Assembly: GCA_964400815.1 (NCBI GenBank)
Contig: CAYNWJ010000002.1
Span: 1 to 43,259, forward strand
Length of the DNA: 43,259 nucleotides
Origin: an uncultured bacterium
GTDB taxonomy: Bacteria > Latescibacterota > Latescibacteria > Latescibacterales > Latescibacteraceae
Reading direction: 5' to 3'
Position numbers and translations under genes: made by a program
Notes under the pieces: generated by a model
Told to the model about the DNA's origin: nothing
Seen by the model: only the letters and a program-made list of their open reading frames with translations
Database searches by the model: none
Shown here: one piece after another, positions 1 through 43,259 of the stretch
Numbering within the stretch: the stretch's first letter is position 1
How the letters are laid out: every line of letters begins with the position of its first letter

Positions 1-1879
1 CCGGCACAAGATTGTCATTTTCGTTTGTATCGGTTCTATTGTTACCATTCCTGTCCAATCCCGGGAATATTCCGTTTCTGTCACGGACATCCGAGAAAAT
101 ATGGAAATCAGGGAAACGGTCTTTGTCGTCATTGTCATCGACCGTGCTGATCATCATCGTATTCGCCATGAAACCAGCTGAGTCCGATGAACCTGACGGG
201 GTCTCATGACCACCCTGGAGACTGACGTCGTCGTGGAAATACGGCGTCCAGGAGTGCAGGGGAATCGACTTCATGGCAAAATATGACGGATCTGTGTTCT
301 CATACGTTGTCGAATACTGAGGATCGATATTGAAATACTCACCACCGATCTGGAATTTGCCGAACGTACGTTTCAAATTGATATAGTACGCATCGGAATT
401 CGTATTGAACTTCTTGGCGTCGTTATGCATGAATTGCCGGAATTTCAAATTCTTGTTGTATTCCGCGACGAATTCGAAATCCTTCACATCTGCATCGACT
501 CTGAAGCCCATAAGCATATTTGCCGTTTCCTGGCCATGCCGAAACTTCACCCAACCAAGATTTGACATGTCCTTTACATTTCCAGGCGCCTCGCGGGCTA
601 CATAAAAATAGGTGGCGTTCTTCTGGGTGTTGGTATTGTGTTCGTCGTGATAGATCTCTGATATGCTGAACTTATAATCATTTCCAACAAGAGACCTGAA
701 TTCTACATCGTTTACCTCTATAGGATCACCCGCAAGATTTGTCTTGGGCATTTCAAACCAGAACTGGAGATAATCCGATCCGTTGACCTCAAGATACTTC
801 TCGTTGCTGTCAGTGACAAGGGACTCCCTATACATATCAACGATATTTGTGGCGTTCTGGTTCCATCCCGCCGATATTTTGTCCCGCCTCATCAGAAAAT
901 TCTTGGGAAGTCGTTTCGATTCGGCATTGTCGAACTTTATATACTGCGGTATTCTGCGGGGATCCATGAAATATCTGTTTTGATACAGATCTTTAGCGGG
1001 ATTGTCCTGCAATGCGCGAACCTCGGTGAAATCGCGCTCCCAGCTTCCCTTGGTTATCCCGACGAGAATGTCCGGACGCCTCTCTCCATTAACAACGGGA
1101 ATCAACTCGTACATCCGGGGTCCACCGCCGTCGAACCTGCTTCCGTCCTCGAACTTGACAACCAGCATTTCCACATCATTGGGGTTCCATGGAATCGTGC
1201 CGGTAATCGAATTCTTCTGGCGCGATTGTGAACTGTCCGAACGATAAGAGTTGACATAGTTCGCCGCCACATTGAATATACCGACTTTCCGTTCATAGTG
1301 CGCACCCGTCATGTACACGGGAAGCAGCCTGTGGCGCAGTTCGTCGTTCACATAGTCACGTGAGAACCAGAGAGGAAGGTCTGCCCTGGAACTGATAAAG
1401 GTGAAATAGTTCTGCTTGATATCGAAATCCCAGCGAATACCGTTCAGGGCCGCCATGTCGACTGTCAACGGCGAGAATTTCACACGGATCTCATTTCCCA
1501 CGATAAACCGTGTCGAAAATGACTTCTGGGTTTCATGAACGACAACGAGATTATTCAAATACTGACGAAAGTACTCGCCCTCGTCGATCTCGTTCGTTTT
1601 GTTGATGGTACTGTATTTTTCTCCGGCCTTCGTATGGCGTGAGTTGATCTTTTCCTCATTCCAGTTGAAGACACGGACACCATCCATGATATAATTACCG
1701 AAACTGTCATATTTCGGGTTGGCCTGACGGTTGATAACCGAACGGCCGTATTTGTGATACCCTGTACGTGCATAATTTTCCGGTTCCATGCCAGGTTTGA
1801 ACAACAGCTGGCTGAATGCCGTCCCATGCACCGATAGCAGGAGAAGTACTCCTGTTACAATGTGCGACCATCGTTTCAT
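1..1879 (-). CDS. Large secreted, predicted outer-membrane protein; paralog of the 1928..4888 product. N-terminal >=626 codons only, because the gene runs off the window start.
   Basis: Absent from the ORF track because it has no stop in the window. My reverse-complement translation from ATG at 1879-1877 reads MKRWSHIVTGVLLLLSVHGTAFSQ (signal peptide) and stays open down to position 2 (last codons ..NLVP). It aligns by eye with the 986-aa neighbour: AYYINLKRTFGKFQIGGEYFNIDPQY vs AWFVNAEKTFGDWSVGAELFNYPNEY, VDDNDDKDRFPD vs IDDNDDDDHLPQ, and NGIRWDFDIKQNYFTFISSRADLPLW vs GGFRWDASSRKNNVSLVASAGDRPLY. Confidence 0.8.
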   Translation of the reverse strand, partial: MKRWSHIVTGVLLLLSVHGTAFSQLLFKPGMEPENYARTGYHKYGRSVINRQANPKYDSFGNYIMDGVRVFNWNEEKINSRHTKAGEKYSTINKTNEIDEGEYFRQYLNNLVVVHETQKSFSTRFIVGNEIRVKFSPLTVDMAALNGIRWDFDIKQNYFTFISSRADLPLWFSRDYVNDELRHRLLPVYMTGAHYERKVGIFNVAANYVNSYRSDSSQSRQKNSITGTIPWNPNDVEMLVVKFEDGSRFDGGGPRMYELIPVVNGERRPDILVGITKGSWERDFTEVRALQDNPAKDLYQNRYFMDPRRIPQYIKFDNAESKRLPKNFLMRRDKISAGWNQNATNIVDMYRESLVTDSNEKYLEVNGSDYLQFWFEMPKTNLAGDPIEVNDVEFRSLVGNDYKFSISEIYHDEHNTNTQKNATYFYVAREAPGNVKDMSNLGWVKFRHGQETANMLMGFRVDADVKDFEFVAEYNKNLKFRQFMHNDAKKFNTNSDAYYINLKRTFGKFQIGGEYFNIDPQYSTTYENTDPSYFAMKSIPLHSWTPYFHDDVSLQGGHETPSGSSDSAGFMANTMMISTVDDNDDKDRFPDFHIFSDVRDRNGIFPGLDRNGNNRTDTNENDNLVP

Positions 1880-1927
1880 GTTGATCCCTTCACTTGTTAT
1901 CCGTTATCACTCGTATTCAACACGCTA

Positions 1928-4888
1928 TTAATTCGAGGCCTCGGACTGAAGTGTGATGAAATACTCCGTCGCGCCGGGGTCCTTCTTACTGATATCGTGA
2001 ATATATTTCTGCTTCGAAAACCGTACACCCGCCATAACGAGCAGATTGAATCCTTCATAGAGCGTCTGGTTCTCGAACGCGACAATCAGACGCCGCCTGT
2101 CGTAATCATAGAGCTTTCCTGCCGACTGAGTCCGGGTGCGATACATCTCCGGGAAGCCGGGGAAGCCCTGGATGCCAAGGCGAAGAAGAGTTTTCGGTGC
2201 AACACGGTAATCGAATCTGATAATCGGATAAACCTGCAAGGTACGTGTCTTTCTGTCGTACTTGTGGATATCGTAATTGTTGGGACGGCTGTAACTGTAG
2301 GTATGCACAACCTTGATCATCGGCATGAGCTTCATTTCCTTGATGCGTTTCTCACGCCAGAGACGAACGCCGAAAAGGCGAACCGAGGGAAGCACCCGCG
2401 CATCAGCGACACGGAGCGTATAATCGGCCTTGTGCTCGAGACCGTAATTATAGCCGCCATAGCGCTTGATACGTTCGTTTCCATTGTAGATTTGAAGAAG
2501 ATTCTGAATGTTCTCTTCCTCTGTGCCGTCCGTTCTACGCTGGTCGCCGACCTGATAGGATGTCGAGAACCGGGCATTGTTGATGATGTTCATATTTGGA
2601 ATCATGGTGAACCTGGTCGACAGAGTATTTGATGTCGTCCAGTTGTTTATCAGGTTATGATTCCCCTCATCGAGATTATAATCATCCTTGATTCGTTCCG
2701 TCCTGTTGTAGAAAAGGAACTCGCCGATACCAGGAAGCCTCTGGAAATGCTCGAATTTCATGTAACGGGTGAAGTTCCGTCCGCCCAGATATTCCTGCTT
2801 GACATCATAATGACCAAATGTGAGAATCGTGGAAAGTTTCGGCCGTACTTTCAGGAAGTAATGTTGGCCTTTCGAATCGCGGTCATACGGAAGGTCGATC
2901 TGGGCGTCGTTCTCCCGGCTGTCGATGGTGCCGTTGTGATTGAAATCGTCGCCGATCGAGATATGATCATAGAAATAACTGAGATACTCCTCATTGTTCC
3001 ATGTCGTGTCGACCATGCGATCGAAATCAGCATCGCCGTATCTCACGAGATTGTCATATGAAGAGGAATTATACGTTCCCGACGCACTGTCGTATTGGGG
3101 CAGGTGGTCGTCATCATCGTTGTCGTCGATGGGCGCCCAATATTGCATGTACTCGTTGGGATAATTGAAGAGTTCGGCGCCGACACTCCAGTCGCCGAAG
3201 GTCTTTTCGGCGTTCACGAACCATGCGCGCGAGGTGTATTCGTTCTTCGCGGCGCCGCTGAGTTTATCGTTCAAGGGATATGACCAGAACGTATTGTTCT
3301 CGTTGAACTCAGCCCTGACGAACAATCCACGCCAGTCAAGCTCCATGTTCATGCCGTACACGTTCATGCCGGTGATACGGTCATATTCGACGCGAACCCA
3401 CTTCTGGTTCGAACCGTCCTTGACATTGCCGGGAGCTTTTGCACAATGCTTCTGGTCATATGAAGCGATACTCCAGTTTCCCTTCCATGAATCGCTGAGA
3501 GGCTCGTCATACCAGTCGGCCTCGCTGTCCATGCGATGGCTGTAGAGAGGTGCAATCAAATCAATACAGTAATCGTTGGCGGCAAGAACATCGAACTTGA
3601 GCTTGCGCGTTCCATTGGGAACGAGAAATTCATACACGACAAGGTCGCTGTTCTTCGCCTCCAGGTAGCCCTGGGACATATCAGCCTTGAACATGCGTTT
3701 TCTGTCACTTGGATCGTCCGGATCCCACATCTCGTTTGGATCGAGAAGACTGAGATATCCCACAGCGCCCGTTTCACCGCTCTTGTGGAAAAGGTCGTTG
3801 AGAATACGGGAGTTCATCAGGTCCAGAAGCCAGGAACCACGATTGTTACGATCCTGGGAAACATCCCTGTGCAGAAAGTCCGAAGAAGTTCCAACATAGT
3901 GACTGAACACATACTGCTTCTGGAATTCGCCCTGATAATAGCGTTTTCTGTGAAACATGTCGGAAATACGGAACACGCGTCCCTTGACAGGATATTCCTC
4001 GCCCTTGAATGCGATTTTTTCCTGTTTTCCGTTTATGTATGCCCGAACATCATAAACCATGGCGCCGGGACCTTGATCCTCGGGAGAATCATCAGTCACC
4101 ATGATATAGATGTAACGGGGTTCGTCCTTGATGATCGTGGAACTCGTGAGATCGGATCCATCGATATCCTGGTGGGAATAATCGACCGTCCCACGCTGAC
4201 GAGCGACATATGTGGCGCCGATCTTGAGAATATCGCCGAGCACACTCTGCCAGTGAACGCCGTACAGCGGGCGGTCGCCGGCGGAAGCCACGAGAGACAC
4301 ATTGTTTTTCCTTGACGAGGCATCCCAGCGGAATCCTCCGAAATTGGTCTGTTTCAGAGTGGACGGCGTAAAGAACGTCCTGATCCCTCGACCGTAACCG
4401 CCGGACTGTCCGCCATTGGCGATAATGAACTTGGTCTGCCAGTTCGAGAATTCGTCCGAAGCAATCATGAGATTGTTGAACACTCTGTTCGACCAACGAT
4501 CATCCTGCCATTCCTCGGCGCCCAGTTTCGAACGATTCCATGTCATCGTATAAATCTCGCCGCCGGGCAGAAGGAAATTGCCAAACTGATCGTAGGTGAC
4601 GGGGGATACGGGGCCGCGTTTGACGATATTATCGACATATTCGACAGCCGAATGTCCCTCCTCGAGCTTACGGGCCCGCGGATACCGCCGCATATCGTAC
4701 GTACCGAAATTCTCATATCGGTCGAACCATCGCGGCCGGTATTCCTTGGATAGAAAAGTCTGCGACCAATACCTGCGCTCCGTTACAATTTGCGCCGAGG
4801 CAGATTGCATCAAGATCAGGAGCGCGATACCGGGTATCACAGCACTTTTAACCAGATCTCTCAAAATTTTCCCTGTATTCATCGGCAC
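1928..4888 (-). CDS. Giant (986 aa) secreted, predicted beta-barrel outer-membrane protein of unknown family
   Basis: Long ORF with a GTG start at 4888 (ATG alternative at 4882) and AGGA 8 nt upstream. Signal peptide VIPGIALLILMQSASAQ. Alternating hydrophobic beta-strand pattern towards the C-terminus (RLIVAFENQTLYEGFNLLVMAGVRF). Asp/Asn-rich calcium-loop-like motifs (DDNDDDD, DDFNHNGTIDSRENDAQID). I recognise no catalytic motif. Confidence 0.85.
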   Translation of the reverse strand: MPMNTGKILRDLVKSAVIPGIALLILMQSASAQIVTERRYWSQTFLSKEYRPRWFDRYENFGTYDMRRYPRARKLEEGHSAVEYVDNIVKRGPVSPVTYDQFGNFLLPGGEIYTMTWNRSKLGAEEWQDDRWSNRVFNNLMIASDEFSNWQTKFIIANGGQSGGYGRGIRTFFTPSTLKQTNFGGFRWDASSRKNNVSLVASAGDRPLYGVHWQSVLGDILKIGATYVARQRGTVDYSHQDIDGSDLTSSTIIKDEPRYIYIMVTDDSPEDQGPGAMVYDVRAYINGKQEKIAFKGEEYPVKGRVFRISDMFHRKRYYQGEFQKQYVFSHYVGTSSDFLHRDVSQDRNNRGSWLLDLMNSRILNDLFHKSGETGAVGYLSLLDPNEMWDPDDPSDRKRMFKADMSQGYLEAKNSDLVVYEFLVPNGTRKLKFDVLAANDYCIDLIAPLYSHRMDSEADWYDEPLSDSWKGNWSIASYDQKHCAKAPGNVKDGSNQKWVRVEYDRITGMNVYGMNMELDWRGLFVRAEFNENNTFWSYPLNDKLSGAAKNEYTSRAWFVNAEKTFGDWSVGAELFNYPNEYMQYWAPIDDNDDDDHLPQYDSASGTYNSSSYDNLVRYGDADFDRMVDTTWNNEEYLSYFYDHISIGDDFNHNGTIDSRENDAQIDLPYDRDSKGQHYFLKVRPKLSTILTFGHYDVKQEYLGGRNFTRYMKFEHFQRLPGIGEFLFYNRTERIKDDYNLDEGNHNLINNWTTSNTLSTRFTMIPNMNIINNARFSTSYQVGDQRRTDGTEEENIQNLLQIYNGNERIKRYGGYNYGLEHKADYTLRVADARVLPSVRLFGVRLWREKRIKEMKLMPMIKVVHTYSYSRPNNYDIHKYDRKTRTLQVYPIIRFDYRVAPKTLLRLGIQGFPGFPEMYRTRTQSAGKLYDYDRRRLIVAFENQTLYEGFNLLVMAGVRFSKQKYIHDISKKDPGATEYFITLQSEASN

Positions 4889-4914
4889 TATCTATCCTGT
4901 CGTTTTGGCATTTT

Positions 4915-5880
4915 TCAGAATGAAACTCCGAATGATACAAAATGACGACCGCCGGAATTCGAAAGCGCGATCGGCAGATTGTAAGCGTAATCGAACACCA
5001 TCGAGCCGAAATTATACCCGAGGCCGAAATCGAAGTCCGTACGTTCGACATCGTCTTCGAAATCGCTGCCATAGATGACACCGCCCCTGAGCTTGAGGCT
5101 CGTACCGGTTACACCTGATTCGACACCACCGCGTAATATGGTTTCGCCGTTGACGAATGCCACATCGACTTCACCGAGAACCTCGCCGCGCTGGGCCATG
5201 AGGCCAAGGCCCACTTCAATGGGGAGTTTTCCGCCGTCGTCACCCGATTCGGAAATGTTCGGCATGATTGCGTCCCGAATATAGAGACCGGTCGCGAAAT
5301 CGGCGAGGCCGAACAGTTCACCGAGAGCATACGACGCGCTCAGGTCAAGGGAGAAGGAAACTTTCGAAAGATCGTCATCGCTTTTTCCGGAATAGGGATC
5401 ATCCTGGCCTTCGATCGCCCAGCGGAGTACCTTTATGTTTCCGCCGAGGGCGAAACGCTCGCCAAGGGTGGTGCCGTATGCCGCGCTGATGACCATCTCG
5501 TTTGCGCCGTCGGCGCCGAGACCGGATATGCCGAATCCGAGCCCGCTTGATTCACCGAGAGGATTCACATACGTGAGCTGATATTTCATCAGGTCGCTTG
5601 TGATCGTCGGGTTGAGCATGCCATAGGCAAGACCCACGCTCCTGTTGCTGATTGCGGAAAGTCCCGCCGGATTGTAGAAATATCCGGCTGCGTCGCCGGA
5701 GGATGCGAGGAAAACCTCGCCCATGCCCATGGGCCGCGCCGTTTGACCGGCCGTGTCGAAAAATGCCGCGTTCGCCGTTGCGGCGGAAATAAAGACCAGA
5801 AGAACCGCCACCGCCAGCATGAATCTGGGCCTACTCTGGTGAACCGATCGAGTGATTGCTTTTCTGTTTTTTCCCGTCAT
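4915..5880 (-). CDS. PorV/PorQ/PorP-class (T9SS-associated / UPF0164-like) outer-membrane beta-barrel protein
   Basis: The track ORF 4915..6156 is trimmed to the ATG at 5880 (MTGKNRKAITRSVHQSRPRFMLAVAVLLVFISAATANA signal peptide; alternative ATG at 5820). N-terminal motif ARPMGMGEVFLASSGDAAGYFYNPAGL is typical of PorV/PorQ-like barrels. The C-terminus ..HFVSFGVSF ends in the aromatic OMP beta-signal. Confidence 0.65.
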   Translation of the reverse strand: MTGKNRKAITRSVHQSRPRFMLAVAVLLVFISAATANAAFFDTAGQTARPMGMGEVFLASSGDAAGYFYNPAGLSAISNRSVGLAYGMLNPTITSDLMKYQLTYVNPLGESSGLGFGISGLGADGANEMVISAAYGTTLGERFALGGNIKVLRWAIEGQDDPYSGKSDDDLSKVSFSLDLSASYALGELFGLADFATGLYIRDAIMPNISESGDDGGKLPIEVGLGLMAQRGEVLGEVDVAFVNGETILRGGVESGVTGTSLKLRGGVIYGSDFEDDVERTDFDFGLGYNFGSMVFDYAYNLPIALSNSGGRHFVSFGVSF

Positions 5881-5950
5881 ATCTGATTTACCCGTCCAGT
5901 TTGAAGTTATATAAGATAAAGTAATCGGAAATCTCAAAGCTCTCGATTCG

Positions 5951-8224
5951 TCAGTATCCGACAACAACCGAGCCACTCTCGACCTTCTCACCGTCATCGG
6001 TGTCTGCAACAACCTGGTAGAGATACACACCCGGAGGAACGAGATCACCATCCTCGTCCTTGCCGTCCCAGTATCCCGGCATCTTGCGGGCCCCGCCCTG
6101 ATTGTCACGCTTCTGGTCGTCGGGCACGAACCACGGCCCCGGTTCCAGGTCGCCATCGTAAATTGTCGTCACCAGACTGCCCTTGGTGTCGTAAATCTTG
6201 ATCTTCAGATCAGCGTCGATTTTTGCAAGATTGAACTCGATCACCGTAAAGTCGTTGACATCGTCATCGTTCGGCGTGAACACCTTGGGAACCGCCTTCA
6301 CGTCCGAAAGAACACCCTTGATGATCGAAGAGGTCATGACCGTCCAGGTGCCGAGGTCCCTGTTTTCCCAGACCCTCAGGCCGCCGGCGCCGTCATTGCC
6401 GCTCTCATTGTATACCCACGCGTTGAAATTGTGGATATTTCGAAGCAGTTTGGTTCTGAACGTCACATAAAGTGAATCGGGTCCGGAATTGTCAGTATCC
6501 GTGATCGCGTTCGTAAATTCGATATAGAGCGAATCGGGTGTGGACTGCTTGATATCGACCAGTCCGTTGTTGTCCACGGTCAGTTCCGAATCGGTGTCGG
6601 TGCTGTGGACCGAAACTCCGGAACCGTATCCCGGCGTGGACAGCACGAGATTCTTGATATTCTGACCGGCCTGCAGATCGTAGGAAAGCGTGTAGACGAA
6701 TGTTGTGTCGATACCCATCGCCACACGGTTGGGAACGATATAACCGGAAGCGCCCGCAAGAGGCTGATCCTCTTCGGAATACCTGAAAGCGATCTCCTTG
6801 AGGACCGGCGTCTTGTAAATGTCCTGCGTCTCGAGCTTCGCACGGTATTTGATCATTGACGCGGGCTCGGGTGACTCAAGAGGGAAGGACTTGATGGAAT
6901 ATTCGGAGCTCCAGGGGCTCTCGACGAGCGTTCCCTCAGCACTGTAATAGGCCGTTTTCGTCTGAACCTTGATGTCGGTGCCTTCGGGCATGCTTCCTTC
7001 CCATGAAATGGCATCGAAATTCTTCATGACGTTCGGAAGGCCGAAATCCTCCCAGTTCGATTCATACGCGCCCTCATAGGTGTATCCGACACCATAGATC
7101 ATGATATCGCCGATGATCGGGAATTCCTGACGGGGCTCGGTGATCCTGAACCTGAGATACCGCGCCCACTCGTCGGGAAACTCGACCGTCGCGTAGTCGT
7201 ACCCGCCCTCGTCTGCGTTGGTCACACCGATCTCATGGATGACATTGACCTCTTCCCAGCGGAACTTGTCGAGGGAAATGTCAACCGCGTAACCGCGTAC
7301 CGATTTGCGCTCCCACTCATTGGGGTTCGTGCCGCCGGTGTAGAGAACGAGCCTGTTCACACGGTAGATTCTTTCAAGGTCGACATAGCGCCAGGATCCA
7401 AGCGGCTCCTGATTGTAGGCAAAGAAGGTATTGGTGGGATCGCCGTCCGTCAGCTTGTCTTCCTGGGCGGGCTTGCCCTGGGCGATGTTTTCCCCCTCGA
7501 TCTGGCGAAGCTGAATACCGCCGTTCTCGGCGCTTCCGAGGTCCACATTGCCGACATAGCCGGTGACAACCTCGATGTGCGGATCGGGAAGATAGCTCAA
7601 CTGGCCCATATCCATTTTGCCGAGCATGACCTGCCCGAGCTGTGCCTTAATGCCGGTGTCATCGAGGATGGTGGTCCGGCGGCCGGAATTGTAGCCCAGC
7701 TCATACCAGGTGTCCCCACCCCAATCGGCGCTCGTGATGTCGCCGGAATAATAATACCAGCGAACAGGGAAGATCTCGCGCGTACCGCCGACAACCGCGG
7801 ACCGGCGCTTGAGCGTCGTGGTTCCGAGCCAATCGGCGCCGGCCTTGATATCGACCATGAGACCGTTGCCCAATCCGGTGCCGCTGTTGTGAACCTTGAT
7901 GCCGACAAGAACATCCGCAGCGGAAACGTTTACGGTGTAAGTCTCAACTGTCGTCCAGTCGTCATCCGACCCGACTTCTTCACCATTAATATACAGGGTA
8001 TACTCATCGACGGCGGTGATATTCACCTCGATGTCATCGTACGGAGCGTTCGGCCCGGACAGGTGCGCCATGTAGTAAATGGTGTGAGGCCAGGAAGTCC
8101 ATGTCGAGTCCTTGACAGCCATAACGGCGGCGAAGGAAGGACTTGCAAAAGCACAGAGCATCAGCCCGATTGCCAACAAACTCGCCACATAGATCTTAAT
8201 ACCACTCCTCAATGTAACCTCCAC
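5951..8224 (-). CDS. Secreted multidomain lectin-like protein: N-terminal CBM-like beta-sandwich, F5/8 type C (discoidin) domain, Ig-like region, and T9SS type-B/FlgD-Ig-like C-terminal sorting domain
   Basis: 757-aa ORF with signal peptide IKIYVASLLAIGLMLCAFASPSFAA. The track start is GTG at 8224; a TTG at 8212 sits 5 nt after GGAGG and may be the true start. Domain motifs: YTLYINGEEVG (CBM-like), WRYVDLERIYRVNRLVLY...ARYLRFRITEP...IMIYGVGY (discoidin), and C-terminal VFTPNDDDVNDFTVIEF...IKIYDTKGSLV...WDGKDEDGDLVPPGVYLYQV (CTD). No catalytic motif seen. Confidence 0.8.
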   Translation of the reverse strand: MEVTLRSGIKIYVASLLAIGLMLCAFASPSFAAVMAVKDSTWTSWPHTIYYMAHLSGPNAPYDDIEVNITAVDEYTLYINGEEVGSDDDWTTVETYTVNVSAADVLVGIKVHNSGTGLGNGLMVDIKAGADWLGTTTLKRRSAVVGGTREIFPVRWYYYSGDITSADWGGDTWYELGYNSGRRTTILDDTGIKAQLGQVMLGKMDMGQLSYLPDPHIEVVTGYVGNVDLGSAENGGIQLRQIEGENIAQGKPAQEDKLTDGDPTNTFFAYNQEPLGSWRYVDLERIYRVNRLVLYTGGTNPNEWERKSVRGYAVDISLDKFRWEEVNVIHEIGVTNADEGGYDYATVEFPDEWARYLRFRITEPRQEFPIIGDIMIYGVGYTYEGAYESNWEDFGLPNVMKNFDAISWEGSMPEGTDIKVQTKTAYYSAEGTLVESPWSSEYSIKSFPLESPEPASMIKYRAKLETQDIYKTPVLKEIAFRYSEEDQPLAGASGYIVPNRVAMGIDTTFVYTLSYDLQAGQNIKNLVLSTPGYGSGVSVHSTDTDSELTVDNNGLVDIKQSTPDSLYIEFTNAITDTDNSGPDSLYVTFRTKLLRNIHNFNAWVYNESGNDGAGGLRVWENRDLGTWTVMTSSIIKGVLSDVKAVPKVFTPNDDDVNDFTVIEFNLAKIDADLKIKIYDTKGSLVTTIYDGDLEPGPWFVPDDQKRDNQGGARKMPGYWDGKDEDGDLVPPGVYLYQVVADTDDGEKVESGSVVVGY

Positions 8225-8420
8225 TCGAATAATCCGGAATTGGACATTATTCCCTTCGGGAAATTTTTGTTGTTCTCGATTCGCACCGAAAAAAACATGT
8301 TCAACTCAAGCCAATGGCTTTGAGCATCACCCCCTTAAAAAACCCGAAGGCCTGATTATGTAATAGAAAAATATGTAATTACTATAGCTTACGTCCCTAT
8401 CTTTTATAAATGTTGAACTT

Positions 8421-8449
8421 ATGATAAACACTCAATCAAAGTATGTCAA
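8421..8449 (-). promoter_or_regulatory. Candidate sigma70-type promoter (TTGACA-17 nt-TATCAT) for the 8224->1 operon
   Basis: The minus strand reads cTTGACAtactttgattgagtgttTATCATaag. The -35 is at 8444-8449, the -10 at 8421-8426, with a 17-nt spacer. It lies about 190 nt upstream of the 757-aa start. Confidence 0.4.
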
Positions 8450-8810
8450 GCCAAAAAATGCTGCGGCGCTTAATATTTCAAGGCGTATCACTGCGCTACC
8501 GAAATACGGGCCGATTCAGTTTTTCTATACATTAAATGTTGCGATTCTGCAGAGGAAAGAGAGTGTCCAAAACAACCAAACGACACTTTGAAAAGCTCCA
8601 CGAATACTCCATTGGCTTAATTTATTGCACGTTATCAGCCAACACAAGAAAAAAAACAGAAATATTCAATTTTGTTTTCAGCCATTCTCACTCAACACGT
8701 TCAGAGGCGAAGCCCATGGGACCGGCTGATTTCCGAAACATGGAAGCTTCATCCATTCAATGCGCGGCGCGCACTCCCAAGCCAATCTAATTATGTAAAT
8801 CACTTTTTTC

Positions 8811-8839
8811 ATAATGCGTTTGTTTTCACAATCTGTCAA
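8811..8839 (-). promoter_or_regulatory. Second candidate sigma70-type promoter (TTGACA-17 nt-CATTAT), far upstream of the operon
   Basis: The minus strand reads cTTGACAgattgtgaaaacaaacgCATTATgaa. The -35 is at 8834-8839, the -10 at 8811-8816, with a 17-nt spacer. It lies about 580 nt upstream of the next minus-strand CDS and just downstream of the 8883 stop. Confidence 0.3.
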
Positions 8840-8882
8840 GAAAAATTTCTTTCCCCGCTATCCGCACACGTACATCATCTCC

Positions 8883-10166
8883 TCAAGCCCTTTCAGACTC
8901 TTCACGGGCGATCCGGCACCAGGTCCTTACATTTTCAGGATTTCCGCCGATGGTATGATTGTCTTTCATGATGACTTCCAGATGATTGGCGCGGCATGTT
9001 TCCATCGCTGATCTCAGGTCCCTTCTGATGTGATCCGTATCGACCACCGGTACCGCGAGATCGGTGGGCAGAGGTTTCAGGGAATAGATATGGTCGCCGC
9101 CGAGCTGCTCCGCCATAACACGCCGGTCCGCCCAGGGCGAAACGGACACGCGGCGAAGTCCCGGGATCTTCCTGACGAAACGCCACCGCTCGTCCAGCGC
9201 CTCGCAGCAGCCGTAACAGTTGCGTCCGAAACGCTGCATTATCGGCAGTTGATAGGGGAAAATGAATTCCCCGAACATGTCCGGGGACCATGTCGAGGTC
9301 TCCTGGCTTTCGCAAAAGCCCCACATGTCGCATGTCCGGACAGTTTCCCCGTCGAATCCGCCGCCGGGCAGGTCACGGGTCCAGCCGAAACCGCCGGACC
9401 CCACATACGTCCCGTCATTGTTCAGGCTCAGAAGTCCATTTTGCTCGAGAAAATCGAGCCGGGCCAGCGTGCCGTCGCGAAGGAAGCCCATCAGACGTTT
9501 CAGGTCGTCCGGATGATCATAGACATCGTACATGATCTGTCCGAGTCCGCGGATGTTGACCAGCGTCCATGTCATGCCCAGCGTCCACCACCATGTCCCC
9601 CGGCGCTTGACCGCGAGGATCCCCCCCATGACATCCTCAGCAAGGGAGAGAATCCGAGCGCTCGCATCACGGTCGACCGTTATGCGTGGAAAGCGGAGTT
9701 TGTCGAAATCATCGTAGCTCGAAAGCGGCGCCTCCCACACATAGGACCCGCCGCCCGTGCCGCCGATCTTCCGTTCATGCATGCCCCAGTCGGTTTCAAA
9801 ATATATCCATGGAACAGCGAACAGAGGCTCCACCACACGGTCGTCGCCCATGGATTCTCCCCAGAACACTTCCTTCCTGAGCGAGAATTCCCATTCGCGG
9901 GCCAGCATGCCCGTACACGTCAGATCCCCGGGGGGTATTATCTCGTTCCATCCGTTCTCGGGATCGCAGAATATCAGGGGACGCGTGGGTTCGAGCGCGT
10001 TGTGGGCATACCAGAGCCTGCGCTTCTCCTCCTCCTCCGGCCGGGCGGCCAGTTCTGCGACCCGACGGGCGAGTTCGCGCAGGATGGTCCTGTCGCCGTC
10101 GCTGATCGTCATATGCCCGGGGTCTATCGTGCCAGTGGATAATGCCGCCTGGGTCTGGTCCGCCAT
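8883..10166 (-). CDS. Uroporphyrinogen-decarboxylase (URO-D)/MtaA-like TIM-barrel family protein, function unknown
   Basis: 427-aa ORF with ATG at 10166 preceded by GAGGTG 6 nt upstream. The C-terminal half matches the URO-D-family pattern by eye: WSPDMFGEFIFPYQLPIMQRFG, NCYGCCE, GLRRVSVSPWAD, LGGDHIYSLKPLPTDL, IMKDNHTIGGNPENVRTWCRIARE. No signal peptide. Confidence 0.5.
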   Translation of the reverse strand: MADQTQAALSTGTIDPGHMTISDGDRTILRELARRVAELAARPEEEEKRRLWYAHNALEPTRPLIFCDPENGWNEIIPPGDLTCTGMLAREWEFSLRKEVFWGESMGDDRVVEPLFAVPWIYFETDWGMHERKIGGTGGGSYVWEAPLSSYDDFDKLRFPRITVDRDASARILSLAEDVMGGILAVKRRGTWWWTLGMTWTLVNIRGLGQIMYDVYDHPDDLKRLMGFLRDGTLARLDFLEQNGLLSLNNDGTYVGSGGFGWTRDLPGGGFDGETVRTCDMWGFCESQETSTWSPDMFGEFIFPYQLPIMQRFGRNCYGCCEALDERWRFVRKIPGLRRVSVSPWADRRVMAEQLGGDHIYSLKPLPTDLAVPVVDTDHIRRDLRSAMETCRANHLEVIMKDNHTIGGNPENVRTWCRIAREESERA

Positions 10167-10230
10167 TGATTCACCTCGTGAAACAGTGTTTATTCATATC
10201 ACCGTCTCTCATCACTTCGCGTGATTTTCT

Positions 10231-10260
10231 TTGGAACCTTCCACGCTTTATATATATAAT
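10231..10260 (+). promoter_or_regulatory. Candidate sigma70-type promoter (TTGGAA-18 nt-TATAAT) for the PIG-L / beta-helix genes
   Basis: TTGGAA at 10231-10236, an 18-nt spacer, and a perfect TATAAT at 10255-10260. It lies in the AT-rich 180-bp divergent spacer, about 85 nt upstream of ATG 10347. Confidence 0.4.
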
Positions 10261-10346
10261 AATGAAAGAAAAAAACAATACATTTCGCTGCACTCTTGTC
10301 CTGAGTGGCAACGCACGGTTTCCGACCGCGAATGTGAAAGGAACGC

Positions 10347-11150
10347 ATGGAAACGAATCGAACACATACGGCGCTGGCTGTCGCCGCCCATCCCGATGAC
10401 ATAGAATTCATGATGGCGGGCACCCTGCTTCTTCTCGGGGAAGCGGGCTGCGAGACTCACATGTGGAACATGGGCAGCGGTTCCTGCGGGACCGATTCCC
10501 TGCCGGCCGAGGATATTTCAGCCATCAGGATTGCGGAGGCGCGCATGTCGGCGAACCGGGCGGGGGCGGTGCTCCACCCTCCCCTCGCCGAAGATATCGA
10601 AATCTTGTACGACAGGCATCTTGTCTCGCGGGCTGCGGCGGTGATCCGGGAGATCAGGCCGTCGATCATGCTCGTCCCCTCTCCCGAGGACTACATGGAA
10701 GACCACATGAACACCTCCCGTATCGCCGTGACCGCCGCGTTCACACGGGGAATGCCGAATTTCGCCACCGATCCCCCCAGGGAACCGGTTGAAGGCGACA
10801 TCGCCATATATCATGCACTGCCCCACGGTCTCAGGGATCCGCTCAGACGCCGGGTCCGGGCGGGACAGTATGTCGATATTTCGGGAGTATTCGAAAAGAA
10901 ACGCGCCATGCTCGCCTGTCACGAGAGCCAGAAAAGCTGGCTCGACAGAAGCCAGGGCATCGGAACATACCTCGGTCTCATGGAATCCATGAGCAGGGAG
11001 GCGGGCCGGATGTCGGGGCAGTTCGATCTCGCCGAGGGATGGCGGCGCCACCTGCACTGGGGATTCGGACCGGAGCAGTACGATCCGCTTTCCGGGCTGC
11101 TCGGCGAACGGTGTAGTATCGATGCAGACTACGAGAACGATCTCGACTGA
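10347..11150 (+). CDS. PIG-L / LmbE family N-acetylglucosaminyl-type carbohydrate deacetylase
   Basis: 267-aa ORF with RBS AAAGGAA. Signature ALAVAAHPDDIEFMMAGTL (the AHPDD[IE] zinc-binding motif of the PIG-L family). Confidence 0.85.
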   Translation: METNRTHTALAVAAHPDDIEFMMAGTLLLLGEAGCETHMWNMGSGSCGTDSLPAEDISAIRIAEARMSANRAGAVLHPPLAEDIEILYDRHLVSRAAAVIREIRPSIMLVPSPEDYMEDHMNTSRIAVTAAFTRGMPNFATDPPREPVEGDIAIYHALPHGLRDPLRRRVRAGQYVDISGVFEKKRAMLACHESQKSWLDRSQGIGTYLGLMESMSREAGRMSGQFDLAEGWRRHLHWGFGPEQYDPLSGLLGERCSIDADYENDLD

Positions 11151-11217
11151 CCCGGGCCGGCTGACGGTGACACCCAAAGGCCGGACACCATACCACCATG
11201 AAAAGGGAGTGTCATAC

Positions 11218-13182
11218 ATGCGCACCGGAACCTGCGTCGGCATCATCATCCGGGCGGTAGTGGCGACCGTCTGCCTTGCATTCTTTGGAGGAACAACATG
11301 GGCTGAAGACCCGGTGCTGGCCGGAACCTTCACCGTCGAACCCCCGACCCTCGAAAACGCCGGTTTCGAATGGACCATCGAGGGCGATGACAACCGCAAT
11401 GCGCGCGTCGACGTTTCATTCCGCGAAAAGGGCGCGTCGGAATGGCGTGACGGGCTGCCGTTCCTGCGCATCCAGGGAGAACGGATCGTCCATCCGGTTG
11501 TCGATGTCGATTTCACAGCGCCGAACATGTTCGCGGGAAGCATCTTCGGTCTCGAACCGGGGACAACCTACGAATGCCGGTTCATTCTCGGCGACCCCGA
11601 CGGTGTTGCCGGAAAGGCTGAACGGACGGTCGAAATCACCACACGTCCCGAGCCCCCGCAAACGGCGGGCGGGCGCGTGCTGCATGTCTATCCTCCCGGA
11701 TACGAGGGTGAAAAGGAGGAGCCCTCCTTCGTCAGCATCATGGAGGCATATTACGGGGCCGGGAAGAGTCTCTGGGGCAGCGCCACGATCAAGCCGGGGG
11801 ACACGATTCTCGTCCACGCCGGCCTTTACCACTGCGAGCGCCGCCGGTATTACGAGCCTCTGGGCATGCATTTTCACGGCACCTATCACCTCTCCGGAAA
11901 CGGCACACCGGAGCAGCCGATCATCATTCGCGGCGCAGGGGACGGAGAGGTTGTCCTGGATGGCGACGGAGTCTACAGGCTGTTCGACGTCATTTACGCC
12001 GATCACACCCATATCGAGGGGTTGACCATCCGCAACTGCGAGGTGGGGATCATGGCCGGGCTCAGGTTTACCGACGGCTGCGACGGCCTGGTGGTCAGGA
12101 ACTGCCGCTTCGAGAACGTGGGCTGCGGGATCAACGCCCAGTTCGGGGGCAGCAGAAATTTCCATATCGCCGACAACACCATCATCGGACGCGAGGATTC
12201 CACCCACACCCACGGCCGTTCCGGCATGTGGCGGGATATCGGCCCGGTCGCGGACCTCAGCTCGTTCATCGCCATCGACATCAACGGCCAGGGACATGTG
12301 GTCCGCAACAACTACATCGCGAATTTCCACGACGGCATCGACATCACCGAGCAGGGCCCGCCCGAACGCGAGGAATGGAAGGTCGTCTCCATCGACATCC
12401 ACAACAATGACATATTCAACTGCACCGACGACTTCATCGAGGCTGATTGCGGAGTGCACAACATCAGGGTGTACGAGAACCGGGGATTCAATGTGGCCTA
12501 TTTCGCCTATTCCGCCCAGCCCATCTATGGCGGTCCTGCGTATTTCATACGGAACATCGCCTGCCACGCGCCCTCCGGCGGTGCGTTCAAATTCAACATC
12601 CACCCGGCGGGCATTTTCGTCTTCCACAACACCATGATCACCGAGTGGGTCCGCAGCGGCAGCTATTCCAACGTCCATCTCAGGAACAATCTCTTCCTGG
12701 GCACGGACGCCCCGGACAGGCCGATCCTCCGGGCGGGGACCTACACCGAATACACCACCTTCGACTACAACGGCTGCAGGCCGAACCGCAACTCCACCAT
12801 CCAGTTCGACTGGCGGTCCCCCGGCCCGGAAACCTTCGTCACCTATCAGCTCCGCGGGGACGACATCCTGTCCGGCAGGTTCGAAACCCTCGAGGAGTTC
12901 ACCGCGGCCACGGGGAGGGAAGAGCACGGGGTCATCGTCGACTACGATATTTTCCGGAACGTCAGACGGCCCGATCCCGATGATCCGGGGCGGCACTATT
13001 ATCCGCAGGATTTCGACTTCCGCCTGCGGCCGGGATCGAAAGCGGTCGATGCGGGAACGCCGCTCCCCAACATCAACGACGATTTCTCGGGTGAGGCTCC
13101 CGACCTGGGCGCGATCGAGCTCGGCGCCGAGCCTCCCGTCTACGGCCCCCGGCCGTGGCTCTATGAACAGCATTCGCGATGA
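11218..13182 (+). CDS. Secreted right-handed parallel beta-helix repeat protein with N-terminal Fn3-like domain (pectate-lyase-fold polysaccharide lyase/hydrolase candidate)
   Basis: Track ORF 11122..13182 trimmed to ATG 11218 (GGGAG 8 nt upstream). Signal peptide MRTGTCVGIIIRAVVATVCLAFFGGTTWA. Repetitive beta-helix coils: IEGLTIRNCEVGIMAG, LVVRNCRFENVGCGINAQ, HVVRNNYIANFHDGIDI, IDIHNNDIFNCTDDFIEAD, IRVYENRGFN. Confidence 0.75.
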   Translation: MRTGTCVGIIIRAVVATVCLAFFGGTTWAEDPVLAGTFTVEPPTLENAGFEWTIEGDDNRNARVDVSFREKGASEWRDGLPFLRIQGERIVHPVVDVDFTAPNMFAGSIFGLEPGTTYECRFILGDPDGVAGKAERTVEITTRPEPPQTAGGRVLHVYPPGYEGEKEEPSFVSIMEAYYGAGKSLWGSATIKPGDTILVHAGLYHCERRRYYEPLGMHFHGTYHLSGNGTPEQPIIIRGAGDGEVVLDGDGVYRLFDVIYADHTHIEGLTIRNCEVGIMAGLRFTDGCDGLVVRNCRFENVGCGINAQFGGSRNFHIADNTIIGREDSTHTHGRSGMWRDIGPVADLSSFIAIDINGQGHVVRNNYIANFHDGIDITEQGPPEREEWKVVSIDIHNNDIFNCTDDFIEADCGVHNIRVYENRGFNVAYFAYSAQPIYGGPAYFIRNIACHAPSGGAFKFNIHPAGIFVFHNTMITEWVRSGSYSNVHLRNNLFLGTDAPDRPILRAGTYTEYTTFDYNGCRPNRNSTIQFDWRSPGPETFVTYQLRGDDILSGRFETLEEFTAATGREEHGVIVDYDIFRNVRRPDPDDPGRHYYPQDFDFRLRPGSKAVDAGTPLPNINDDFSGEAPDLGAIELGAEPPVYGPRPWLYEQHSR

Positions 13183-13199
13183 CCTGCATCACAGGTGAT

Positions 13200-16100
13200 T
13201 CAATCGACGGTGATTTCGACCGAGAACGCTCCCGCCGGAGCATCGAGCGCGACCGTGCGGCTTTCTGCTACCCAGGTGAAACCGACGGTTTCGGAGCCGT
13301 TCAGCACGACCTTCCGGGGCGGCCCGACGGATCCGAACCTGACCGTCCCCGCCTTCGAGTGATAGCACCTGAACCTTCCGGCGTGCCGTTCGAAGGTCAC
13401 CGGCCGTTCCGCGGAAAGAACGGGACGACCGTCCTGCTCGAACCTGGTCGCAAGCGCCGCGAACACCCGTGCGCCGTCCCATGTAACCGCCAGGGCGTCG
13501 GTGACGAATCCGGCGTTCGACCAGACCGATCCGGGCCCGGTCGTGAATGCGAAATCGACGCCCGCCGCAGCGCCGGCAACATGGCCAGCACCCTCGTTCG
13601 TGACGACATCGATCCCCTCCCCGGCCGCCGTCGTCGTCAGCAGGTTCGCCATGACCAGCGGAACCCCGCCGGTTCTCGCGGTCACCGTCAGCATGCCCTC
13701 CCTTTCGAGCGGCTGCCGCTCCTGGAGGGTCCTGAGATAGTGGGGGGTCTCGACACGTTCCACGGCCCTGCGGGCGGGCGCGAGATGCATGAGGTGGAGA
13801 AGCGCGTCCCCGCTCGCGATGGTGGAGTGATCGGCCGCAGCGGTAATATCGTCCAGTCGCTCCGTCTGGTAGAGCAGAGTGACATCCACATCCCCCTCAC
13901 TTCCGGGCGCTGCCTCGTCCAGCATGAGCAGGGTGCTCGGTTTGAGAAAGAGGACATGGCGACGGAGCCGGTCGACCTTGTCCCAGTAGAGCCGGCCGAT
14001 ATCCCCCGTGGCGAACGCCGCGCTCTCACCGTCGAGAAAGTGGTCGATGAAGGCATGATCGTCGAACCCGTCCGCGATGTATTTCGTGTCGCCCGTCCGC
14101 TGGCTCTGATGGTTGCCGTCGATGAGAATGGTGGAATGCCCCACGGGCTGGGTATACCAGGACTGGTAGAGGGGGCCGCTGTAATATGAACTGCCGTGAC
14201 GCTCCTCGATGAAGATCTCGCCGCGGTCCGCCAGCCAGAACGAGCCCTGGTCGATGTGCTGGTGGTTGACGAAGGGGCCGGCCCGCATGACGAACGCGAA
14301 GGCATCCTTCTCCCAGCCGCTCTTGAAAACGATGTTCCCGATGTCACGGAACACCCTCACCGGGTTCTCGTCGTAGGGATCGTCCCGGGGCACATCCTCC
14401 GTCTCGTACAGGACGTCATAGAAGACATCATCGTTCTTCAGATAATTGTACAGCCAGCCGAGCAGCGGCTCATGGGTCTTGTGGAGCAGCCACGCCCACC
14501 TGTCGAGGGGCCGCAGTCCGCCCGAATCCCCGTAGAAGAAATACACCCTGTCCGCGATTTTTCCCGACCAGACGATCTCGCCATAGGATCCCTCCATGAG
14601 CGGGCTGAAGTCGATGCCGAACACATTGTCCACGCAGGGCAGGCTGCGGGCGAGGGCGCGCATGGCCGTGCTGTAATACCCCATCCCCTCGCCGTAGGAT
14701 TCTCCCGCGGTGAATGTTCCCGTCACGAAATCCCGGAGTTTCAAGAAACTTCCACTGAGCCACGGCTCCAGTGTATCCGTCTCCGGCGCATCGCCATACA
14801 CCGCAGCGTGACACATAAGGGCCCCGCCGATCACGTGGGCGATCCAGTTCGATGTGTCGTTGGTCACCATGTCGTCACGGACATAGGTCCTGAACGCGCC
14901 GTACAGGGCGTTTTTCAGGATCGCCGCCCGCGCCCCGGCCGCCTGTTCGCCGCTCATGAGATCGTGGGTCAGGTCATAGGCGAGGGCCACGCGCTGGTGG
15001 AGTTCGCCGTTGCGCAGATAATCGTACCGGCCGCGTTTGAGCATCCAGGGATGATCCCAGTTCGGGAACGAGGAGATGCGCAGGAGCACATCGCGGGCGT
15101 ATTCCCCGGCCTCTCGGTTCCCCAGGAGCCGGTATTCCAGGGCGTTCCAGTACATGGCGTCCCCCCAGTCGAAAAGCACGCCGGTCCAGCGTCCCCATAC
15201 CGGGAGCGCGTCCTCGTCGGGGAACTGGTCGAAATCCCAGTGGATGCCGTCCACGGGGAGTTCCTCACGGCTCGAGGCGGCGTTCCGCAATATGTCCTCC
15301 TTCACACCGGCGAACCGGGAGCTGTTCAGCCGTTCCTTTATCCATGCTTCACGCCCGGCGTCGAACCAGAGCCGGGGGTGGACGCCGCCGATGTCTTCGG
15401 GCGCCACGATAAAGGACAGCCGGCTTTCGGAAAGCAGATCCCCGCCCCGGTATGCCCTGAGCGCGGCAATGTACATGCCCTCCGGAAAATCGATGCGTAC
15501 CGGACGGAGACGCCATGAACCGTTTCGCAGTTCGAGCGCCGACTCATGGACCACGTCCGAATCATCGAGCAGGGGGGTGACAGCGACCGTAACCCGCCCG
15601 GCATCGAGCGGCCATGTTCCCGCGAGTGCCAACGTATCACCGCGCCGGTAATGGCGGGAAGCCACCCGGGGCTTGAACTCGGTCAGTTCGTGTACCGCCG
15701 GCTCGGCGAAACGGAATTCCATGTCGCGCGCGCCCGTGAAGGTCACATCGTCCAGCCCCAGATAGAAGGGCATCGCCGGATCAGCATCGGGGATTTTTGC
15801 GAGAACGGCAAGAGTGTTGACCTTTATCCTGTCACGGCCGGCAAGTCCGGGATTTTCTCCGATGATCCCGGCGAAATCCACCCTGAGCCATACCCAGCGG
15901 TTTACAGGGGGATCGGGAACGGTGACATCGACCTTGCCGTCGGGTCCCGCCGCGATCCTGAGCTTTATGAACTCGCAGGGAAGGTGGGTTTTCAGGTAGT
16001 ACCGGAGTGACACCGACGATCCGGGCGTCATCCAGGCATCGAAGCGTTTCTGGGCGCCTGCGTAGTTGTCCACATTCGTGTAGGGCGTCACGATCTGCAC

Positions 16101-16346
16101 GAGGGAGATGTTGGAATCGCCGGGTGCGATGGTGTTTACACGGATATTCTGGTCGAAGGCGGTGTCCTGCCAGAGGGGATAGGACGCCCAGGCCGCGAGC
16201 GAACCGCCCTCGAAGTCCTGCGTGTATGCATAGGGCTCGAGCACGGTTTCGGCGCACGATTCGGGTGCGGATGCAAGGATCGGAAAGAAGGCGGCCACTG
16301 CCAGAATCGCTGAAGGAAATACATTGATGACACTGTAAACACGCAT
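13200..16346 (-). CDS. Secreted heparinase II/III-like polysaccharide lyase with about 330-aa N-terminal CBM/Ig-like extension
   Basis: Track ORF 13200..16553 trimmed to ATG 16346 (GGGAG upstream). Signal peptide MRVYSVINVFPSAILAVAAFFPILASA. Heparinase II/III C-terminal signature NHQHIDQGSFWLADRGEIFIEERHGSSYY...GHSTILIDGNHQ. An alpha/alpha-toroid-like middle region precedes it. Confidence 0.8.
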   Translation of the reverse strand: MRVYSVINVFPSAILAVAAFFPILASAPESCAETVLEPYAYTQDFEGGSLAAWASYPLWQDTAFDQNIRVNTIAPGDSNISLVQIVTPYTNVDNYAGAQKRFDAWMTPGSSVSLRYYLKTHLPCEFIKLRIAAGPDGKVDVTVPDPPVNRWVWLRVDFAGIIGENPGLAGRDRIKVNTLAVLAKIPDADPAMPFYLGLDDVTFTGARDMEFRFAEPAVHELTEFKPRVASRHYRRGDTLALAGTWPLDAGRVTVAVTPLLDDSDVVHESALELRNGSWRLRPVRIDFPEGMYIAALRAYRGGDLLSESRLSFIVAPEDIGGVHPRLWFDAGREAWIKERLNSSRFAGVKEDILRNAASSREELPVDGIHWDFDQFPDEDALPVWGRWTGVLFDWGDAMYWNALEYRLLGNREAGEYARDVLLRISSFPNWDHPWMLKRGRYDYLRNGELHQRVALAYDLTHDLMSGEQAAGARAAILKNALYGAFRTYVRDDMVTNDTSNWIAHVIGGALMCHAAVYGDAPETDTLEPWLSGSFLKLRDFVTGTFTAGESYGEGMGYYSTAMRALARSLPCVDNVFGIDFSPLMEGSYGEIVWSGKIADRVYFFYGDSGGLRPLDRWAWLLHKTHEPLLGWLYNYLKNDDVFYDVLYETEDVPRDDPYDENPVRVFRDIGNIVFKSGWEKDAFAFVMRAGPFVNHQHIDQGSFWLADRGEIFIEERHGSSYYSGPLYQSWYTQPVGHSTILIDGNHQSQRTGDTKYIADGFDDHAFIDHFLDGESAAFATGDIGRLYWDKVDRLRRHVLFLKPSTLLMLDEAAPGSEGDVDVTLLYQTERLDDITAAADHSTIASGDALLHLMHLAPARRAVERVETPHYLRTLQERQPLEREGMLTVTARTGGVPLVMANLLTTTAAGEGIDVVTNEGAGHVAGAAAGVDFAFTTGPGSVWSNAGFVTDALAVTWDGARVFAALATRFEQDGRPVLSAERPVTFERHAGRFRCYHSKAGTVRFGSVGPPRKVVLNGSETVGFTWVAESRTVALDAPAGAFSVEITVD

Positions 16347-16738
16347 TGTCGGCTCCCGTCCGGTTGAATGAAACGAACATAAGCGGCCGTATTGATTCGA
16401 ATTGCATTCATCAGCCGTAGATCGACACCTGAGAACTATATAACACAGGAGGGGTGGCCCTGCAAGCGGCAGATGGTCGGCCGGCTGCATCCGGGTTGCC
16501 GGGCCGTTGAAAGGACATACGGCCCTCAAACGGACCCCCGGGACCGGATGCATCAGACCGGTGGCTGCATGAAGCCGGTACCGTGAACCATCACCCGCGC
16601 ATTCCGGAGCCGTGAACGCCTGCTTACAGCGAATTCATACCTGTGCGCCCGATATGGAACACATTGTGCACATCCCATATGAAGAACCTCACCCACGCAC
16701 CGGTGAATGCCGGCGCACAGTCAGACGGGAGGATCGAT

Positions 16739-17047
16739 ATGGACCAGCAGTCTCTCTTCAACGCCTATGTCAAACGGACCAGCGACGTCTTCGAAGACCT
16801 TGAGCGGAAACAGGCCGAGCTCGGCAGACGAAAGGTCGAGCTCATCGACGAACGGGAACGGACAACCCATCACCGGCGCATGGACGAAAGCGACGAAAAG
16901 CTCAAGAGAGCAAAACAGCTCCTGGGAATACTCATGGAAAAAGGCCCGGAACACTGGGACAGCCATCGGAGCGATCTCGACCGGGTCATCGACGATCTCG
17001 AACGTCTGCTGAATGACTCCTCCGGCCAGGACGATTCCGGTTCATGA
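16739..17047 (+). CDS. Small (102 aa) acidic coiled-coil hypothetical protein
   Basis: Track ORF 16643..17047 trimmed to ATG 16739, preceded by GGGAGGA 5 nt upstream. The sequence is rich in heptad-like charged stretches (EDLERKQAELGRRKVELIDERER, KLKRAKQLLGILMEK). No known motif. Confidence 0.5.
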   Translation: MDQQSLFNAYVKRTSDVFEDLERKQAELGRRKVELIDERERTTHHRRMDESDEKLKRAKQLLGILMEKGPEHWDSHRSDLDRVIDDLERLLNDSSGQDDSGS

Positions 17048-17075
17048 CGTTTCGCCCGTTTCGTTTGCCGGCGCA

Positions 17076-18455
17076 TCAATTCCCCGACAGGTAAGCAGCG
17101 GCCATGCCCGCCAATGCCCTGACGCCGTATGACAACGCGTCCTCGTCCGCGCGGAAAAGAGGCGAATGGACGGGAGCCACCTCGTTATCTGGCACGCCTT
17201 TCGGCCGCACTCCGAGAAAGATGTACAGCGACGGCACTTTTTCCGCGAAAAAGGCGAAATCCTCAGCGCCGGTGTGCACCCGGGACACCACCAGGTTCTC
17301 CTCACCCACCACATGCCCGAGCACGGGCAGCATGCCTGCGGTCAGTTCGGGGTCGTTGTAGGTGACGGGGACGCCCACACCCACGGACACATCGGCTTTC
17401 GCCCCCGCGCTTTCTGCGATGTTTACGGCGGTGGTTTCGATACGCTTGTGAATGTCCCACCGCATGTCGGGATCGAGGGTGCGGATGGTGCCGACCATTC
17501 TGACCTCGTCGGGAATGATATTGCTCCGTATGCCCCCGTTGATCATGCCCACGGTTATCACCGACGGCGCCTGAATGGCATCGAGCTGCCTGCTCACGAT
17601 GGTCTGAAGGCCAAGAATGATCTGCGCCGAGACCACCACGGGGTCCACGCCCATCCACGGATATGCGCCGTGTGTCTGGCTTCCGGTTACGGTGATGCGG
17701 AGACCGTCGGCGCTCGCCATGGCGCCTTCCGGCCTATAGCCGATGACACCCGCCTCATAGTCGGTGCTCACATGCAGCCCGAACATCGCACCGGGAGCGG
17801 GGTCTTCCAGCGCACCCTCCTCGATCATGAGATCGGCTCCGCCGCGCTCTCCCGAGGGAGCACCTTCTTCGGCGGGCTGAAAAAAGAACACCACGGTACA
17901 GGGGAGACGCTCGCGAACAGCGGCAAGAACCCGGGCCACGCCCATGAGTATCGATGTGTGACAGTCGTGCCCGCATGCATGCATGACCCCCACGTCGGCG
18001 CCGTTGTATTCAGCGCGTACGGTGGAAGCGAAGGGAAGCCCGGTCTGCTCGGTCACCGGCAGGGCGTCCATGTCGGCCCTGAGCCCCACGACAGGCCCCG
18101 GCCCGCCACCCCTGAGAACGCCGACCACTCCCGTGTGAGCAATACCCGTACGGACCTCCATGCCAAGGGATTCCAGGTGATCGGCCGCCATGCCCGCCGT
18201 TCTGAATTCGCGGTTCGAGAGCTCGGGATGGGCATGAATATCCCGGCGCCATTCGATGACACTCGCCTCGACCTTCGCCGCCTCTTCGTCGATGACCCGC
18301 AAAAGGTCTTCCACCGTATCCTGCGCCGCGGACGGCGACGGATGAAGCATAGTCATCAACCCGAAAAATACGGCAGAAACCAGCATCGATGCGGCGCGGT
18401 AGTCGCGCCTGACCGATGCCGTGACGGGTGTGGGAACACGGGCATAGGGAGCCAT
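17076..18455 (-). CDS. Secreted M20D-family amidohydrolase (aminoacylase / hippurate-hydrolase-like peptidase)
   Basis: Track ORF trimmed to ATG 18455, preceded by AAAGGAGGAAAAAAC. Signal-peptide-like N-terminus ..ASMLVSAVFFGLMTMLHPSPSAA. Motifs HAHPELSNRE, GLRADMDALP, MHACGHDCH. Confidence 0.85.
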   Translation of the reverse strand: MAPYARVPTPVTASVRRDYRAASMLVSAVFFGLMTMLHPSPSAAQDTVEDLLRVIDEEAAKVEASVIEWRRDIHAHPELSNREFRTAGMAADHLESLGMEVRTGIAHTGVVGVLRGGGPGPVVGLRADMDALPVTEQTGLPFASTVRAEYNGADVGVMHACGHDCHTSILMGVARVLAAVRERLPCTVVFFFQPAEEGAPSGERGGADLMIEEGALEDPAPGAMFGLHVSTDYEAGVIGYRPEGAMASADGLRITVTGSQTHGAYPWMGVDPVVVSAQIILGLQTIVSRQLDAIQAPSVITVGMINGGIRSNIIPDEVRMVGTIRTLDPDMRWDIHKRIETTAVNIAESAGAKADVSVGVGVPVTYNDPELTAGMLPVLGHVVGEENLVVSRVHTGAEDFAFFAEKVPSLYIFLGVRPKGVPDNEVAPVHSPLFRADEDALSYGVRALAGMAAAYLSGN

Positions 18456-18584
18456 GTTTTTTCCTCCTTTATTTCGTGGCTGATTCATTTCATTCAAGTA
18501 TACTGAATCCATCCAGCGAGGCAAACTTAATTGGAAGATCGCATGCAAAATGACCGGCAGCCGTTCACTCCCGGCAATTACTCC

Positions 18585-18613
18585 TTGACATTTATCGCCT
18601 CATGTGTGATATT
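18585..18613 (+). promoter_or_regulatory. Candidate sigma70 promoter with extended -10 (TTGACA-17 nt-TGtGATATT) for the GT2 operon
   Basis: TTGACA at 18585-18590, TG at 18605-18606, GATATT at 18608-18613. It would give a leader of about 120 nt before ATG 18740. Confidence 0.45.
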
Positions 18614-18739
18614 TTCGGCATTAAGACATTCAATATCAAATGTTTGTGATATTGCCACCTGCCTCGGGAGCTGACACCGCCCCTTCCCGCGATGAACGGG
18701 CGGAAGGACGCGGCCACTCACCGGAGAAAGCCGGTTTCG

Positions 18740-19678
18740 ATGGAAACGAACACACCAGTATATTCCGTACTGATTCCCATATACCGTTCCGCCACGATGA
18801 TCGGGGAGCTGTATTCACGAATCATCGCGGTGATGGATACGGTGGGAGAGCCGTTCGAGATCGTTTTCGTGGACGATTGCAGTCCGGATGACAGCTGGCG
18901 GGTCCTGGAGGAAATCCATGAGAACGACCCCCGTGTCAAGCTGATCCAGCTCATGAAAAACGCCGGTCAGCCCAGGGCGCTCATGTGCGGCTTCGAACAT
19001 GTCAGGGGCGATTACGTCATCACCATGGACGACGACCTCCAGCATCCACCCGAAGAGATACCGAAACTCATCGGGGAAATGAACGCCCATCCGGGGCTCG
19101 ACGCCGTCATCGGGATTCCGATTGAGAAGAAACACCACCCCCTGCGAAACATGATCTCCGAGGCCTACAACATCGTCAACTCATACATCTTCCAAAAGAG
19201 CCGGTCGCTGAAAATGGGCCCGTTCCGGATCATAAGACGGCAGGTCACCGGGCAACTGATTCTTCAGAACACCTATAACCCCATCATAGGCACCATGCTT
19301 CTGAGCATAACCGTGAACATGACGAATGTCCCCGTGGAGCACCACGAGCGCAAGGAAGGGTCATCCACCTACACCCCCGGCCGCATCGTCAAGGCGGCGC
19401 TCGATTCGATTCTCCAGAACACCACCCTGCCGCTGAAATTCGTCAGCACATTCGGCATGACCGTATCATCGATCAGCATCATTTACGGGTTCTATAATAT
19501 CTTCAAAAAGCTCTTCAGAGGCATCAGCACGCCCGGTTGGGCGAGCCTCATGGTGGTCAATCTCTTTCTGTTCGGCGTCATACTCTTTTCCCTCGGCATC
19601 ATCGGGGAATACCTCATTCGCATCATTCAGTCGACACATCAGATACCCCGGTACACGGTCCGGCAGAAAAAAATATAA
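18740..19678 (+). CDS. GT2-family polyprenyl-phosphate glycosyltransferase (ArnC/GtrB/DPM1-like)
   Basis: Track ORF trimmed to ATG 18740. N-terminal YSVLIPIYRSA...VFVDDCSPDDS...ITMDDDLQHPP (GT-A fold with DxD). Two C-terminal TM helices (FVSTFGMTVSSISIIYGFY, WASLMVVNLFLFGVILFSLGIIGEY) are characteristic of the polyprenyl-P sugar synthase subgroup. Confidence 0.85.
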   Translation: METNTPVYSVLIPIYRSATMIGELYSRIIAVMDTVGEPFEIVFVDDCSPDDSWRVLEEIHENDPRVKLIQLMKNAGQPRALMCGFEHVRGDYVITMDDDLQHPPEEIPKLIGEMNAHPGLDAVIGIPIEKKHHPLRNMISEAYNIVNSYIFQKSRSLKMGPFRIIRRQVTGQLILQNTYNPIIGTMLLSITVNMTNVPVEHHERKEGSSTYTPGRIVKAALDSILQNTTLPLKFVSTFGMTVSSISIIYGFYNIFKKLFRGISTPGWASLMVVNLFLFGVILFSLGIIGEYLIRIIQSTHQIPRYTVRQKKI

Positions 19679-20874
19679 TGCAGAAAAAGATCATGATACT
19701 CGGCGCCGGTGTTTTTCAGCTTCCGGCAATACACAAGGCCCGTGAAATGGGCCTGGTCACCGTCGTGTGCGGCGGAAACGCGGACGAACCGGGCCTGAAA
19801 ATCGCCGATGTTCCCTGCCACGTGAGCACAACCGACATGGAAGGCGTGCTGGCCGTGGCGCGGCGGGAAAGCATCGACGGCGTCATGACGATCGCGTCGG
19901 AAATATCGGTCTCCACAGTCACGTTTGTGGCTGAAAAGCTGGGACTGCCCGGATATCGGCATGAAACGGCGCGGAATATCATGAACAAGTTCAGGCTGCG
20001 TGAAATCCTCGCGGCCCATGATATTCCCGTACCCGCTTTCGGTATCGCGAGACGGGCCGGCGAATCGCGGGAGATCGCGGAACGGGTGGGATTCCCCGTC
20101 ATCCTCAAGCCGGTCGAATCATCGGGAAGCAGGGGTGTGTCGGTGCTCCAAAGCGCCGATGGAATCGAGGCGGCATGGCGGAGAGGCGCCGATCTTTCAC
20201 AGGGTGAACGGAGCGTGGTGATAGAACGATACATCGCTGGCCGCGAGGTCGGCGGAGAATGCATCGTGCGGAACCGCAAACTCGCCTTCATGGAAATTAC
20301 CAACAAGTATATCAACAGGTGGCATGTGCCGCTGGGCCATTCGGCGCCGTCCACGCTTGACCGCGGGGACATTGCGGCGACGGAAGAGCTTGTTTCCCGG
20401 TGCATCGAGGTTTTCGACATTGATGAAGGCCCGCTCAACCTGGATGTCATGATCACGGCGGACGGCCCGGTCGTTCTCGAGCTCGGCGCCCGCCTCGGAG
20501 GCAACTGCCTGCCCCGGATAATGGAGCTCGGCACCGGGGTCGATACGGAGAAGGCCGCCATTGCGATGGCGCTCGGGGACCCGCCCGCGCTTGACCGAAG
20601 CCGCAGAGACTGTGTCGGCGTGCGGATATTGGGCTCGGAAACCGACGGCGTTCTCGGCCGTGGAGCGGACGCCGGTCTTTTTCACGAACATCTCGAATCG
20701 GACATCATCGAAGCCGTCATCGACCTGAAGCCGGGCGAACCCATCAAAAAATTCGACCAGGGCAGCCATCGGTTCGGCCATGTCATTCTGCGCGGCTCGT
20801 CGATAGAATGCCTCGAACGGGATTTTACAACAATCGACAGGATATGCTCGGAATGGGTGCTGGACATGCCATGA
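19678..20874 (+). CDS. ATP-grasp domain carboxylate-amine ligase
   Basis: Track ORF trimmed to ATG 19678, which overlaps the GT2 stop (TAATG). MQKKIMILGAGVFQLPAIHKA is a pre-ATP-grasp Rossmann-like segment. ATP-grasp core: NKFRLREIL..IPVP, FPVILKPVESSGSRGV, IERYIAGREVGGE, LELGARLGGN. Confidence 0.8.
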   Translation: MQKKIMILGAGVFQLPAIHKAREMGLVTVVCGGNADEPGLKIADVPCHVSTTDMEGVLAVARRESIDGVMTIASEISVSTVTFVAEKLGLPGYRHETARNIMNKFRLREILAAHDIPVPAFGIARRAGESREIAERVGFPVILKPVESSGSRGVSVLQSADGIEAAWRRGADLSQGERSVVIERYIAGREVGGECIVRNRKLAFMEITNKYINRWHVPLGHSAPSTLDRGDIAATEELVSRCIEVFDIDEGPLNLDVMITADGPVVLELGARLGGNCLPRIMELGTGVDTEKAAIAMALGDPPALDRSRRDCVGVRILGSETDGVLGRGADAGLFHEHLESDIIEAVIDLKPGEPIKKFDQGSHRFGHVILRGSSIECLERDFTTIDRICSEWVLDMP

Positions 20875-21419
20875 AACAGTCGGACGGTACGGTCGCCATT
20901 CGTCCCCTGGAGCTCGGGGACCTGGACCGGGTTCTTTCGTGGATCAGGGATCCCCTCATCATGCGGCGCATCGGCCTGCATGGGGAGCGAACGATGGAAT
21001 CGCAAGAGCGCTGGTTCCGGGGGATGGTGGATGACGAACACCGCCAGGTCTGGGCCATCGAGCTGGTAGAATCGAATCGCCACATCGGGAACATATCGCT
21101 CTATGACATCGATCGCCTGCACGCGCATGCCGGGATAGCCATATTCATCGGGGATAGGGAGCTTCGGGGGGCGGGTTACGGGAAACGGGCCTTGAGGCTC
21201 ATGCTCGATCATGTCTTCCAAACCATGGGGCTCCACCGCGTCTATTGCAAGACCGAGGCGTCGTTCGAGGGGACAATCGATTTCTACGAGTCTCTCGGGT
21301 TCACCCGCGAGGGGACGCTTCGTGAGCATGAACACTTCGATGGCGCTTATACGGACAAGGTCGTGTTCGGCCTGCTCGACAGGGAGTTCATCCCGGACAG
21401 CCGGCCGGACCGGACGTGA
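20871..21419 (+). CDS. GNAT N-acetyltransferase (RimJ/RimL-PseH-like)
   Basis: Track ORF trimmed to ATG 20871, which overlaps the ATP-grasp stop (ATGA). IRPLELGDLDRVLSWIRDP...ERWF resembles amino-sugar N-acetyltransferases of the PseH type. Acetyl-CoA loop RGAGYGKRAL. Confidence 0.8.
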   Translation: MKQSDGTVAIRPLELGDLDRVLSWIRDPLIMRRIGLHGERTMESQERWFRGMVDDEHRQVWAIELVESNRHIGNISLYDIDRLHAHAGIAIFIGDRELRGAGYGKRALRLMLDHVFQTMGLHRVYCKTEASFEGTIDFYESLGFTREGTLREHEHFDGAYTDKVVFGLLDREFIPDSRPDRT

Positions 21420-21466
21420 AACGGGCGGCACGGGTAAAAGCTAACTGTCAGCTCAAGGATACATAC

Positions 21467-23266
21467 ATGGCGGGAAAATCGAAAAAACGGCGAAAGAAAA
21501 ACGAACCGGCCGCGCCACCACGGCCGAAGAACCCCCTTTCGACGAAAATCCAGAGCGTCATGACACGCTTTCCGCCGGTCGTTGTCGCGTTGTTCATCAT
21601 CGGCATCCTCTTTCTTGTTCAGGGGATATTCTTCGTTTCCTCCTTCCAGACGAATGATGACATCGGGATGCTGTTCATCGCATCGGGTAACGGCTCCAGC
21701 ATCGAACCGGACGAGCATCTGAGATACACCCACGTGTTCATAGGCTTTGTTCTCAAATATCTCTATTCGCAGACGCAGGCAATTCCCTGGTACGGATTGT
21801 ACCAGTATTTCCTCCATTTCATCTCCATGGTCGCCCTCGCATACGCCGTCATCGACAAGGATGGATCGGCAAGGAGACTCCTGTTCCTCCTGCTCTATCT
21901 CTTCTTCGTCGAATTGTTCCTTCTCAACAACATGCAATACACCATCACCGCCTGTATCGCGGCGCAGAGCGGTGTTTTCCTGTTCTTCAACGGCTTGTCG
22001 AAAGACACCCGGGGCAGGTGGGTCTCATATGCCGCCGCCATCTTCCTGCTGATTGCGTCCGCTCTCGTGCGGACGAACGGGTTTTTCCTGATGATGCTCA
22101 TATCGCTGCCGATCCTCTCGATAAGCGTCTGGAGGAACCGTAACGACCGCGGAATGATTCGCGATTTCATCGGGTTCTGGTTCATCGTCTCCATCGCCGT
22201 TTTCGGGCTCAGGACCTTTGAAAGACAGTATTACAGAAGCGACCCGGCGTGGGCCGAGTTTTTCACCTTCAGCAAATTGAAATCGCGGTTCATCGACTAC
22301 GACCACATTGAGTACAACGAGGAAACGAAGCACATATTCGATGATGCGGGATGGAGCAGGAACGACCTGTTCCTCATGCGGTCGTGGTTCCATGCCGACG
22401 AGGACCTGTTCAGTGTCGATAAGCTCGAATCAATTTCATCTCAATTCCCCTCATTCAAGACATATCTCTCCATCGGCGAGGTGTTCGGCACTGTCACGGA
22501 CAAAATCCTGGACCAGTGGTTCATGGTGCTTCTCGCGGTGTTCTTCATGCTCTATCTGCGGGGAGGGGAAAAAGGTAATCGCGCATATATCCTCGCCACG
22601 CTTGCCCTGATATTCGCCGTATTTCTCTACCTGCTGGTGGCGAGGCAGCTGCCGAACCGTGTAATTCAGCCGGTCCTCTCCTTTCTCCTGGTGGCGGCGA
22701 TGTATTTCAGCTCACGCGAGCTTGAACAGTTTTCACCGGTGAGAAAGATCGTCAATACCGCCATGATAGGGGGAATCTGCATCGCCCTCCTGTTCTTTTT
22801 GAGCGAACAACACCGTGAAAGCGCGGACAAGATCGCGGCGAACCGGCAGTTCAAGAACACGGTCGGGGAACTGGACCCCTCGCCGGACGATCTCTATGTT
22901 ATCTGGGGCTCGGTCCCGTGGGAAAGCATTCTCCCCTTCGACACCCTCGATTTCATGCGGGACTGGAAGCTGGTCCTGCTCGGCACGACCCTCCGGACAC
23001 CCATAACGAAGGCCCGTCTGGCGGAATTCGGCATCGACAACATCTACCGCGCCCTGTACGAACGGCCCAATGTGTTCATCGTGACAAGGAACCGGCGGTA
23101 CCTGTATTTCTATTCCCAATATGTCCTTGAGCATTTCGGTGAGAACCTGCAATTCCAATATGTCTTCAGAAGCCCCGAATTCTATGTCACACAGGTCTAT
23201 CCCGACGCCGATTCCCAGGAGGAAGATCCCCCGGATGATATCTATCTCAACGATCCCTACAATTAG
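21467..23266 (+). CDS. Large polytopic membrane protein, GT-C-fold-like glycosyltransferase candidate (family unrecognised)
   Basis: Track ORF trimmed to ATG 21467 (AAGGAT 7 nt upstream). Polybasic N-terminus MAGKSKKRRKKNEP. At least 9 hydrophobic helices by eye. An acidic NDD motif follows TM1 (SSFQTNDDIGM), as in the first extracytoplasmic loop of GT-C enzymes. About 170-aa soluble C-terminal domain. Confidence 0.6.
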   Translation: MAGKSKKRRKKNEPAAPPRPKNPLSTKIQSVMTRFPPVVVALFIIGILFLVQGIFFVSSFQTNDDIGMLFIASGNGSSIEPDEHLRYTHVFIGFVLKYLYSQTQAIPWYGLYQYFLHFISMVALAYAVIDKDGSARRLLFLLLYLFFVELFLLNNMQYTITACIAAQSGVFLFFNGLSKDTRGRWVSYAAAIFLLIASALVRTNGFFLMMLISLPILSISVWRNRNDRGMIRDFIGFWFIVSIAVFGLRTFERQYYRSDPAWAEFFTFSKLKSRFIDYDHIEYNEETKHIFDDAGWSRNDLFLMRSWFHADEDLFSVDKLESISSQFPSFKTYLSIGEVFGTVTDKILDQWFMVLLAVFFMLYLRGGEKGNRAYILATLALIFAVFLYLLVARQLPNRVIQPVLSFLLVAAMYFSSRELEQFSPVRKIVNTAMIGGICIALLFFLSEQHRESADKIAANRQFKNTVGELDPSPDDLYVIWGSVPWESILPFDTLDFMRDWKLVLLGTTLRTPITKARLAEFGIDNIYRALYERPNVFIVTRNRRYLYFYSQYVLEHFGENLQFQYVFRSPEFYVTQVYPDADSQEEDPPDDIYLNDPYN

Positions 23267-23308
23267 GCCGTCATCCCGGAAACGGGGACATCCCACGGAA
23301 CATCATCC

Positions 23309-24319
23309 ATGAAAAAACATACCGTCGTCATCGTGAAATCAGCGATAACCATCGGCGTGTTCGTGTTTCTTTTCACACGCCTGGAGGCGACAGAGATATT
23401 CGCCAGAATGGCGCGCATGGACATGGGACTGTTCGCCGTGTCCATCGGCCTCATCATGCTGAAGAACCTGGGCGCCGGATACCGGAACCGTATCCTTCTG
23501 CGGCACATCGGCTCCAATGTGGGCCTGGCCGCCCTTGTCCGCCTGTATTTCATCGGTGGTTTCTTCAATCTCTTCCTGCCCACGGCGGTCGGAGGCGACA
23601 TCGCCCGCGCTTTTTATCTCTACCGTTACAGCGGAGGGAACGAATCCACGGTAAGCACGATCATCATGGAGCGCGTGCTTGGGATCCTCGCCATGATGTG
23701 CCTCTCCTTCACCTCGGTTCTTCTGATCCACGCACTCATGCCGGGTCTCCTCGCATCGCGGCTGATTCATGTCATTACGGTGCTTTTCGGCTGTGCCCTT
23801 GCGGCCTCGGCGCTCTTCTTCCACGGCGCGGCTGAACGCTTCGTGGAGCGGATGATGCCACACAGACTCTCGAACCGCATGGCTCCGGTCATCGCTGTCG
23901 TGCGCTCGTTTCTCGGCTTCCGCAGGGGAGCGCGGGCGCTTGTGTCCGCCTTTCTCGTTTCCCTGACCATACAGGCGATCATCATTGCATCCACATGGGT
24001 CATTGCATTGTCCATCGGTGACGACACTCCGCTCATCGTCTTTCTCATGCTGCTTCCCATCATCTGGCTGGTCAGCATGATCCCCGTGAGCATCAACGGT
24101 ATCGGATTGCGCGAAGGGGCGTTCGTCTTTTTTTTCGGCACGGTGGGCATGAGCGGTGAAACAGCGCTCGCCATCAGTCTCATCTGGTTCGCCCAGATGA
24201 TTGTCATGGGGGTGATGGGAGCGGGGGTGTTCCTGTTCGAGGGGGAATCCATCACCGGGATCAAACAGTGGGGAACGGAGCAATTCGACACGACCGAACG
24301 CGGACCGCGCACCACATGA
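23309..24319 (+). CDS. UPF0104 / lysyl-phosphatidylglycerol-synthase transmembrane-region (MprF flippase-like) family protein
   Basis: 336-aa polytopic ORF. Family signature YFIGGFFNLFLPTAVGGDIARAFYLY plus the late motif MIPVSINGIGLREGAFVFFF. Confidence 0.8.
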   Translation: MKKHTVVIVKSAITIGVFVFLFTRLEATEIFARMARMDMGLFAVSIGLIMLKNLGAGYRNRILLRHIGSNVGLAALVRLYFIGGFFNLFLPTAVGGDIARAFYLYRYSGGNESTVSTIIMERVLGILAMMCLSFTSVLLIHALMPGLLASRLIHVITVLFGCALAASALFFHGAAERFVERMMPHRLSNRMAPVIAVVRSFLGFRRGARALVSAFLVSLTIQAIIIASTWVIALSIGDDTPLIVFLMLLPIIWLVSMIPVSINGIGLREGAFVFFFGTVGMSGETALAISLIWFAQMIVMGVMGAGVFLFEGESITGIKQWGTEQFDTTERGPRTT

Positions 24320-24344
24320 AACGTCGGCCGGTCCCACATCCCGG

Positions 24345-25202
24345 TCAGCCGGGACTCTTTCTGCCGGTGAAAATGAAGCCCGAGGCGATGTTCTCCGCCA
24401 TCGGGTGATGTCTGAGGAAAATATCGAGGAATTTCAGGGGAAACGTGGCAACCATGAATATCATGTGAAGCGGGAAATACAGCCGCCTGCTGCCGAAGGA
24501 ACACAGGATCGCCGCCCATTCCTGGAGCACCCAGAGCAGACCGGAGGTGGGTCCCGAGGCGACATGAAGCCCGGTCTCCTCGAAGTTTCTCATGAGACGC
24601 CGCAATCCGGCTGATGTTCTGCGGGAATAGTCGTGGGGCGATGCATGAAATCCCTGGATGAACGGCATCATGACATAGAGAACGCCGCCGGGTTTGAGGA
24701 TACGGTGCATTTCGGCCACGACGGTTTCGGGTTCCGGCACATGCTCGAGCGCGGCCACCGACAGGACCACATCCACGCTCTCGTCCCGGATCGGGAGAAA
24801 ATCGATCGTACAGGCGAGATCGACATTGTCATAGGGGAAGATGTCGATGTTCGAAACGAACGGCGAGATATCTGTGTTCCCGCTGCCGAGATTCACCGCG
24901 GCCACGTCTCCTCCCGCGACATGCTCCTCGAGAAACGGGCGCAGAACGCTCCGGTTGCTGTTTACGGGGCCGATGATGAAATTCAGAAACGAATAGAGGG
25001 CGGGATGCCGTTTGAGGAGATACTTGAGACGGTCGAAAGGGTCGGCGATATCGGACTCGTCGAAGGCGGCGAAGCAGAGCGACCGGCCCCTGCGCCCGAA
25101 GCGCGATCCGCACGCCCTGCATCGGGCCCCGCCGCCATCGGAAGAGAGACCGTTCGAGCATTCAGGACAGACGAGAATGTCGATGGGCACTGGCCTGCTC
25201 AT
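24345..25202 (-). CDS. Class I SAM-dependent methyltransferase with N-terminal Trm112-like zinc ribbon
   Basis: Track ORF trimmed to ATG 25202 (GGAG 9 nt upstream). CPECSNGL...RCRACGSRF forms a four-Cys ribbon. VNLGSGN (SAM motif I), VDVVLSVAALEHVPEPE, ILKPGGVLYVMMPF. Confidence 0.8.
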   Translation of the reverse strand: MSRPVPIDILVCPECSNGLSSDGGGARCRACGSRFGRRGRSLCFAAFDESDIADPFDRLKYLLKRHPALYSFLNFIIGPVNSNRSVLRPFLEEHVAGGDVAAVNLGSGNTDISPFVSNIDIFPYDNVDLACTIDFLPIRDESVDVVLSVAALEHVPEPETVVAEMHRILKPGGVLYVMMPFIQGFHASPHDYSRRTSAGLRRLMRNFEETGLHVASGPTSGLLWVLQEWAAILCSFGSRRLYFPLHMIFMVATFPLKFLDIFLRHHPMAENIASGFIFTGRKSPG

Positions 25203-25258
25203 GATGCGGGATCTCCGGCATTGAATACGTGTAATCGTTGTGGAGGCATAATCGCCGC

Positions 25259-26221
25259 ATGACACGCAGACGACTCAAGCTCATTCTTCAGATCGTCATA
25301 CCCGTCATCATCCTGGGATATCTCTTTCTCACCCTGGATGCCGGGGCAATCGGAGCCCATCTCGCCAGGACCGGGCCCCTGCCCTTCATCTCGGCATTCG
25401 TGCTGCTCTGCCTGCGGAACGTGGTCGGCGCATTCCGGAGCGCCATTCTCCTCAAGTCGCGCGGCCTGGACTTTTCGACAGGCGAACTGACCCGGCACTA
25501 CTTCATCGGCTTCTTCTTCAATCTCTTCCTTCCGGAAGTGGTGGGCCGGGACATTGCGCGCGGCTATTTTCTCTACCGGTCGAGCAGCGGCGACGCCAGA
25601 ACGGTCGGCTCGATCGTCGCAGAACGGCTCATCGGCACCGCGGCGCTTCTGATCATGTCGGTCGCCGCCGTGCTCCATGCGGCGGTCACCGGCGCGGCGG
25701 TGTTCGAAAACAATGTCATCACCGCCGTATTCGTGCTCTTTGCCGCAGCGACCCTGGCAATTCCCCTCGTCTTCAACGCCTGGACGGAATCGCTGCTGGA
25801 GCGTCTGGCCCCGGCGGGTAAACGGACCCTTTCCGCCAGGACCGCCGGTTTCATCCGGGATGTCGTCTCATATCACCGGTCACTGTCGTCGGTCGCCTGG
25901 AGCTTCATCGTCTCAATCGTATTCCAGCTGATCGGTGTTGCGGCGGCCTTCCTCATCGCCCGTTCCCTGGGAGACGACACGCCGTTCCTCTATTTCTTCA
26001 TTCTCCTGCCGGTCATCTGGGTGCTGGGAATGCTGCCCGTATCGGTCGGCGGCCTCGGCGTTCGCGAGGGATCGTTCGTCGTGCTCTTCGGGGCCGTCGG
26101 CATGGCGCGGGAAATGGCGATGGCCGTCTCGATCCTCTGGTTTGTCCAGAATATCGGCCTCGGACTGGTCGGCGCCGTCCTCTTCATCCTCGACAGGGAT
26201 CCTCCCGCCGCCGCTTCCTGA
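25259..26221 (+). CDS. Second UPF0104 / MprF-flippase-like membrane protein (paralog of 23309..24319)
   Basis: Track ORF trimmed to ATG 25259 (GGAGG 12 nt upstream). Same signature as the first copy: YFIGFFFNLFLPEVVGRDIARGYFLY and MLPVSVGGLGVREGSFVVLF. Confidence 0.8.
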   Translation: MTRRRLKLILQIVIPVIILGYLFLTLDAGAIGAHLARTGPLPFISAFVLLCLRNVVGAFRSAILLKSRGLDFSTGELTRHYFIGFFFNLFLPEVVGRDIARGYFLYRSSSGDARTVGSIVAERLIGTAALLIMSVAAVLHAAVTGAAVFENNVITAVFVLFAAATLAIPLVFNAWTESLLERLAPAGKRTLSARTAGFIRDVVSYHRSLSSVAWSFIVSIVFQLIGVAAAFLIARSLGDDTPFLYFFILLPVIWVLGMLPVSVGGLGVREGSFVVLFGAVGMAREMAMAVSILWFVQNIGLGLVGAVLFILDRDPPAAAS

Positions 26222-26229
26222 AACGAATT

Positions 26230-27354
26230 TCAGTCATAAAACCGCTCCAGGGCAGACACCACATGCCCGATCTGCTCGTCGCGGAGGCCGGGATAGAAGG
26301 GGAGGCTCACCACTTCCCCGCCCATACGCTCGGCCACGGGGCACTGGCCGTCATGCGCGCCGAGATTGTCCCGGTACCACGAATTGAGATGAACGGCGCG
26401 GTAATTCACGGCCACACCGATCTCATGCTCCTGCAGATGCGCGAGCAGACGGTCACGGTCGCGTGCGGCGGCGCGAATCACGAAGAGATGATGGGCGTGC
26501 TTCACATCAGGCGGCGCCGGAACGGGGGTGACGGGGACACCGGCCTTATCGAGCTCGCCGAGATAACGGGCGTGCAGACGGTCACGTTCCACGCGCGCCT
26601 GTTCCACAGTCTCGAGCTGCGGAAGCAGAAGGGCTGCCTGGATGTCGTTCATGTTGAACTTGTAGCCCAGTTCGATCATGTCGTAATGGCGGAAATGCTG
26701 ATAGCGTTTCGAGGCGTCCTTGTCGAGCCCGTGAAGCCTGAGAACGCGGAGACTGTCTGCGAGATCGCCGTCATTGGTGACGACCGCCCCGCCCTCGCCG
26801 CAGGTCATGTTCTTGGTGGCATAGAAGCTGAATACGGCCGCGTCACCCGCCTGTCCCGGACGTATGCCGTCACGCTCTCCCTCCACACAGTGGGCGGCGT
26901 CTTCCAGGAGGAACAGGCCGTGCTCGTCCGCGAAGGCCCTGAACCGTTTCATGTCCACCATGCCGCCATAGAGATGCACGGGAATGATCGCGCGTGTTTT
27001 TTGGGTGATCTTTTCCTGAGCGTCATCGAGATCGAGGAAGCCGGTGTCCGGCTCCACATCGGCGAACACCGGCGTGGCCCCCGTGTGCAGGACGGCGTTG
27101 GCGGTCGCCACGAATGTCATGGCCGGGACGATGACCTCGTCGCCCGGTCCGATACCCTTCGCGGCGAGGCACAGGAACAGTCCAGCCGTGCAGGATGTGA
27201 GCCCCACCGCGTGGTCCACACCGAGCCATTCGGCGAAAGACCGCTCGAAACGTCCGGTGACCGGCCCGGTCGTGAGAAACACCGAATCGAGCACGTTCCG
27301 CACTTCGTCGGCATGCCGTTCGCCCAGTTGATGCCTGTAGAATTCCACCTTCAT
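26230..27354 (-). CDS. DegT/DnrJ/EryC1/StrS-family PLP-dependent sugar aminotransferase (ArnB/PseC-like)
   Basis: Track ORF trimmed to ATG 27354 (AGAGAGGA upstream). Motifs GDEVIVPAMTFVATANAV, IIPVHLYG, and FSFYATKNMTCGEGGAV (PLP lysine motif). Confidence 0.9.
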   Translation of the reverse strand: MKVEFYRHQLGERHADEVRNVLDSVFLTTGPVTGRFERSFAEWLGVDHAVGLTSCTAGLFLCLAAKGIGPGDEVIVPAMTFVATANAVLHTGATPVFADVEPDTGFLDLDDAQEKITQKTRAIIPVHLYGGMVDMKRFRAFADEHGLFLLEDAAHCVEGERDGIRPGQAGDAAVFSFYATKNMTCGEGGAVVTNDGDLADSLRVLRLHGLDKDASKRYQHFRHYDMIELGYKFNMNDIQAALLLPQLETVEQARVERDRLHARYLGELDKAGVPVTPVPAPPDVKHAHHLFVIRAAARDRDRLLAHLQEHEIGVAVNYRAVHLNSWYRDNLGAHDGQCPVAERMGGEVVSLPFYPGLRDEQIGHVVSALERFYD

Positions 27355-27382
27355 CGATCGAGTCCTCTCTTTCTTGCTCCCG

Positions 27383-29191
27383 TCAACGGCCCGCGAGCAT
27401 GCGTCGCATGACACCGGTCTGCAGATCGCGGTTCTTGTAATACCCGGGGATGTTCTTATCATACAGCGCCGCCGCCTCTCTCGCATCTTCGTTCATGTCC
27501 AGAGCGTGGTAGATGCGAAAGATACTGAACAGGAGCACGGGATTCTTCACATCGGCGAAATGGGAAACGGGCGGGATCGATACGGGTGGCTCACGGTCCA
27601 CGTCCACCTTCGAAAACACCACGCCTATCCGGTCGAACATGACGAGCCGCCATTCAGGAGAATCGAGGAACGCCGCCGCCACCTGCCAGTATTTCGAGTG
27701 ATGTATGAGCGCATTACGGAAGGGATAGCACCCGTTCAGGTCATGCAGCCCCTCGACACCCGGCCGCTGTCTGAAGGTCATGTAATCGTTCCAGACGCCC
27801 GTCGCCTCGTAGGGACGGTGCCGTGGGTCGATGAAAACCTTGTAGTCGGGATAGAGGGAAAAGATCATGTACCCCCCGGTCAGGTAGTCGTTGAAAAACG
27901 GGCCGGGAAGATCGTGTTCCCTGATATAGTCGGTCTCGTGGACCGGCGCCTGCTCGTCGAGCCGGGAACCGAACCAGTATTTGTAGGTGTTTACGGTCAA
28001 TGTATTGTGAACGCAGACGAAGCTGATCAGGAGCACCGCCGCGCCCGAGAGGGCGGCCATGCGGTCTTCGAAATCCCGTTCGTCGATGACGGTGACGAGC
28101 CGGACGACAGTGAACAGCCAAATGGCGGGGAAATACAGGGAGGCCCGGGCCATGCTCATGGCGAAGAAAAAGAACAGGACCGTGGCGGCGAGGAGGGGGA
28201 TATCGACGAAACGCCTCTTTGTGTATGCCCTGAAAAAGAGCCAGAGCGCCGAAATCTCGAGGAGCACCAGCGCCCACGCCGTGTTGGTGCGGCGAAAAAC
28301 GTAGACCCGCGGAAAGAGGTATTCCCATCTGTTGAAATAGGCGGTGAGCACCTCGAACTGCCCCTTCTCACCCGTGATCATTCTGGCCACCGTTTCCAGC
28401 GGATAGGCCGGGCCGAATGGATTGACGAATGTCGCGAGCCCCGCGAGACCGACGGAAACGGAAAAAGCGATCAGCACGTCCCTGTTCATGGGATTCTTTT
28501 TGAACACGAAGGCGTTCACGATCTCCAGGCCGAGCATGAACACGAGGAAGAACATGCCGATGATGAACGCCCCGTGCGTGTTGACCCAGATGAGGAAAAG
28601 AGGCGGCAGCGCGAAGAACGCACGTTTCTCCGTTTCCCTGCCGATGAAATACAAGAATACGGCAACCGCGAAGAAGACCAGCGTGAATTGTTCGGGCTTG
28701 ATGAATATCGCGGTGGGATTGATCGAGACCAGAAACAGAAGGATGGCAAGGACATATGCCATGGAGAGGGGCCTTCCTCTCCTGCGCAGCAGGTAAAGAA
28801 AGAGCAGGACGGGGACTGCCAGGCACAGCAGTTGGAAAACACTCAGCGCGGCGACCCCACCGGCTGAATGGATGAGATACAGCATCGAGCTGCCGATCCA
28901 GGTGACATATTTCCAGCTTCCGTCCACGGGCGTCCAGGAATAGGCGGTCTGGTCGATGGTCCAGGTGGTCTCGTTCACGAAATGCTCGCCGAACTTGATA
29001 TGGAACCAGATATCATAGTCACCGGCATGATTCGGATAGTAGAGGACCGTCACCGCCGCGACCAGAATGAACGCGATCCCGATGACGATCATGGAAGTCG
29101 AACAGCGTTTCGCCCCATCCATGATCGCCGCGGTCACACCCGGTCCGCTCCTTCCGGTGCCGCTGCGCCGTTTCTTCTTCCGGCTTGTCAT
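27383..29191 (-). CDS. Large polytopic membrane protein, GT-C-fold-like glycosyltransferase candidate (ArnT-position gene)
   Basis: 602-aa ORF with ATG 29191. Polybasic N-terminus MTSRKKKRRSG. An acidic DYD motif follows TM1 (NHAGDYDIWFHIKFGEHF). More than 10 hydrophobic helices by eye. About 190-aa C-terminal soluble domain. It lies between the SDR and aminotransferase genes with gaps of 63 and 28 nt. Confidence 0.6.
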   Translation of the reverse strand: MTSRKKKRRSGTGRSGPGVTAAIMDGAKRCSTSMIVIGIAFILVAAVTVLYYPNHAGDYDIWFHIKFGEHFVNETTWTIDQTAYSWTPVDGSWKYVTWIGSSMLYLIHSAGGVAALSVFQLLCLAVPVLLFLYLLRRRGRPLSMAYVLAILLFLVSINPTAIFIKPEQFTLVFFAVAVFLYFIGRETEKRAFFALPPLFLIWVNTHGAFIIGMFFLVFMLGLEIVNAFVFKKNPMNRDVLIAFSVSVGLAGLATFVNPFGPAYPLETVARMITGEKGQFEVLTAYFNRWEYLFPRVYVFRRTNTAWALVLLEISALWLFFRAYTKRRFVDIPLLAATVLFFFFAMSMARASLYFPAIWLFTVVRLVTVIDERDFEDRMAALSGAAVLLISFVCVHNTLTVNTYKYWFGSRLDEQAPVHETDYIREHDLPGPFFNDYLTGGYMIFSLYPDYKVFIDPRHRPYEATGVWNDYMTFRQRPGVEGLHDLNGCYPFRNALIHHSKYWQVAAAFLDSPEWRLVMFDRIGVVFSKVDVDREPPVSIPPVSHFADVKNPVLLFSIFRIYHALDMNEDAREAAALYDKNIPGYYKNRDLQTGVMRRMLAGR

Positions 29192-29254
29192 GCGCCGCCT
29201 GTCTCCCGTGGTGCATTTCGTTGCGACCGCTCCCGGCGGATCACCGGGGCACGA

Positions 29255-30217
29255 TCAGTTCTTGTCTTGCAGTTTATTGAAAACCCTGATGTTGTAATAG
29301 ACATCGTTGTCGATGTCCTTGAAATGCTCGTAATTGTCCACCAGGTTCTTCACGATGTCGTCGATATCGTCGATGGCCCTGAAATTCATTATCTTTCTCG
29401 CCTTTTCGGTATCGACCTTGTAATTGCGGTAGTCTTCCATGTATTTGATGTTCAGCTTCACATCCACGTCCATGTGCTTTTTGAGGCCGTCCTTGACATA
29501 GTCGGCGACCTCCCCCACCGTATAATTCCCCGAGGAGATGTTGAAAACACCGGAAATTTCGTGGGCGGTCTCCACGGCGCGGACATAGGCGCTCACGACA
29601 TCCTTGACCGATACGATCGGCCGCCAGATGCGTGGGTTGTTTACGGTGATCACACCCTTGACCATGGCCCACTTGAACATGGTGTTGATGATCAGGTCGA
29701 GACGCATGCGGGGGCTGTATCCGCTCACCGTTCCCTTCCTGAAACATATGACGGAAAAAGAATCGTCGGCCAGGTGCATGCACCCGAATTCACCCTGAAG
29801 TTTCGAGATCCCGTAGGGATAATTCGATATTGTCGGGGACTCTTCGTCATACAGTTCGTTGATGGTATAGCCGTAAACGGAGCATGAACCGCCGTAAATG
29901 AAGCGCCTGACCCCCGCCTTCTTCGAAATGAACGCCAGGTATGCCGGCGCGGCCGCGTTGCTCACATAGTTCATCGAAGGGGAATATTCCGCCATGGGAT
30001 CGTTGGAAAGGCCGGCAAGAAAGATGACCGTGTCATATCCCGCTATCTCTTCCTCCGTGACGTCCATGACATCCTTACGCATCACATTCACGTCACCGGG
30101 CAGTTTGTTGCCGAACCACAAGAGATCGACCACATCGACCGTATACGAACGCTCCGTCAACCGGGGAACCAGGCTCGACCCGATGTATCCCGCACCGCCG
30201 GCTATGAGAATTTTCAT
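29255..30217 (-). CDS. Extended-SDR NAD-dependent sugar-nucleotide epimerase/dehydratase family protein
   Basis: Track ORF trimmed to ATG 30217 (AAGGGGGAAATC upstream). MKILIAGGAGYIGS (Rossmann), GGSCSVYG, YGISK (YxxxK). Visibly more AT-rich than its neighbours. Confidence 0.85.
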   Translation of the reverse strand: MKILIAGGAGYIGSSLVPRLTERSYTVDVVDLLWFGNKLPGDVNVMRKDVMDVTEEEIAGYDTVIFLAGLSNDPMAEYSPSMNYVSNAAAPAYLAFISKKAGVRRFIYGGSCSVYGYTINELYDEESPTISNYPYGISKLQGEFGCMHLADDSFSVICFRKGTVSGYSPRMRLDLIINTMFKWAMVKGVITVNNPRIWRPIVSVKDVVSAYVRAVETAHEISGVFNISSGNYTVGEVADYVKDGLKKHMDVDVKLNIKYMEDYRNYKVDTEKARKIMNFRAIDDIDDIVKNLVDNYEHFKDIDNDVYYNIRVFNKLQDKN

Positions 30218-30269
30218 GATTTCCCCCTTCATGTAAATCGAAATACCATCTCTGATTATCAACAAACCC

Positions 30270-30299
30270 AATATAACATTCGATTTATAAACCACGCAA
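30270..30299 (-). promoter_or_regulatory. Candidate promoter with extended -10 (TTGCGT-18 nt incl. TGt-TATATT) for the SDR / GT-C-like / aminotransferase operon
   Basis: The minus strand reads TTGCGTggtttataaatcgaaTGtTATATTggg. The -10 is at 30270-30275, the TG at 30277-30278, the -35 at 30294-30299. It is flanked by an 8-bp inverted repeat CAACAAAC/GTTTGTTG (30260-30267 / 30303-30310). Confidence 0.4.
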
Positions 30300-30422
30300 A
30301 CAGTTTGTTGGGCCGCTCCGTGAGTGACTGCCGCCGAAACTGTCAGCCGGTATATTCGTGTTCCCCCACAGCGGCAAGCTCTTTCCGGGCCCAAACCAGC
30401 AATGGAGGACCACGACACGGAC

Positions 30423-30452
30423 AAAAAAAGGGGGTGGCACGAAACCGCCCCT
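30423..30452 (-). terminator. Rho-independent terminator downstream of the rubrerythrin-like gene
   Basis: The minus strand reads GGGGCGGtttcgtgCCACCCCCTTTTTTTg. This is a GC-rich stem (one mismatch), a 7-nt loop and a run of seven T (the plus-strand A-run at 30423-30429). It starts 24 nt after the stop at 30476. Confidence 0.55.
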
Positions 30453-30475
30453 CACCGGCCATTCATCGAATCGGC

Positions 30476-31012
30476 TCAGCCCCTGCGGAACACCAGGTTC
30501 TCCTCCTCATAGAGCCAGTTGCCCGGGTCCGAAAGATACGACATCAGATTCTCCACAAGGTTGTAGTGGATGTTCTCCTCCTTCGCAAGGAAATCGAATA
30601 TCCCGCGCACCTCGTCTTCCTCGGCGTTGTGGGCCGCCGACGAATAGGTATCGAAGCTCTCCTTCTCCTTCTCGAGGGCCTTTTCCAGCGTGTCGCGGAC
30701 AGATGCCGATTCCGCCTCAAAATCCGCGTCCTTCACGCTGCCGTGGGGAAACGCCTCATTCAGGCGCTCACGGGCTCCGGGGCCCGACTCCGTCTGGATA
30801 TCATCGACCGAAAACGATTCCCGCGCCGCCTTGAGCAGCTTCTCCATCATGGCCTTGTGCTTCTTTTCGTCCTCGACCAGACCGGAAAGAACGGTTTTCG
30901 TCCCCTCGGTCTTCGCCTTGTCGAGACACGCGGTATAGAATTGGAGACTCTCGTTCTCCCGTCCGATGGCATATTCGATGATGCCGATGGTCTTTTCGCT
31001 GGCGAGTTTCAT
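30476..31012 (-). CDS. Ferritin-like di-iron protein (rubrerythrin-family domain, no rubredoxin domain)
   Basis: 178-aa ORF with GGGAGG upstream of ATG 31012. Two ExxH di-iron half-sites (EDEKKH, EENIH), each preceded by a Glu-containing helix (EYAIGRENES, LEKEKES). Confidence 0.75.
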   Translation of the reverse strand: MKLASEKTIGIIEYAIGRENESLQFYTACLDKAKTEGTKTVLSGLVEDEKKHKAMMEKLLKAARESFSVDDIQTESGPGARERLNEAFPHGSVKDADFEAESASVRDTLEKALEKEKESFDTYSSAAHNAEEDEVRGIFDFLAKEENIHYNLVENLMSYLSDPGNWLYEEENLVFRRG

Positions 31013-31071
31013 GCAAACCTCCCGTACTCTTGTTCATTCAAAGGGGTCATCCCCGAAATAATCACTGTATC

Positions 31072-31080
31072 AATATAACA
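31072..31080 (-). promoter_or_regulatory. Candidate extended -10 promoter element (TGtTATATT) for the rubrerythrin-like gene
   Basis: The minus strand reads tcATGTTATATTGat, 60 nt upstream of ATG 31012. The same 11-mer occurs at 30269-30279 in the other promoter. No convincing -35. Confidence 0.35.
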
Positions 31081-31173
31081 TGAACAGCGATGTTGTGCCA
31101 TCATTTTCCCGAAAAGCGGACACCCCTCCATGCGAAACTCCCGTGCGCGGGGAGTTACCGCCCTTTCACATGC

Positions 31174-31202
31174 TTGCATATCGGAAGGTATGGTATTATA
31201 CT
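31174..31202 (+). promoter_or_regulatory. Candidate sigma70 promoter (TTGCAT-17 nt-TATACT) for the atypical SDR gene
   Basis: TTGCAT at 31174-31179, a 17-nt spacer, and TATACT at 31197-31202, about 40 nt upstream of ATG 31245. Confidence 0.4.
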
Positions 31203-31244
31203 GGAGCAACAACGGCATACGCGCCGGATAAAAGGATGGATCGC

Positions 31245-32186
31245 ATGCATGTGGCGGTGTTTGGCGGCACTGGTTTCATAGGAAGGCACGTGACGCGGGA
31301 GCTCATCGAACGGGGACACACACCCGTGCTCCTCGTCCGTCCCGGCAGTGAAGAAAAAATCACTTTTGACGGGAAAACACGGACTGTCACCGGTACCATC
31401 GCCGACAGGCATGCGGTTGAACGCACCCTCGAGGGAACCGGGGCGGTGGTCTATGCAATCGGCATCATACGACAGGACAGAGCGCGGGGGATCACCTACG
31501 AGGCCCTGCATGTGGACGGTGTCGGGACAACGGTTAACTCATGCCTCGAACAGGGCGTGAAACGCCTGCTCCTCGTCAGCGCGAATGGTGTCGGGCCTTC
31601 GGGAACGGTCTACGAGGGCTCCAAGTTCAGGGGTGAAGAGATCGTACGCTCATCGGGGCTCGACTGGACCATCCTCAGACCCTCCGTGGTCTTCGGCGAT
31701 CCCCGCGGCGCGATGGAGCTGGCGTCACAGTTGAAGCGGGACATGGTTTCCATCCCAGCCCCCCTTCCCCTGTTCCACCGGGGAATCCTGCCGTGGCGGG
31801 GACCGTCATTCAAGCTTGCTCCCGTTCATGTGCGCGATCTGGCGCGGATCATCGCAACAGCGATCGAGACGGGCGAATTGACGGGACGGACGGCAGGAGT
31901 CTGCGGGCCGGATGAACTCGACTGGGAAACCGTCGCGCGCACGGTGGCGGAGGCATCCGGCAAACGCAAATCCGGCGTGCCCGTTCCACTGTGGGCGGTT
32001 AAGGCGGCCGCCGCTCTCCTCGATCGTTTCCGCTTCTTTCCGGTAACCCGTGAACAGCTCGAAATGCTCGGCGGAGGCAACACCTGCGATTCCCGCGAAC
32101 TGTTCGAACGATTCGGCATAGACCCCATACCCTTCACCGTCGAATCCCTTTCCTACCTGGGAAAAACCGGCGGCGGGAAACACTGA
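31245..32186 (+). CDS. Atypical SDR, NAD(P)H-binding NmrA/NDUFA9-like protein
   Basis: Track ORF trimmed to ATG 31245 (AAAGGA upstream; alternative ATG 31236). MHVAVFGGTGFIGRHVTRELIERGH is a Rossmann motif. Also LLLVSANGV and WTILRPSVVFG. Confidence 0.75.
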   Translation: MHVAVFGGTGFIGRHVTRELIERGHTPVLLVRPGSEEKITFDGKTRTVTGTIADRHAVERTLEGTGAVVYAIGIIRQDRARGITYEALHVDGVGTTVNSCLEQGVKRLLLVSANGVGPSGTVYEGSKFRGEEIVRSSGLDWTILRPSVVFGDPRGAMELASQLKRDMVSIPAPLPLFHRGILPWRGPSFKLAPVHVRDLARIIATAIETGELTGRTAGVCGPDELDWETVARTVAEASGKRKSGVPVPLWAVKAAAALLDRFRFFPVTREQLEMLGGGNTCDSRELFERFGIDPIPFTVESLSYLGKTGGGKH

Positions 32187-32266
32187 CACTCCCGCAGTTC
32201 CTGCAATCAGGGCCGGAATGGATCATGGTGAAGCAACGAAGCTCCCAAACACGGGAACAACCCGGC

Positions 32267-33022
32267 ATGATAATCGACCTCACAGGCAGGCGGGCGCTCG
32301 TCACCGGCGGCGCGGACAGAATCGGCAGGGCCGTGGCCCTCGCCCTCGCCAGGCAAGGCGCCGATATCGTGATCCACTACAACACCTCGGCCGAAGAAGC
32401 GGAAAAGACCGCCGGTGACATCCGCGGTTGCGGCGTAGAGTCGATGACGGTCCGGGCGAACCTCGCCGACAGGCGCGAGGCGGCGGCGCTCATGCCGCGT
32501 GTTCTGGAGACTGCCGGCGTCGTGGATATTCTCGTGAACAACGCCGCCGTGTTCGGCATATCGAGGCTCGGCGCGCTGGACATGGACGATTTCGATGCCA
32601 CACTCGCCATAAACGCGGTCGCCCCCCTTCTGCTCATGGAGGCCTTCTCACGGCAGAACCTGAACGGGGTTGTCGTGAATTTTCTCGACAGCCGCGTCGA
32701 ATCCTACGACACCGAGCGCGCCGGATACCAGCTGAGTAAAAACATGCTCAGAGACCTGACCCTCATGGGAGCCGTGACATTCGCTCCCCGGATACGGGTG
32801 AATGCCGTGGCGCCGGGCGTGATACTCTCTCCGCCGGGGGCCGGGGACGATGTGGCCGACCGGCTGGGGAGAAGGACGCCCATGGGCCGCAGGGGAACCC
32901 TGAAAGACATCGCGGACGCTGTCCTGTTTCTCGTCGGCCACGACTATCTCACCGGCGAAATCCTGCATGTGGACGGCGGTCTGGGCATAGGACGGTGGAC
33001 CGTGGGGGGAGAACGATCATGA
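32267..33022 (+). CDS. Classical short-chain dehydrogenase/reductase, pteridine-reductase/FolM-like by context
   Basis: The start is ambiguous (ATG 32225 or 32267); 32267 gives the usual MIIDLTGRRALVTGGADRIGRA N-terminus. ILVNNAAVF (NNAA motif). Its stop overlaps the folB start (ATGA at 33019-33022). Confidence 0.7.
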   Translation: MIIDLTGRRALVTGGADRIGRAVALALARQGADIVIHYNTSAEEAEKTAGDIRGCGVESMTVRANLADRREAAALMPRVLETAGVVDILVNNAAVFGISRLGALDMDDFDATLAINAVAPLLLMEAFSRQNLNGVVVNFLDSRVESYDTERAGYQLSKNMLRDLTLMGAVTFAPRIRVNAVAPGVILSPPGAGDDVADRLGRRTPMGRRGTLKDIADAVLFLVGHDYLTGEILHVDGGLGIGRWTVGGERS

Positions 33023-33387
33023 ACGGCGACAAGCTGATCATACGCGACCTGGCGCTTCGCTGCATCATCGGTTTCAACCATAACGAACGCAGGGACCGCC
33101 AGGATGTGCTCATCAACGTGACCATGGATGTGGATATCGCGCGGGCGTGCGAAACCGACCGTGTCGAGGATTCGGTCAACTACCGTACGGTCAAAAAAAG
33201 CATCATCAGCCTGGTCGAGGGATCGTCATTCCATCTTATAGAAAAACTCGCGGAGGAGGTCGCAGCCCTCTGTCTGAGCCATGACAGGGTGAACTGTGTC
33301 ACCGTGACCATCGACAAACCGGGCGCGCTCAGGTTCGCACGGTCCGTTGCGGTGGAGATCACACGGTACGGGAACGGCGATGGGTGA
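33019..33387 (+). CDS. folB: Dihydroneopterin aldolase
   Basis: Track ORF trimmed to ATG 33019 (GGGGGGAGAA upstream). Length 122 aa. LIIRDLALRCIIGFNHNERRDRQDVLINVTM and DSVNYRTV..IEKLAEEVA are typical FolB. Confidence 0.8.
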   Translation: MNGDKLIIRDLALRCIIGFNHNERRDRQDVLINVTMDVDIARACETDRVEDSVNYRTVKKSIISLVEGSSFHLIEKLAEEVAALCLSHDRVNCVTVTIDKPGALRFARSVAVEITRYGNGDG

Positions 33388-33934
33388 ACCGGTACGGGTC
33401 TGCATCGGTGTGGGCAGCAACATCGACCCCGAAATGAACGTGATGCGCGCCCTCGAATGTCTGGACGAACGTATTCGCATCACCGGAACATCGACCGTCT
33501 ACCGAACCGTCCCTCTCGGCCGTTCCGATCAGCCGCCGTTTCTCAACTGTGTATGGACGGCATCGACATGTCATGATCCATCGATTCTGAAACATTCCAT
33601 CCTCTCGGACGTCGAGAATGATGCGGGGCGGATACGCACGAATGACCCCTGGGCGCCGCGGACCATCGATCTGGACCTCATCCTTTTCGGTGACAGCGTC
33701 ATCGACGACGGCGCCCTGATCGTTCCCGACCCGGACATATACACGCGGCCGTTTCTGGCGCTGCCACTTCTGGAACTGGACCCGGCGCTCGAACTGCCGG
33801 ACACGGGCCGCTCGATCACGGAGGTCGCGGGCGGGATGCAAAGAACGGGCATGACACCCGATCACACAATGACGGAAAAACTCAGGAGGTACATACACGA
33901 TGAAAGAGGAAAAGGTCAAAAATCTGGTGCGTGA
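33380..33934 (+). CDS. folK: 2-amino-4-hydroxy-6-hydroxymethyldihydropteridine diphosphokinase (HPPK)
   Basis: Track ORF trimmed to ATG 33380, overlapping the folB stop by 8 nt. Motifs IGVGSNI, VYRTVPLG..QPPFLNCV, PRTIDLDLILFGD, IVPDPDIYTRPFLALPLLEL. Confidence 0.85.
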   Translation: MGEPVRVCIGVGSNIDPEMNVMRALECLDERIRITGTSTVYRTVPLGRSDQPPFLNCVWTASTCHDPSILKHSILSDVENDAGRIRTNDPWAPRTIDLDLILFGDSVIDDGALIVPDPDIYTRPFLALPLLELDPALELPDTGRSITEVAGGMQRTGMTPDHTMTEKLRRYIHDERGKGQKSGA

Positions 33935-34463
33935 ACTGCTCGTGGAAATCGGCGAGGACCCCGACAGGGAAGGGCTTCTCAAAACACCCGAACGGTTCGC
34001 GAAAGCGCTCGGTTTTCTGACACAGGGCTACACCAAGACAGCGGGCCAGGTCATCAACGAGGCGGTATTCCAGTCCGAAGTCAACAACATGATCATCGCC
34101 CGCGACATCGAGATATACAGCCTCTGTGAACATCACATGCTGCCGTTTTTCGGCCGCTGCCACATCGGCTACATTCCCAATGACAAAATCCTCGGAATCA
34201 GCAAGCTGGCCCGTCTTGTGGAGGTCTATTCCCGAAGGCTCCAGATACAGGAGCGGCTCACTGCGCAGGTGGCCCGGGAGATCATGGACTCCATCGACGC
34301 GCAGGGAGTGGGCGTGGTCATCGAATGCCGCCATCTCTGCATGATGATGCGGGGCGTGGAGAAACAGAACTCGGTGATGACCACGTCATCCGTTCTCGGC
34401 TGTTTTCACGACGAGGAGGCCACACGGGCGGAATTCCTCTCCCTCATCAACAGGCAATCCTGA
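33900..34463 (+). CDS. folE: GTP cyclohydrolase I
   Basis: 187-aa ORF that overlaps the folK 3-prime end by 35 nt. Motifs REGLLKTPERFAKA, SLCEHHMLPFFG.CHIGYIP, LQIQERLT, ECRHLCMMMRGV. Confidence 0.95.
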   Translation: MKEEKVKNLVRELLVEIGEDPDREGLLKTPERFAKALGFLTQGYTKTAGQVINEAVFQSEVNNMIIARDIEIYSLCEHHMLPFFGRCHIGYIPNDKILGISKLARLVEVYSRRLQIQERLTAQVAREIMDSIDAQGVGVVIECRHLCMMMRGVEKQNSVMTTSSVLGCFHDEEATRAEFLSLINRQS

Positions 34464-34586
34464 TAATCCGAAAGCCGGTTGTCCAGTCAATCAAGCGCGT
34501 TGCTTTTCGTCATGACACCCCCCTTCGGACTTCGACCTCGTCCCGCTCACAGGGGGGTCCATGTACCGCCGACGCTTCCATCACCG

Positions 34587-34607
34587 GCTTCCCCTGTCAG
34601 GGGAGGC
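34587..34607. terminator. GC-rich hairpin in the convergent folE/bcp spacer (possible bidirectional terminator)
   Basis: gcttcccct-gtc-aggggaggc forms a 9-bp stem (one G-U pair) with a 3-nt loop. No adjacent T-run, so terminator function is uncertain. Confidence 0.25.
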
Positions 34608-34721
34608 GCCGCGACAGTGGCGGAGGGGTTATATAATCGTCTTGTCAGCGCTGCTATAAATACCCGTGCCTCCGCATCATGCGTTGCATGCCGGACTGGA
34701 CGCCCGGATTCCGAAAACGCA

Positions 34722-35186
34722 TCAGCCTTCGAGCGCCTCTTTCGCCTTCGGTACGGTGTCGAGGGGCTTGACCTTGTACCACGCTCCCGCGATCGTTCCG
34801 TCGCCGTCCACGAGGAACGACGAACGGATGATGCCCATGCTCTTTCTGCCGTACATGTTCTTCCCGCCCCATGCCCCCCATGCCTCGGCGACAGCATGAT
34901 CGGTGTCCGAGAGCAGGGGGAATCCGAGACCGTACTTGTCTTCGAATTTCTTCTGCTTCTCCGGGGTGTCGGGACTGATCCCCACGGCGTCGATGCCCAG
35001 CTGTGAAAGATCGGGCAGCGATTCGCTCACGCTGCACGCCTGCTTTGTACAGCCGGGGGTGTCGGCCCGCGGATAGAAATAGACGAGCAGGCTTCTCCCT
35101 GCAAAATCCGAAAGCTTCACGGTCCCGCCGTTCTGGTCGGTCAGTTCGAACGACGGCGCGGTGTCCCCTTTTTTCAGTGTCGCCAT
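34722..35186 (-). CDS. bcp: Thioredoxin-dependent peroxiredoxin Bcp
   Basis: Track ORF trimmed to ATG 35186 (GGGAGG upstream). GDTAPSFELTDQNG, LVYFYPRADTPGCTKQAC (peroxidatic Cys motif), GISPDTPEKQKKFEDKYGLGFPLLSD. Confidence 0.9.
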   Translation of the reverse strand: MATLKKGDTAPSFELTDQNGGTVKLSDFAGRSLLVYFYPRADTPGCTKQACSVSESLPDLSQLGIDAVGISPDTPEKQKKFEDKYGLGFPLLSDTDHAVAEAWGAWGGKNMYGRKSMGIIRSSFLVDGDGTIAGAWYKVKPLDTVPKAKEALEG

Positions 35187-35254
35187 GATACGCCTCCCTG
35201 TACGATGCGGTTGATTGTCATTCTCATCCATGTAAGGCGCCGGACAGGAAATGG

Positions 35255-36400
35255 TTACAGCGAAACCACCTCCATGTTCCCAGCCGCGCGGTGGGCAATG
35301 AGGGCCACACGGGTCATTTCGAAGGCATCCGCCTGCGGGACCACGTGGGGCGGCCCTCCCCTGAGCTCCCCGATGAAATCCCCGAAGAACGATCGCTCCT
35401 CCGGAAGCTCCAGATCGACGGGCTCCTCAGATTGGGTGATGAGTTCCACACGCGTGGCCAGGTCCTTGATCTCCACCACACCCTCCGAGCCGATGACCCG
35501 AAGCCGGTCATCCCCGTGCGTGGGCGCGGTCTCCGGCCGGAGATAGTCGATGTTGATCATGGCGGCGCCGCCGTTGTCGAAGCGCAGGGTCATGCCCGCA
35601 TAGTCCTGGAATCCCGGATAGTCAGGATGATCCCTGTTCCCCTGATAGGCGAACACATCGGTATAGGACAGGCCCGTGGTGTAACGGATGTAGTCGAGGG
35701 CATGGATGCCCACCCACGGGATCGTGCCGCCATAGGTCTCCTCACGCTTGTAGAACCACGGTCTGCCCGCTCCGAACTTGTAGGATTTCTGCCCCGTCGC
35801 AAGGATGGGCTCGCCGATCCTCCCCCCTCTGACCGCGTCGTGGAGCGCCCGGAACACCGGCATCATGCGCATGTTGTGCATGGCGGTGAGGCGAACGCCG
35901 CTGCTGACCACGGTATCCAGAAGGCGCGCATAGTCCGCGAGGTTCGTGGCGACCGGTTTTTCGGTGATGACGTGGCATCCACGCGCCGCCGCGGCGATGG
36001 AGGCGGCGGCGTTTTGGTAATAGGGCAGGCACACGCCCACCACGTCGGGCTTCTCGCGGTCGAGCATTTCCTCATAGCCATCATAGCGCCCGGCCCCCGG
36101 CGGCAGGTCCATCTGCGAAGAGCCAAGGTCGGATATGGCGGCGAGGGTGACATGCTCGAGGGAAGGTATCGCGCCGAGAACGATGGACGCATGGCCCACG
36201 ACGCCTATCATCGCCACACGGATCGGCGCGTCCGGCGCGAACGGTTGTATCGGGCGGCGAAAGAGCGATTCCTCCACCCTGCCGATACCGGCTTCGGCCT
36301 TCCTTCCGCCGAACAGGGCGCCCGCCGCCAGCATTCCGGCTCCTGTCATGCTTTCGCGCCGTGAGATACCGGCCGTGTTTCGCCTGTCTTCAGCATCCAT
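35255..36400 (-). CDS. Gfo/Idh/MocA-family oxidoreductase with twin-arginine (Tat) signal
   Basis: Track ORF trimmed to ATG 36400 (GGGAGGA upstream). Tat-like ISRRESMTGAGMLAAGALFG. Rossmann IRVAMIGVVGHA. EKPVA motif (ITEKPVATN). Confidence 0.8.
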   Translation of the reverse strand: MDAEDRRNTAGISRRESMTGAGMLAAGALFGGRKAEAGIGRVEESLFRRPIQPFAPDAPIRVAMIGVVGHASIVLGAIPSLEHVTLAAISDLGSSQMDLPPGAGRYDGYEEMLDREKPDVVGVCLPYYQNAAASIAAAARGCHVITEKPVATNLADYARLLDTVVSSGVRLTAMHNMRMMPVFRALHDAVRGGRIGEPILATGQKSYKFGAGRPWFYKREETYGGTIPWVGIHALDYIRYTTGLSYTDVFAYQGNRDHPDYPGFQDYAGMTLRFDNGGAAMINIDYLRPETAPTHGDDRLRVIGSEGVVEIKDLATRVELITQSEEPVDLELPEERSFFGDFIGELRGGPPHVVPQADAFEMTRVALIAHRAAGNMEVVSL

Positions 36401-36505
36401 GCAATCCTCCCTATCCGTTGTATGCCGCCCGTGTGACCGTTTTCGGGCGGCGTTCGTCACGATACCACCGGTAATCTGCGCCCATTTCTTCACCGAAGGA
36501 CGTAT

Positions 36506-38485
36506 TCATCGTATGGTTTCATCATCGAGAAATTCGTTCCAGACCGTCTCGAACCAGACATCGTCATCCGGGATGGGCCGCACGGGCTCCCATTCAAACC
36601 GGCAGTCGCCCCCGTTCCATACAGCCGACTGTATCATGTCCGACAAATCGTCATCCGGCATCGAGAAGGACACTTCAGCCGGGATTCCCTCCGATTGTTG
36701 TACGCTTCCACTCTCCTTCCGCACGATGAAGGAGCCCCGGCTCTTCCCGCCCCGGTCGATGTAGTCCGCGACAGCCGCGAGAATCATCCGCTGGCAGGCG
36801 AGAAGATCGCGGTTCCCGAACGCCGCGGGAAGCTCCCCGATGGAAGCGAGGACGGTCTCTTCGGCGAGGTTTTCGAAATCGCGCAATGCCTCGTCAGCCC
36901 CATCGGCGGCCGCTTGCCGGTCACGCACGATCCCGCCGCACCGGTCCATGCGTTCCTGTATGCGCTGACGTATGGCTGAGACCGTACCCCCGCCGCCGGC
37001 CGTTGCCGCGAAACGCTCCCCGAGGTCCATGAGTTCTCCCGCCTGCGCGCCGCAGATTGCGATGAAGTCCCCGGTCTCCGGCGGCTCGCCGCGATAGCGC
37101 CGGGCAATGAACTGCGCCGCGCGCGTGCTTCCCGTCTGGCCCGCGTTCAGGGCGCTTCCGCCGGGCCTGCGCACCCCGTGGCCGCCGTTCGCCTCACCCA
37201 CCGGAAAGAGATGCCGGAGCGGGCTTTCCCACCACATATTCCCCGAAAGTCCGCCGTTCATGTGCTGGGCGCAGACGGCGATCTCGAGACGGTCGCGGCG
37301 CAGGTCGGTGCCGTTGTCCCGGAAAAGCTCGTATGCCGGACGGTTCATGTGCTCGAGACGGTCTATCGGAGCGCCGAAAAGCGCCCCCGAGCGTTCGAGA
37401 TAGGAGCGTGTCTCCCCGGAGAGCAGGGTGAAATCGAGCCGGCCCTCTTTCGATGCCGACGGGGGATTTGTCCGGTAATCCAGCCACACGCGCCGTCCGC
37501 GGATGACCGTTTCGCGATAGACGAGCAGATCCACGAGGGAGGAACCGAATCCCGCAGCCTTCGAGGCATCGAAAGGCCACTGGTAGCCCTTGAGGAATAC
37601 GGCGTCCAGCATCGCACCCGGGGAGGGGAAGCAGCCGTCGAGAACGTCCCGCTCATCCCCGCCTTGCGCGTCGGTGGAAACATACCGGGGCAGCACCTGC
37701 TGATAGGCGCCTGAAAGATTCCAGCGGAACCCGACGGAAGCGATGCCGAACTGGGACTCCGTGAGGTTGCATCCGGGCGCTCCCGCCAGAAACGCCGCTC
37801 CGGTGGCGCCCTCCTGGAGGACGGGCCATACCGAGGCGCCGTACATGCCCGCCGGCCCGCCGGTGGCATACACGATGTTCGTGCAGTTGAACAGCACATA
37901 TCGTCCGCCGGGATCGTCGAGCCGCCCGGCATCGAGGGCGAGAAGCCCCGCAGCGCGCGTCCCCCCCGCATCTGTCAGCACGCCGATTATATGGTAACCG
38001 TCGAAGATGGCGATGTTCCTGTCCCCGACATCCGCGCGGAGTCGTTCCGCCATGTACCGTGAGGTGAGAGGGCCGGCCGAGGTGGCGCGCCGGCGGGGAT
38101 CGTGATCTGTCCTGTAGCCCGCGTATTCGCCGCAGCGCGTGTGGGGAAAAGGCACTCCAGCCTCCACCAGCCGGAAAAAGCAGCGCGCCGAAAGCGCCGC
38201 CTCCACGAGGGCGATGTCTCCGTGCATGGCCCCGCCGCCGTGGAGCGTCTCCGCCATTTCGCGGACGGAATCGCCTTCCCTCCCGGCAAGGGTGAGTTTG
38301 TAATAGGTCTGCTTGTCGGAGCCGGTATTGAGCGAGGTCCCCCGTTCGAGACCGTCCGTCACCACGGCGATATCGGTCTGGCCGAAAGAATGGAGCCGGC
38401 CTGCCGCGTTCAGCCCGGCCGCGCCCGATCCGGCCACGACGGTGTTCAGGGAGAACACGCGCACCGTGCGGCCCATCAATGTCAT
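36506..38485 (-). CDS. FAD-binding flavoprotein of the succinate dehydrogenase/fumarate reductase/L-aspartate oxidase (FAD_binding_2) type
   Basis: Start is ATG 38485, or GTG 38500, which lies 4 nt after GGGAGG. VVAGSGAAGLNAAGRL (GxGxxG). HMNGGL...FPVGEANGGHGVRRPGGSALNAGQTG resembles the C-terminal FAD-contact motif. No signal peptide. Confidence 0.75.
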   Translation of the reverse strand: MTLMGRTVRVFSLNTVVAGSGAAGLNAAGRLHSFGQTDIAVVTDGLERGTSLNTGSDKQTYYKLTLAGREGDSVREMAETLHGGGAMHGDIALVEAALSARCFFRLVEAGVPFPHTRCGEYAGYRTDHDPRRRATSAGPLTSRYMAERLRADVGDRNIAIFDGYHIIGVLTDAGGTRAAGLLALDAGRLDDPGGRYVLFNCTNIVYATGGPAGMYGASVWPVLQEGATGAAFLAGAPGCNLTESQFGIASVGFRWNLSGAYQQVLPRYVSTDAQGGDERDVLDGCFPSPGAMLDAVFLKGYQWPFDASKAAGFGSSLVDLLVYRETVIRGRRVWLDYRTNPPSASKEGRLDFTLLSGETRSYLERSGALFGAPIDRLEHMNRPAYELFRDNGTDLRRDRLEIAVCAQHMNGGLSGNMWWESPLRHLFPVGEANGGHGVRRPGGSALNAGQTGSTRAAQFIARRYRGEPPETGDFIAICGAQAGELMDLGERFAATAGGGGTVSAIRQRIQERMDRCGGIVRDRQAAADGADEALRDFENLAEETVLASIGELPAAFGNRDLLACQRMILAAVADYIDRGGKSRGSFIVRKESGSVQQSEGIPAEVSFSMPDDDLSDMIQSAVWNGGDCRFEWEPVRPIPDDDVWFETVWNEFLDDETIR

Positions 38486-38561
38486 CGTATCTTCGCGCAC
38501 CGAACCTCCCGAAAAATCCGTTCGCCCGTAACGGGCGGACGGCACACAGCCGCCGGTCCGT

Positions 38562-40004
38562 TTACCGGAACATCCCGCGGATCATGTCCGTGAGCGGCCC
38601 CCATTTCTTCACGACGAGGAACACCACGCTGACACAGGTGACCGCGAGGGAAAGCAGCATCGCACCGTTCCACAGCATCGCCGAACGTCCCTTCGGACGG
38701 TCGTCGCCGAGATAGCGTGTGCTGTTCTGCAGCACGAACCATCCGATATAGGGGATCGGGAGCATGATCAGACAGAAAGCCGAGGTGGGCAGGGCTATCC
38801 AGGTCCCGAGGGACGACCACAGCACCACGCCCAGGAAGGCGGGAGCCGGAAGCAGGCAGGCCAGGCGATAGTTCCACCCGCCCGGCTCCAGACCGAAAAT
38901 CTCGCAGACGGCGAAACCCGACACCAGCATGTGAAGCGTTATCGTGCTCAGGGCCATGCCGAGCACCCCCAGCCCGAAGATGATGCGCCCGAAGAACGGA
39001 CCGACGCCGGCGGCCCCGATCATGACACCGGCGTTCGCGGGGTTGATCGTCGCTGACGCGTGTTCGGTCCCGTAAATGGTGCATGCCGCGGAAATGACGA
39101 CCAGGGCGGTCACGAGGGCATAGGGCATGAACATGCCGGTCATGATGTCGAATGTGGCGAGGCCGCGATGCTCCTTGCCCCATCCGCGGGCGAGGAGCGT
39201 GTAGCCGAAGAGGAATGTCATGTTGACGCCGACCGCCGCGCTGAAAGCCGCCATGACCTGCGTGACCCCCGCCGGATCGCGGGGTATATACAGGGGCAAA
39301 AATCCACGTAAAAGCGCGCCCCAGTCGATGGCCCCGGCAATCGCGCTCCTGATGACCACGAGGAAAAACGCTCCCACGATCATGAATATGAATCCCTTGA
39401 GCAGCCGCTCATAGAGCCTGATGCCGCCGAATCCGCGCCCGTAATTCCAGGTTATCGCCGTGGAGACCGCGAGGATCAGGAGCCCGACAGCCAGGAGTGT
39501 CAGCGTCCGGACGGCGCCGTCGGGTTGCCAGCCGGTCAGGGCCGTGATCATATCCTCGCTCACCCCGGCGGCCAGGGCATATTGCGGAAGGTGCCAGACC
39601 ACGGTGGCCACGAGGGTGGCAATCGCCCACATCCAGGCGAATGCCGGATGAACGAACCGCTTCATGGTGTCGAAGGGACGAACACAGGTGGACAGTGTCT
39701 GGTGCGCCGCCGCCATGAGCATGATGATGCCCGCCAGCATGGCCAGCGGCTGCACCCACAGGAGCTTGTAGCCGTAATGTGTACCCAGGTAGAGCGACGC
39801 CATGGCGGTGCCGCTCCCGAGCGTGAAGGCGCTCTGGAGGAACCCGGGGCCCGTTTTCGAGAAATACCACCTCCAGCGTTTCCCGACGGGGGCGTCCTCC
39901 AGGCTCTTCAGTTCGCCGCGCTCCCGTTCCAGCATCTCGGGATCGGACGCGGTGAACAGGGGCAGGCCGCAGATTTCGGGCCGCGTATCGTCTCTTTCAG
40001 TCAT
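38562..40004 (-). CDS. NRAMP-fold (MntH-related) transporter with a non-canonical binding site
   Basis: 480-aa polytopic ORF with AAAGGA upstream of ATG 40004. GPGFLQSAFTLGSGTAMASLYLGTHYGYKLLWV aligns by eye with MntH GPGFL......DPGN......GY.LLW, but DPGN is replaced by GSGT. Confidence 0.65.
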   Translation of the reverse strand: MTERDDTRPEICGLPLFTASDPEMLERERGELKSLEDAPVGKRWRWYFSKTGPGFLQSAFTLGSGTAMASLYLGTHYGYKLLWVQPLAMLAGIIMLMAAAHQTLSTCVRPFDTMKRFVHPAFAWMWAIATLVATVVWHLPQYALAAGVSEDMITALTGWQPDGAVRTLTLLAVGLLILAVSTAITWNYGRGFGGIRLYERLLKGFIFMIVGAFFLVVIRSAIAGAIDWGALLRGFLPLYIPRDPAGVTQVMAAFSAAVGVNMTFLFGYTLLARGWGKEHRGLATFDIMTGMFMPYALVTALVVISAACTIYGTEHASATINPANAGVMIGAAGVGPFFGRIIFGLGVLGMALSTITLHMLVSGFAVCEIFGLEPGGWNYRLACLLPAPAFLGVVLWSSLGTWIALPTSAFCLIMLPIPYIGWFVLQNSTRYLGDDRPKGRSAMLWNGAMLLSLAVTCVSVVFLVVKKWGPLTDMIRGMFR

Positions 40005-40056
40005 GAACGTCCTTTCGGGATGGTTACGAATCCGTCACAGGACCATGCGCCGGGAT

Positions 40057-41499
40057 TCACCGCCCGAACATGGCCTCGTAGTGGGCGGACGGGAGAAATA
40101 TCCCCCCGCTTCTTTCATAGAAATCACCGTCCAGCTCGAACACCCCGTCCACCGCCTCCGTCCAGGAAGCGCCGGCGCAGGGGTGCTTTTCCTTCATGGC
40201 CTGCCAGTTACGGTAATTCTGATGACCGTTGGTCTCGAGAAGACCCGTACCCAGACCGGGGAACGGTGCGAGCCGTGCGGCCACGTTCTTGTTCCAGTCC
40301 ACGAGGATGGGATTCACCGTAAGGTCGGCGCAGAAACAGGGTATCCCGCGCTCGTGGGCGGTTTTCGCAATCTTCAGGGTCATGCTCAGGGTCTTGGCGA
40401 TGGGCTTGAGAGCGATGGCGCCGTACCCCATCTCGATGCGCCTGGCCGCGTCGGTGTCGGTGTGGGCGCTCTCGTCGGCGGCGATGCGGACACCCATGCC
40501 GCCCACATCCGCCTCGTATTCCTCCGGGAAGGGTTCCTCGATGACGGCGATACGGTCGCGGGCGCCGATACGGTCTGCGTGATCGAGAAGCCGGAGCAGG
40601 GCCTCCTTCGTCTCGTAGCGCCCGTTGGCGTCGAAATAGTACGGCAGCCGGCCGTCTTCGGTCCAGGGCGTTTCGCGGCCGCCGATGGCGTCATGAATGG
40701 CGGAGAGACGGGCCATATCCTTTTCGAGCATCTCCTCCTGGCTTCCCGGCTGGCCGATCTTGATCTTCATGAAGAAGAAACCGTCGTCAACCGCCCCGAC
40801 GATCTCGCTGACGGGAACGCCATAGGCCATGAGCGGGATCGCCGCCACGCGGTCGTGACGGTGCGCGAGAACCGGGCGGTATTCCGGGGGGATCATGTCG
40901 TCGAAACTCCCGATCCCCCGTTCGGCGGCATACAGGAGCCACGCGGCGTTGTCGAATCCCACAAGGGCGTTGAGGGCGAAGGTCTTCCTGAGGGCGTCAT
41001 TGCCCGTGATCGTTTTGCCGTACGCGCAGACATCCCCGAGAACGGCGTCGAGCAGCTCGATGGGCGTGGAGAAGCTCATTCCCCGCGCACGGCGGAGGGC
41101 GAACTCCGTCATGGCGTACATGAGGGCGTTCCCGCCGCTCTCCGAGTGGGCGGCGAACACCGAAGCGTCCGACCACAGCACACTCTGGGTGCAGAGGCCG
41201 ATCCCGTGTGCGCCGGATTCCCCCGCCATGAGCGCCGCCGTCTGCCATATCTCAGACATGTAGCCGCCCTTGAACCCGAACGGCCGCACGAGAGGCTCGC
41301 GCTCGAAATCGGCGTCCACGTCTGTCAGGGTCGTTGCTTTTTGTGTCATCGCTCCGTCCGTTTCGTCACCTGCGACTGCCGCTGCCGTCCCGACACCGGC
41401 CATGGCCGCGCAGAAAGCGCCCGCACCGGCGGCCCGCCCGAGAAATCCCCGCCGAGTCCGGCCGCATGCAGAACCCCTTTGCGTGTCATGACCGGTCAT
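40057..41499 (-). CDS. Enolase-superfamily (mandelate racemase/muconate lactonizing enzyme-like) protein with Tat signal
   Basis: Start is ATG 41499 (alternative ATG 41541). RTRRGFLGRAAGAGAFCAAMAGVGTAAAVAG is a twin-arginine signal. Metal and acid-base motifs: FFMKIKIG, YYFDANGRY, AVIEEPF, RIAADES. Confidence 0.75.
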   Translation of the reverse strand: MTGHDTQRGSACGRTRRGFLGRAAGAGAFCAAMAGVGTAAAVAGDETDGAMTQKATTLTDVDADFEREPLVRPFGFKGGYMSEIWQTAALMAGESGAHGIGLCTQSVLWSDASVFAAHSESGGNALMYAMTEFALRRARGMSFSTPIELLDAVLGDVCAYGKTITGNDALRKTFALNALVGFDNAAWLLYAAERGIGSFDDMIPPEYRPVLAHRHDRVAAIPLMAYGVPVSEIVGAVDDGFFFMKIKIGQPGSQEEMLEKDMARLSAIHDAIGGRETPWTEDGRLPYYFDANGRYETKEALLRLLDHADRIGARDRIAVIEEPFPEEYEADVGGMGVRIAADESAHTDTDAARRIEMGYGAIALKPIAKTLSMTLKIAKTAHERGIPCFCADLTVNPILVDWNKNVAARLAPFPGLGTGLLETNGHQNYRNWQAMKEKHPCAGASWTEAVDGVFELDGDFYERSGGIFLPSAHYEAMFGR

Positions 41500-41524
41500 G
41501 CCGCGCCCGCCGGTTGAGGACGTG

Positions 41525-42475
41525 TCAGATGAGCCCCGCATCGGCGAGCAGGCCGCGCAGGGCGTTCAGGTCCTTCTTCATGATTTCCGTGGCCCCGCGC
41601 CGCGTTTCCTCGTAGTGATATTCGAAGTGCATGGTCACCGGCGCCACGACCCCCAGTTCGCGCACCAGGTCGAAATACGCCGCGAAATCGACCATTCCCT
41701 CGCCGATGGGCGTGTTCACCACCCGCCATTTCCCATCGACCACACCCCACTTGAAGTCCTTGATCACAAGGGAGCCGATGAAGGGCCTGATCAGCCTGAG
41801 GCCGAGGGGCCAGGAGGTCCCGCCCTCCACCGTGGCGTGCCGTATGTCATACTGACAGCCGATGTGACGGGGATCGAGGTTTTTGAGGGCATACCAGATG
41901 TCCCACACCGTGGCCCCCACGTTCGTGCCGGCATGGTTCTGATAATCACCGCGGATACCGAGCGAGGCGTTCAGGTCAGCCAGGGCGCCCAGCCGGGAAC
42001 GGTGGGCTTCAAGGGATTCGGCGACTCCCTTTTCGAGGTCGTAGTTCAGGTAGCCGAGGCGGTAGATGCGAAATCCCTCCTTCGCCGCCGTTCCGAGCAC
42101 GGTCTCCGCGTGGGGGCTGTCGGGACCGGTGACCGCGGTGGTGATCATGGTGGTGTCGAGGCCGTTCTGCCGCACGGCTTCCGCGGCGCGGGGCAGGTCT
42201 TCCGCCGCCCGTTCGGGGAGAACATGCCCCCCCGGCCGCGTGGGAATATCGACACCGTCGAAACCGATTTCCTTCGCCGTCTCCGCCATTTCGGGATAGT
42301 CGAGGAACTGGAGATGTTTCGTGAACACGCAGACGCCGGTCACCCGGCCCTTTCCGCCGGTCTGCGCGGAAGCCGGTCCCGGCGTGAACGCTCCCGCGGC
42401 GAGCGCGGCCGTCCCTCCCATGAATTGACGGCGGCTCATGGCTTTCGCCGCATGTTCCGTCGTGTCACCGTGCAT
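41525..42475 (-). CDS. Xylose-isomerase-like TIM-barrel sugar phosphate isomerase/epimerase family protein with Tat signal
   Basis: 316-aa ORF with GAGGAG 6 nt upstream of ATG 42475. MSRRQFMGGTAALAAGAFTPGPASAQ is a twin-arginine signal. FDGVDI.., YQNHAG, VTMHFEY are typical of the AP-endonuclease-2/xylose-isomerase-like fold. Confidence 0.8.
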   Translation of the reverse strand: MHGDTTEHAAKAMSRRQFMGGTAALAAGAFTPGPASAQTGGKGRVTGVCVFTKHLQFLDYPEMAETAKEIGFDGVDIPTRPGGHVLPERAAEDLPRAAEAVRQNGLDTTMITTAVTGPDSPHAETVLGTAAKEGFRIYRLGYLNYDLEKGVAESLEAHRSRLGALADLNASLGIRGDYQNHAGTNVGATVWDIWYALKNLDPRHIGCQYDIRHATVEGGTSWPLGLRLIRPFIGSLVIKDFKWGVVDGKWRVVNTPIGEGMVDFAAYFDLVRELGVVAPVTMHFEYHYEETRRGATEIMKKDLNALRGLLADAGLI

Positions 42476-42517
42476 TGTCGTCTCCTCGTTTCGGGCGTGG
42501 CGGCCTTCCCGGCCGTG

Positions 42518-43259
42518 TCAGGTCAGTTTCCATGGCTTGCGGTATTCATAGGTCAGGAGGTCGTTTGCGGACGGCAGGTTGGTGATGCGTTCGCGTCCGG
42601 CGTCCCACTCGATGCGGGTCCGCGTCTCGAGGGCGATGTTCGCCAGGTGCGCGAAGCTGGTCGACCGATGGCCCTCCTCGATGTCGCACCAGCAGCGTTC
42701 CCGTGACCTGACACAGTCGAGGAAATTACGGACCAGGTTCTTCGTGGGGTCCTCCCGAACATCCAGCCGGAAATCCCCGCCGCCGGTCAGATGTTCCCAC
42801 TCCTGGAACTGGCCGTTTCGCGCCGGCTCGATGGAATATCCGCGCTCCGAGGCGATGAGGGTCCCCTTCGTACCCCGGAGCTCGATCTCGCCGCCGGGAA
42901 CGCCCGCGCCGCCGCATGCCTCATAGATGCCGAAGATGACCACCGCGCCGGAGGGCATCTCGAAGGTGACCTCCATGGTGTCCGGAATGGTCCGGTCGTC
43001 CTCGAGCACGAATTGCCCACCGTGTGCGGTCACCGCCGACGGGGCCGTTTCGCCCATCAGCCAGCGGATGCTGTCCATGTAGTGCACACCCCAGTTGCCC
43101 ATCTGTGTGGAATAGGATTTCCACCACCGGAACTTGTAGGGATGAATGTTGGTCTGGAAGGGCCGCATCGCCCTCGGGCCGAGCCACATGTCCCAGTCGA
43201 AGGTCTCGGGAGGCTGCGTGTGCTCCCTGCGCCCGATGCCGTCGGGAAACATGTCGCTG
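42518..43259 (-). CDS. Gfo/Idh/MocA-family oxidoreductase, C-terminal domain only (N-terminus lies beyond the window end)
   Basis: The reading frame is open to the window edge. WDMWLGP...FRWWKSYSTQMGNWGVHYMDSIRW...TMEVTFEM is the typical C-terminal alpha/beta domain of large Gfo/Idh/MocA proteins. Confidence 0.7.
   Translation of the reverse strand, partial: SDMFPDGIGRREHTQPPETFDWDMWLGPRAMRPFQTNIHPYKFRWWKSYSTQMGNWGVHYMDSIRWLMGETAPSAVTAHGGQFVLEDDRTIPDTMEVTFEMPSGAVVIFGIYEACGGAGVPGGEIELRGTKGTLIASERGYSIEPARNGQFQEWEHLTGGGDFRLDVREDPTKNLVRNFLDCVRSRERCWCDIEEGHRSTSFAHLANIALETRTRIEWDAGRERITNLPSANDLLTYEYRKPWKLT

What the first reader, a model, noticed from the sequence alone, without database searches (positions are those of the whole stretch)
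1..8224. Four-gene envelope operon: CTD-tagged lectin-like cargo, PorV/PorQ-like barrel and two giant paralogous barrel-like proteins
Four co-directional genes are separated by gaps of only 70, 26 and 48 nt, and all four carry signal peptides. The first gene encodes carbohydrate-binding modules (a CBM-like sandwich and a discoidin domain) plus a T9SS-style C-terminal domain, with no catalytic motif. The second encodes a small beta-barrel with the GMG...NPAGL motif of PorV/PorQ-type T9SS shuttle or adaptor proteins. In Flavobacterium johnsoniae, type-B CTD cargo such as SprB is encoded next to a cognate PorP/SprF-like barrel. Here that pair is extended by two proteins of about 1000 aa that I cannot assign to any family. 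Together they look like a dedicated, self-contained surface-display or adhesion module rather than a housekeeping operon.
Basis: partly seen in the sequence, partly recalled or inferred. Interest (0 to 1): 0.75.

Follow-up and report, generated by a model that had tools for sequence, protein, structure and literature searches.

The report
Outer-membrane half of a motor-coupled envelope machine
The four genes are real, but they are only the first part of an undescribed 11-gene cluster of the candidate phylum Latescibacterota that links a sugar-binding surface protein and giant outer-membrane barrels of a new family to a proton-driven motor in the inner membrane.

Summary
There are four co-directional minus-strand genes with gaps of 70, 26 and 48 nt, and each starts with a signal peptide. 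G1 (757 aa) is a non-catalytic chain of beta-sandwich domains: a lectin-like module, a discoidin/CBM32-like module and a C-terminal CHU_C/FlgD-Ig domain. G2 (about 301-321 aa) is a distant PorV/PorQ-family barrel. G3 (986 aa) and G4 are 22%-identical paralogs of a family with no Pfam or NCBIfam model. AlphaFold2 models G3 as a very large barrel of roughly 26-30 strands.

The "four-gene operon" is an artefact of the contig end, which cuts G4 at residue 626. In every close relative examined the cluster continues: G4 (~970 aa), a 1,100-aa TPR protein, DUF5683, a small lipoprotein, ExbB, ExbD, ExbD, and a membrane-anchored DUF4159 protein with TonB/TolA-like topology.

Variants of the module occur in about 80 fetched loci of Latescibacterota-like genomes, often several per chromosome, usually with three barrels and without G2.

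My best reading is that these genes encode the outer-membrane half of a Ton/Tol-like motor-coupled envelope machine, most likely for glycan capture and uptake.

Whether the genome has T9SS core genes could not be tested. No description was found in the searched literature.

The parts
5951..8224 (-). G1: secreted 757-aa non-catalytic protein made of about five beta-sandwich domains, ending in a T9SS-style C-terminal domain (NCBI's gene call is 753 aa)
   Evidence: ORF. Pfam hits. AlphaFold2 pLDDT 87, pTM 0.73, all-beta. Foldseek matches multi-Ig/fn3 proteins, PorU and CBM32. Homologs are named 'gliding motility-associated C-terminal domain-containing protein' or 'discoidin domain-containing protein'.
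8129..8224 (-). G1 signal peptide (residues 1-32, ...AFASPSFA|AV)
   Evidence: Read directly from the sequence. Modelled as a helix at residues 4-26, followed by a low-confidence linker.
7745..8116 (-). G1 N-terminal jelly-roll, lectin-like domain (residues 37-160)
   Evidence: AlphaFold2 strands. The G1-family profile weakly matches solved 'Lectin' chains 6t0q/6kbj (E about 1e-3) and the rhamnosidase 2okx N-terminal domain.
7136..7465 (-). G1 discoidin (F5/8 type C, CBM32-like) domain (residues 254-363)
   Evidence: PF00754 at 37.6 bits and PF22633 at 31.3 bits, both above their cut-offs. Foldseek hit to CBM32 4lks, TM 0.59 on the target. Profile hit to 4lks.
5954..6310 (-). G1 C-terminal Ig-like domain (residues 639-757), CHU_C / FlgD_ig type (T9SS type-B-like)
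   Evidence: PF13585 CHU_C at 38.8 bits, above the cut-off of 27, but covering only model positions 3-42. TIGR04131 at 23.1 bits, below its cut-off of 35. The ortholog in L074 covers CHU_C positions 3-84 of 86. Modelled as a seven-strand sandwich with an insert.
4915..5880 (-). G2: small outer-membrane barrel, a distant member of the PorV/PorQ/PorP superfamily (321 aa from ATG 5880; NCBI's call is 301 aa)
   Evidence: NF033709 at 71.7 bits, E 7.6e-20 (cut-off 90). PF19572 PorV at 27.8 bits (cut-off 27). TIGR03519 PorP/SprF at 21.9 bits. All 37 family members hit NF033709. The family profile hits only PorV 6h3i_F in the PDB, E 5e-4. The protein ends ...FVSFGVSF and has no Cys after the signal peptide.
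1928..4888 (-). G3: giant outer-membrane beta-barrel (986 aa) of an unnamed family, the position-1 paralog
   Evidence: No Pfam, NCBIfam or PDB sequence hit. AlphaFold2 pLDDT 75, pTM 0.72, with about 26-30 long strands plus an inserted domain at about residues 232-473. The best Foldseek hits are 26-30-strand barrels (SlpA 8ae1 E 1.5e-8, LptD, MtrB), all at TM 0.25 or below. 119 homologs were found, named only as hypothetical proteins where a name is given.
4577..4594 (-). Conserved N-terminal motif YDQFGN of G3 (residues 99-104), just before the first barrel strand. It is shared by all barrel paralogs.
   Evidence: D100 is nearly invariant and G103 invariant in alignment A1. The motif [YF]D.[FL]GN is found in position-1, -2 and -3 barrels. 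It lies in a low-pLDDT segment.
2876..3160 (-). Acidic, Asp-rich loop of G3 (residues 577-671; DDNDDDD..., DxDxD-type repeats). Calcium binding is presumed from the motif only.
   Evidence: Conserved D/N columns in A1. Low pLDDT at 601-659. A DDNDD-like run occurs in 150 of 205 barrels.
1..1879 (-). G4: second giant barrel paralog (position-2 type). Only the N-terminal 626 residues are present; about 340 residues are lost at the contig end.
   Evidence: Translation. BLASTP against G3: 22% identity, E 9e-23. It clusters with the general position-2 orthologs. Orthologs are 959-977 aa.
8421..8449 (-). Best sigma-70-like promoter match (TTGACA-17-TATCAT, 11 of 12), 197 nt upstream of G1
   Evidence: This is a consensus match only, and the total number of matches in the region is not above the shuffled expectation.
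8225..8882 (.). AT-rich (39.7% GC) 658-bp intergenic region separating the cluster from the upstream co-directional gene; probable start of the transcription unit

Best explanation
Bases 1-8224 encode the outer-membrane half of a conserved envelope-spanning machine of about 11 genes, found in Latescibacterota.

**Proposed arrangement (inferred)**
- G3 and G4 are two non-redundant giant barrels of about 26-30 strands. Most other loci have three. They form a hetero-oligomeric outer-membrane platform or channel.
- G1 is exported by Sec and ends up on the cell surface. Its Ig-like C-terminal domain is held by the PorV-like barrel G2. In loci without G2, the giant barrels or a shared PorV would hold it.
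- G1 presents a lectin-like jelly-roll domain and a discoidin/CBM32-like domain to the outside.
- The genes lost at the contig end complete the machine: a 1,100-aa periplasmic TPR scaffold (CpoB/BamD-like repeats), a DUF5683 membrane protein, a small fn3-like lipoprotein, an ExbB-ExbD-ExbD proton motor, and a bitopic DUF4159 protein.
- The DUF4159 protein has TonB/TolA-like topology (one transmembrane helix, a basic Pro/Lys-rich linker, a globular C-terminal domain) and sits where tonB normally sits.

**Most likely mechanism (inferred, not shown)**
- Proton-motive force is transmitted across the periplasm to the barrels. A possible contact point is their conserved, unstructured N-terminal YDxFGN segment.
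- That force drives the handling of glycans captured by G1, most probably their import. This would be a functional analog of SusC/SusD or TonB-dependent uptake.

**Shown versus inferred**
- Shown: the gene content, the synteny, the domain assignments and the predicted folds.
- Inferred: the complex, the energy coupling and the substrate.
For: **The cluster is larger than four genes**
- The closest relatives (L085 at 84%, L086 at 70%, L001 at 61% and L002 at 59% identity to G3) carry G1-G2-G3-G4-TPR-DUF5683-lipoprotein-ExbB-ExbD-ExbD-DUF4159 (cut after ExbB in L001). All genes are co-directional with gaps of 65 nt or less.
- L085 also shares the upstream 428-aa gene and the PIG-L gene with the window.

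**The module is conserved**
- 244 stretches in species-representative genomes encode relatives of G3, nearly all from Latescibacterota MAGs.
- Of 59 loci of at least 20 kb, 56 have a G1-like C-terminal-domain protein. 39 have the TPR protein, 39 DUF4159 and 27 ExbB. 56 have at least one of the last three.

**The barrels are non-redundant**
- Position-1, -2 and -3 barrels form separate orthologous groups, as expected for distinct subunits.
- G3 is modelled as a giant barrel.

**Other components**
- The TPR protein scores 242 bits on the tol-pal YbgF model and 171 bits on BamD.
- The DUF4159 proteins are bitopic, with an Arg-rich N-terminus, one transmembrane helix (often with a His) and a basic linker.
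- 34 more distant loci add a lipoprotein with an AgmX/PglI (TonB_C/GltG-like) domain, at 65 bits against a cut-off of 40.
- G1 has lectin-like and CBM32-like domains.

**Hints towards glycan handling**
- There are several modules per chromosome, for example L017/L034/L070 on OZ244561.1.
- Neighbouring genes include GH123, GH130, a rhamnosidase, an SSF transporter, what reads as a sulfatase (by sequence inspection only), and, in the window, PIG-L and a heparinase II/III-like protein.
Against: - No experiment exists, and every organism involved is uncultivated.
- The downstream genes are not in this window. Their presence here is inferred from relatives.
- The barrels have no plug domain, no recognisable TonB box and no TonB-dependent-receptor signature.
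- No canonical TonB_C domain occurs in the window's clade.
- Catabolic or transporter neighbours are not consistently linked, and these genomes are rich in carbohydrate-active enzymes anyway.
- The AlphaFold2 model of G3 has moderate confidence. Barrel closure and strand number could not be inspected in 3D, and Foldseek TM-scores are low (0.25 or below).
- The C-terminal domain plus a PorV-like protein points as much to secretion or anchoring as to import.
- ExbB/ExbD are absent from many loci within the fetched flanks.
Confidence: 0.55

Rival explanations
1. G1 is an ordinary T9SS type-B cargo that a canonical T9SS encoded elsewhere secretes. G2 is its cognate PorP/PorV-like carrier and anchors it on the surface. 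G3/G4 and the downstream Ton-like genes are accessory, or merely adjacent, and the module is a passive adhesion or display unit.
For: - CHU_C scores above the Pfam cut-off in G1, and NCBI names a homolog as a type-B C-terminal-domain protein.
- G2 belongs to the PorV/PorQ/PorP superfamily.
- Published work shows that type-B C-terminal-domain proteins bind adjacent PorP-like carriers (PMC9143113; PMC12618676).
- Type-A C-terminal domains occur in these genomes.
- Some G1 homologs carry PF18962 instead.
- A review states that T9SS may exist in other FCB phyla (PMC11285876).
Against: - G1-like proteins are tied to the giant barrels in 75 of 82 loci, but to a G2-like barrel in only 12.
- The barrels, TPR protein, DUF4159 and ExbBD travel together across deep divergence of about 25% identity. 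This is not expected for chance neighbours.
- G2 lacks the SprF Cys-X-Cys tail.
- TIGR04131, NF033709 and TIGR03519 are all below their curated cut-offs.
Confidence: 0.2
2. The module is an autonomous, proton-motive-force-driven outer-membrane secretion or surface-motility machine, analogous to the T9SS or to Myxococcus Agl-Glt. The giant barrels would be the translocon or platform (the SprA or GltABH role). G2 would be the shuttle (PorV role), the TPR protein the periplasmic scaffold (SprE/PorW or GltC/D/E role), and ExbB-ExbD2 with DUF4159 the motor (GldLM or AglRQS with GltG/J role). G1 would be its dedicated cargo or adhesin.
For: - The parts correspond one to one with those systems.
- The motor has one ExbB/TolQ-like and two ExbD/TolR-like genes, as in AglR/AglQ/AglS (the comparison rests on my own knowledge).
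- A GltG-like AgmX/PglI domain protein occurs in 34 loci.
- The TPR protein gives a sub-threshold hit to PorW/SprE, at 95 bits against a cut-off of 250.
- Barrels this large are otherwise known mainly from machines that pass or sheath large substrates (SprA, LptD, MtrB).
- There is a precedent for TonB-energised protein secretion: Oar/PopC (PMC6434023, listed; abstract only).
Against: - Several complete copies per genome, each serving only one or two conserved C-terminal-domain proteins, would be costly for a secretion system.
- There is no sequence or close structural similarity to SprA (rank 50, E 6e-3) or to the Glt barrels.
- G1's N-terminal region is conserved between loci, like a subunit and unlike a variable cargo.
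- The literature searches run here found no report of gliding in Latescibacterota.
Confidence: 0.17
3. There is no functional unit. The region holds ordinary outer-membrane proteins next to a housekeeping Ton/Tol operon, and a shadow ORF or annotation artefact inflates the picture.
For: - ExbB-ExbD-ExbD-TPR clusters are common housekeeping units in FCB bacteria (my own knowledge).
- The promoter and terminator scans are uninformative.
Against: - All four ORFs have many full-length homologs.
- Gene order is conserved from 84% down to about 25% identity and across about 80 loci.
- Multiple copies per genome are not what a housekeeping Tol/Ton system shows.
Confidence: 0.05

Closest known systems
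T9SS type-B cargo with its PorP/SprF- or PorV-type carrier (F. johnsoniae SprB-SprF; P. gingivalis PG1035-PorP)
   Same: - The secreted protein ends in a CHU_C/FlgD-Ig-type C-terminal domain and is encoded next to a small barrel of the PorV/PorQ/PorP superfamily.
- Neither protein has a catalytic domain.
- A surface-anchoring role is plausible.
   Different: - The curated HMM cut-offs for TIGR04131, NF033709 and TIGR03519 are not reached.
- G2 has no periplasmic Cys-X-Cys tail.
- The carrier is absent from most versions of the module.
- The pair is embedded with giant barrels, a TPR protein and an ExbBD motor.
- T9SS core genes were not demonstrated for this phylum here.
Ton system with TonB-dependent transporters, including SusC/SusD-type glycan uptake loci of Bacteroidota
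   Same: - An ExbB-ExbD(-ExbD) motor is followed by a bitopic protein in the tonB position.
- An outer-membrane barrel is paired with a surface glycan-binding protein built from beta-sandwich/CBM modules, as in SusE/F-type proteins.
- There are several loci per genome.
- Carbohydrate-active genes lie nearby.
   Different: - The barrels have about 26-30 strands, are about 900-1,050 aa long and have no plug domain or TonB box.
- Two to three distinct barrels occur per locus.
- The surface protein is anchored by a C-terminal domain, not a lipid.
- The TonB-position protein carries DUF4159 instead of TonB_C.
- A 1,100-aa TPR protein is a core member.
Myxococcus Agl-Glt gliding machinery and the related Nfs system
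   Same: - One TolQ/ExbB-like and two TolR/ExbD-like genes.
- Very large periplasmic TPR proteins.
- Outer-membrane barrels plus a surface adhesin.
- A GltG-like AgmX/PglI C-terminal domain protein in 34 of the distant loci.
   Different: - No homology between the giant barrels and GltA/B/H.
- No GltI/F/K or CglB counterparts were identified.
- The GltG-like protein is absent from the window's clade.
- The phylum is different and no motility phenotype is known.
Tol-Pal system with CpoB (YbgF)
   Same: - TolQ/TolR-like genes: TolQ is the best NCBIfam match of the ExbB homolog, at 84 bits.
- A TolA-like bitopic protein.
- The TPR protein is built from about eight CpoB-like units.
- A small lipoprotein is present.
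   Different: - No TolB or Pal.
- Multi-copy in the genome.
- Linked to C-terminal-domain proteins and giant barrels.
Giant outer-membrane barrels of known structure (Deinococcus SlpA with 30 strands, LptD and MtrB with 26, SprA with 36)
   Same: - A predicted very large all-beta barrel with long loops or an inserted domain.
- SlpA, LptD and MtrB are the best Foldseek matches (E from 1.5e-8 to 2e-4).
   Different: - TM-scores are 0.25 or below and sequence identity is 6-10%.
- No SLH domain or coiled coil (SlpA), no LptD N-terminal jellyroll, no cytochrome partner.
- SprA ranks only 50th.

Membership tests
T9SS type-B C-terminal domain (Pfam PF13585 CHU_C / TIGR04131) | HMM match above the curated cut-off, at the extreme C-terminus | tested here: inconclusive
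   PF13585 scores 38.8 bits, above the cut-off of 27, but covers only model positions 3-42 of 86. TIGR04131 scores 23.1 bits, below its cut-off of 35. The ortholog in L074 covers positions 3-84 of 86 at 35.3 bits. The domain is C-terminal (residues 639-757).
T9SS type-B C-terminal domain | Ig-like beta-sandwich fold of the C-terminal domain | tested here: met
   The AlphaFold2 model has seven strands between residues 639 and 755, at block pLDDT of about 80-93. The G1-family profile matches fn3/Ig domains of C5a peptidase and FlgD.
T9SS type-B C-terminal domain | Five conserved motifs A-E needed for secretion in F. johnsoniae (PMC12618676) | not tested
   The motif sequences appear only in a figure that the paper tool does not hold.
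T9SS cargo in general | The genome encodes the T9SS core (SprA/Sov, PorK/L/M/N, PorU/V/Z) | not testable with these tools
   None lies in the 43-kb window.
PorV/PorQ family (NF033709, PF19572) | HMM score above the curated cut-off | tested here: inconclusive
   NF033709 scores 71.7 bits against a cut-off of 90, with E 7.6e-20. PF19572 scores 27.8 against 27. All 37 family members hit NF033709 at E of 1e-5 or better. One homolog is named 'PorV/PorQ family protein' by NCBI. The only significant PDB hit of the family profile is PorV 6h3i, E 5e-4.
PorV/PorQ family | 14-strand FadL-like barrel that docks on the SprA lateral gate | not tested
The partner interaction is not testable in silico here.
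PorP/SprF family (TIGR03519) | HMM score above the cut-off | tested here: not met
   21.9 bits against a cut-off of 90.55. 25 of 37 family members give weak hits.
PorP/SprF family | Periplasmic C-terminal tail with a Cys-X-Cys motif that bonds to GldK (SprF and its close homologs, PMC12635249) | tested here: not met
   G2 ends at the barrel (...RHFVSFGVSF) and contains no cysteine after the signal peptide.
TonB-dependent transporter (for G3/G4) | N-terminal plug domain, TonB box and a 22-strand TonB_dep_Rec barrel | tested here: not met
   No Pfam or NCBIfam hit at E of 0.1 or better. The model shows no globular N-terminal plug: residues 26-109 are low-confidence coil.
SprA/Sov T9SS translocon (for G3/G4) | Homology to the 36-strand SprA barrel of about 2,400 aa | tested here: not met
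   No sequence hit to any PDB chain. Foldseek places 8gl8_A at rank 50, with E 6e-3 and TM 0.18/0.09. The length is 986 aa.
LptD, SlpA or MtrB (for G3/G4) | Family-specific domains and sequence homology | tested here: not met
   The resemblance is limited to a generic large-barrel fold, with TM 0.25 or below and 6-10% identity. No Pfam LptD, SLH or MtrB hits.
Ton/Tol-type motor-coupled system (whole cluster) | ExbB/TolQ and ExbD/TolR genes in the same transcription unit | tested here: met
   Met in the relatives only. PF01618 and two PF02472 genes follow co-directionally in L001, L002, L085 and L086. The NCBIfam equivalog cut-offs are not reached. These genes are missing from the window because the contig ends.
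Ton/Tol-type motor-coupled system | A TonB/TolA-type transducer with a TonB_C or TolA_C domain | tested here: not met
   The protein in the tonB position has TonB-like topology but a DUF4159 C-terminal domain. Its only solved relative is the uncharacterised protein 4i66. A TonB_C-like AgmX/PglI domain occurs only in distant loci.

The most novel reading that the evidence does not exclude
The giant-barrel module may be a previously unrecognised class of proton-motive-force-driven outer-membrane machine of Latescibacterota and neighbouring FCB lineages. It would be an autonomous translocon or transporter. In it, two or three novel barrels of 26-30 strands, a PorV-like shuttle, a 1,100-aa TPR scaffold and an ExbBD motor with a DUF4159 'TonB analog' would move either the proteins bearing the C-terminal domain outwards (a T9SS analog without SprA/PorKLMN) or large glycans inwards (a SusCD analog without a TonB-dependent transporter).
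Probability: 0.3. Interest if true: 0.9.

Novelty: new variant of a known kind. Interest (0 to 1): 0.68.

Why it matters
- Secretion, gliding and high-molecular-weight nutrient uptake in the FCB superphylum are understood almost entirely from Bacteroidota (T9SS, SusCD). Latescibacterota are widespread, uncultivated polysaccharide degraders, and nothing is known about how their outer membrane handles large substrates. The one genomic study read here invoked only "non-specific porins" (PMC4454575).
- This cluster shows that they carry, often in several copies, a conserved machine that recombines familiar parts with a new family of giant barrels. The familiar parts are a T9SS-style C-terminal domain, a PorV-like barrel and a Ton/Tol-like motor. 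The barrel family has 897 representative clusters among 1.84 billion proteins and no Pfam model.
- The work gives DUF4159 and DUF5683 a genomic context. It suggests a TonB-like role for DUF4159 proteins, and it defines concrete protein pairs for structure prediction and biochemistry.
- If the module proves to be an autonomous transporter or translocon, it would be a new envelope system. If not, it is at least a new architecture for motor-coupled outer-membrane complexes.

Tried and rejected
- **Exact-sequence look-up of G3.** It found nothing when I used the GTG start. The deposited gene call starts two residues later (P0001, 984 aa).
- **Sequence search of the G3 family against the PDB.** Only noise was returned.
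- **Known barrel families for G3/G4.** TonB-dependent transporter, SprA, LptD and SlpA were all considered and rejected.
- **FadL as the identity of G2.** Pfam Toluene_X is below its cut-off (24.7 bits against 29.7). The family profile does not reach any FadL structure, whereas it does reach PorV.
- **SprF-type coupling of G2 to a gliding track.** Rejected because the Cys-X-Cys tail is missing.
- **Literature.** Searches for Latescibacteria with T9SS or type IX secretion, and for DUF4159 or DUF5683, found nothing relevant. The Latescibacteria genome paper does not mention the cluster.
- **RNA features.** The Rfam and tRNA scans of the window were empty.
- **Promoter and terminator scan.** The counts are not above the shuffled expectation.
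- **A distant barrel homolog.** P0062 (L003) sits in an unrelated context: a 281-aa gene, a 442-aa gene with a faint PQQ hit, then the barrel. Solitary family members therefore exist, and not every homolog marks a module.
- **Inserted domain of G3.** I could not decide whether it faces outwards or inwards.

Full report
**1. What is in the sequence**

Bases 1-8224 carry four genes on the minus strand.
- G1 runs 8224..5951 (757 aa).
- G2 runs 5880..4915 (321 aa from the first ATG; NCBI aa).
- G3 runs 4888..1928 (986 aa; NCBI aa).
- G4 runs 1879..1. It runs off the contig end after 626 residues.

Each protein begins with a typical Sec signal peptide with an AxA-like cleavage site. I judged this by reading the sequence, not with a predictor.

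A 658-bp AT-rich spacer (39.7% GC) separates G1 from the next co-directional gene. The best sigma-70-like match of the region lies in this spacer, 197 nt upstream of G1, but this is only a consensus match. The window is the whole deposited contig of 43,259 bp, so G4 is truncated at the source.

**2. The four proteins**

*G1*
- Pfam F5_F8_type_C covers residues 254-363 and CHU_C covers 645-686, both above their cut-offs. FlgD_ig covers 719-743 just below its cut-off. TIGR04131 is below its cut-off.
- AlphaFold2 with a 51-sequence alignment gives a confident model (pLDDT 87, pTM 0.73) of about five beta-sandwich domains with no catalytic domain.
- Foldseek returns multi-Ig/fn3 proteins, PorU and CBM32 modules.
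- The family profile weakly matches solved lectins with its N-terminal domain. It matches a CBM32 with the discoidin domain, and fn3/FlgD domains with the C-terminal domain.
- NCBI names homologs [quoted passage not shown] or "discoidin domain-containing protein". A few homologs carry the type-A domain PF18962 instead.

*G2*
- It contains the GMG...NPAGL motif, and that stretch aligns to F. johnsoniae PorV.
- It scores 71.7 bits (E 7.6e-20) on the PorV/PorQ model NF033709 (cut-off 90) and 27.8 bits on Pfam PorV (cut-off 27). It gives weak scores on PorP/SprF and FadL models.
- All 37 family members tested hit NF033709, and 25 also hit PorP/SprF.
- The only significant PDB hit of the family profile is PorV 6h3i.
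- G2 has no cysteine after the signal peptide and no tail after the barrel. It therefore lacks the Cys-X-Cys tail that ties SprF to the gliding track (PMC12635249).

*G3 and G4*
- Neither has a Pfam, NCBIfam or PDB sequence match.
- They are paralogs at 22% identity, E 9e-23.
- AlphaFold2 of G3 (54 sequences; pLDDT 75, pTM 0.72) is all-beta, with roughly 26-30 long strands. It has an inserted domain at about residues 232-473 and a disordered acidic loop at 577-671.
- The best Foldseek matches are the largest known outer-membrane barrels: SlpA, LptD and MtrB. TM-scores are 0.25 or below, and SprA ranks only 50th.
- I conclude that they are giant outer-membrane barrels of a new family.
- A conserved [YF]D.[FL]GN motif lies in the unstructured N-terminal segment of all paralogs.

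**3. The unit is larger than four genes**

Homologs of G3 are labelled, where a source names an organism, almost all Candidatus Latescibacteria/Latescibacterota, and none has a functional name.

In L085 (84% identity to G3), L086 (70%), L001 (61%) and L002 (59%) the same four genes are followed, co-directionally and with gaps of 50 nt or less, by seven more genes:
- The rest of G4, which is 959-977 aa in full.
- A TPR protein of about 1,100 aa. It scores 242 bits on the tol-pal YbgF model and 171 bits on BamD.
- A DUF5683 membrane protein.
- A lipoprotein of 137-158 aa. The L074 ortholog (148 aa) gives a weak fn3 match.
- ExbB/TolQ.
- Two ExbD/TolR genes.
- A protein of about 415 aa with a C-terminal DUF4159 domain.

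L085 even shares the window's upstream 428-aa and PIG-L genes. The window's genome therefore almost certainly carries the same 11-gene cluster.

The DUF4159 proteins are bitopic. They have an Arg-rich N-terminus, one transmembrane helix (often containing a His) and a basic Pro/Lys-rich linker, followed by the globular domain. This is TonB/TolA topology, in the position that tonB normally occupies. That reading is an inference. The only solved relative is an uncharacterised Haliangium protein, 4i66.

**4. Distribution and variants**

- A scan of one genome per species found 244 stretches encoding relatives. The 79 loci kept are nearly all Latescibacterota MAGs, with a few labelled Gemmatimonadota or Handelsmanbacteria. 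Several loci often lie on one chromosome.
- I mapped reference proteins onto 82 loci.
  - A G1-like C-terminal-domain protein sits beside the barrels in 75 of the 82.
  - The TPR protein is present in 45, DUF4159 in 42, ExbB in 34 and DUF5683 in 26.
  - A G2-like barrel is present in only 12.
  - Three barrels per locus is the rule (54 loci). The window's layout of two barrels plus G2 is a minority variant.
- The barrels fall into orthologous groups by position. G4 belongs to the general position-2 group, and G3 to a divergent position-1 group of 8 loci. This argues for distinct, non-redundant subunits.
- Distant loci add three further components:
  - A protein of 615-640 aa with a type-A-like C-terminal domain (48 loci; TIGR04183 at 26.3 bits against a cut-off of 23).
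  - A 167-aa lipoprotein (35 loci).
  - A lipoprotein of about 413 aa with an AgmX/PglI (TonB_C/GltG-like) domain (34 loci; 65 bits against a cut-off of 40).
- The barrel family has 897 representative clusters (E of 1e-3 or better) among 1.84 billion proteins.

**5. Interpretation**

What is shown is the gene content, the synteny, the domain matches and the predicted folds. The rest is inferred.

The most economical reading is an envelope-spanning machine with three layers:
- An inner-membrane ExbB-ExbD2 motor with a TonB/TolA-like DUF4159 transducer.
- A very large periplasmic TPR scaffold.
- An outer-membrane platform of two or three giant barrels. This platform holds a lectin-like surface protein through its Ig-like C-terminal domain, here with the help of a PorV-like barrel.

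I favour glycan capture and energised uptake, analogous in logic to SusCD or TonB-dependent transport, for these reasons:
- The surface subunit is built from CBM/lectin-type modules.
- The module is multi-copy.
- The neighbours are often carbohydrate-active.
- The organisms are predicted polysaccharide degraders (PMC4454575).

Against this reading:
- The barrels have no plug or TonB box.
- The linkage to catabolic genes is loose.
- The C-terminal domain plus PorV-like pair fits a secretion, anchoring or motility function equally well.

**6. Rivals**

It explains G1-G2. It does not explain the deep co-conservation of barrels, TPR protein, DUF4159 and ExbBD, nor the rarity of G2.

(b) An autonomous secretion or gliding machine, analogous to the T9SS or Agl-Glt, is attractive because its parts map one to one. 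It is uneconomical as a multi-copy system serving one or two conserved proteins.

(c) Chance adjacency is excluded by the synteny.

The key unknown is whether these genomes have T9SS core genes. None is in the window, and I could not scan the genome. A review notes that T9SS may exist in other FCB phyla (PMC11285876).

**7. Novelty**

Full-text searches found no paper linking Latescibacteria to the T9SS, and none describing DUF4159 or DUF5683 in such a context. The parts are of known kinds: a C-terminal sorting-type domain, a PorV-like barrel, a Ton/Tol-like motor and a TPR scaffold. The giant barrels are a new family and the combination is undescribed. I rate it a new variant of a known kind, namely motor-coupled outer-membrane complexes. 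There is a realistic chance, about 0.3, that it is a new class of transporter or translocon.

Noticed in passing
window 1-8224 compared with 8883-43259: The cluster has lower G+C than the rest of the contig: G4 0.473, G3 0.507, G2 0.559 and G1 0.555, against 0.604 for the rest. The spacer at 8225-8882 is 0.397. This could reflect the Asn/Tyr/Lys/Asp-rich composition of outer-membrane proteins, or a foreign origin.
   Followed up: partly
window 8883-10166 (-): A 427-aa ORF with no Pfam hit lies directly upstream of the cluster. Together with the neighbouring PIG-L gene, it is conserved in the same position in the closest relative (L085, 428 aa), but not in more distant ones.
   Followed up: partly
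window 10347-33022: This is a block of glycan and envelope-modification genes. It holds a PIG-L deacetylase, a beta-helix protein (686 aa), a 1,117-aa heparinase II/III-like protein, an M20 peptidase, a GT2 and an ATP-grasp enzyme. It also holds two LPG_synthase_TM proteins, a methyltransferase, a DegT aminotransferase, two epimerase/dehydratases and an SDR. The large ORFs at 21416-23266 (616 aa) and 27383-29191 (602 aa) have no Pfam hit.
   Followed up: no
L018:5727-7574, L021:2852-4147, L026:2582-3070 (and the equivalent genes in 34-48 loci): Distant versions of the module carry three extra conserved genes that the window's clade lacks. One is a 615-640-aa protein with a type-A-like (TIGR04183/FlgD_ig) C-terminal domain. 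One is a lipoprotein of about 413 aa with an AgmX/PglI (GltG/TonB_C-like) domain. One is a 167-aa lipoprotein.
   Followed up: partly
L010:21835-24435; L077:14734-18900: DUF4159 genes are tandemly duplicated in some loci. L010 has two copies with near-identical N-terminal regions, and L077 has three. L077 has barrels but no G1-like or TPR hits.
   Followed up: no
proteins P0312 and P0328 (homologs of G1): Some G1 homologs end in a type-A T9SS domain (PF18962 Por_Secre_tail) instead of CHU_C. The C-terminal domain type seems to be exchangeable on the same N-terminal body.
   Followed up: no
L003 (OZ244235.1, around 3.17 Mb): A 912-aa member of the barrel family sits outside any module, after a 281-aa gene and a 442-aa gene with a faint PQQ-repeat hit. 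Solitary giant barrels therefore also exist.
   Followed up: no
loci L023, L026, L029-L032, L034, L082: In one sub-type of the module the ExbB-ExbD pair lies about 6-8 kb upstream on the opposite strand. No TPR or DUF4159 gene is seen within the fetched flanks, so the module's composition and order are plastic.
   Followed up: no

Follow-up and report, generated by a model that had tools for sequence, protein, structure and literature searches.

The Arn pathway (PmrHFIJKLM), which modifies lipid A with L-Ara4N, proceeds through an SDR, a PLP-dependent 4-aminotransferase, N-acylation, transfer to undecaprenyl phosphate by a family 2 glycosyltransferase (GT2), flipping and a final GT-C enzyme. 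The GtrA/B/C, CsbB/GtcA/YfhO and pentofuranose (GT136) systems likewise combine a polyprenyl-phosphate-sugar synthase, a flippase and a GT-C enzyme, and the latter carries its catalytic aspartate near the first transmembrane helix (TM1) (PMC11127046). In the protein O-glycosylation operon of Streptococcus mutans (PgfS, PgfE, PgfM1 and PgfM2), one GtrB/ArnC-type GT2 is encoded together with an SDR epimerase and two GT-C proteins (PMC12041528). In addition, a stand-alone MprF-like protein, HexF, is a proposed flippase for an amino-glycolipid (PMC10128005), and both N-acetylglycyl and acyl-alanyl forms of Qui4N have been documented in bacterial glycans (PMC3210612). Here we describe a cluster of eleven genes (~18.6-30.3 kb) within a 43,259-nucleotide stretch of DNA from an uncultured bacterium, probably a member of the Latescibacterota; this whole stretch is hereafter called the window. 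Following the logic of the Gtr, Arn, CsbB/YfhO and Pgf systems, the cluster is rather likely to specify extracytoplasmic glycosylation of the three-component type, supplemented with tailoring of the sugar donor.

Gene content and conservation of the cluster

Five genes follow one another on the plus strand: a GT2 (18692/18740-19678, the ATG at 18740 being the likelier start), an ATP-grasp ligase (19678-20874), a GNAT (20871-21419), the large membrane protein MP1 (21416/21467-23266, the alternative start being the GTG at 21416) and PF03706 protein A (23309-24319). A candidate sigma-70-like promoter precedes the GT2 on the same strand (18585..18613; TTGACA-17-GATATT with an extended TG); it is a pattern match only, albeit the best of the region, with 10 of the 12 consensus positions. 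A terminator-like hairpin (24339..24354, plus strand), also a pattern match only, may close the transcription unit running from GT2 to PF03706 protein A. The GT2 stop overlaps the ATP-grasp start in TAATG (19676-19680), and the ATP-grasp stop overlaps the GNAT start in ATGA (20871-20874); the translational coupling of these three genes, pointed out in an earlier note on this DNA, is therefore real. Further downstream lie a methyltransferase (24345-25202/25265, minus strand), PF03706 protein B (25238/25259-26221, plus strand) and, all on the minus strand, a DegT aminotransferase (26230-27354), a second large membrane protein, MP2 (27383-29191), and an extended SDR (29255-30217). Gene calls and Pfam matches thus recover every gene listed in the earlier note. 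Its remark that two PF03706 proteins are present but no ArnE/F-type flippase also agrees with the layout, as far as the spaces between genes are concerned: none of these gaps (~8-65 bp where measured) could accommodate an ArnE/F- or GtrA-type gene.

The same gene set recurs on independent contigs at 45-75% protein identity with its modules shuffled, which argues that the clustering is not due to chance. Nine genes are co-localised in two further Latescibacterota lineages, one represented by JGI contigs (L001-3; module proteins 58-75% identical to those of the window) and the other by a MAG (L004/L007; 45-65%). The recurring units are a GT2-ATP-grasp-GNAT-MP1-PF03706 module, a second PF03706 gene and an MP2-DegT-SDR module, re-ordered and re-oriented relative to the window. 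An Armatimonadota MAG (L016) carries, in one string, DegT, RmlB-like, RmlA-like, GT2, GNAT, LAL-like ATP-grasp and MP1-like genes, so that the co-localisation anticipated in the earlier note extends to an MP1 operon outside the Latescibacterota. Elsewhere, MP2-family genes adjoin DegT, GNAT, hexapeptide acetyltransferase, WbqC or GT2 genes, and an ArnC-like GT2 or DegT lies within 10 kb in only 6 of the 15 MP1-family loci in GTDB species genomes.

Residues 24-325 of the 328-residue GT2 (PF00535, 109.6 bits) align both with ArnC structures (9bhc/8vxh, 134.7 bits) and with GtrB (5eke, 132 bits). The aligned part takes in the catalytic DDD (DxD) and the ER..G.S.Y motifs as well as the two TM helices at the C-terminus, supporting the grouping with polyprenyl-phosphate transferases that had been proposed; the protein is accordingly assigned, from sequence, as a putative polyprenyl-phosphate glycosyltransferase of the ArnC/GtrB/PgfS type. 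With the NCBIfam models it reaches 145.5 bits for ArnC and 137.7 bits for PgfS, in both cases far short of the equivalog cut-off. The ATP-grasp protein contains ATP-grasp_3/4 domains and a sub-threshold LAL_C2 match, and among solved structures it matches 4dim best (127 bits), with the L-amino-acid ligases 3vot and 4wd3 ranking next; it is predicted to be a cytoplasmic amide ligase resembling L-amino-acid ligases. The GNAT (Acetyltransf_3, PF13302, 73.6 bits) scores 57.9 bits with the PseH model, below its cut-off of 93.1, and is predicted to be a PseH/SpeG-like N-acetyltransferase.

The best solved relatives of DegT (PF01041, 389 bits) are ArnB structures (8sng, 263 bits, and 1mdo), and its NCBIfam scores for ArnB (315.8 bits) and PseC (313.2 bits) are below the equivalog cut-offs; it is an ArnB/PseC-like PLP sugar aminotransferase that probably acts at C4. 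Inspection of the translations by eye revealed no signal peptide or TM segment in the ATP-grasp, GNAT, DegT or SDR proteins. The SDR (PF01370, 100 bits; best solved match 6vo6, 95.6 bits) displays GSCSVYG and YxxxK motifs and is of the epimerase/4-oxidase type. It shares only ~19-20% identity with the SDRs of the sister loci L001 and L004, which match the dTDP-glucose 4,6-dehydratase model TIGR01181 with 309-311 bits, and it lacks the dehydratase acid/base residues. The window SDR is therefore a non-orthologous substitute for an RmlB-like dehydratase, making a 4-keto substrate uncertain here.

The methyltransferase (Methyltransf_11, 50 bits) is of the class I SAM type. The zinc ribbon attributed to it in the earlier note amounts to an N-terminal CxxC...CxxC motif (CPEC...CRAC) with sub-threshold Pfam matches. 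We found no homologue in the sister loci. This accessory gene, like the adjoining M20 hydrolase gene, is not conserved, and methylation is therefore not part of the core of the system.

PF03706 protein A (336 aa, devoid of a synthase domain) exceeds the cut-offs of both PF03706 (147.5 bits) and TIGR00374 (61.3 bits), and its gene is retained 3' of MP1 in L001-L004 and L007. Protein B (PF03706, 113 bits) is a paralogue of A (38% identity) with a 66% identical orthologue in L001. We infer that both are candidate flippases for a lipid-linked sugar, although PF03706 proteins are not known to flip polyprenyl-phosphate sugars. Homologues elsewhere occur in heterogeneous genomic contexts, and no GT2-PF03706 fusion was found among 120 homologues.

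Two large membrane proteins

MP1 and MP2, each of ~600 aa, are unrelated by sequence, as noted earlier; neither has a Pfam match (for MP1 even at E<=10) or a PDB sequence match, and profile searches place neither in the ArnT families PF02366/PF13231 or with YfhO. Whether they adopt the GT-C fold had been set as a test, and both structural models match GT-C enzymes. For MP2, the AlphaFold model is of high confidence (pLDDT 94.7, pTM 0.93) and the top 20 Foldseek matches are exclusively GT-C enzymes, led by AglB (3wak; E 2e-5, TM 0.51) and including STT3, DPY19, ArnT, AftA, PglB, AftD and Emb. The model of MP1, built from a 7-sequence alignment, is of moderate confidence (pLDDT 72.3); its top 7 matches are all GT-C enzymes, with ArnT (5f15; E 2.5e-4) first and AftA, STT3 and PglB among the others, at TM-scores of 0.33-0.39.

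In both proteins, TM1 is preceded by a basic cytoplasmic N-terminus and followed by an acidic motif that is invariant (D58xD60 in MP2, N-D81-D82 in MP1), at the position of the proposed catalytic aspartate in several solved GT-C structures (PMC11127046). D58 and D60 are invariant in 76 MP2 sequences. N80-D81-D82, directly past TM1, is invariant in the 7-sequence MP1 alignment, and D81 and D82 are conserved at >=90% across 78 sequences of a family counting 6971 cluster representatives at E<=1e-3. MP1 is thus predicted to be a polytopic protein with a GT-C fold, and MP2 to combine such a fold with a C-terminal periplasmic alpha/beta domain, each representing an unannotated family.

Putative pathway and alternative readings

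In the pathway that we favour, a cytoplasmic SDR would produce an NDP-4-keto sugar. The sister loci, like the Armatimonadota operon, encode an RmlB-like 4,6-dehydratase for this step, which implies a 4-keto-6-deoxyhexose, whereas the window encodes an epimerase/oxidase-type SDR instead. DegT would convert the keto sugar into a 4-amino sugar, the ATP-grasp ligase would couple an amino acid or a different carboxylate to the 4-amine through an amide bond, and the GNAT would acetylate the newly freed amine, yielding an N-(N-acetyl-aminoacyl)-4-amino-4(,6-di)deoxyhexose. The presence of only one aminotransferase but two amide-forming enzymes in the locus fits such a two-step N-acyl chain, and the delivered sugar is probably an N-acylated 4-amino sugar of this N-acetyl-aminoacyl type. 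The requirement of the ligase for ATP would place its step before flipping. PseH, the nearest named relative of the GNAT, acts directly on a sugar amine; if the GNAT did likewise, the ligase would have no obvious substrate, which counts against the order that we infer. The GT2 would then move the sugar onto polyprenyl phosphate, the two PF03706 paralogues would flip the lipid-linked product, and MP1 and MP2 would hand the sugar to one or two envelope acceptors, possibly glycan, protein or lipid, at the periplasmic face.

Alternatively, the doubling might reflect two adjacent pathways making and using different donors rather than one pathway with two transferases, the first comprising GT2, ATP-grasp, GNAT, MP1 and PF03706 protein A, and the second SDR, MP2, DegT and PF03706 protein B. 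Module order and orientation indeed differ between L001, L004 and the window. Some loci with an MP2-family gene lack MP1 and have a DegT/GNAT (L006, L028) or GT2 (L026) of their own, and the MP1-family gene of L016 occurs without MP2, accompanied by its own DegT, RmlA and RmlB. However, all three Latescibacterota versions encode a single polyprenyl-phosphate GT2 and a single aminotransferase, so that the first module, lacking an aminotransferase, and the second, lacking a GT2, each need the other, and despite rearrangement they remain ~12 kb or less apart. We regard two independent systems as unlikely.

Less probable still is a pathway leading to an amino-glycolipid, as in HexSDF or HpnI/K/L. 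The GT2 would then attach its sugar to a membrane lipid as the final product, which the PF03706 proteins would move to the outer leaflet, and MP1 and MP2 would have functions outside glycosyl transfer. PF03706-only proteins are tied to amino-glycolipid operons of glycosyltransferases and deacetylases (HexF; PMC10128005), both PF03706 proteins match the HpnL model weakly, and some homologues elsewhere adjoin GT4, GT2, deacetylase and methyltransferase genes. Against this, the GT2 is ArnC/GtrB-like over its full length whereas HexS is annotated as MGDG-synthase type, the cluster retains two GT-C-fold proteins with conserved aspartate motifs in the first loop (EL1), and no deacetylase is present within the locus.

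Oligosaccharyltransferases use diphosphate-linked donors, and their standing as the best structural neighbours of MP2 (AglB and STT3 at TM 0.51, above ArnT at 0.35) counts against a monophosphate scheme; still, we give very little credence to MP2 serving protein glycosylation with a polyprenyl-diphosphate glycan initiated by an enzyme encoded elsewhere, even though its nearly invariant periplasmic N-D-Y-x-x-G-G-Y ... K-V-F-I-D-P-R motif loosely resembles the WWDYG and DK motifs of oligosaccharyltransferases. Pfam and NCBIfam profiles detect no phosphoglycosyltransferase, Wzx/ABC flippase or further cytoplasmic glycosyltransferase in the locus, and the GT2 conserved alongside MP2 is of the monophosphate-sugar synthase type. 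Moreover, no profile search connects MP2 with STT3, PglB or AglB sequences, and the Foldseek E-values of enzymes using monophosphate donors (DPY19 9e-5, ArnT 2.7e-4) are near those of oligosaccharyltransferases.

Comparison with described systems

The favoured three-component-type pathway shares the Arn logic, as the earlier note had it, and ArnC and ArnB are the best solved relatives of the GT2 and DegT. The locus is nonetheless not an Arn pathway: ArnA (formyltransferase and UDP-GlcA decarboxylase), ArnD and ArnE/F are missing, none of the NCBIfam Arn equivalog models comes near its cut-off, and MP1 and MP2 fall outside the ArnT families. N-acylation would involve ATP-grasp and GNAT enzymes rather than a formyltransferase, two transferases are present, and nothing ties the locus to lipid A.

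The claim that the cluster deviates from any described pathway was too strong as regards its two GT-C proteins, as Pgf already pairs one GT2 with two of them (PMC12041528), and PgfS is the second-best NCBIfam match of the GT2. PgfM1 and PgfM2, however, are YfhO-family paralogues, unlike MP1 and MP2, and the Gram-positive Pgf system lacks aminotransferase, ATP-grasp, GNAT and PF03706 genes.

Similarly, a stand-alone MprF-like flippase is not novel in itself given the HexF proposal; HexSDF of C. difficile and HpnI/K/L combine such a protein with a glycosyltransferase and an enzyme unmasking or modifying an amine (PMC10128005). In those operons, the pathway ends with the flipped lipid and has no part for a GT-C enzyme, and the glycosyltransferase is of another type, the flippase role of HexF being itself putative.

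N-(N-acetyl-aminoacyl) amino-6-deoxyhexoses of O-antigens are added by cytoplasmic glycosyltransferases from nucleotide donors, whereas the sugar of this locus would travel via a polyprenyl-phosphate carrier to GT-C enzymes. The predicted donor chemistry (4,6-dehydratase, aminotransferase, aminoacylation and N-acetylation) is the same as for Qui4N-GlyAc and Qui3N-AlaAc, the substituents of which are documented (PMC3210612). Finally, three-component systems employ GtrA/SMR or MATE flippases, whereas the candidates here are two PF03706 proteins, and this locus additionally co-encodes donor synthesis and tailoring together with GT-C proteins of unannotated families. The general scheme is familiar, while several key parts come from families that have yet to be named.

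Gene layout and surroundings

Every gene named by the earlier note, which had read this region as an Arn-like polyprenyl-phosphate amino-sugar locus, was recovered at its coordinates by ORF listing and HMM scans. On the plus strand, HMM matches place an ArnC/GtrB-type GT2 (18692/18740-19678), an ATP-grasp ligase (19678-20874) and a GNAT (20871-21419) ahead of MP1, a polytopic membrane protein of 599-616 aa (21416/21467-23266), and of FlipA (23309-24319), the first of two PF03706 proteins. Stop and start codons overlap between the GT2 and ATP-grasp genes (TAATG) and between the ATP-grasp and GNAT genes (ATGA), and pattern matching places a promoter-like site at 18585-18613 and a terminator-like hairpin 3' of FlipA at 24339-24354. 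The minus strand then encodes a Methyltransf_11 protein whose N-terminus bears a CPEC...CRAC motif (24345-25202); the second PF03706 gene, FlipB (25259-26221), follows on the plus strand, and both were identified by HMM. The remaining genes form a minus-strand run comprising, in transcription order, an extended SDR (30217-29255), MP2, a second polytopic protein of 602 aa (29191-27383), and a DegT aminotransferase (27354-26230). The SDR gene stretch (29255-30217) is lower in G+C (0.55) than the middle of the locus (~0.60-0.62). The earlier note had found no small flippase of the ArnE/ArnF type, and this was confirmed: HMM scans detected ArnD, ArnE or ArnF domains in none of the 11 ORFs that make up the locus, and the intergenic gaps that were measured leave no room for a gene of the ArnE/F or GtrA type.

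The locus is bordered on the left by a divergent M20/M25/M40 amidohydrolase gene (17076-18548, minus strand), located 144 bp from the GT2 gene and encoding an apparent signal peptide (...HPSPSAA/QD), and on the right by a rubrerythrin/ferritin-like gene (30476-31012, minus strand) with a strong downstream hairpin. Beyond this right border lies a pterin/folate cluster (31080-34463, plus strand) encoding an NAD(P)-binding NmrA-like protein, a short-chain reductase, HPPK and GTP cyclohydrolase I. Just upstream of the locus lies a block (10347-16553) with genes for a PIG-L-family de-N-acetylase, a right-handed beta-helix protein of 686 aa and a secreted heparinase II/III-like protein of 1117 aa; it is probably devoted to polysaccharide degradation or remodelling. 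Farther upstream (4915-8224, minus strand) are two hallmarks of type IX secretion: a weakly matching PorV/FadL-like outer-membrane protein, and a protein of 757 aa that combines F5/8 type C, FlgD-Ig and CHU_C T9SS sorting domains. Two minus-strand ORFs, of 986 aa (1928-4888) and 427 aa (8883-10166), have no match in Pfam. The G+C content of positions 1-9000 (0.47-0.55) is markedly below that of the remaining window (0.58-0.66).

Two large membrane proteins with a predicted GT-C fold

MP1 and MP2 match no Pfam family, even at E<=10, and HMMs for PMT, PMT_2, GT87, YfhO, STT3, DUF2723 and Arabinose_trans detect neither of them. Single-sequence and profile searches against PDB chains likewise returned nothing meaningful; it was fold comparison, not sequence searching, that proved informative for the two proteins. 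The AlphaFold model of MP2, built from a 76-sequence alignment, reached a pLDDT of 94.7 and a pTM of 0.93, and in a Foldseek search of the PDB each of its 20 best matches is a GT-C glycosyltransferase, subsequent matches falling to probabilities below 0.15. AglB comes first (E 2e-5, TM 0.51), the others being yeast and human STT3, DPY19, ArnT, AftA, PglB, AftD and EmbC/A/B. The model of MP1, built from 7 sequences only, is of moderate confidence (pLDDT 72.3); its seven best matches are again all GT-C proteins, namely ArnT (E 2.5e-4), AftA, STT3, PglB, STT3B, PglB and AftD.

Both proteins begin with a Lys/Arg-rich segment followed by TM1 and then by an invariant acidic motif. In MP2 this motif is D58-x-D60, with both Asp residues invariant, and in MP1 it is N80-D81-D82, with D81 and D82 at least 90% conserved across 78 diverse family members. 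The proposed catalytic Asp occupies the same post-TM1 position in several solved GT-C structures (PMC11127046). Profile-profile comparison of MP1 with MP2 gave probabilities of 12.6% and 35.9% over a non-colinear segment, which is no credible relationship, and we therefore treat the two as unrelated in sequence. The description of these proteins as two unrelated GT-C-like proteins is thus supported by the predicted folds, the acidic motifs and the lack of a profile relationship: the models argue strongly that MP2, and with moderate confidence that MP1, is a GT-C-fold transferase with an acidic motif in its first extracytoplasmic loop. The periplasmic C-terminal domain of MP2 also carries a nearly invariant F-N-D-Y-x-x-G-G-Y...Y-K-V-F-I-D-P-R motif (residues 434-457), which loosely recalls the WWDYG and DK motifs of oligosaccharyltransferases; AglB and STT3 are the best structural matches of this protein.

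More than 200 homologues of MP2, all labelled 'hypothetical', are found in Latescibacterota, Nitrospirota, Thermodesulfovibrionales, Desulfobacterota and Smithella. For MP1, a word-index protein search returned 7 homologues only, a misleadingly tiny family that was corrected by an exhaustive HMMER search, in which 6971 cluster representatives passed E<=1e-3 and 2688 passed E<=1e-30, almost without exception as full-length matches. At 50% identity, the MP1 family thus falls into ~7,000 clusters spread over many phyla, including Chloroflexota, Actinomycetota, Bacteroidota, Planctomycetota, Bacillota and candidate phyla. None of 78 sampled members matched a known GT-C Pfam family; among them, four isolated single-member matches pointed to unrelated or unknown-function families (TgpA_N, DUF6056, DUF6541 and DUF2070).

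Sugar enzymes, flippase candidates and their conservation

Residues 24-325 of the 328-aa GT2 align with solved ArnC (9bhc, 8vxh) and GtrB (5eke) structures, with 134.7 bits for 9bhc, and the alignment takes in the DDxS, D-x-D and ER..G.S.Y motifs together with both C-terminal TM helices. By sequence, the protein belongs among the polyprenyl-phosphate glycosyltransferases without being an ArnC equivalog: on the ArnC model NF007986 it scores 145.5 bits, far under the cut-off of 529, and GtrB and PgfS score about equally. The closest solved relatives of the DegT protein are ArnB structures (263 bits); its equal and sub-threshold scores on the ArnB and PseC models suggest a C4 aminotransferase. 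The nearest structure to the ATP-grasp protein is an uncharacterised structural-genomics protein (4dim), followed by L-amino-acid ligases, and its LAL_C2 domain is sub-threshold. The GNAT belongs to Acetyltransf_3, the nearest named models, PseH and SpeG, both scoring below cut-off. The SDR retains Y-x-x-x-K and has 'GSCSVYG' at the position where 4,6-dehydratases and decarboxylases have T-D/S-E, a replacement that marks it as an epimerase- or oxidase-type enzyme. Among solved structures, the best match is 6vo6, which we take to be Cj1427, a GDP-heptose (sugar-nucleotide) C4-oxidase. Huddleston et al. 2020 is reportedly the source of the Cj1427 structure. A literature search on 6VO6 found nothing relevant. 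PMC9978623, which cites Huddleston et al. 2020, describes the Cj1427 enzyme itself. HMM scans found no Formyl_trans domain in the locus and no ArnA match for the SDR, and no uronate-forming dehydrogenase is encoded in the locus.

FlipA and FlipB score 147.5 and 113 bits, respectively, on PF03706 (cut-off 33.4). With 336 and about 320 aa they consist of the TM domain only; the aminoacyl-PG synthase domain of MprF is absent from both (NF033480, 19 bits against a cut-off of 600), and they are therefore not MprF. The two candidate flippases are co-conserved with the GT2 and GT-C genes. We know of no PF03706 protein for which a polyprenyl-phosphate-sugar substrate has been demonstrated. Fusions of a GT2 to PF03706, which would be Rosetta-stone evidence for a flippase role, number none among the 120 best FlipA homologues, and three distant PF03706 genes have heterogeneous contexts: one with GT4 and methyltransferases, one with no sugar-related genes, and one with a GT2, a deacetylase and a sulfotransferase. 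A literature search joining PF03706 with glycosyltransferase found no papers. Among stand-alone MprF-like flippases associated with an amino-sugar lipid, the closest precedent is HexF, whose own role is just proposed (PMC10128005).

Orthologues of nine genes of the locus, at 45-75% identity, occur together on three JGI contigs (L001-L003) and in a Latescibacterota MAG (L004; the entry L007 is one and the same place). Across the versions, the string GT2-ATP-grasp-GNAT-MP1-FlipA is invariant, MP2-DegT forms a second block, and the position of FlipB varies. Block order and orientation differ between the three versions; as the blocks were re-ordered and re-oriented yet kept together, selection on their co-localisation is likely. 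The SDR has been exchanged for a non-orthologous one: that of the window precedes MP2, while that of the sister loci (L001:6413-7438; L004:12990-14015) follows DegT, is ~19-20% identical to it and is RmlB-like, with 'STSEVYG' and 309-311 bits on the dTDP-glucose 4,6-dehydratase model. In L001, a large secreted protein with a faint FlgD_ig match adjoins the MP2 gene.

The methyltransferase and the M20 hydrolase (17076-18548) have no counterpart in L001-L004 or L007, and both were reduced from core parts to accessory or neighbouring genes; the methylation envisaged by the earlier note is accordingly not a core feature of the pathway. A hydrophobic C-terminal segment (~residues 266-284 of the long ORF) suggests that the methyltransferase is membrane-associated, and Methyltransf_11/23 genes also adjoin distant PF03706 genes (L022) and an MP2-like gene (L027). 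A periplasmic N-acyl-amino-acid amidohydrolase beside a predicted N-acyl-aminoacyl-sugar locus would parallel ArnD-type unmasking.

More distant relatives retain parts of the arrangement. An Armatimonadota MAG (L016:3306-10327) encodes in one string a DegT, an RmlB-like protein, an RmlA-like nucleotidyltransferase, an ArnC-like GT2, a GNAT, an LAL-like ATP-grasp protein and an MP1-like protein; the string directly follows cytochrome bd genes, and no PF03706 gene is visible on the contig, which ends inside the MP1-like gene. A DegT and/or ArnC-like GT2 gene lies within 10 kb of the MP1-like gene in 6 of 15 GTDB loci in total, and does so in Gemmataceae, Cytophagales and other Bacteroidota MAGs. 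The adjacency of ATP-grasp and MP1-like genes in two Oscillospiraceae MAGs (L014, L015) was rejected as coincidental, the ATP-grasp protein being PurD, whose gene closes a purine operon. Elsewhere, MP2-like genes have DegT and GNAT genes as neighbours, and are frequently present in tandem paralogous copies (L006, L028). MAGs of Smithella and other Desulfobacterota carry a GNAT of the Acetyltransf_3 family between two MP2-family paralogues (L006:8846-14876; L028:8001-12709), with DegT immediately upstream of the group in L006 and a DedA/VTT-domain gene 2-6 kb away. DedA/VTT proteins are a family of candidate undecaprenyl-phosphate recyclers. In a second Latescibacterota lineage (L026:8001-14495), an MP2-like gene is followed by genes for a 245-aa GT2, a WbqC-family protein, a BKACE enzyme, a hexapeptide acyltransferase and DegT, which is another N-acyl amino-sugar cassette attached to the MP2 GT-C family.

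Proposed pathway and comparison with known systems

The functional assignments for this locus are bioinformatic, and within these bounds we regard three-component-type periplasmic glycosylation as its probable activity. The cytoplasmic enzymes would produce an NDP-4-amino sugar, and the RmlA/RmlB-like genes of the relatives point to a 4-amino-4,6-dideoxyhexose. In the window, where an epimerase/oxidase-type SDR stands in place of the dehydratase, either rmlB would be located elsewhere in the genome or the sugar would retain its 6-OH. Since the locus encodes two amide-forming enzymes alongside a single aminotransferase, and lacks a uronate-forming dehydrogenase, the simplest chemistry would be ATP-grasp followed by GNAT: the former may join an amino acid, or another acid, to the 4-amine of the sugar, and the latter may then cap the alpha-amine so introduced. 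This specific donor chemistry is put forward tentatively; natural substituents of the predicted kind are known, as in N-acetylglycyl- and acyl-alanyl-Qui4N (PMC3210612). The GT2 would then load the sugar onto polyprenyl phosphate, the PF03706 pair would flip the lipid-linked sugar, and MP1 and MP2 would pass it on to one or more acceptors at the periplasmic face; we infer this order, as well as the flipping and transfer steps. One possibility is that each of the two GT-Cs has its own acceptor or its own position, which appears to be the case for PgfM1 and PgfM2 of S. mutans (PMC12041528).

A bolder combination, in which the paralogous stand-alone PF03706 pair forms an unrecognised class of polyprenyl-phosphate-sugar flippases, MP1 and MP2 represent two new GT-C families, and together they deliver an aminoacylated 4-amino-6-deoxyhexose from the lipid carrier to two different envelope acceptors, seems to us unlikely in its entirety. 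More speculative still, and in our opinion very improbable, is the idea that the aminoacyl sugar might be a protein-anchoring 'linking sugar', by analogy with T9SS cargo, which in Bacteroidota is tethered by a seryl- or glycyl-aminosugar (PMC7468200); T9SS-type genes (PorV-like, CHU_C cargo) lie 10-14 kb upstream of the locus in the window.

If periplasmic glycosylation by this locus is correct, transfer of sugars from a lipid-phosphate donor would become a function for two large families without a Pfam or CAZy home, one of them with thousands of members, and the widespread stand-alone MprF-flippase-like proteins would gain a concrete substrate class. Aminoacyl/acetyl tailoring of amino sugars could then run via a polyprenyl-phosphate carrier instead of by way of repeat-unit assembly in the cytoplasm, and the envelope decoration of uncultured Latescibacterota would obtain its first handle.

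The locus does not encode an Arn pathway: ArnA, ArnD and ArnE/F have no counterpart in it, MP1 and MP2 do not belong to the ArnT family, and neither the ArnB nor the ArnC equivalog threshold is reached. MP1 and MP2 resemble ArnT (GT83; PF02366/PF13231) at the level of the fold only (5ezm/5f15). The pseudaminic acid pathway is rejected on scores (PseC, 313 bits against a cut-off of 423.5; PseH, 57.9 against 93.1) and on the absence of PseB, PseG, PseI and PseF domains. With MprF, the PF03706 proteins share the flippase TM domain but not the synthase domain.

The two predicted GT-C-fold families without any annotation and the ATP-grasp/GNAT tailoring coupled to a polyprenyl-phosphate GT2 appear to be undescribed, as does the conserved PF03706 pair of flippase candidates, which takes the place of the GtrA, SMR or MATE flippases of known systems. 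The underlying three-component principle is well known, and no principle is overturned. The doubling of GT-C-like proteins, which the earlier note had emphasised, is not without precedent, since Pgf pairs one GT2 with two GT-Cs and is the nearest precedent for the combination of one GT2, an SDR and two GT-Cs. The GT2 polyprenyl-phosphate-sugar synthase with C-terminal TM helices that characterises three-component systems is present here, aligning end to end with ArnC and GtrB, and in its working logic the locus resembles the Gtr, Arn, CsbB-YfhO, Pgf and GT136 systems.

Follow-up and report, generated by a model that had tools for sequence, protein, structure and literature searches.

The window (the whole 43,259-nucleotide stretch of DNA that was analysed) ends in six open reading frames, G1–G6, all on the minus strand (Table 1). 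With the best-supported starts the gaps from G1 to G6 are 42, 25, 52, 76 and 105 nt, matching the first-pass annotation, which gave six minus-strand genes separated by 25 to about 105 nt; the domains it named for all six also agree with the Pfam assignments. Shine–Dalgarno sequences back the starts of G2 (GGAG, ahead of the ATG at 42475), G4 (AAGGA) and G6 (GGGAGG, ahead of the ATG at 36400), and no terminator-like sites were found in the intergenic gaps of G1–G6. Gene order is shared with three related contigs (L001, L167 and L089), with protein identities of ∼50–83%, so the arrangement is not a matter of chance. The extent of the operon had been put at six genes, but these relatives add an Old Yellow Enzyme (OYE) gene and a zinc alcohol dehydrogenase (Zn-ADH) gene upstream of G1. 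The window itself ends inside G1, and the two genes are placed by synteny; the operon is predicted to comprise at least eight genes, in the order OYE, Zn-ADH, G1 to G6, with the window holding the downstream part.

Table 1. Genes and sequence motifs of the operon within the window.
Feature	Position	Strand	Evidence or remark
G1, Gfo/Idh/MocA oxidoreductase, C-terminal 246 aa, N-terminus beyond window edge	42518..43259	-	Pfam GFO_IDH_MocA_C2/C3/C
G2, xylose-isomerase-like TIM barrel, 316 aa	41525..42475	-	Pfam AP_endonuc_2, E 9e-22
G2 Tat motif SRRQFM	42419-42436	-	TIGR01409 21.2 bits
G3, divergent enolase-superfamily enzyme, 480 aa, alternative start 41541	40057..41499	-	Pfam MR_MLE_C
G3 Tat motif TRRGFL	41440-41457	-	Inside supported ORF
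G4, NRAMP-family permease, 480 aa	38562..40004	-	Pfam Nramp 67.5 bits
G4 motif GSGT	39807-39818	-	In place of DxxN
G4 motif AAVG	39228-39239	-	In place of A/CxxM
G5, FrdA/SdhA/NadB-like flavoprotein, 659 aa from ATG 38485 (longest ORF: GTG 38545)	36506..38485	-	Pfam FAD_binding_2
G6, Gfo/Idh/MocA oxidoreductase, 381 aa	35255..36400	-	Pfam GFO_IDH_MocA + C3 domain
G6 probable Tat signal SRRESM, then GAGMLAAGALFGG-RKAEA	36347-36364 (SRRESM)	-	RR + hydrophobic stretch

The twin-arginine motifs of G2, G3 and G6 all lie downstream of supported starts, which answers the concern that the true starts might fall 3' of them. Scores against the curated Tat model TIGR01409 (cut-off 16.7 bits) are mixed: G2 passes, G3 falls below the cut-off in the window (7.7 bits) while its L001 orthologue passes (22.9 bits), and G6 gives no match. 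In both G6 and its only orthologue (L001, with GRRRALAGIGALGASVFAG in the signal region) the RR pair is followed by a Gly/Ala-rich hydrophobic stretch. The L001 orthologue of G1 (GFO453, 60% identity) begins with KRRTFL and a hydrophobic region, and a strict RR motif is found in 43 of the 45 G1-family members adjoining an enolase-like gene. RR plus a hydrophobic region recurs in 43/45 G1-type, 33/46 G2-type and 50/72 G3-type ORFs; a signal peptide of any kind is absent in ∼20% of the G3 homologues. This conservation upholds the proposed periplasmic (Tat) location of the Gfo, TIM-barrel and enolase-type enzymes; G1–G3 seem to reach the periplasm via Tat, and G6 probably does likewise.

Across the 80 genome loci of the enolase scan (longest-ORF calling, best 80 query-similar loci per scan), Gfo–TIM–enolase is the only conserved neighbourhood, with TIM in 44 loci, Gfo in 41 and a constant order. 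The cassette is spread over at least eight phyla, occurring in Bacteroidota, Verrucomicrobiota, Acidobacteriota, Calditrichota, Latescibacterota, Rhodothermaceae, Kiritimatiellia and Lentisphaerae, and also in Fidelibacterota and other contigs. The best PDB matches of the G1 orthologue from L001 are the glycoside 3-dehydrogenases 8TDH, 8TDF and 8TDI. G3 matches just 531 of 1.84 billion cluster representatives; its AlphaFold2 model (pLDDT 87, residues 1–51 disordered) retrieves MR/MLE-type enolases with Foldseek at 14–21% identity. A KxK motif (Lys245/Lys247), Asp290, Glu321/Glu322, Asp342 and Lys365 are invariant, and G3 keeps the metal ligands and lysine bases of the enolase superfamily. Profiles of the enolase, TIM-barrel and flavoprotein families matched only distant or uncharacterized PDB entries (3TVA, 3P6L and 3WQO, all uncharacterized, for G2). 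Since no enzyme here has a characterized close relative, every activity discussed below is inferred.

In other genomes the cassette lies near fucosidases (GH29 and GH95), sulfatases, uronate lyases and sugar-acid transporters, and DUF1080 and ThuA genes are present in related loci. Uronate-type lyases and similar enzymes nearby include a protein with an Alginate_lyase domain, a rhamnogalacturonan lyase of family PL11 and a weak match resembling glucuronoyl esterases; a heparinase II/III-like gene is present within the window itself, and pectate lyases occur near G5 homologues in Thermotoga and Orenia. A transport step after the periplasmic enzymes, as originally proposed, is borne out by other lineages, in which the cassette is followed by TRAP DctPQM genes or by an anion-type MFS transporter and an IdnO/KduD-like SDR; L172 carries a gene for a DASS transporter, a few genes further downstream. 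Enolase-superfamily chemistry requires a carboxylate. The catalytic residues of G3, the FrdA/SdhA fold of G5 (see below), the anion transporters and the uronate-type lyase neighbours together point to an acidic substrate.

Although G4 belongs to Pfam Nramp, it scores 32.5 bits against NCBIfam Nramp_1, under the cut-off of 50. Where the metal-binding signature reads DxxN-A/CxxM, G4 carries GxxT-AxxG (GxxS/T-AxxG in its family), and alignment to DMT1, NRAT and EleNRMT, the last a Mg2+ transporter and the closest solved relative, places Gly63 at the aspartate, Thr66 at the Asn/Gly and Gly259 at the Met/Ala position. The replaced-ligand motif is invariant in 16 diverse family members. All three SLC11 binding-site signatures retain the TM1 aspartate (PMC8806188), whereas G4 has glycine there. 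With these replacements G4 has lost every canonical metal ligand; the non-metal NRAMP clade to which it belongs is uncharacterized. The usual neighbour of G4-type genes in metagenome loci is a GNAT acetyltransferase gene (28 loci), together with genes for a Tat-Gfo enzyme, DUF6807 and ThuA, and a sugar-oxidoreductase context is seen in most such loci long enough to show neighbours; an enolase gene occurs in one of the 80 NRAMP loci. Outside the lineage of the window, these four are the partners of the NRAMP-like gene, and none of them implies a carboxylate.

The sequence of G5 gave no match in the PDB. Its AlphaFold2 model (pLDDT 82) resembles FrdA/SdhA, AprA and NadB in Foldseek at 13–18% identity, with GSGAAG at residue 19, and the predicted fold is that of fumarate reductase (FrdA/SdhA). 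No signal peptide was found in G5, in keeping with its description as a cytoplasmic FAD flavoprotein. G5-type genes are linked to OYE in seven related contexts, six of them also with an ADH or SDR; the linkage with OYE and a dehydrogenase extends over Firmicutes, Thermotoga and other uncultured bacteria, and in Thermotoga the OYE and flavoprotein genes overlap. Known NADH:2-enoate reductases unite OYE-like and FAD_binding_2 domains and have an FMN_bind domain, whereas here the first two are separate genes and the module lacks the third. A further oxidation in the cytoplasm had been suggested for the product; given the G5 fold and the OYE partner, reduction of a C=C bond beside a carboxylate is at least as likely.

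In the PDB, G6 best matches the putative oxidoreductase 3IP3 (E 2.5e-52), and its alignment to the precursor form of glucose–fructose oxidoreductase (GFOR; 1H6A) starts at query residue 7, inside the signal region. In Thermotoga, homologues of G5 and G6 lie in one tight cluster, with a Gfo gene between and overlapping reading frames. The first-pass annotation had counted G6 among a trio of Tat-exported enzymes; the RR pair and hydrophobic region fit this, but the Thermotoga orthologue of G6 is cytoplasmic and linked to the flavoprotein, so that G6 is not simply a third member of a periplasmic trio.

Zymomonas GFOR was initially offered as the precedent for the exported Gfo enzymes. A closer characterized one, given the PDB matches of the G1 orthologue to its dehydrogenases, is the periplasmic 3-keto-glycoside pathway (AL1-4 / BT2156-2160), in which glycoside cleavage runs through 3-keto intermediates and relies on three proteins: an NAD-bound Gfo enzyme exported by Tat, a lyase of the TIM-barrel type and a DUF1080 protein. 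This pathway is redox-neutral, the NAD being tightly bound, and the net periplasmic oxidation first envisaged is unlikely without an electron acceptor.

Our tentative reading, held with slightly less than even confidence, is a single catabolic operon in which an acidic sugar or glycoside is processed in the periplasm, imported through G4 and handed to cytoplasmic flavoenzymes. Tat substrates take up their cofactors before export; G1 (with bound NAD), the metal-dependent G2 and G3 would fold with theirs in the cytoplasm and then be exported, probably along with G6. In an overall redox-neutral periplasmic sequence, a sugar hydroxyl would be converted to a ketone, making the neighbouring proton acidic; the TIM barrel could then catalyze an elimination, isomerization or epimerization, and G3 could abstract the proton beside the carboxylate, leading to elimination, ring opening or epimerization, before the ketone is reduced back and bound NAD+ regenerated. 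G4 is the probable importer of the resulting product, which would still bear its carboxylate. In the cytoplasm, the FrdA-like G5 would act on a C—C or C=C bond beside the carboxylate, probably forming with the upstream OYE a two-protein NAD(P)H:2-enoate-type reductase, while the Zn-ADH may adjust a hydroxyl or keto group.

The operon combines modules found apart in most genomes. Neighbourhood scans restrict the full composition to the window's own lineage, so the modules may serve different substrates: the cassette a periplasmic one, the OYE–ADH–flavoprotein(–G6) module, as a cytoplasmic reductase, another compound, and the permease one of them, in two or three separate pathways whose genes are co-located and perhaps co-transcribed. 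An NRAMP-like or FAD gene is absent from all 80 genome-scan enolase loci, the NRAMP-like gene mostly has other partners, the surroundings of OYE–SDR–FAD in Clostridiales are not sugar-related, and OYE–ADH–FAD stands alone in L168. Such juxtaposition is nevertheless considered unlikely, since the cassette and permease are nested with short gaps between OYE–ADH and the flavoprotein gene in L001, L167 and L089, an arrangement kept at identities down to about 50–60%, and OYE–ADH–NRAMP–FAD in the Latescibacterota contig L085 ties the permease to the flavoprotein module. It is far less probable that G5 is carried out in complex with Tat-tagged G6, with all of the chemistry periplasmic and G4 importing the end product. 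Other flavo- and metalloenzymes are known to hitch-hike through Tat, G6 lies directly 3' of G5, and the Thermotoga cluster would fit; however, L168, L169 and L085 have G5 but lack a G6 homologue, and OYE, its usual partner, would need cytoplasmic NAD(P)H.

Two further readings concern the substrates. Uptake of Mn2+ or Mg2+ by G4 to load the TIM barrel and enolase-type enzyme before export would suit its Pfam family, its relationship to EleNRMT, the metal-dependent families of G2 and G3 and cofactor loading ahead of Tat export, but is improbable given the family-wide replacement of all ligand positions (including the TM1 aspartate of all SLC11 signatures), the subthreshold NCBIfam score and the organic-anion transporters that follow the cassette elsewhere. 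There is similarly little chance that, instead of a sugar acid, the operon handles a peptide or amino-sugar conjugate, with G3 a dipeptide or N-acyl amino acid epimerase/racemase and G5 an L-aspartate-oxidase-like oxidase. Database names call G3 an L-Ala-D/L-Glu epimerase, its Lys/Lys active-site layout is that of the MLE subgroup, dipeptide epimerases included, the weak best NCBIfam matches are OSBS, DgcA and Ala-Glu epimerase for G3 and include NadB for G5, and the GNAT genes beside NRAMP-like genes would agree. The NCBIfam scores, however, lie far under their cut-offs (for example, 23 versus 288 bits), and the partners are Gfo, TIM, ThuA, DUF1080, GH29, GH95, sulfatases, polysaccharide lyases and sugar-acid transporters.

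Searches of the PDB, NCBIfam and the literature gave no characterized pathway with the full composition, as the first-pass annotation had supposed. The Gfo and TIM-barrel part has a characterized precedent, while the exported enolase family and the flavoprotein are uncharacterized; the gene set is a real, as yet uncharacterized operon for sugar breakdown.

The six genes of the region, all on the minus strand, run from G1 to G6 with gaps of 42, 25, 52, 76 and 105 nt when the supported starts are used, in agreement with the spacing of 25 to about 105 nt given in the first-pass annotation. The ATG starts at 42475, 40004 and 36400 are backed by Shine-Dalgarno sequences. Shuffled sequence yields terminator-like hairpins at least as often as this region does, and the intergenic gaps contain none; promoter-like and terminator-like matches occur at the shuffle level, all of them within coding regions. 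An Rfam scan of the operon region identified no family, and a repeat search of the region returned short chance-level matches only. On the 3' side of G6 a Bcp-type peroxiredoxin gene, likewise on the minus strand and preceded by a strong ribosome-binding site of its own, is followed by convergent folate genes, and the cluster is therefore taken to end at G6.

Features of the window, with their positions and assignments
Feature	Position	Strand	Assignment
G1	42518-43259	minus	C-terminal half of a Gfo/Idh/MocA oxidoreductase, continuing beyond the window edge (Pfam, NCBIfam)
G2	41525-42475	minus	AP_endonuc_2, xylose-isomerase-like TIM barrel (Pfam, NCBIfam)
G3	40057-41499	minus	MR_MLE_C, enolase-superfamily barrel (Pfam, NCBIfam)
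G4	38562-40004	minus	Nramp-family membrane protein (Pfam, NCBIfam)
G5	36506-38485	minus	FAD_binding_2 flavoprotein (Pfam, NCBIfam)
G6	35255-36400	minus	Second Gfo/Idh/MocA enzyme (Pfam, NCBIfam)
Thiol peroxidase	34722-35186	minus	Bcp/PrxQ type
1117-aa protein	13200-16553	minus	Heparinase II/III C-terminal domain
686-aa protein	11122-13182	plus	Right-handed beta-helix
Long ORF	39802-41517	plus	Antisense to G3/G4
Long ORF	41498-42706	plus	Antisense to G2
Long ORF	35291-36364	plus	Antisense to G6
Low-GC segment	1-9000		GC about 47-55%
Remainder of window	10000-43259		GC 60-66%

The thiol peroxidase gene lies 68 nt downstream of G6 behind a GGGAGG ribosome-binding site, and the related contig L001 has an AhpC-TSA gene at the matching position; this peroxidase could be co-transcribed with a flavoenzyme-rich, possibly peroxide-producing operon. 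Three long plus-strand ORFs of 357-571 aa oppose operon genes, and a similar antisense 'family' appears as cluster c7 in the clustering of loci; they are best explained as artefacts of a high GC content and of the conserved genes opposite. Elsewhere in the window, the low-GC first 9 kb encodes proteins related to type IX secretion (PorV-like and CHU_C domain matches), markers that hint at an affiliation with the Fibrobacterota-Chlorobiota-Bacteroidota (FCB) superphylum.

Three related contigs repeat the gene order. The closest is L167, whose enolase, NRAMP-like and flavoprotein products are 71-83% identical to those of the window; it carries, in order, an Old-Yellow-Enzyme (OYE) gene, a Zn-alcohol-dehydrogenase (Zn-ADH), Gfo and TIM-barrel genes with twin-arginine (Tat) signals, the enolase, the NRAMP-like permease, the flavoprotein and a secreted 530-aa protein. 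L001, about 54-74% identical, follows the order of L167 with extra genes inserted (a second NRAMP paralogue, one GNAT acetyltransferase, a GHL10-like lipoprotein and the 530-aa protein), after which come a G6 orthologue, the peroxiredoxin and the folate genes, and L089 runs from ADH through Gfo, TIM, enolase and the NRAMP-like gene to its contig end. Given this order, the window almost certainly continues upstream of its edge with ADH and OYE genes. An exact look-up of the G4 protein turned up no record that would extend the contig. The six-gene operon of the first-pass annotation is thus real but incomplete, with at least eight genes by synteny. The secreted protein of about 530 aa that follows the flavoprotein gene (L001:14922-16514 and L167:10199-11500) is missing from the window; the copies in L001 and L167 share 71% identity and match no Pfam family.

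The three twin-arginine motifs read earlier in G2, G3 and G6 all lie downstream of the best-supported starts. G2 and the orthologue of G3 pass a curated Tat model, and G6 has the motif only, with a basic 'RK' and then AEA after its hydrophobic stretch. The N-terminus of G1 falls outside the window; 43 of 45 orthologues have an RR motif there (KRRTFL in L001, SRRRFL in L167). Predicted Tat export is well supported for G1-G3 and probable for G6. A subset of enolase homologues, mostly from Opitutaceae with some from Bacteroidota, lacks any signal peptide and often has the TIM gene as sole partner, and the pair can therefore also function in the cytoplasm. A Pfam census of their neighbours is diffuse (sulfatases, GH95 and other MR/MLE proteins). 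In the Opitutaceae loci L024:1865-3337, L058 and L063 a second protein of about 490 aa is encoded directly 3' of the signal-less homologue; its cluster has members in six loci and enolase-like motifs (FKIKING, LDGNES, VEQP, IIIDESD), with no match in Pfam or NCBIfam.

The closest known counterpart of the exported Gfo and TIM pair is the 3-keto-glycoside pathway of Alistipes (AL1-AL4) and Bacteroides thetaiotaomicron (BT2156-2160), a periplasmic, redox-neutral cycle. In it, a Gfo enzyme that is exported by Tat and binds NAD tightly oxidises the glycoside at C3, elimination of the aglycone and rehydration are carried out by a TIM-barrel protein of the 'sugar phosphate isomerase' type and a DUF1080 protein, and the keto-sugar is finally re-reduced (bioRxiv 10.1101/2024.03.25.586180). 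The top PDB matches of the full-length G1 orthologue, 8TDH and 8TDF, and the weaker 8TDI ('glucuronide-3-dehydrogenase'), are dehydrogenases of this pathway (bioRxiv 10.1101/2024.03.25.586180). G2 belongs to AP_endonuc_2, the Pfam family of the pathway's AL1-type lyase, and DUF1080 proteins occur in some related enolase loci (clusters c6, in eight loci, and c11, in six), with none among the six window genes. However, BT_2158_fam, the top-scoring NCBIfam family for G1-type proteins, gives 43-152 bits against a cut-off of 750, and searches of the PDB with G2, as a single sequence and as a 26-member profile, found uncharacterised entries only and no characterised lyase or other structure. The known pathway also has no enolase partner, whereas the present operon has an enolase as third partner together with an attached permease and a flavoprotein.

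Two other systems bear comparison. Zymomonas mobilis glucose-fructose oxidoreductase (GFOR), which the first-pass annotation had cited, is a valid precedent for a Tat-exported Gfo-family enzyme with bound cofactor, although the 3-keto-glycoside pathway is nearer for Gfo plus TIM. G6 matches precursor GFOR (1H6A) in a phmmer search from its residue 7, inside the signal region; the similarity is modest (E 3e-15), and GFOR acts alone, disproportionating two free sugars, whereas here two further exported enzymes accompany the Gfo enzymes in a conserved cassette. Escherichia coli YcjQ-YcjR-YcjS comprise a Zn-ADH, a TIM-barrel 3-keto-glycoside epimerase and a Gfo enzyme that interconvert gulosides and glucosides in the cytoplasm. 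The same three types (Zn-ADH, AP_endonuc_2 TIM barrel and Gfo/Idh/MocA) are adjacent in L001 and L167, but the E. coli proteins are all cytoplasmic and have no enolase, NRAMP-like or flavoprotein partner, and G2 has no sequence-level match to characterised TIM barrels.

Single-sequence PDB searches with G2, G3 and G5 gave nothing useful (for G5, no match), and the TIM and enolase profiles gave uncharacterised or marginal matches, the G3 family profile finding one entry at E 2.5e-4. The AlphaFold2 model of G3 is confident (pLDDT 87, N-terminal 51 residues disordered), and Foldseek matches it at probability 1.0 to many MR/MLE structures with query-normalised TM-scores of 0.5-0.6 and 14-21% identity, among them dipeptide epimerases, 3,6-anhydro-L-galactonate cycloisomerase and L-talarate dehydratase. 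Pfam MR_MLE_C, AlphaFold2 and Foldseek together place a capping domain and a modified TIM barrel in G3. The KxK motif of strand 2, three acidic metal ligands and the lysine of strand 6 are retained; residues K245-I-K247, D290, E321/E322, D342 and K365 are invariant in 62 homologues, and the catalytic residues align with the LDGNG, LEQP, AADES and NIK segments of 3S5S. G3 thus shares fold, KxK motif, metal ligands and strand-6 lysine with the MLE subgroup (dipeptide epimerases, o-succinylbenzoate synthase and 3,6-anhydro-L-galactonate cycloisomerase), but differs from it in its low identity to solved members, its compact family and its Tat signal. It falls in none of the named families OSBS, Ala-Glu epimerase and DgcA (best NCBIfam score 16-23 bits against cut-offs of 130-500), and the database name 'L-Ala-D/L-Glu epimerase' was rejected on these scores.

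The G3 family gave more than 6,400 matches, with 62-83% identity among the matches listed, and its members are about 56-83% identical across at least eight phyla; it is compact, with 531 of 1.84 billion 50%-identity cluster representatives matching at E <= 0.001. We know of no characterised exported member of the enolase superfamily. Since the chemistry of the superfamily begins with removal of a proton beside a carboxylate, the substrate of G3 should be an acid.

All neighbourhood counts come from longest-ORF calling, often on short contigs, and from the top 80 loci by similarity to the query in each scan; they are lower bounds and may be biased. In a scan of one genome per species that returned 80 enolase loci, the sole widely conserved neighbours of the enolase gene are the TIM gene (44 of 80) and a G1-type Gfo gene (41 of 80), always in the order Gfo-TIM-enolase. 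Hosts of this cassette include Bacteroidota, Verrucomicrobiota, Acidobacteriota, Calditrichota, Latescibacterota, Rhodothermaceae, Kiritimatiellia and Lentisphaerae, and one, Hyunsoonleella flava T58, is a cultured flavobacterium.

The gene content around the cassette suggests that the substrate is an acidic sugar released from glycans that are sulfated or contain uronates, because enzymes of glycan breakdown and organic-anion transporters are neighbours and because two of the enzyme folds are of the carboxylate type. In a complete Fidelibacterota genome an Alginate_lyase-domain protein, Gfo, ThuA, TIM, a sulfatase and the enolase are followed by a TRAP DctPQM transporter. TRAP systems typically carry carboxylates. 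Several Bacteroidales loci have, after the enolase, a gluconate-5-dehydrogenase/KduD-like SDR, an MFS protein of the anion:cation symporter type (best model, the D-galactonate transporter subfamily) and an RbsD/FucU-like protein; one stand-alone cassette adjoins a PL11 rhamnogalacturonan lyase and another a weak glucuronoyl-esterase-like hydrolase, GH116 and a DASS anion transporter. The neighbourhood of the cassette also includes GH29 and GH95 fucosidases, sulfatases, DUF1080 proteins and a sialate-type esterase. Within the window, some 20 kb from the operon, 1117-aa and 686-aa proteins are encoded that may be uronate-polysaccharide lyases.

G4 contains an Nramp domain (PF01566, 67.5 bits against a cut-off of 29.8, residues 73-434), and its family profile matches EleNRMT, DMT1, NRAMP1 and NRAT, the best solved relative being EleNRMT (PDB 7QIA, E 2.3e-7). 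It resembles SLC11/NRAMP proteins, including NRMT, over its whole length and keeps the conserved GPG(F/W)L at the start of TM1, but differs in its signature, in its setting among sugar-oxidoreductase genes and in NCBIfam scores below the cut-offs (Nramp_1, 32.5 against 50 bits; MntH, 22.2 against 430 bits). The SLC11 signatures are DxxN-A/CxxM (metal), DxxN-AxxT (NRAT) and DxxG-TxxA/T (NRMT), all three of which retain the Asp (PMC8806188). In an alignment with human DMT1, rice NRAT and EleNRMT, G63 and T66 of G4 stand at the Asp and Asn/Gly positions of the known clades, and A256 and G259 at the Ala/Cys/Thr and Met/Thr/Ala positions. The resulting G63-S-G-T66 and A256-A-V-G259 are invariant or S/T in 16 diverse homologues; neither metal-binding signature (DxxN with A/CxxM, or the NRMT DxxG with TxxA/T) is found in G4, which has GxxS/T-AxxG instead, and a classical metal NRAMP was rejected for this loss. 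More than 2,000 sequences of the GxxS/T-AxxG clade were present in the search.

In 80 metagenome loci the NRAMP-like gene has a convergent GNAT acetyltransferase in 28 and a Tat-signal Gfo enzyme immediately downstream in 25; DUF6807, ThuA, an aldo-keto reductase and another TIM barrel also recur. The GNAT that adjoins it (L087-L166; e.g. L120:11442-12287) has an Acetyltransf_18 C-terminal domain, and in L001 a single GNAT sits between two NRAMP paralogues. This neighbour hints at an amine-bearing solute and is left unexplained by the sugar-acid model.

G5 is a FAD_binding_2 protein (31 bits against a cut-off of 20.4) whose AlphaFold2 model (pLDDT 82) matches FrdA and SdhA first (Foldseek E 4e-23, TM-score 0.6-0.75), with APS reductase and L-aspartate oxidase next; identities are 13-18%. 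The protein opens with its dinucleotide-binding strand (GSGAAG at residue 19) and has no signal peptide. Against curated SdhA/FrdA, NadB and TfrA models the best score is 63 bits with a cut-off of 718, and the database name 'succinate dehydrogenase flavoprotein' was set aside for such scores. Its QH-x-NGG and RPGGSALN segments may correspond to the carboxylate-holding His/Arg motifs of fumarate reductases. A complex-II-type fumarate reductase was rejected, since neither the operon of the window nor any of eight related contexts encodes iron-sulfur or membrane-anchor partners.

Homologues of G5 with 55-71% identity occur in several arrangements of an OYE, dehydrogenase and flavoprotein module: OYE-SDR-FAD in Clostridiales, OYE-ADH-FAD in an uncultured bacterium near a GH106 gene (L168), OYE-ADH-NRAMP-FAD followed by a GH78 rhamnosidase in Latescibacterota, and Gfo-FAD-DMT-GDSL esterases with a pectate lyase nearby in Orenia. 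An OYE gene is found near them in L001, L167, L085, L168, L169/170 and L083/084, and the window ends before the OYE position. The genetic coupling of a FAD_binding_2 protein of the fumarate-reductase fold to an OYE-family protein recalls NADH:2-enoate-type reductases, but here the two are separate polypeptides, FMN_bind has no match in G5 or its neighbouring genes, the OYE gene is not within the window, and G5, with its low identity to solved flavoproteins, has additional FrdA/SdhA-like helical and C-terminal domains.

The arrangement in Thermotoga petrophila (L083:6697-13113, CP000702), which presumably corresponds to T. maritima TM0424-TM0428, is OYE-FAD-Gfo412-Gfo328 with reading frames overlapping by 4-7 nt, followed by Mem_trans. 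It resembles the present operon in combining OYE435, FAD664 (58% identical to G5), GFO412, GFO328 and a membrane transporter in a sugar-utilisation region, but has no signal peptides and no enolase-like or TIM partner inside it, and a Mem_trans carrier takes the place of the NRAMP-like permease. Gfo328 is the orthologue of G6 (34% identity), and the best PDB match of G6 is the putative oxidoreductase 3IP3 (E 2.5e-52), which may be the T. maritima counterpart of Gfo328, presumably TM0425.

These observations can be combined in a scheme in which every activity is a predicted one. G1-G3, and probably G6, would be exported pre-folded with NAD and metal bound, and in the periplasm would process an acidic sugar or glycoside with no net change in redox state, by ketone formation, elimination or isomerisation, carboxylate-directed proton abstraction and re-reduction. 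The product would enter through G4; the main argument for this import is that organic-anion transporters come after the cassette in other genomes, at the place that the NRAMP-like gene takes here. In the cytoplasm OYE and G5 would pair as a two-protein reductase of the enoate type, for which enzymes combining OYE-like and FAD_binding_2 domains are a precedent, and the Zn-ADH would complete the conversion. This scheme of periplasmic processing, import by G4 and cytoplasmic flavoenzymes is tentative, plausible though somewhat short of probable. The narrower joint reading, that the GxxS/T-AxxG clade imports an organic solute and that the Tat-exported enolase acts in the periplasm on acidic sugars, is possible but rather doubtful; the periplasmic oxidoreductases would supply the solute, a sugar acid or keto-sugar, and the enolase would work beside a Gfo/TIM pair of the 3-keto-glycoside type on sugars from sulfated or uronate-containing glycans.

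The main rival to a single pathway is that the modules are merely neighbours acting on different substrates. The NRAMP-like, flavoprotein and G6-type genes occur in none of the 80 enolase loci of the genome scan, as this would predict; set beside the recurrence of the arrangement in related contigs, it is an unlikely explanation. That G4 supplies metal to the exported enzymes would accord with its Nramp domain and with the metal ligands of G3, and is improbable for a permease with the altered signature. About equally improbable is an amino acid or peptide as the pathway substrate, the reading conveyed by the database names, set against the glycan-enzyme neighbours of the cassette. Less probable still is that G5, which lacks a signal peptide of its own, is co-exported with G6, its neighbour in the operon. 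A periplasmic aldose-to-aldonate route, in which oxidation at C1 would precede a dehydration of the enolase type, on the pattern of the non-phosphorylative fucose or rhamnose routes, would suit the GH29, GH95, GH78, GH106 and FucU-like genes of related loci; it is given a low probability, since an NAD enzyme in the periplasm would have no oxidant unless it disproportionates like GFOR.

The preferred scheme thus joins known and new elements. The periplasmic Gfo and TIM pair is an already known kind of system, and the exported enolase partner, the metal-ligand-free NRAMP permease and the FrdA-like flavoprotein module lack any characterised counterpart in the sources searched. A literature search of partial coverage, which leaves absence unproven, gave no description of the Gfo/TIM/enolase combination, periplasmic or Tat-exported enolases, TM0425-0428 or enolase genes in polysaccharide loci. 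Specialists would probably be most surprised by the permease and the enolase family, each of which would be the first of its kind if the joint reading is true.

Periplasmic, cofactor-self-contained sugar chemistry by Tat-exported Gfo/TIM enzymes has only recently been recognised as a route of glycan breakdown, and the present locus couples it to three further uncharacterised components. It resolves no long-standing question and offers well-defined, testable targets, for which the tightly coupled, uncharacterised cluster of the cultured Thermotoga petrophila is a possible experimental entry point. If G4 carries an organic solute, the substrate range of SLC11 extends past metal cations and thousands of 'Mn2+/Fe2+ transporter' annotations need correction. 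The enolase-like family, because it is conserved over at least eight phyla and has fucosidases, sulfatases and uronate lyases as neighbours, may mark a widespread, unassigned step in the way acidic glycans of algae, plants or hosts are turned over.
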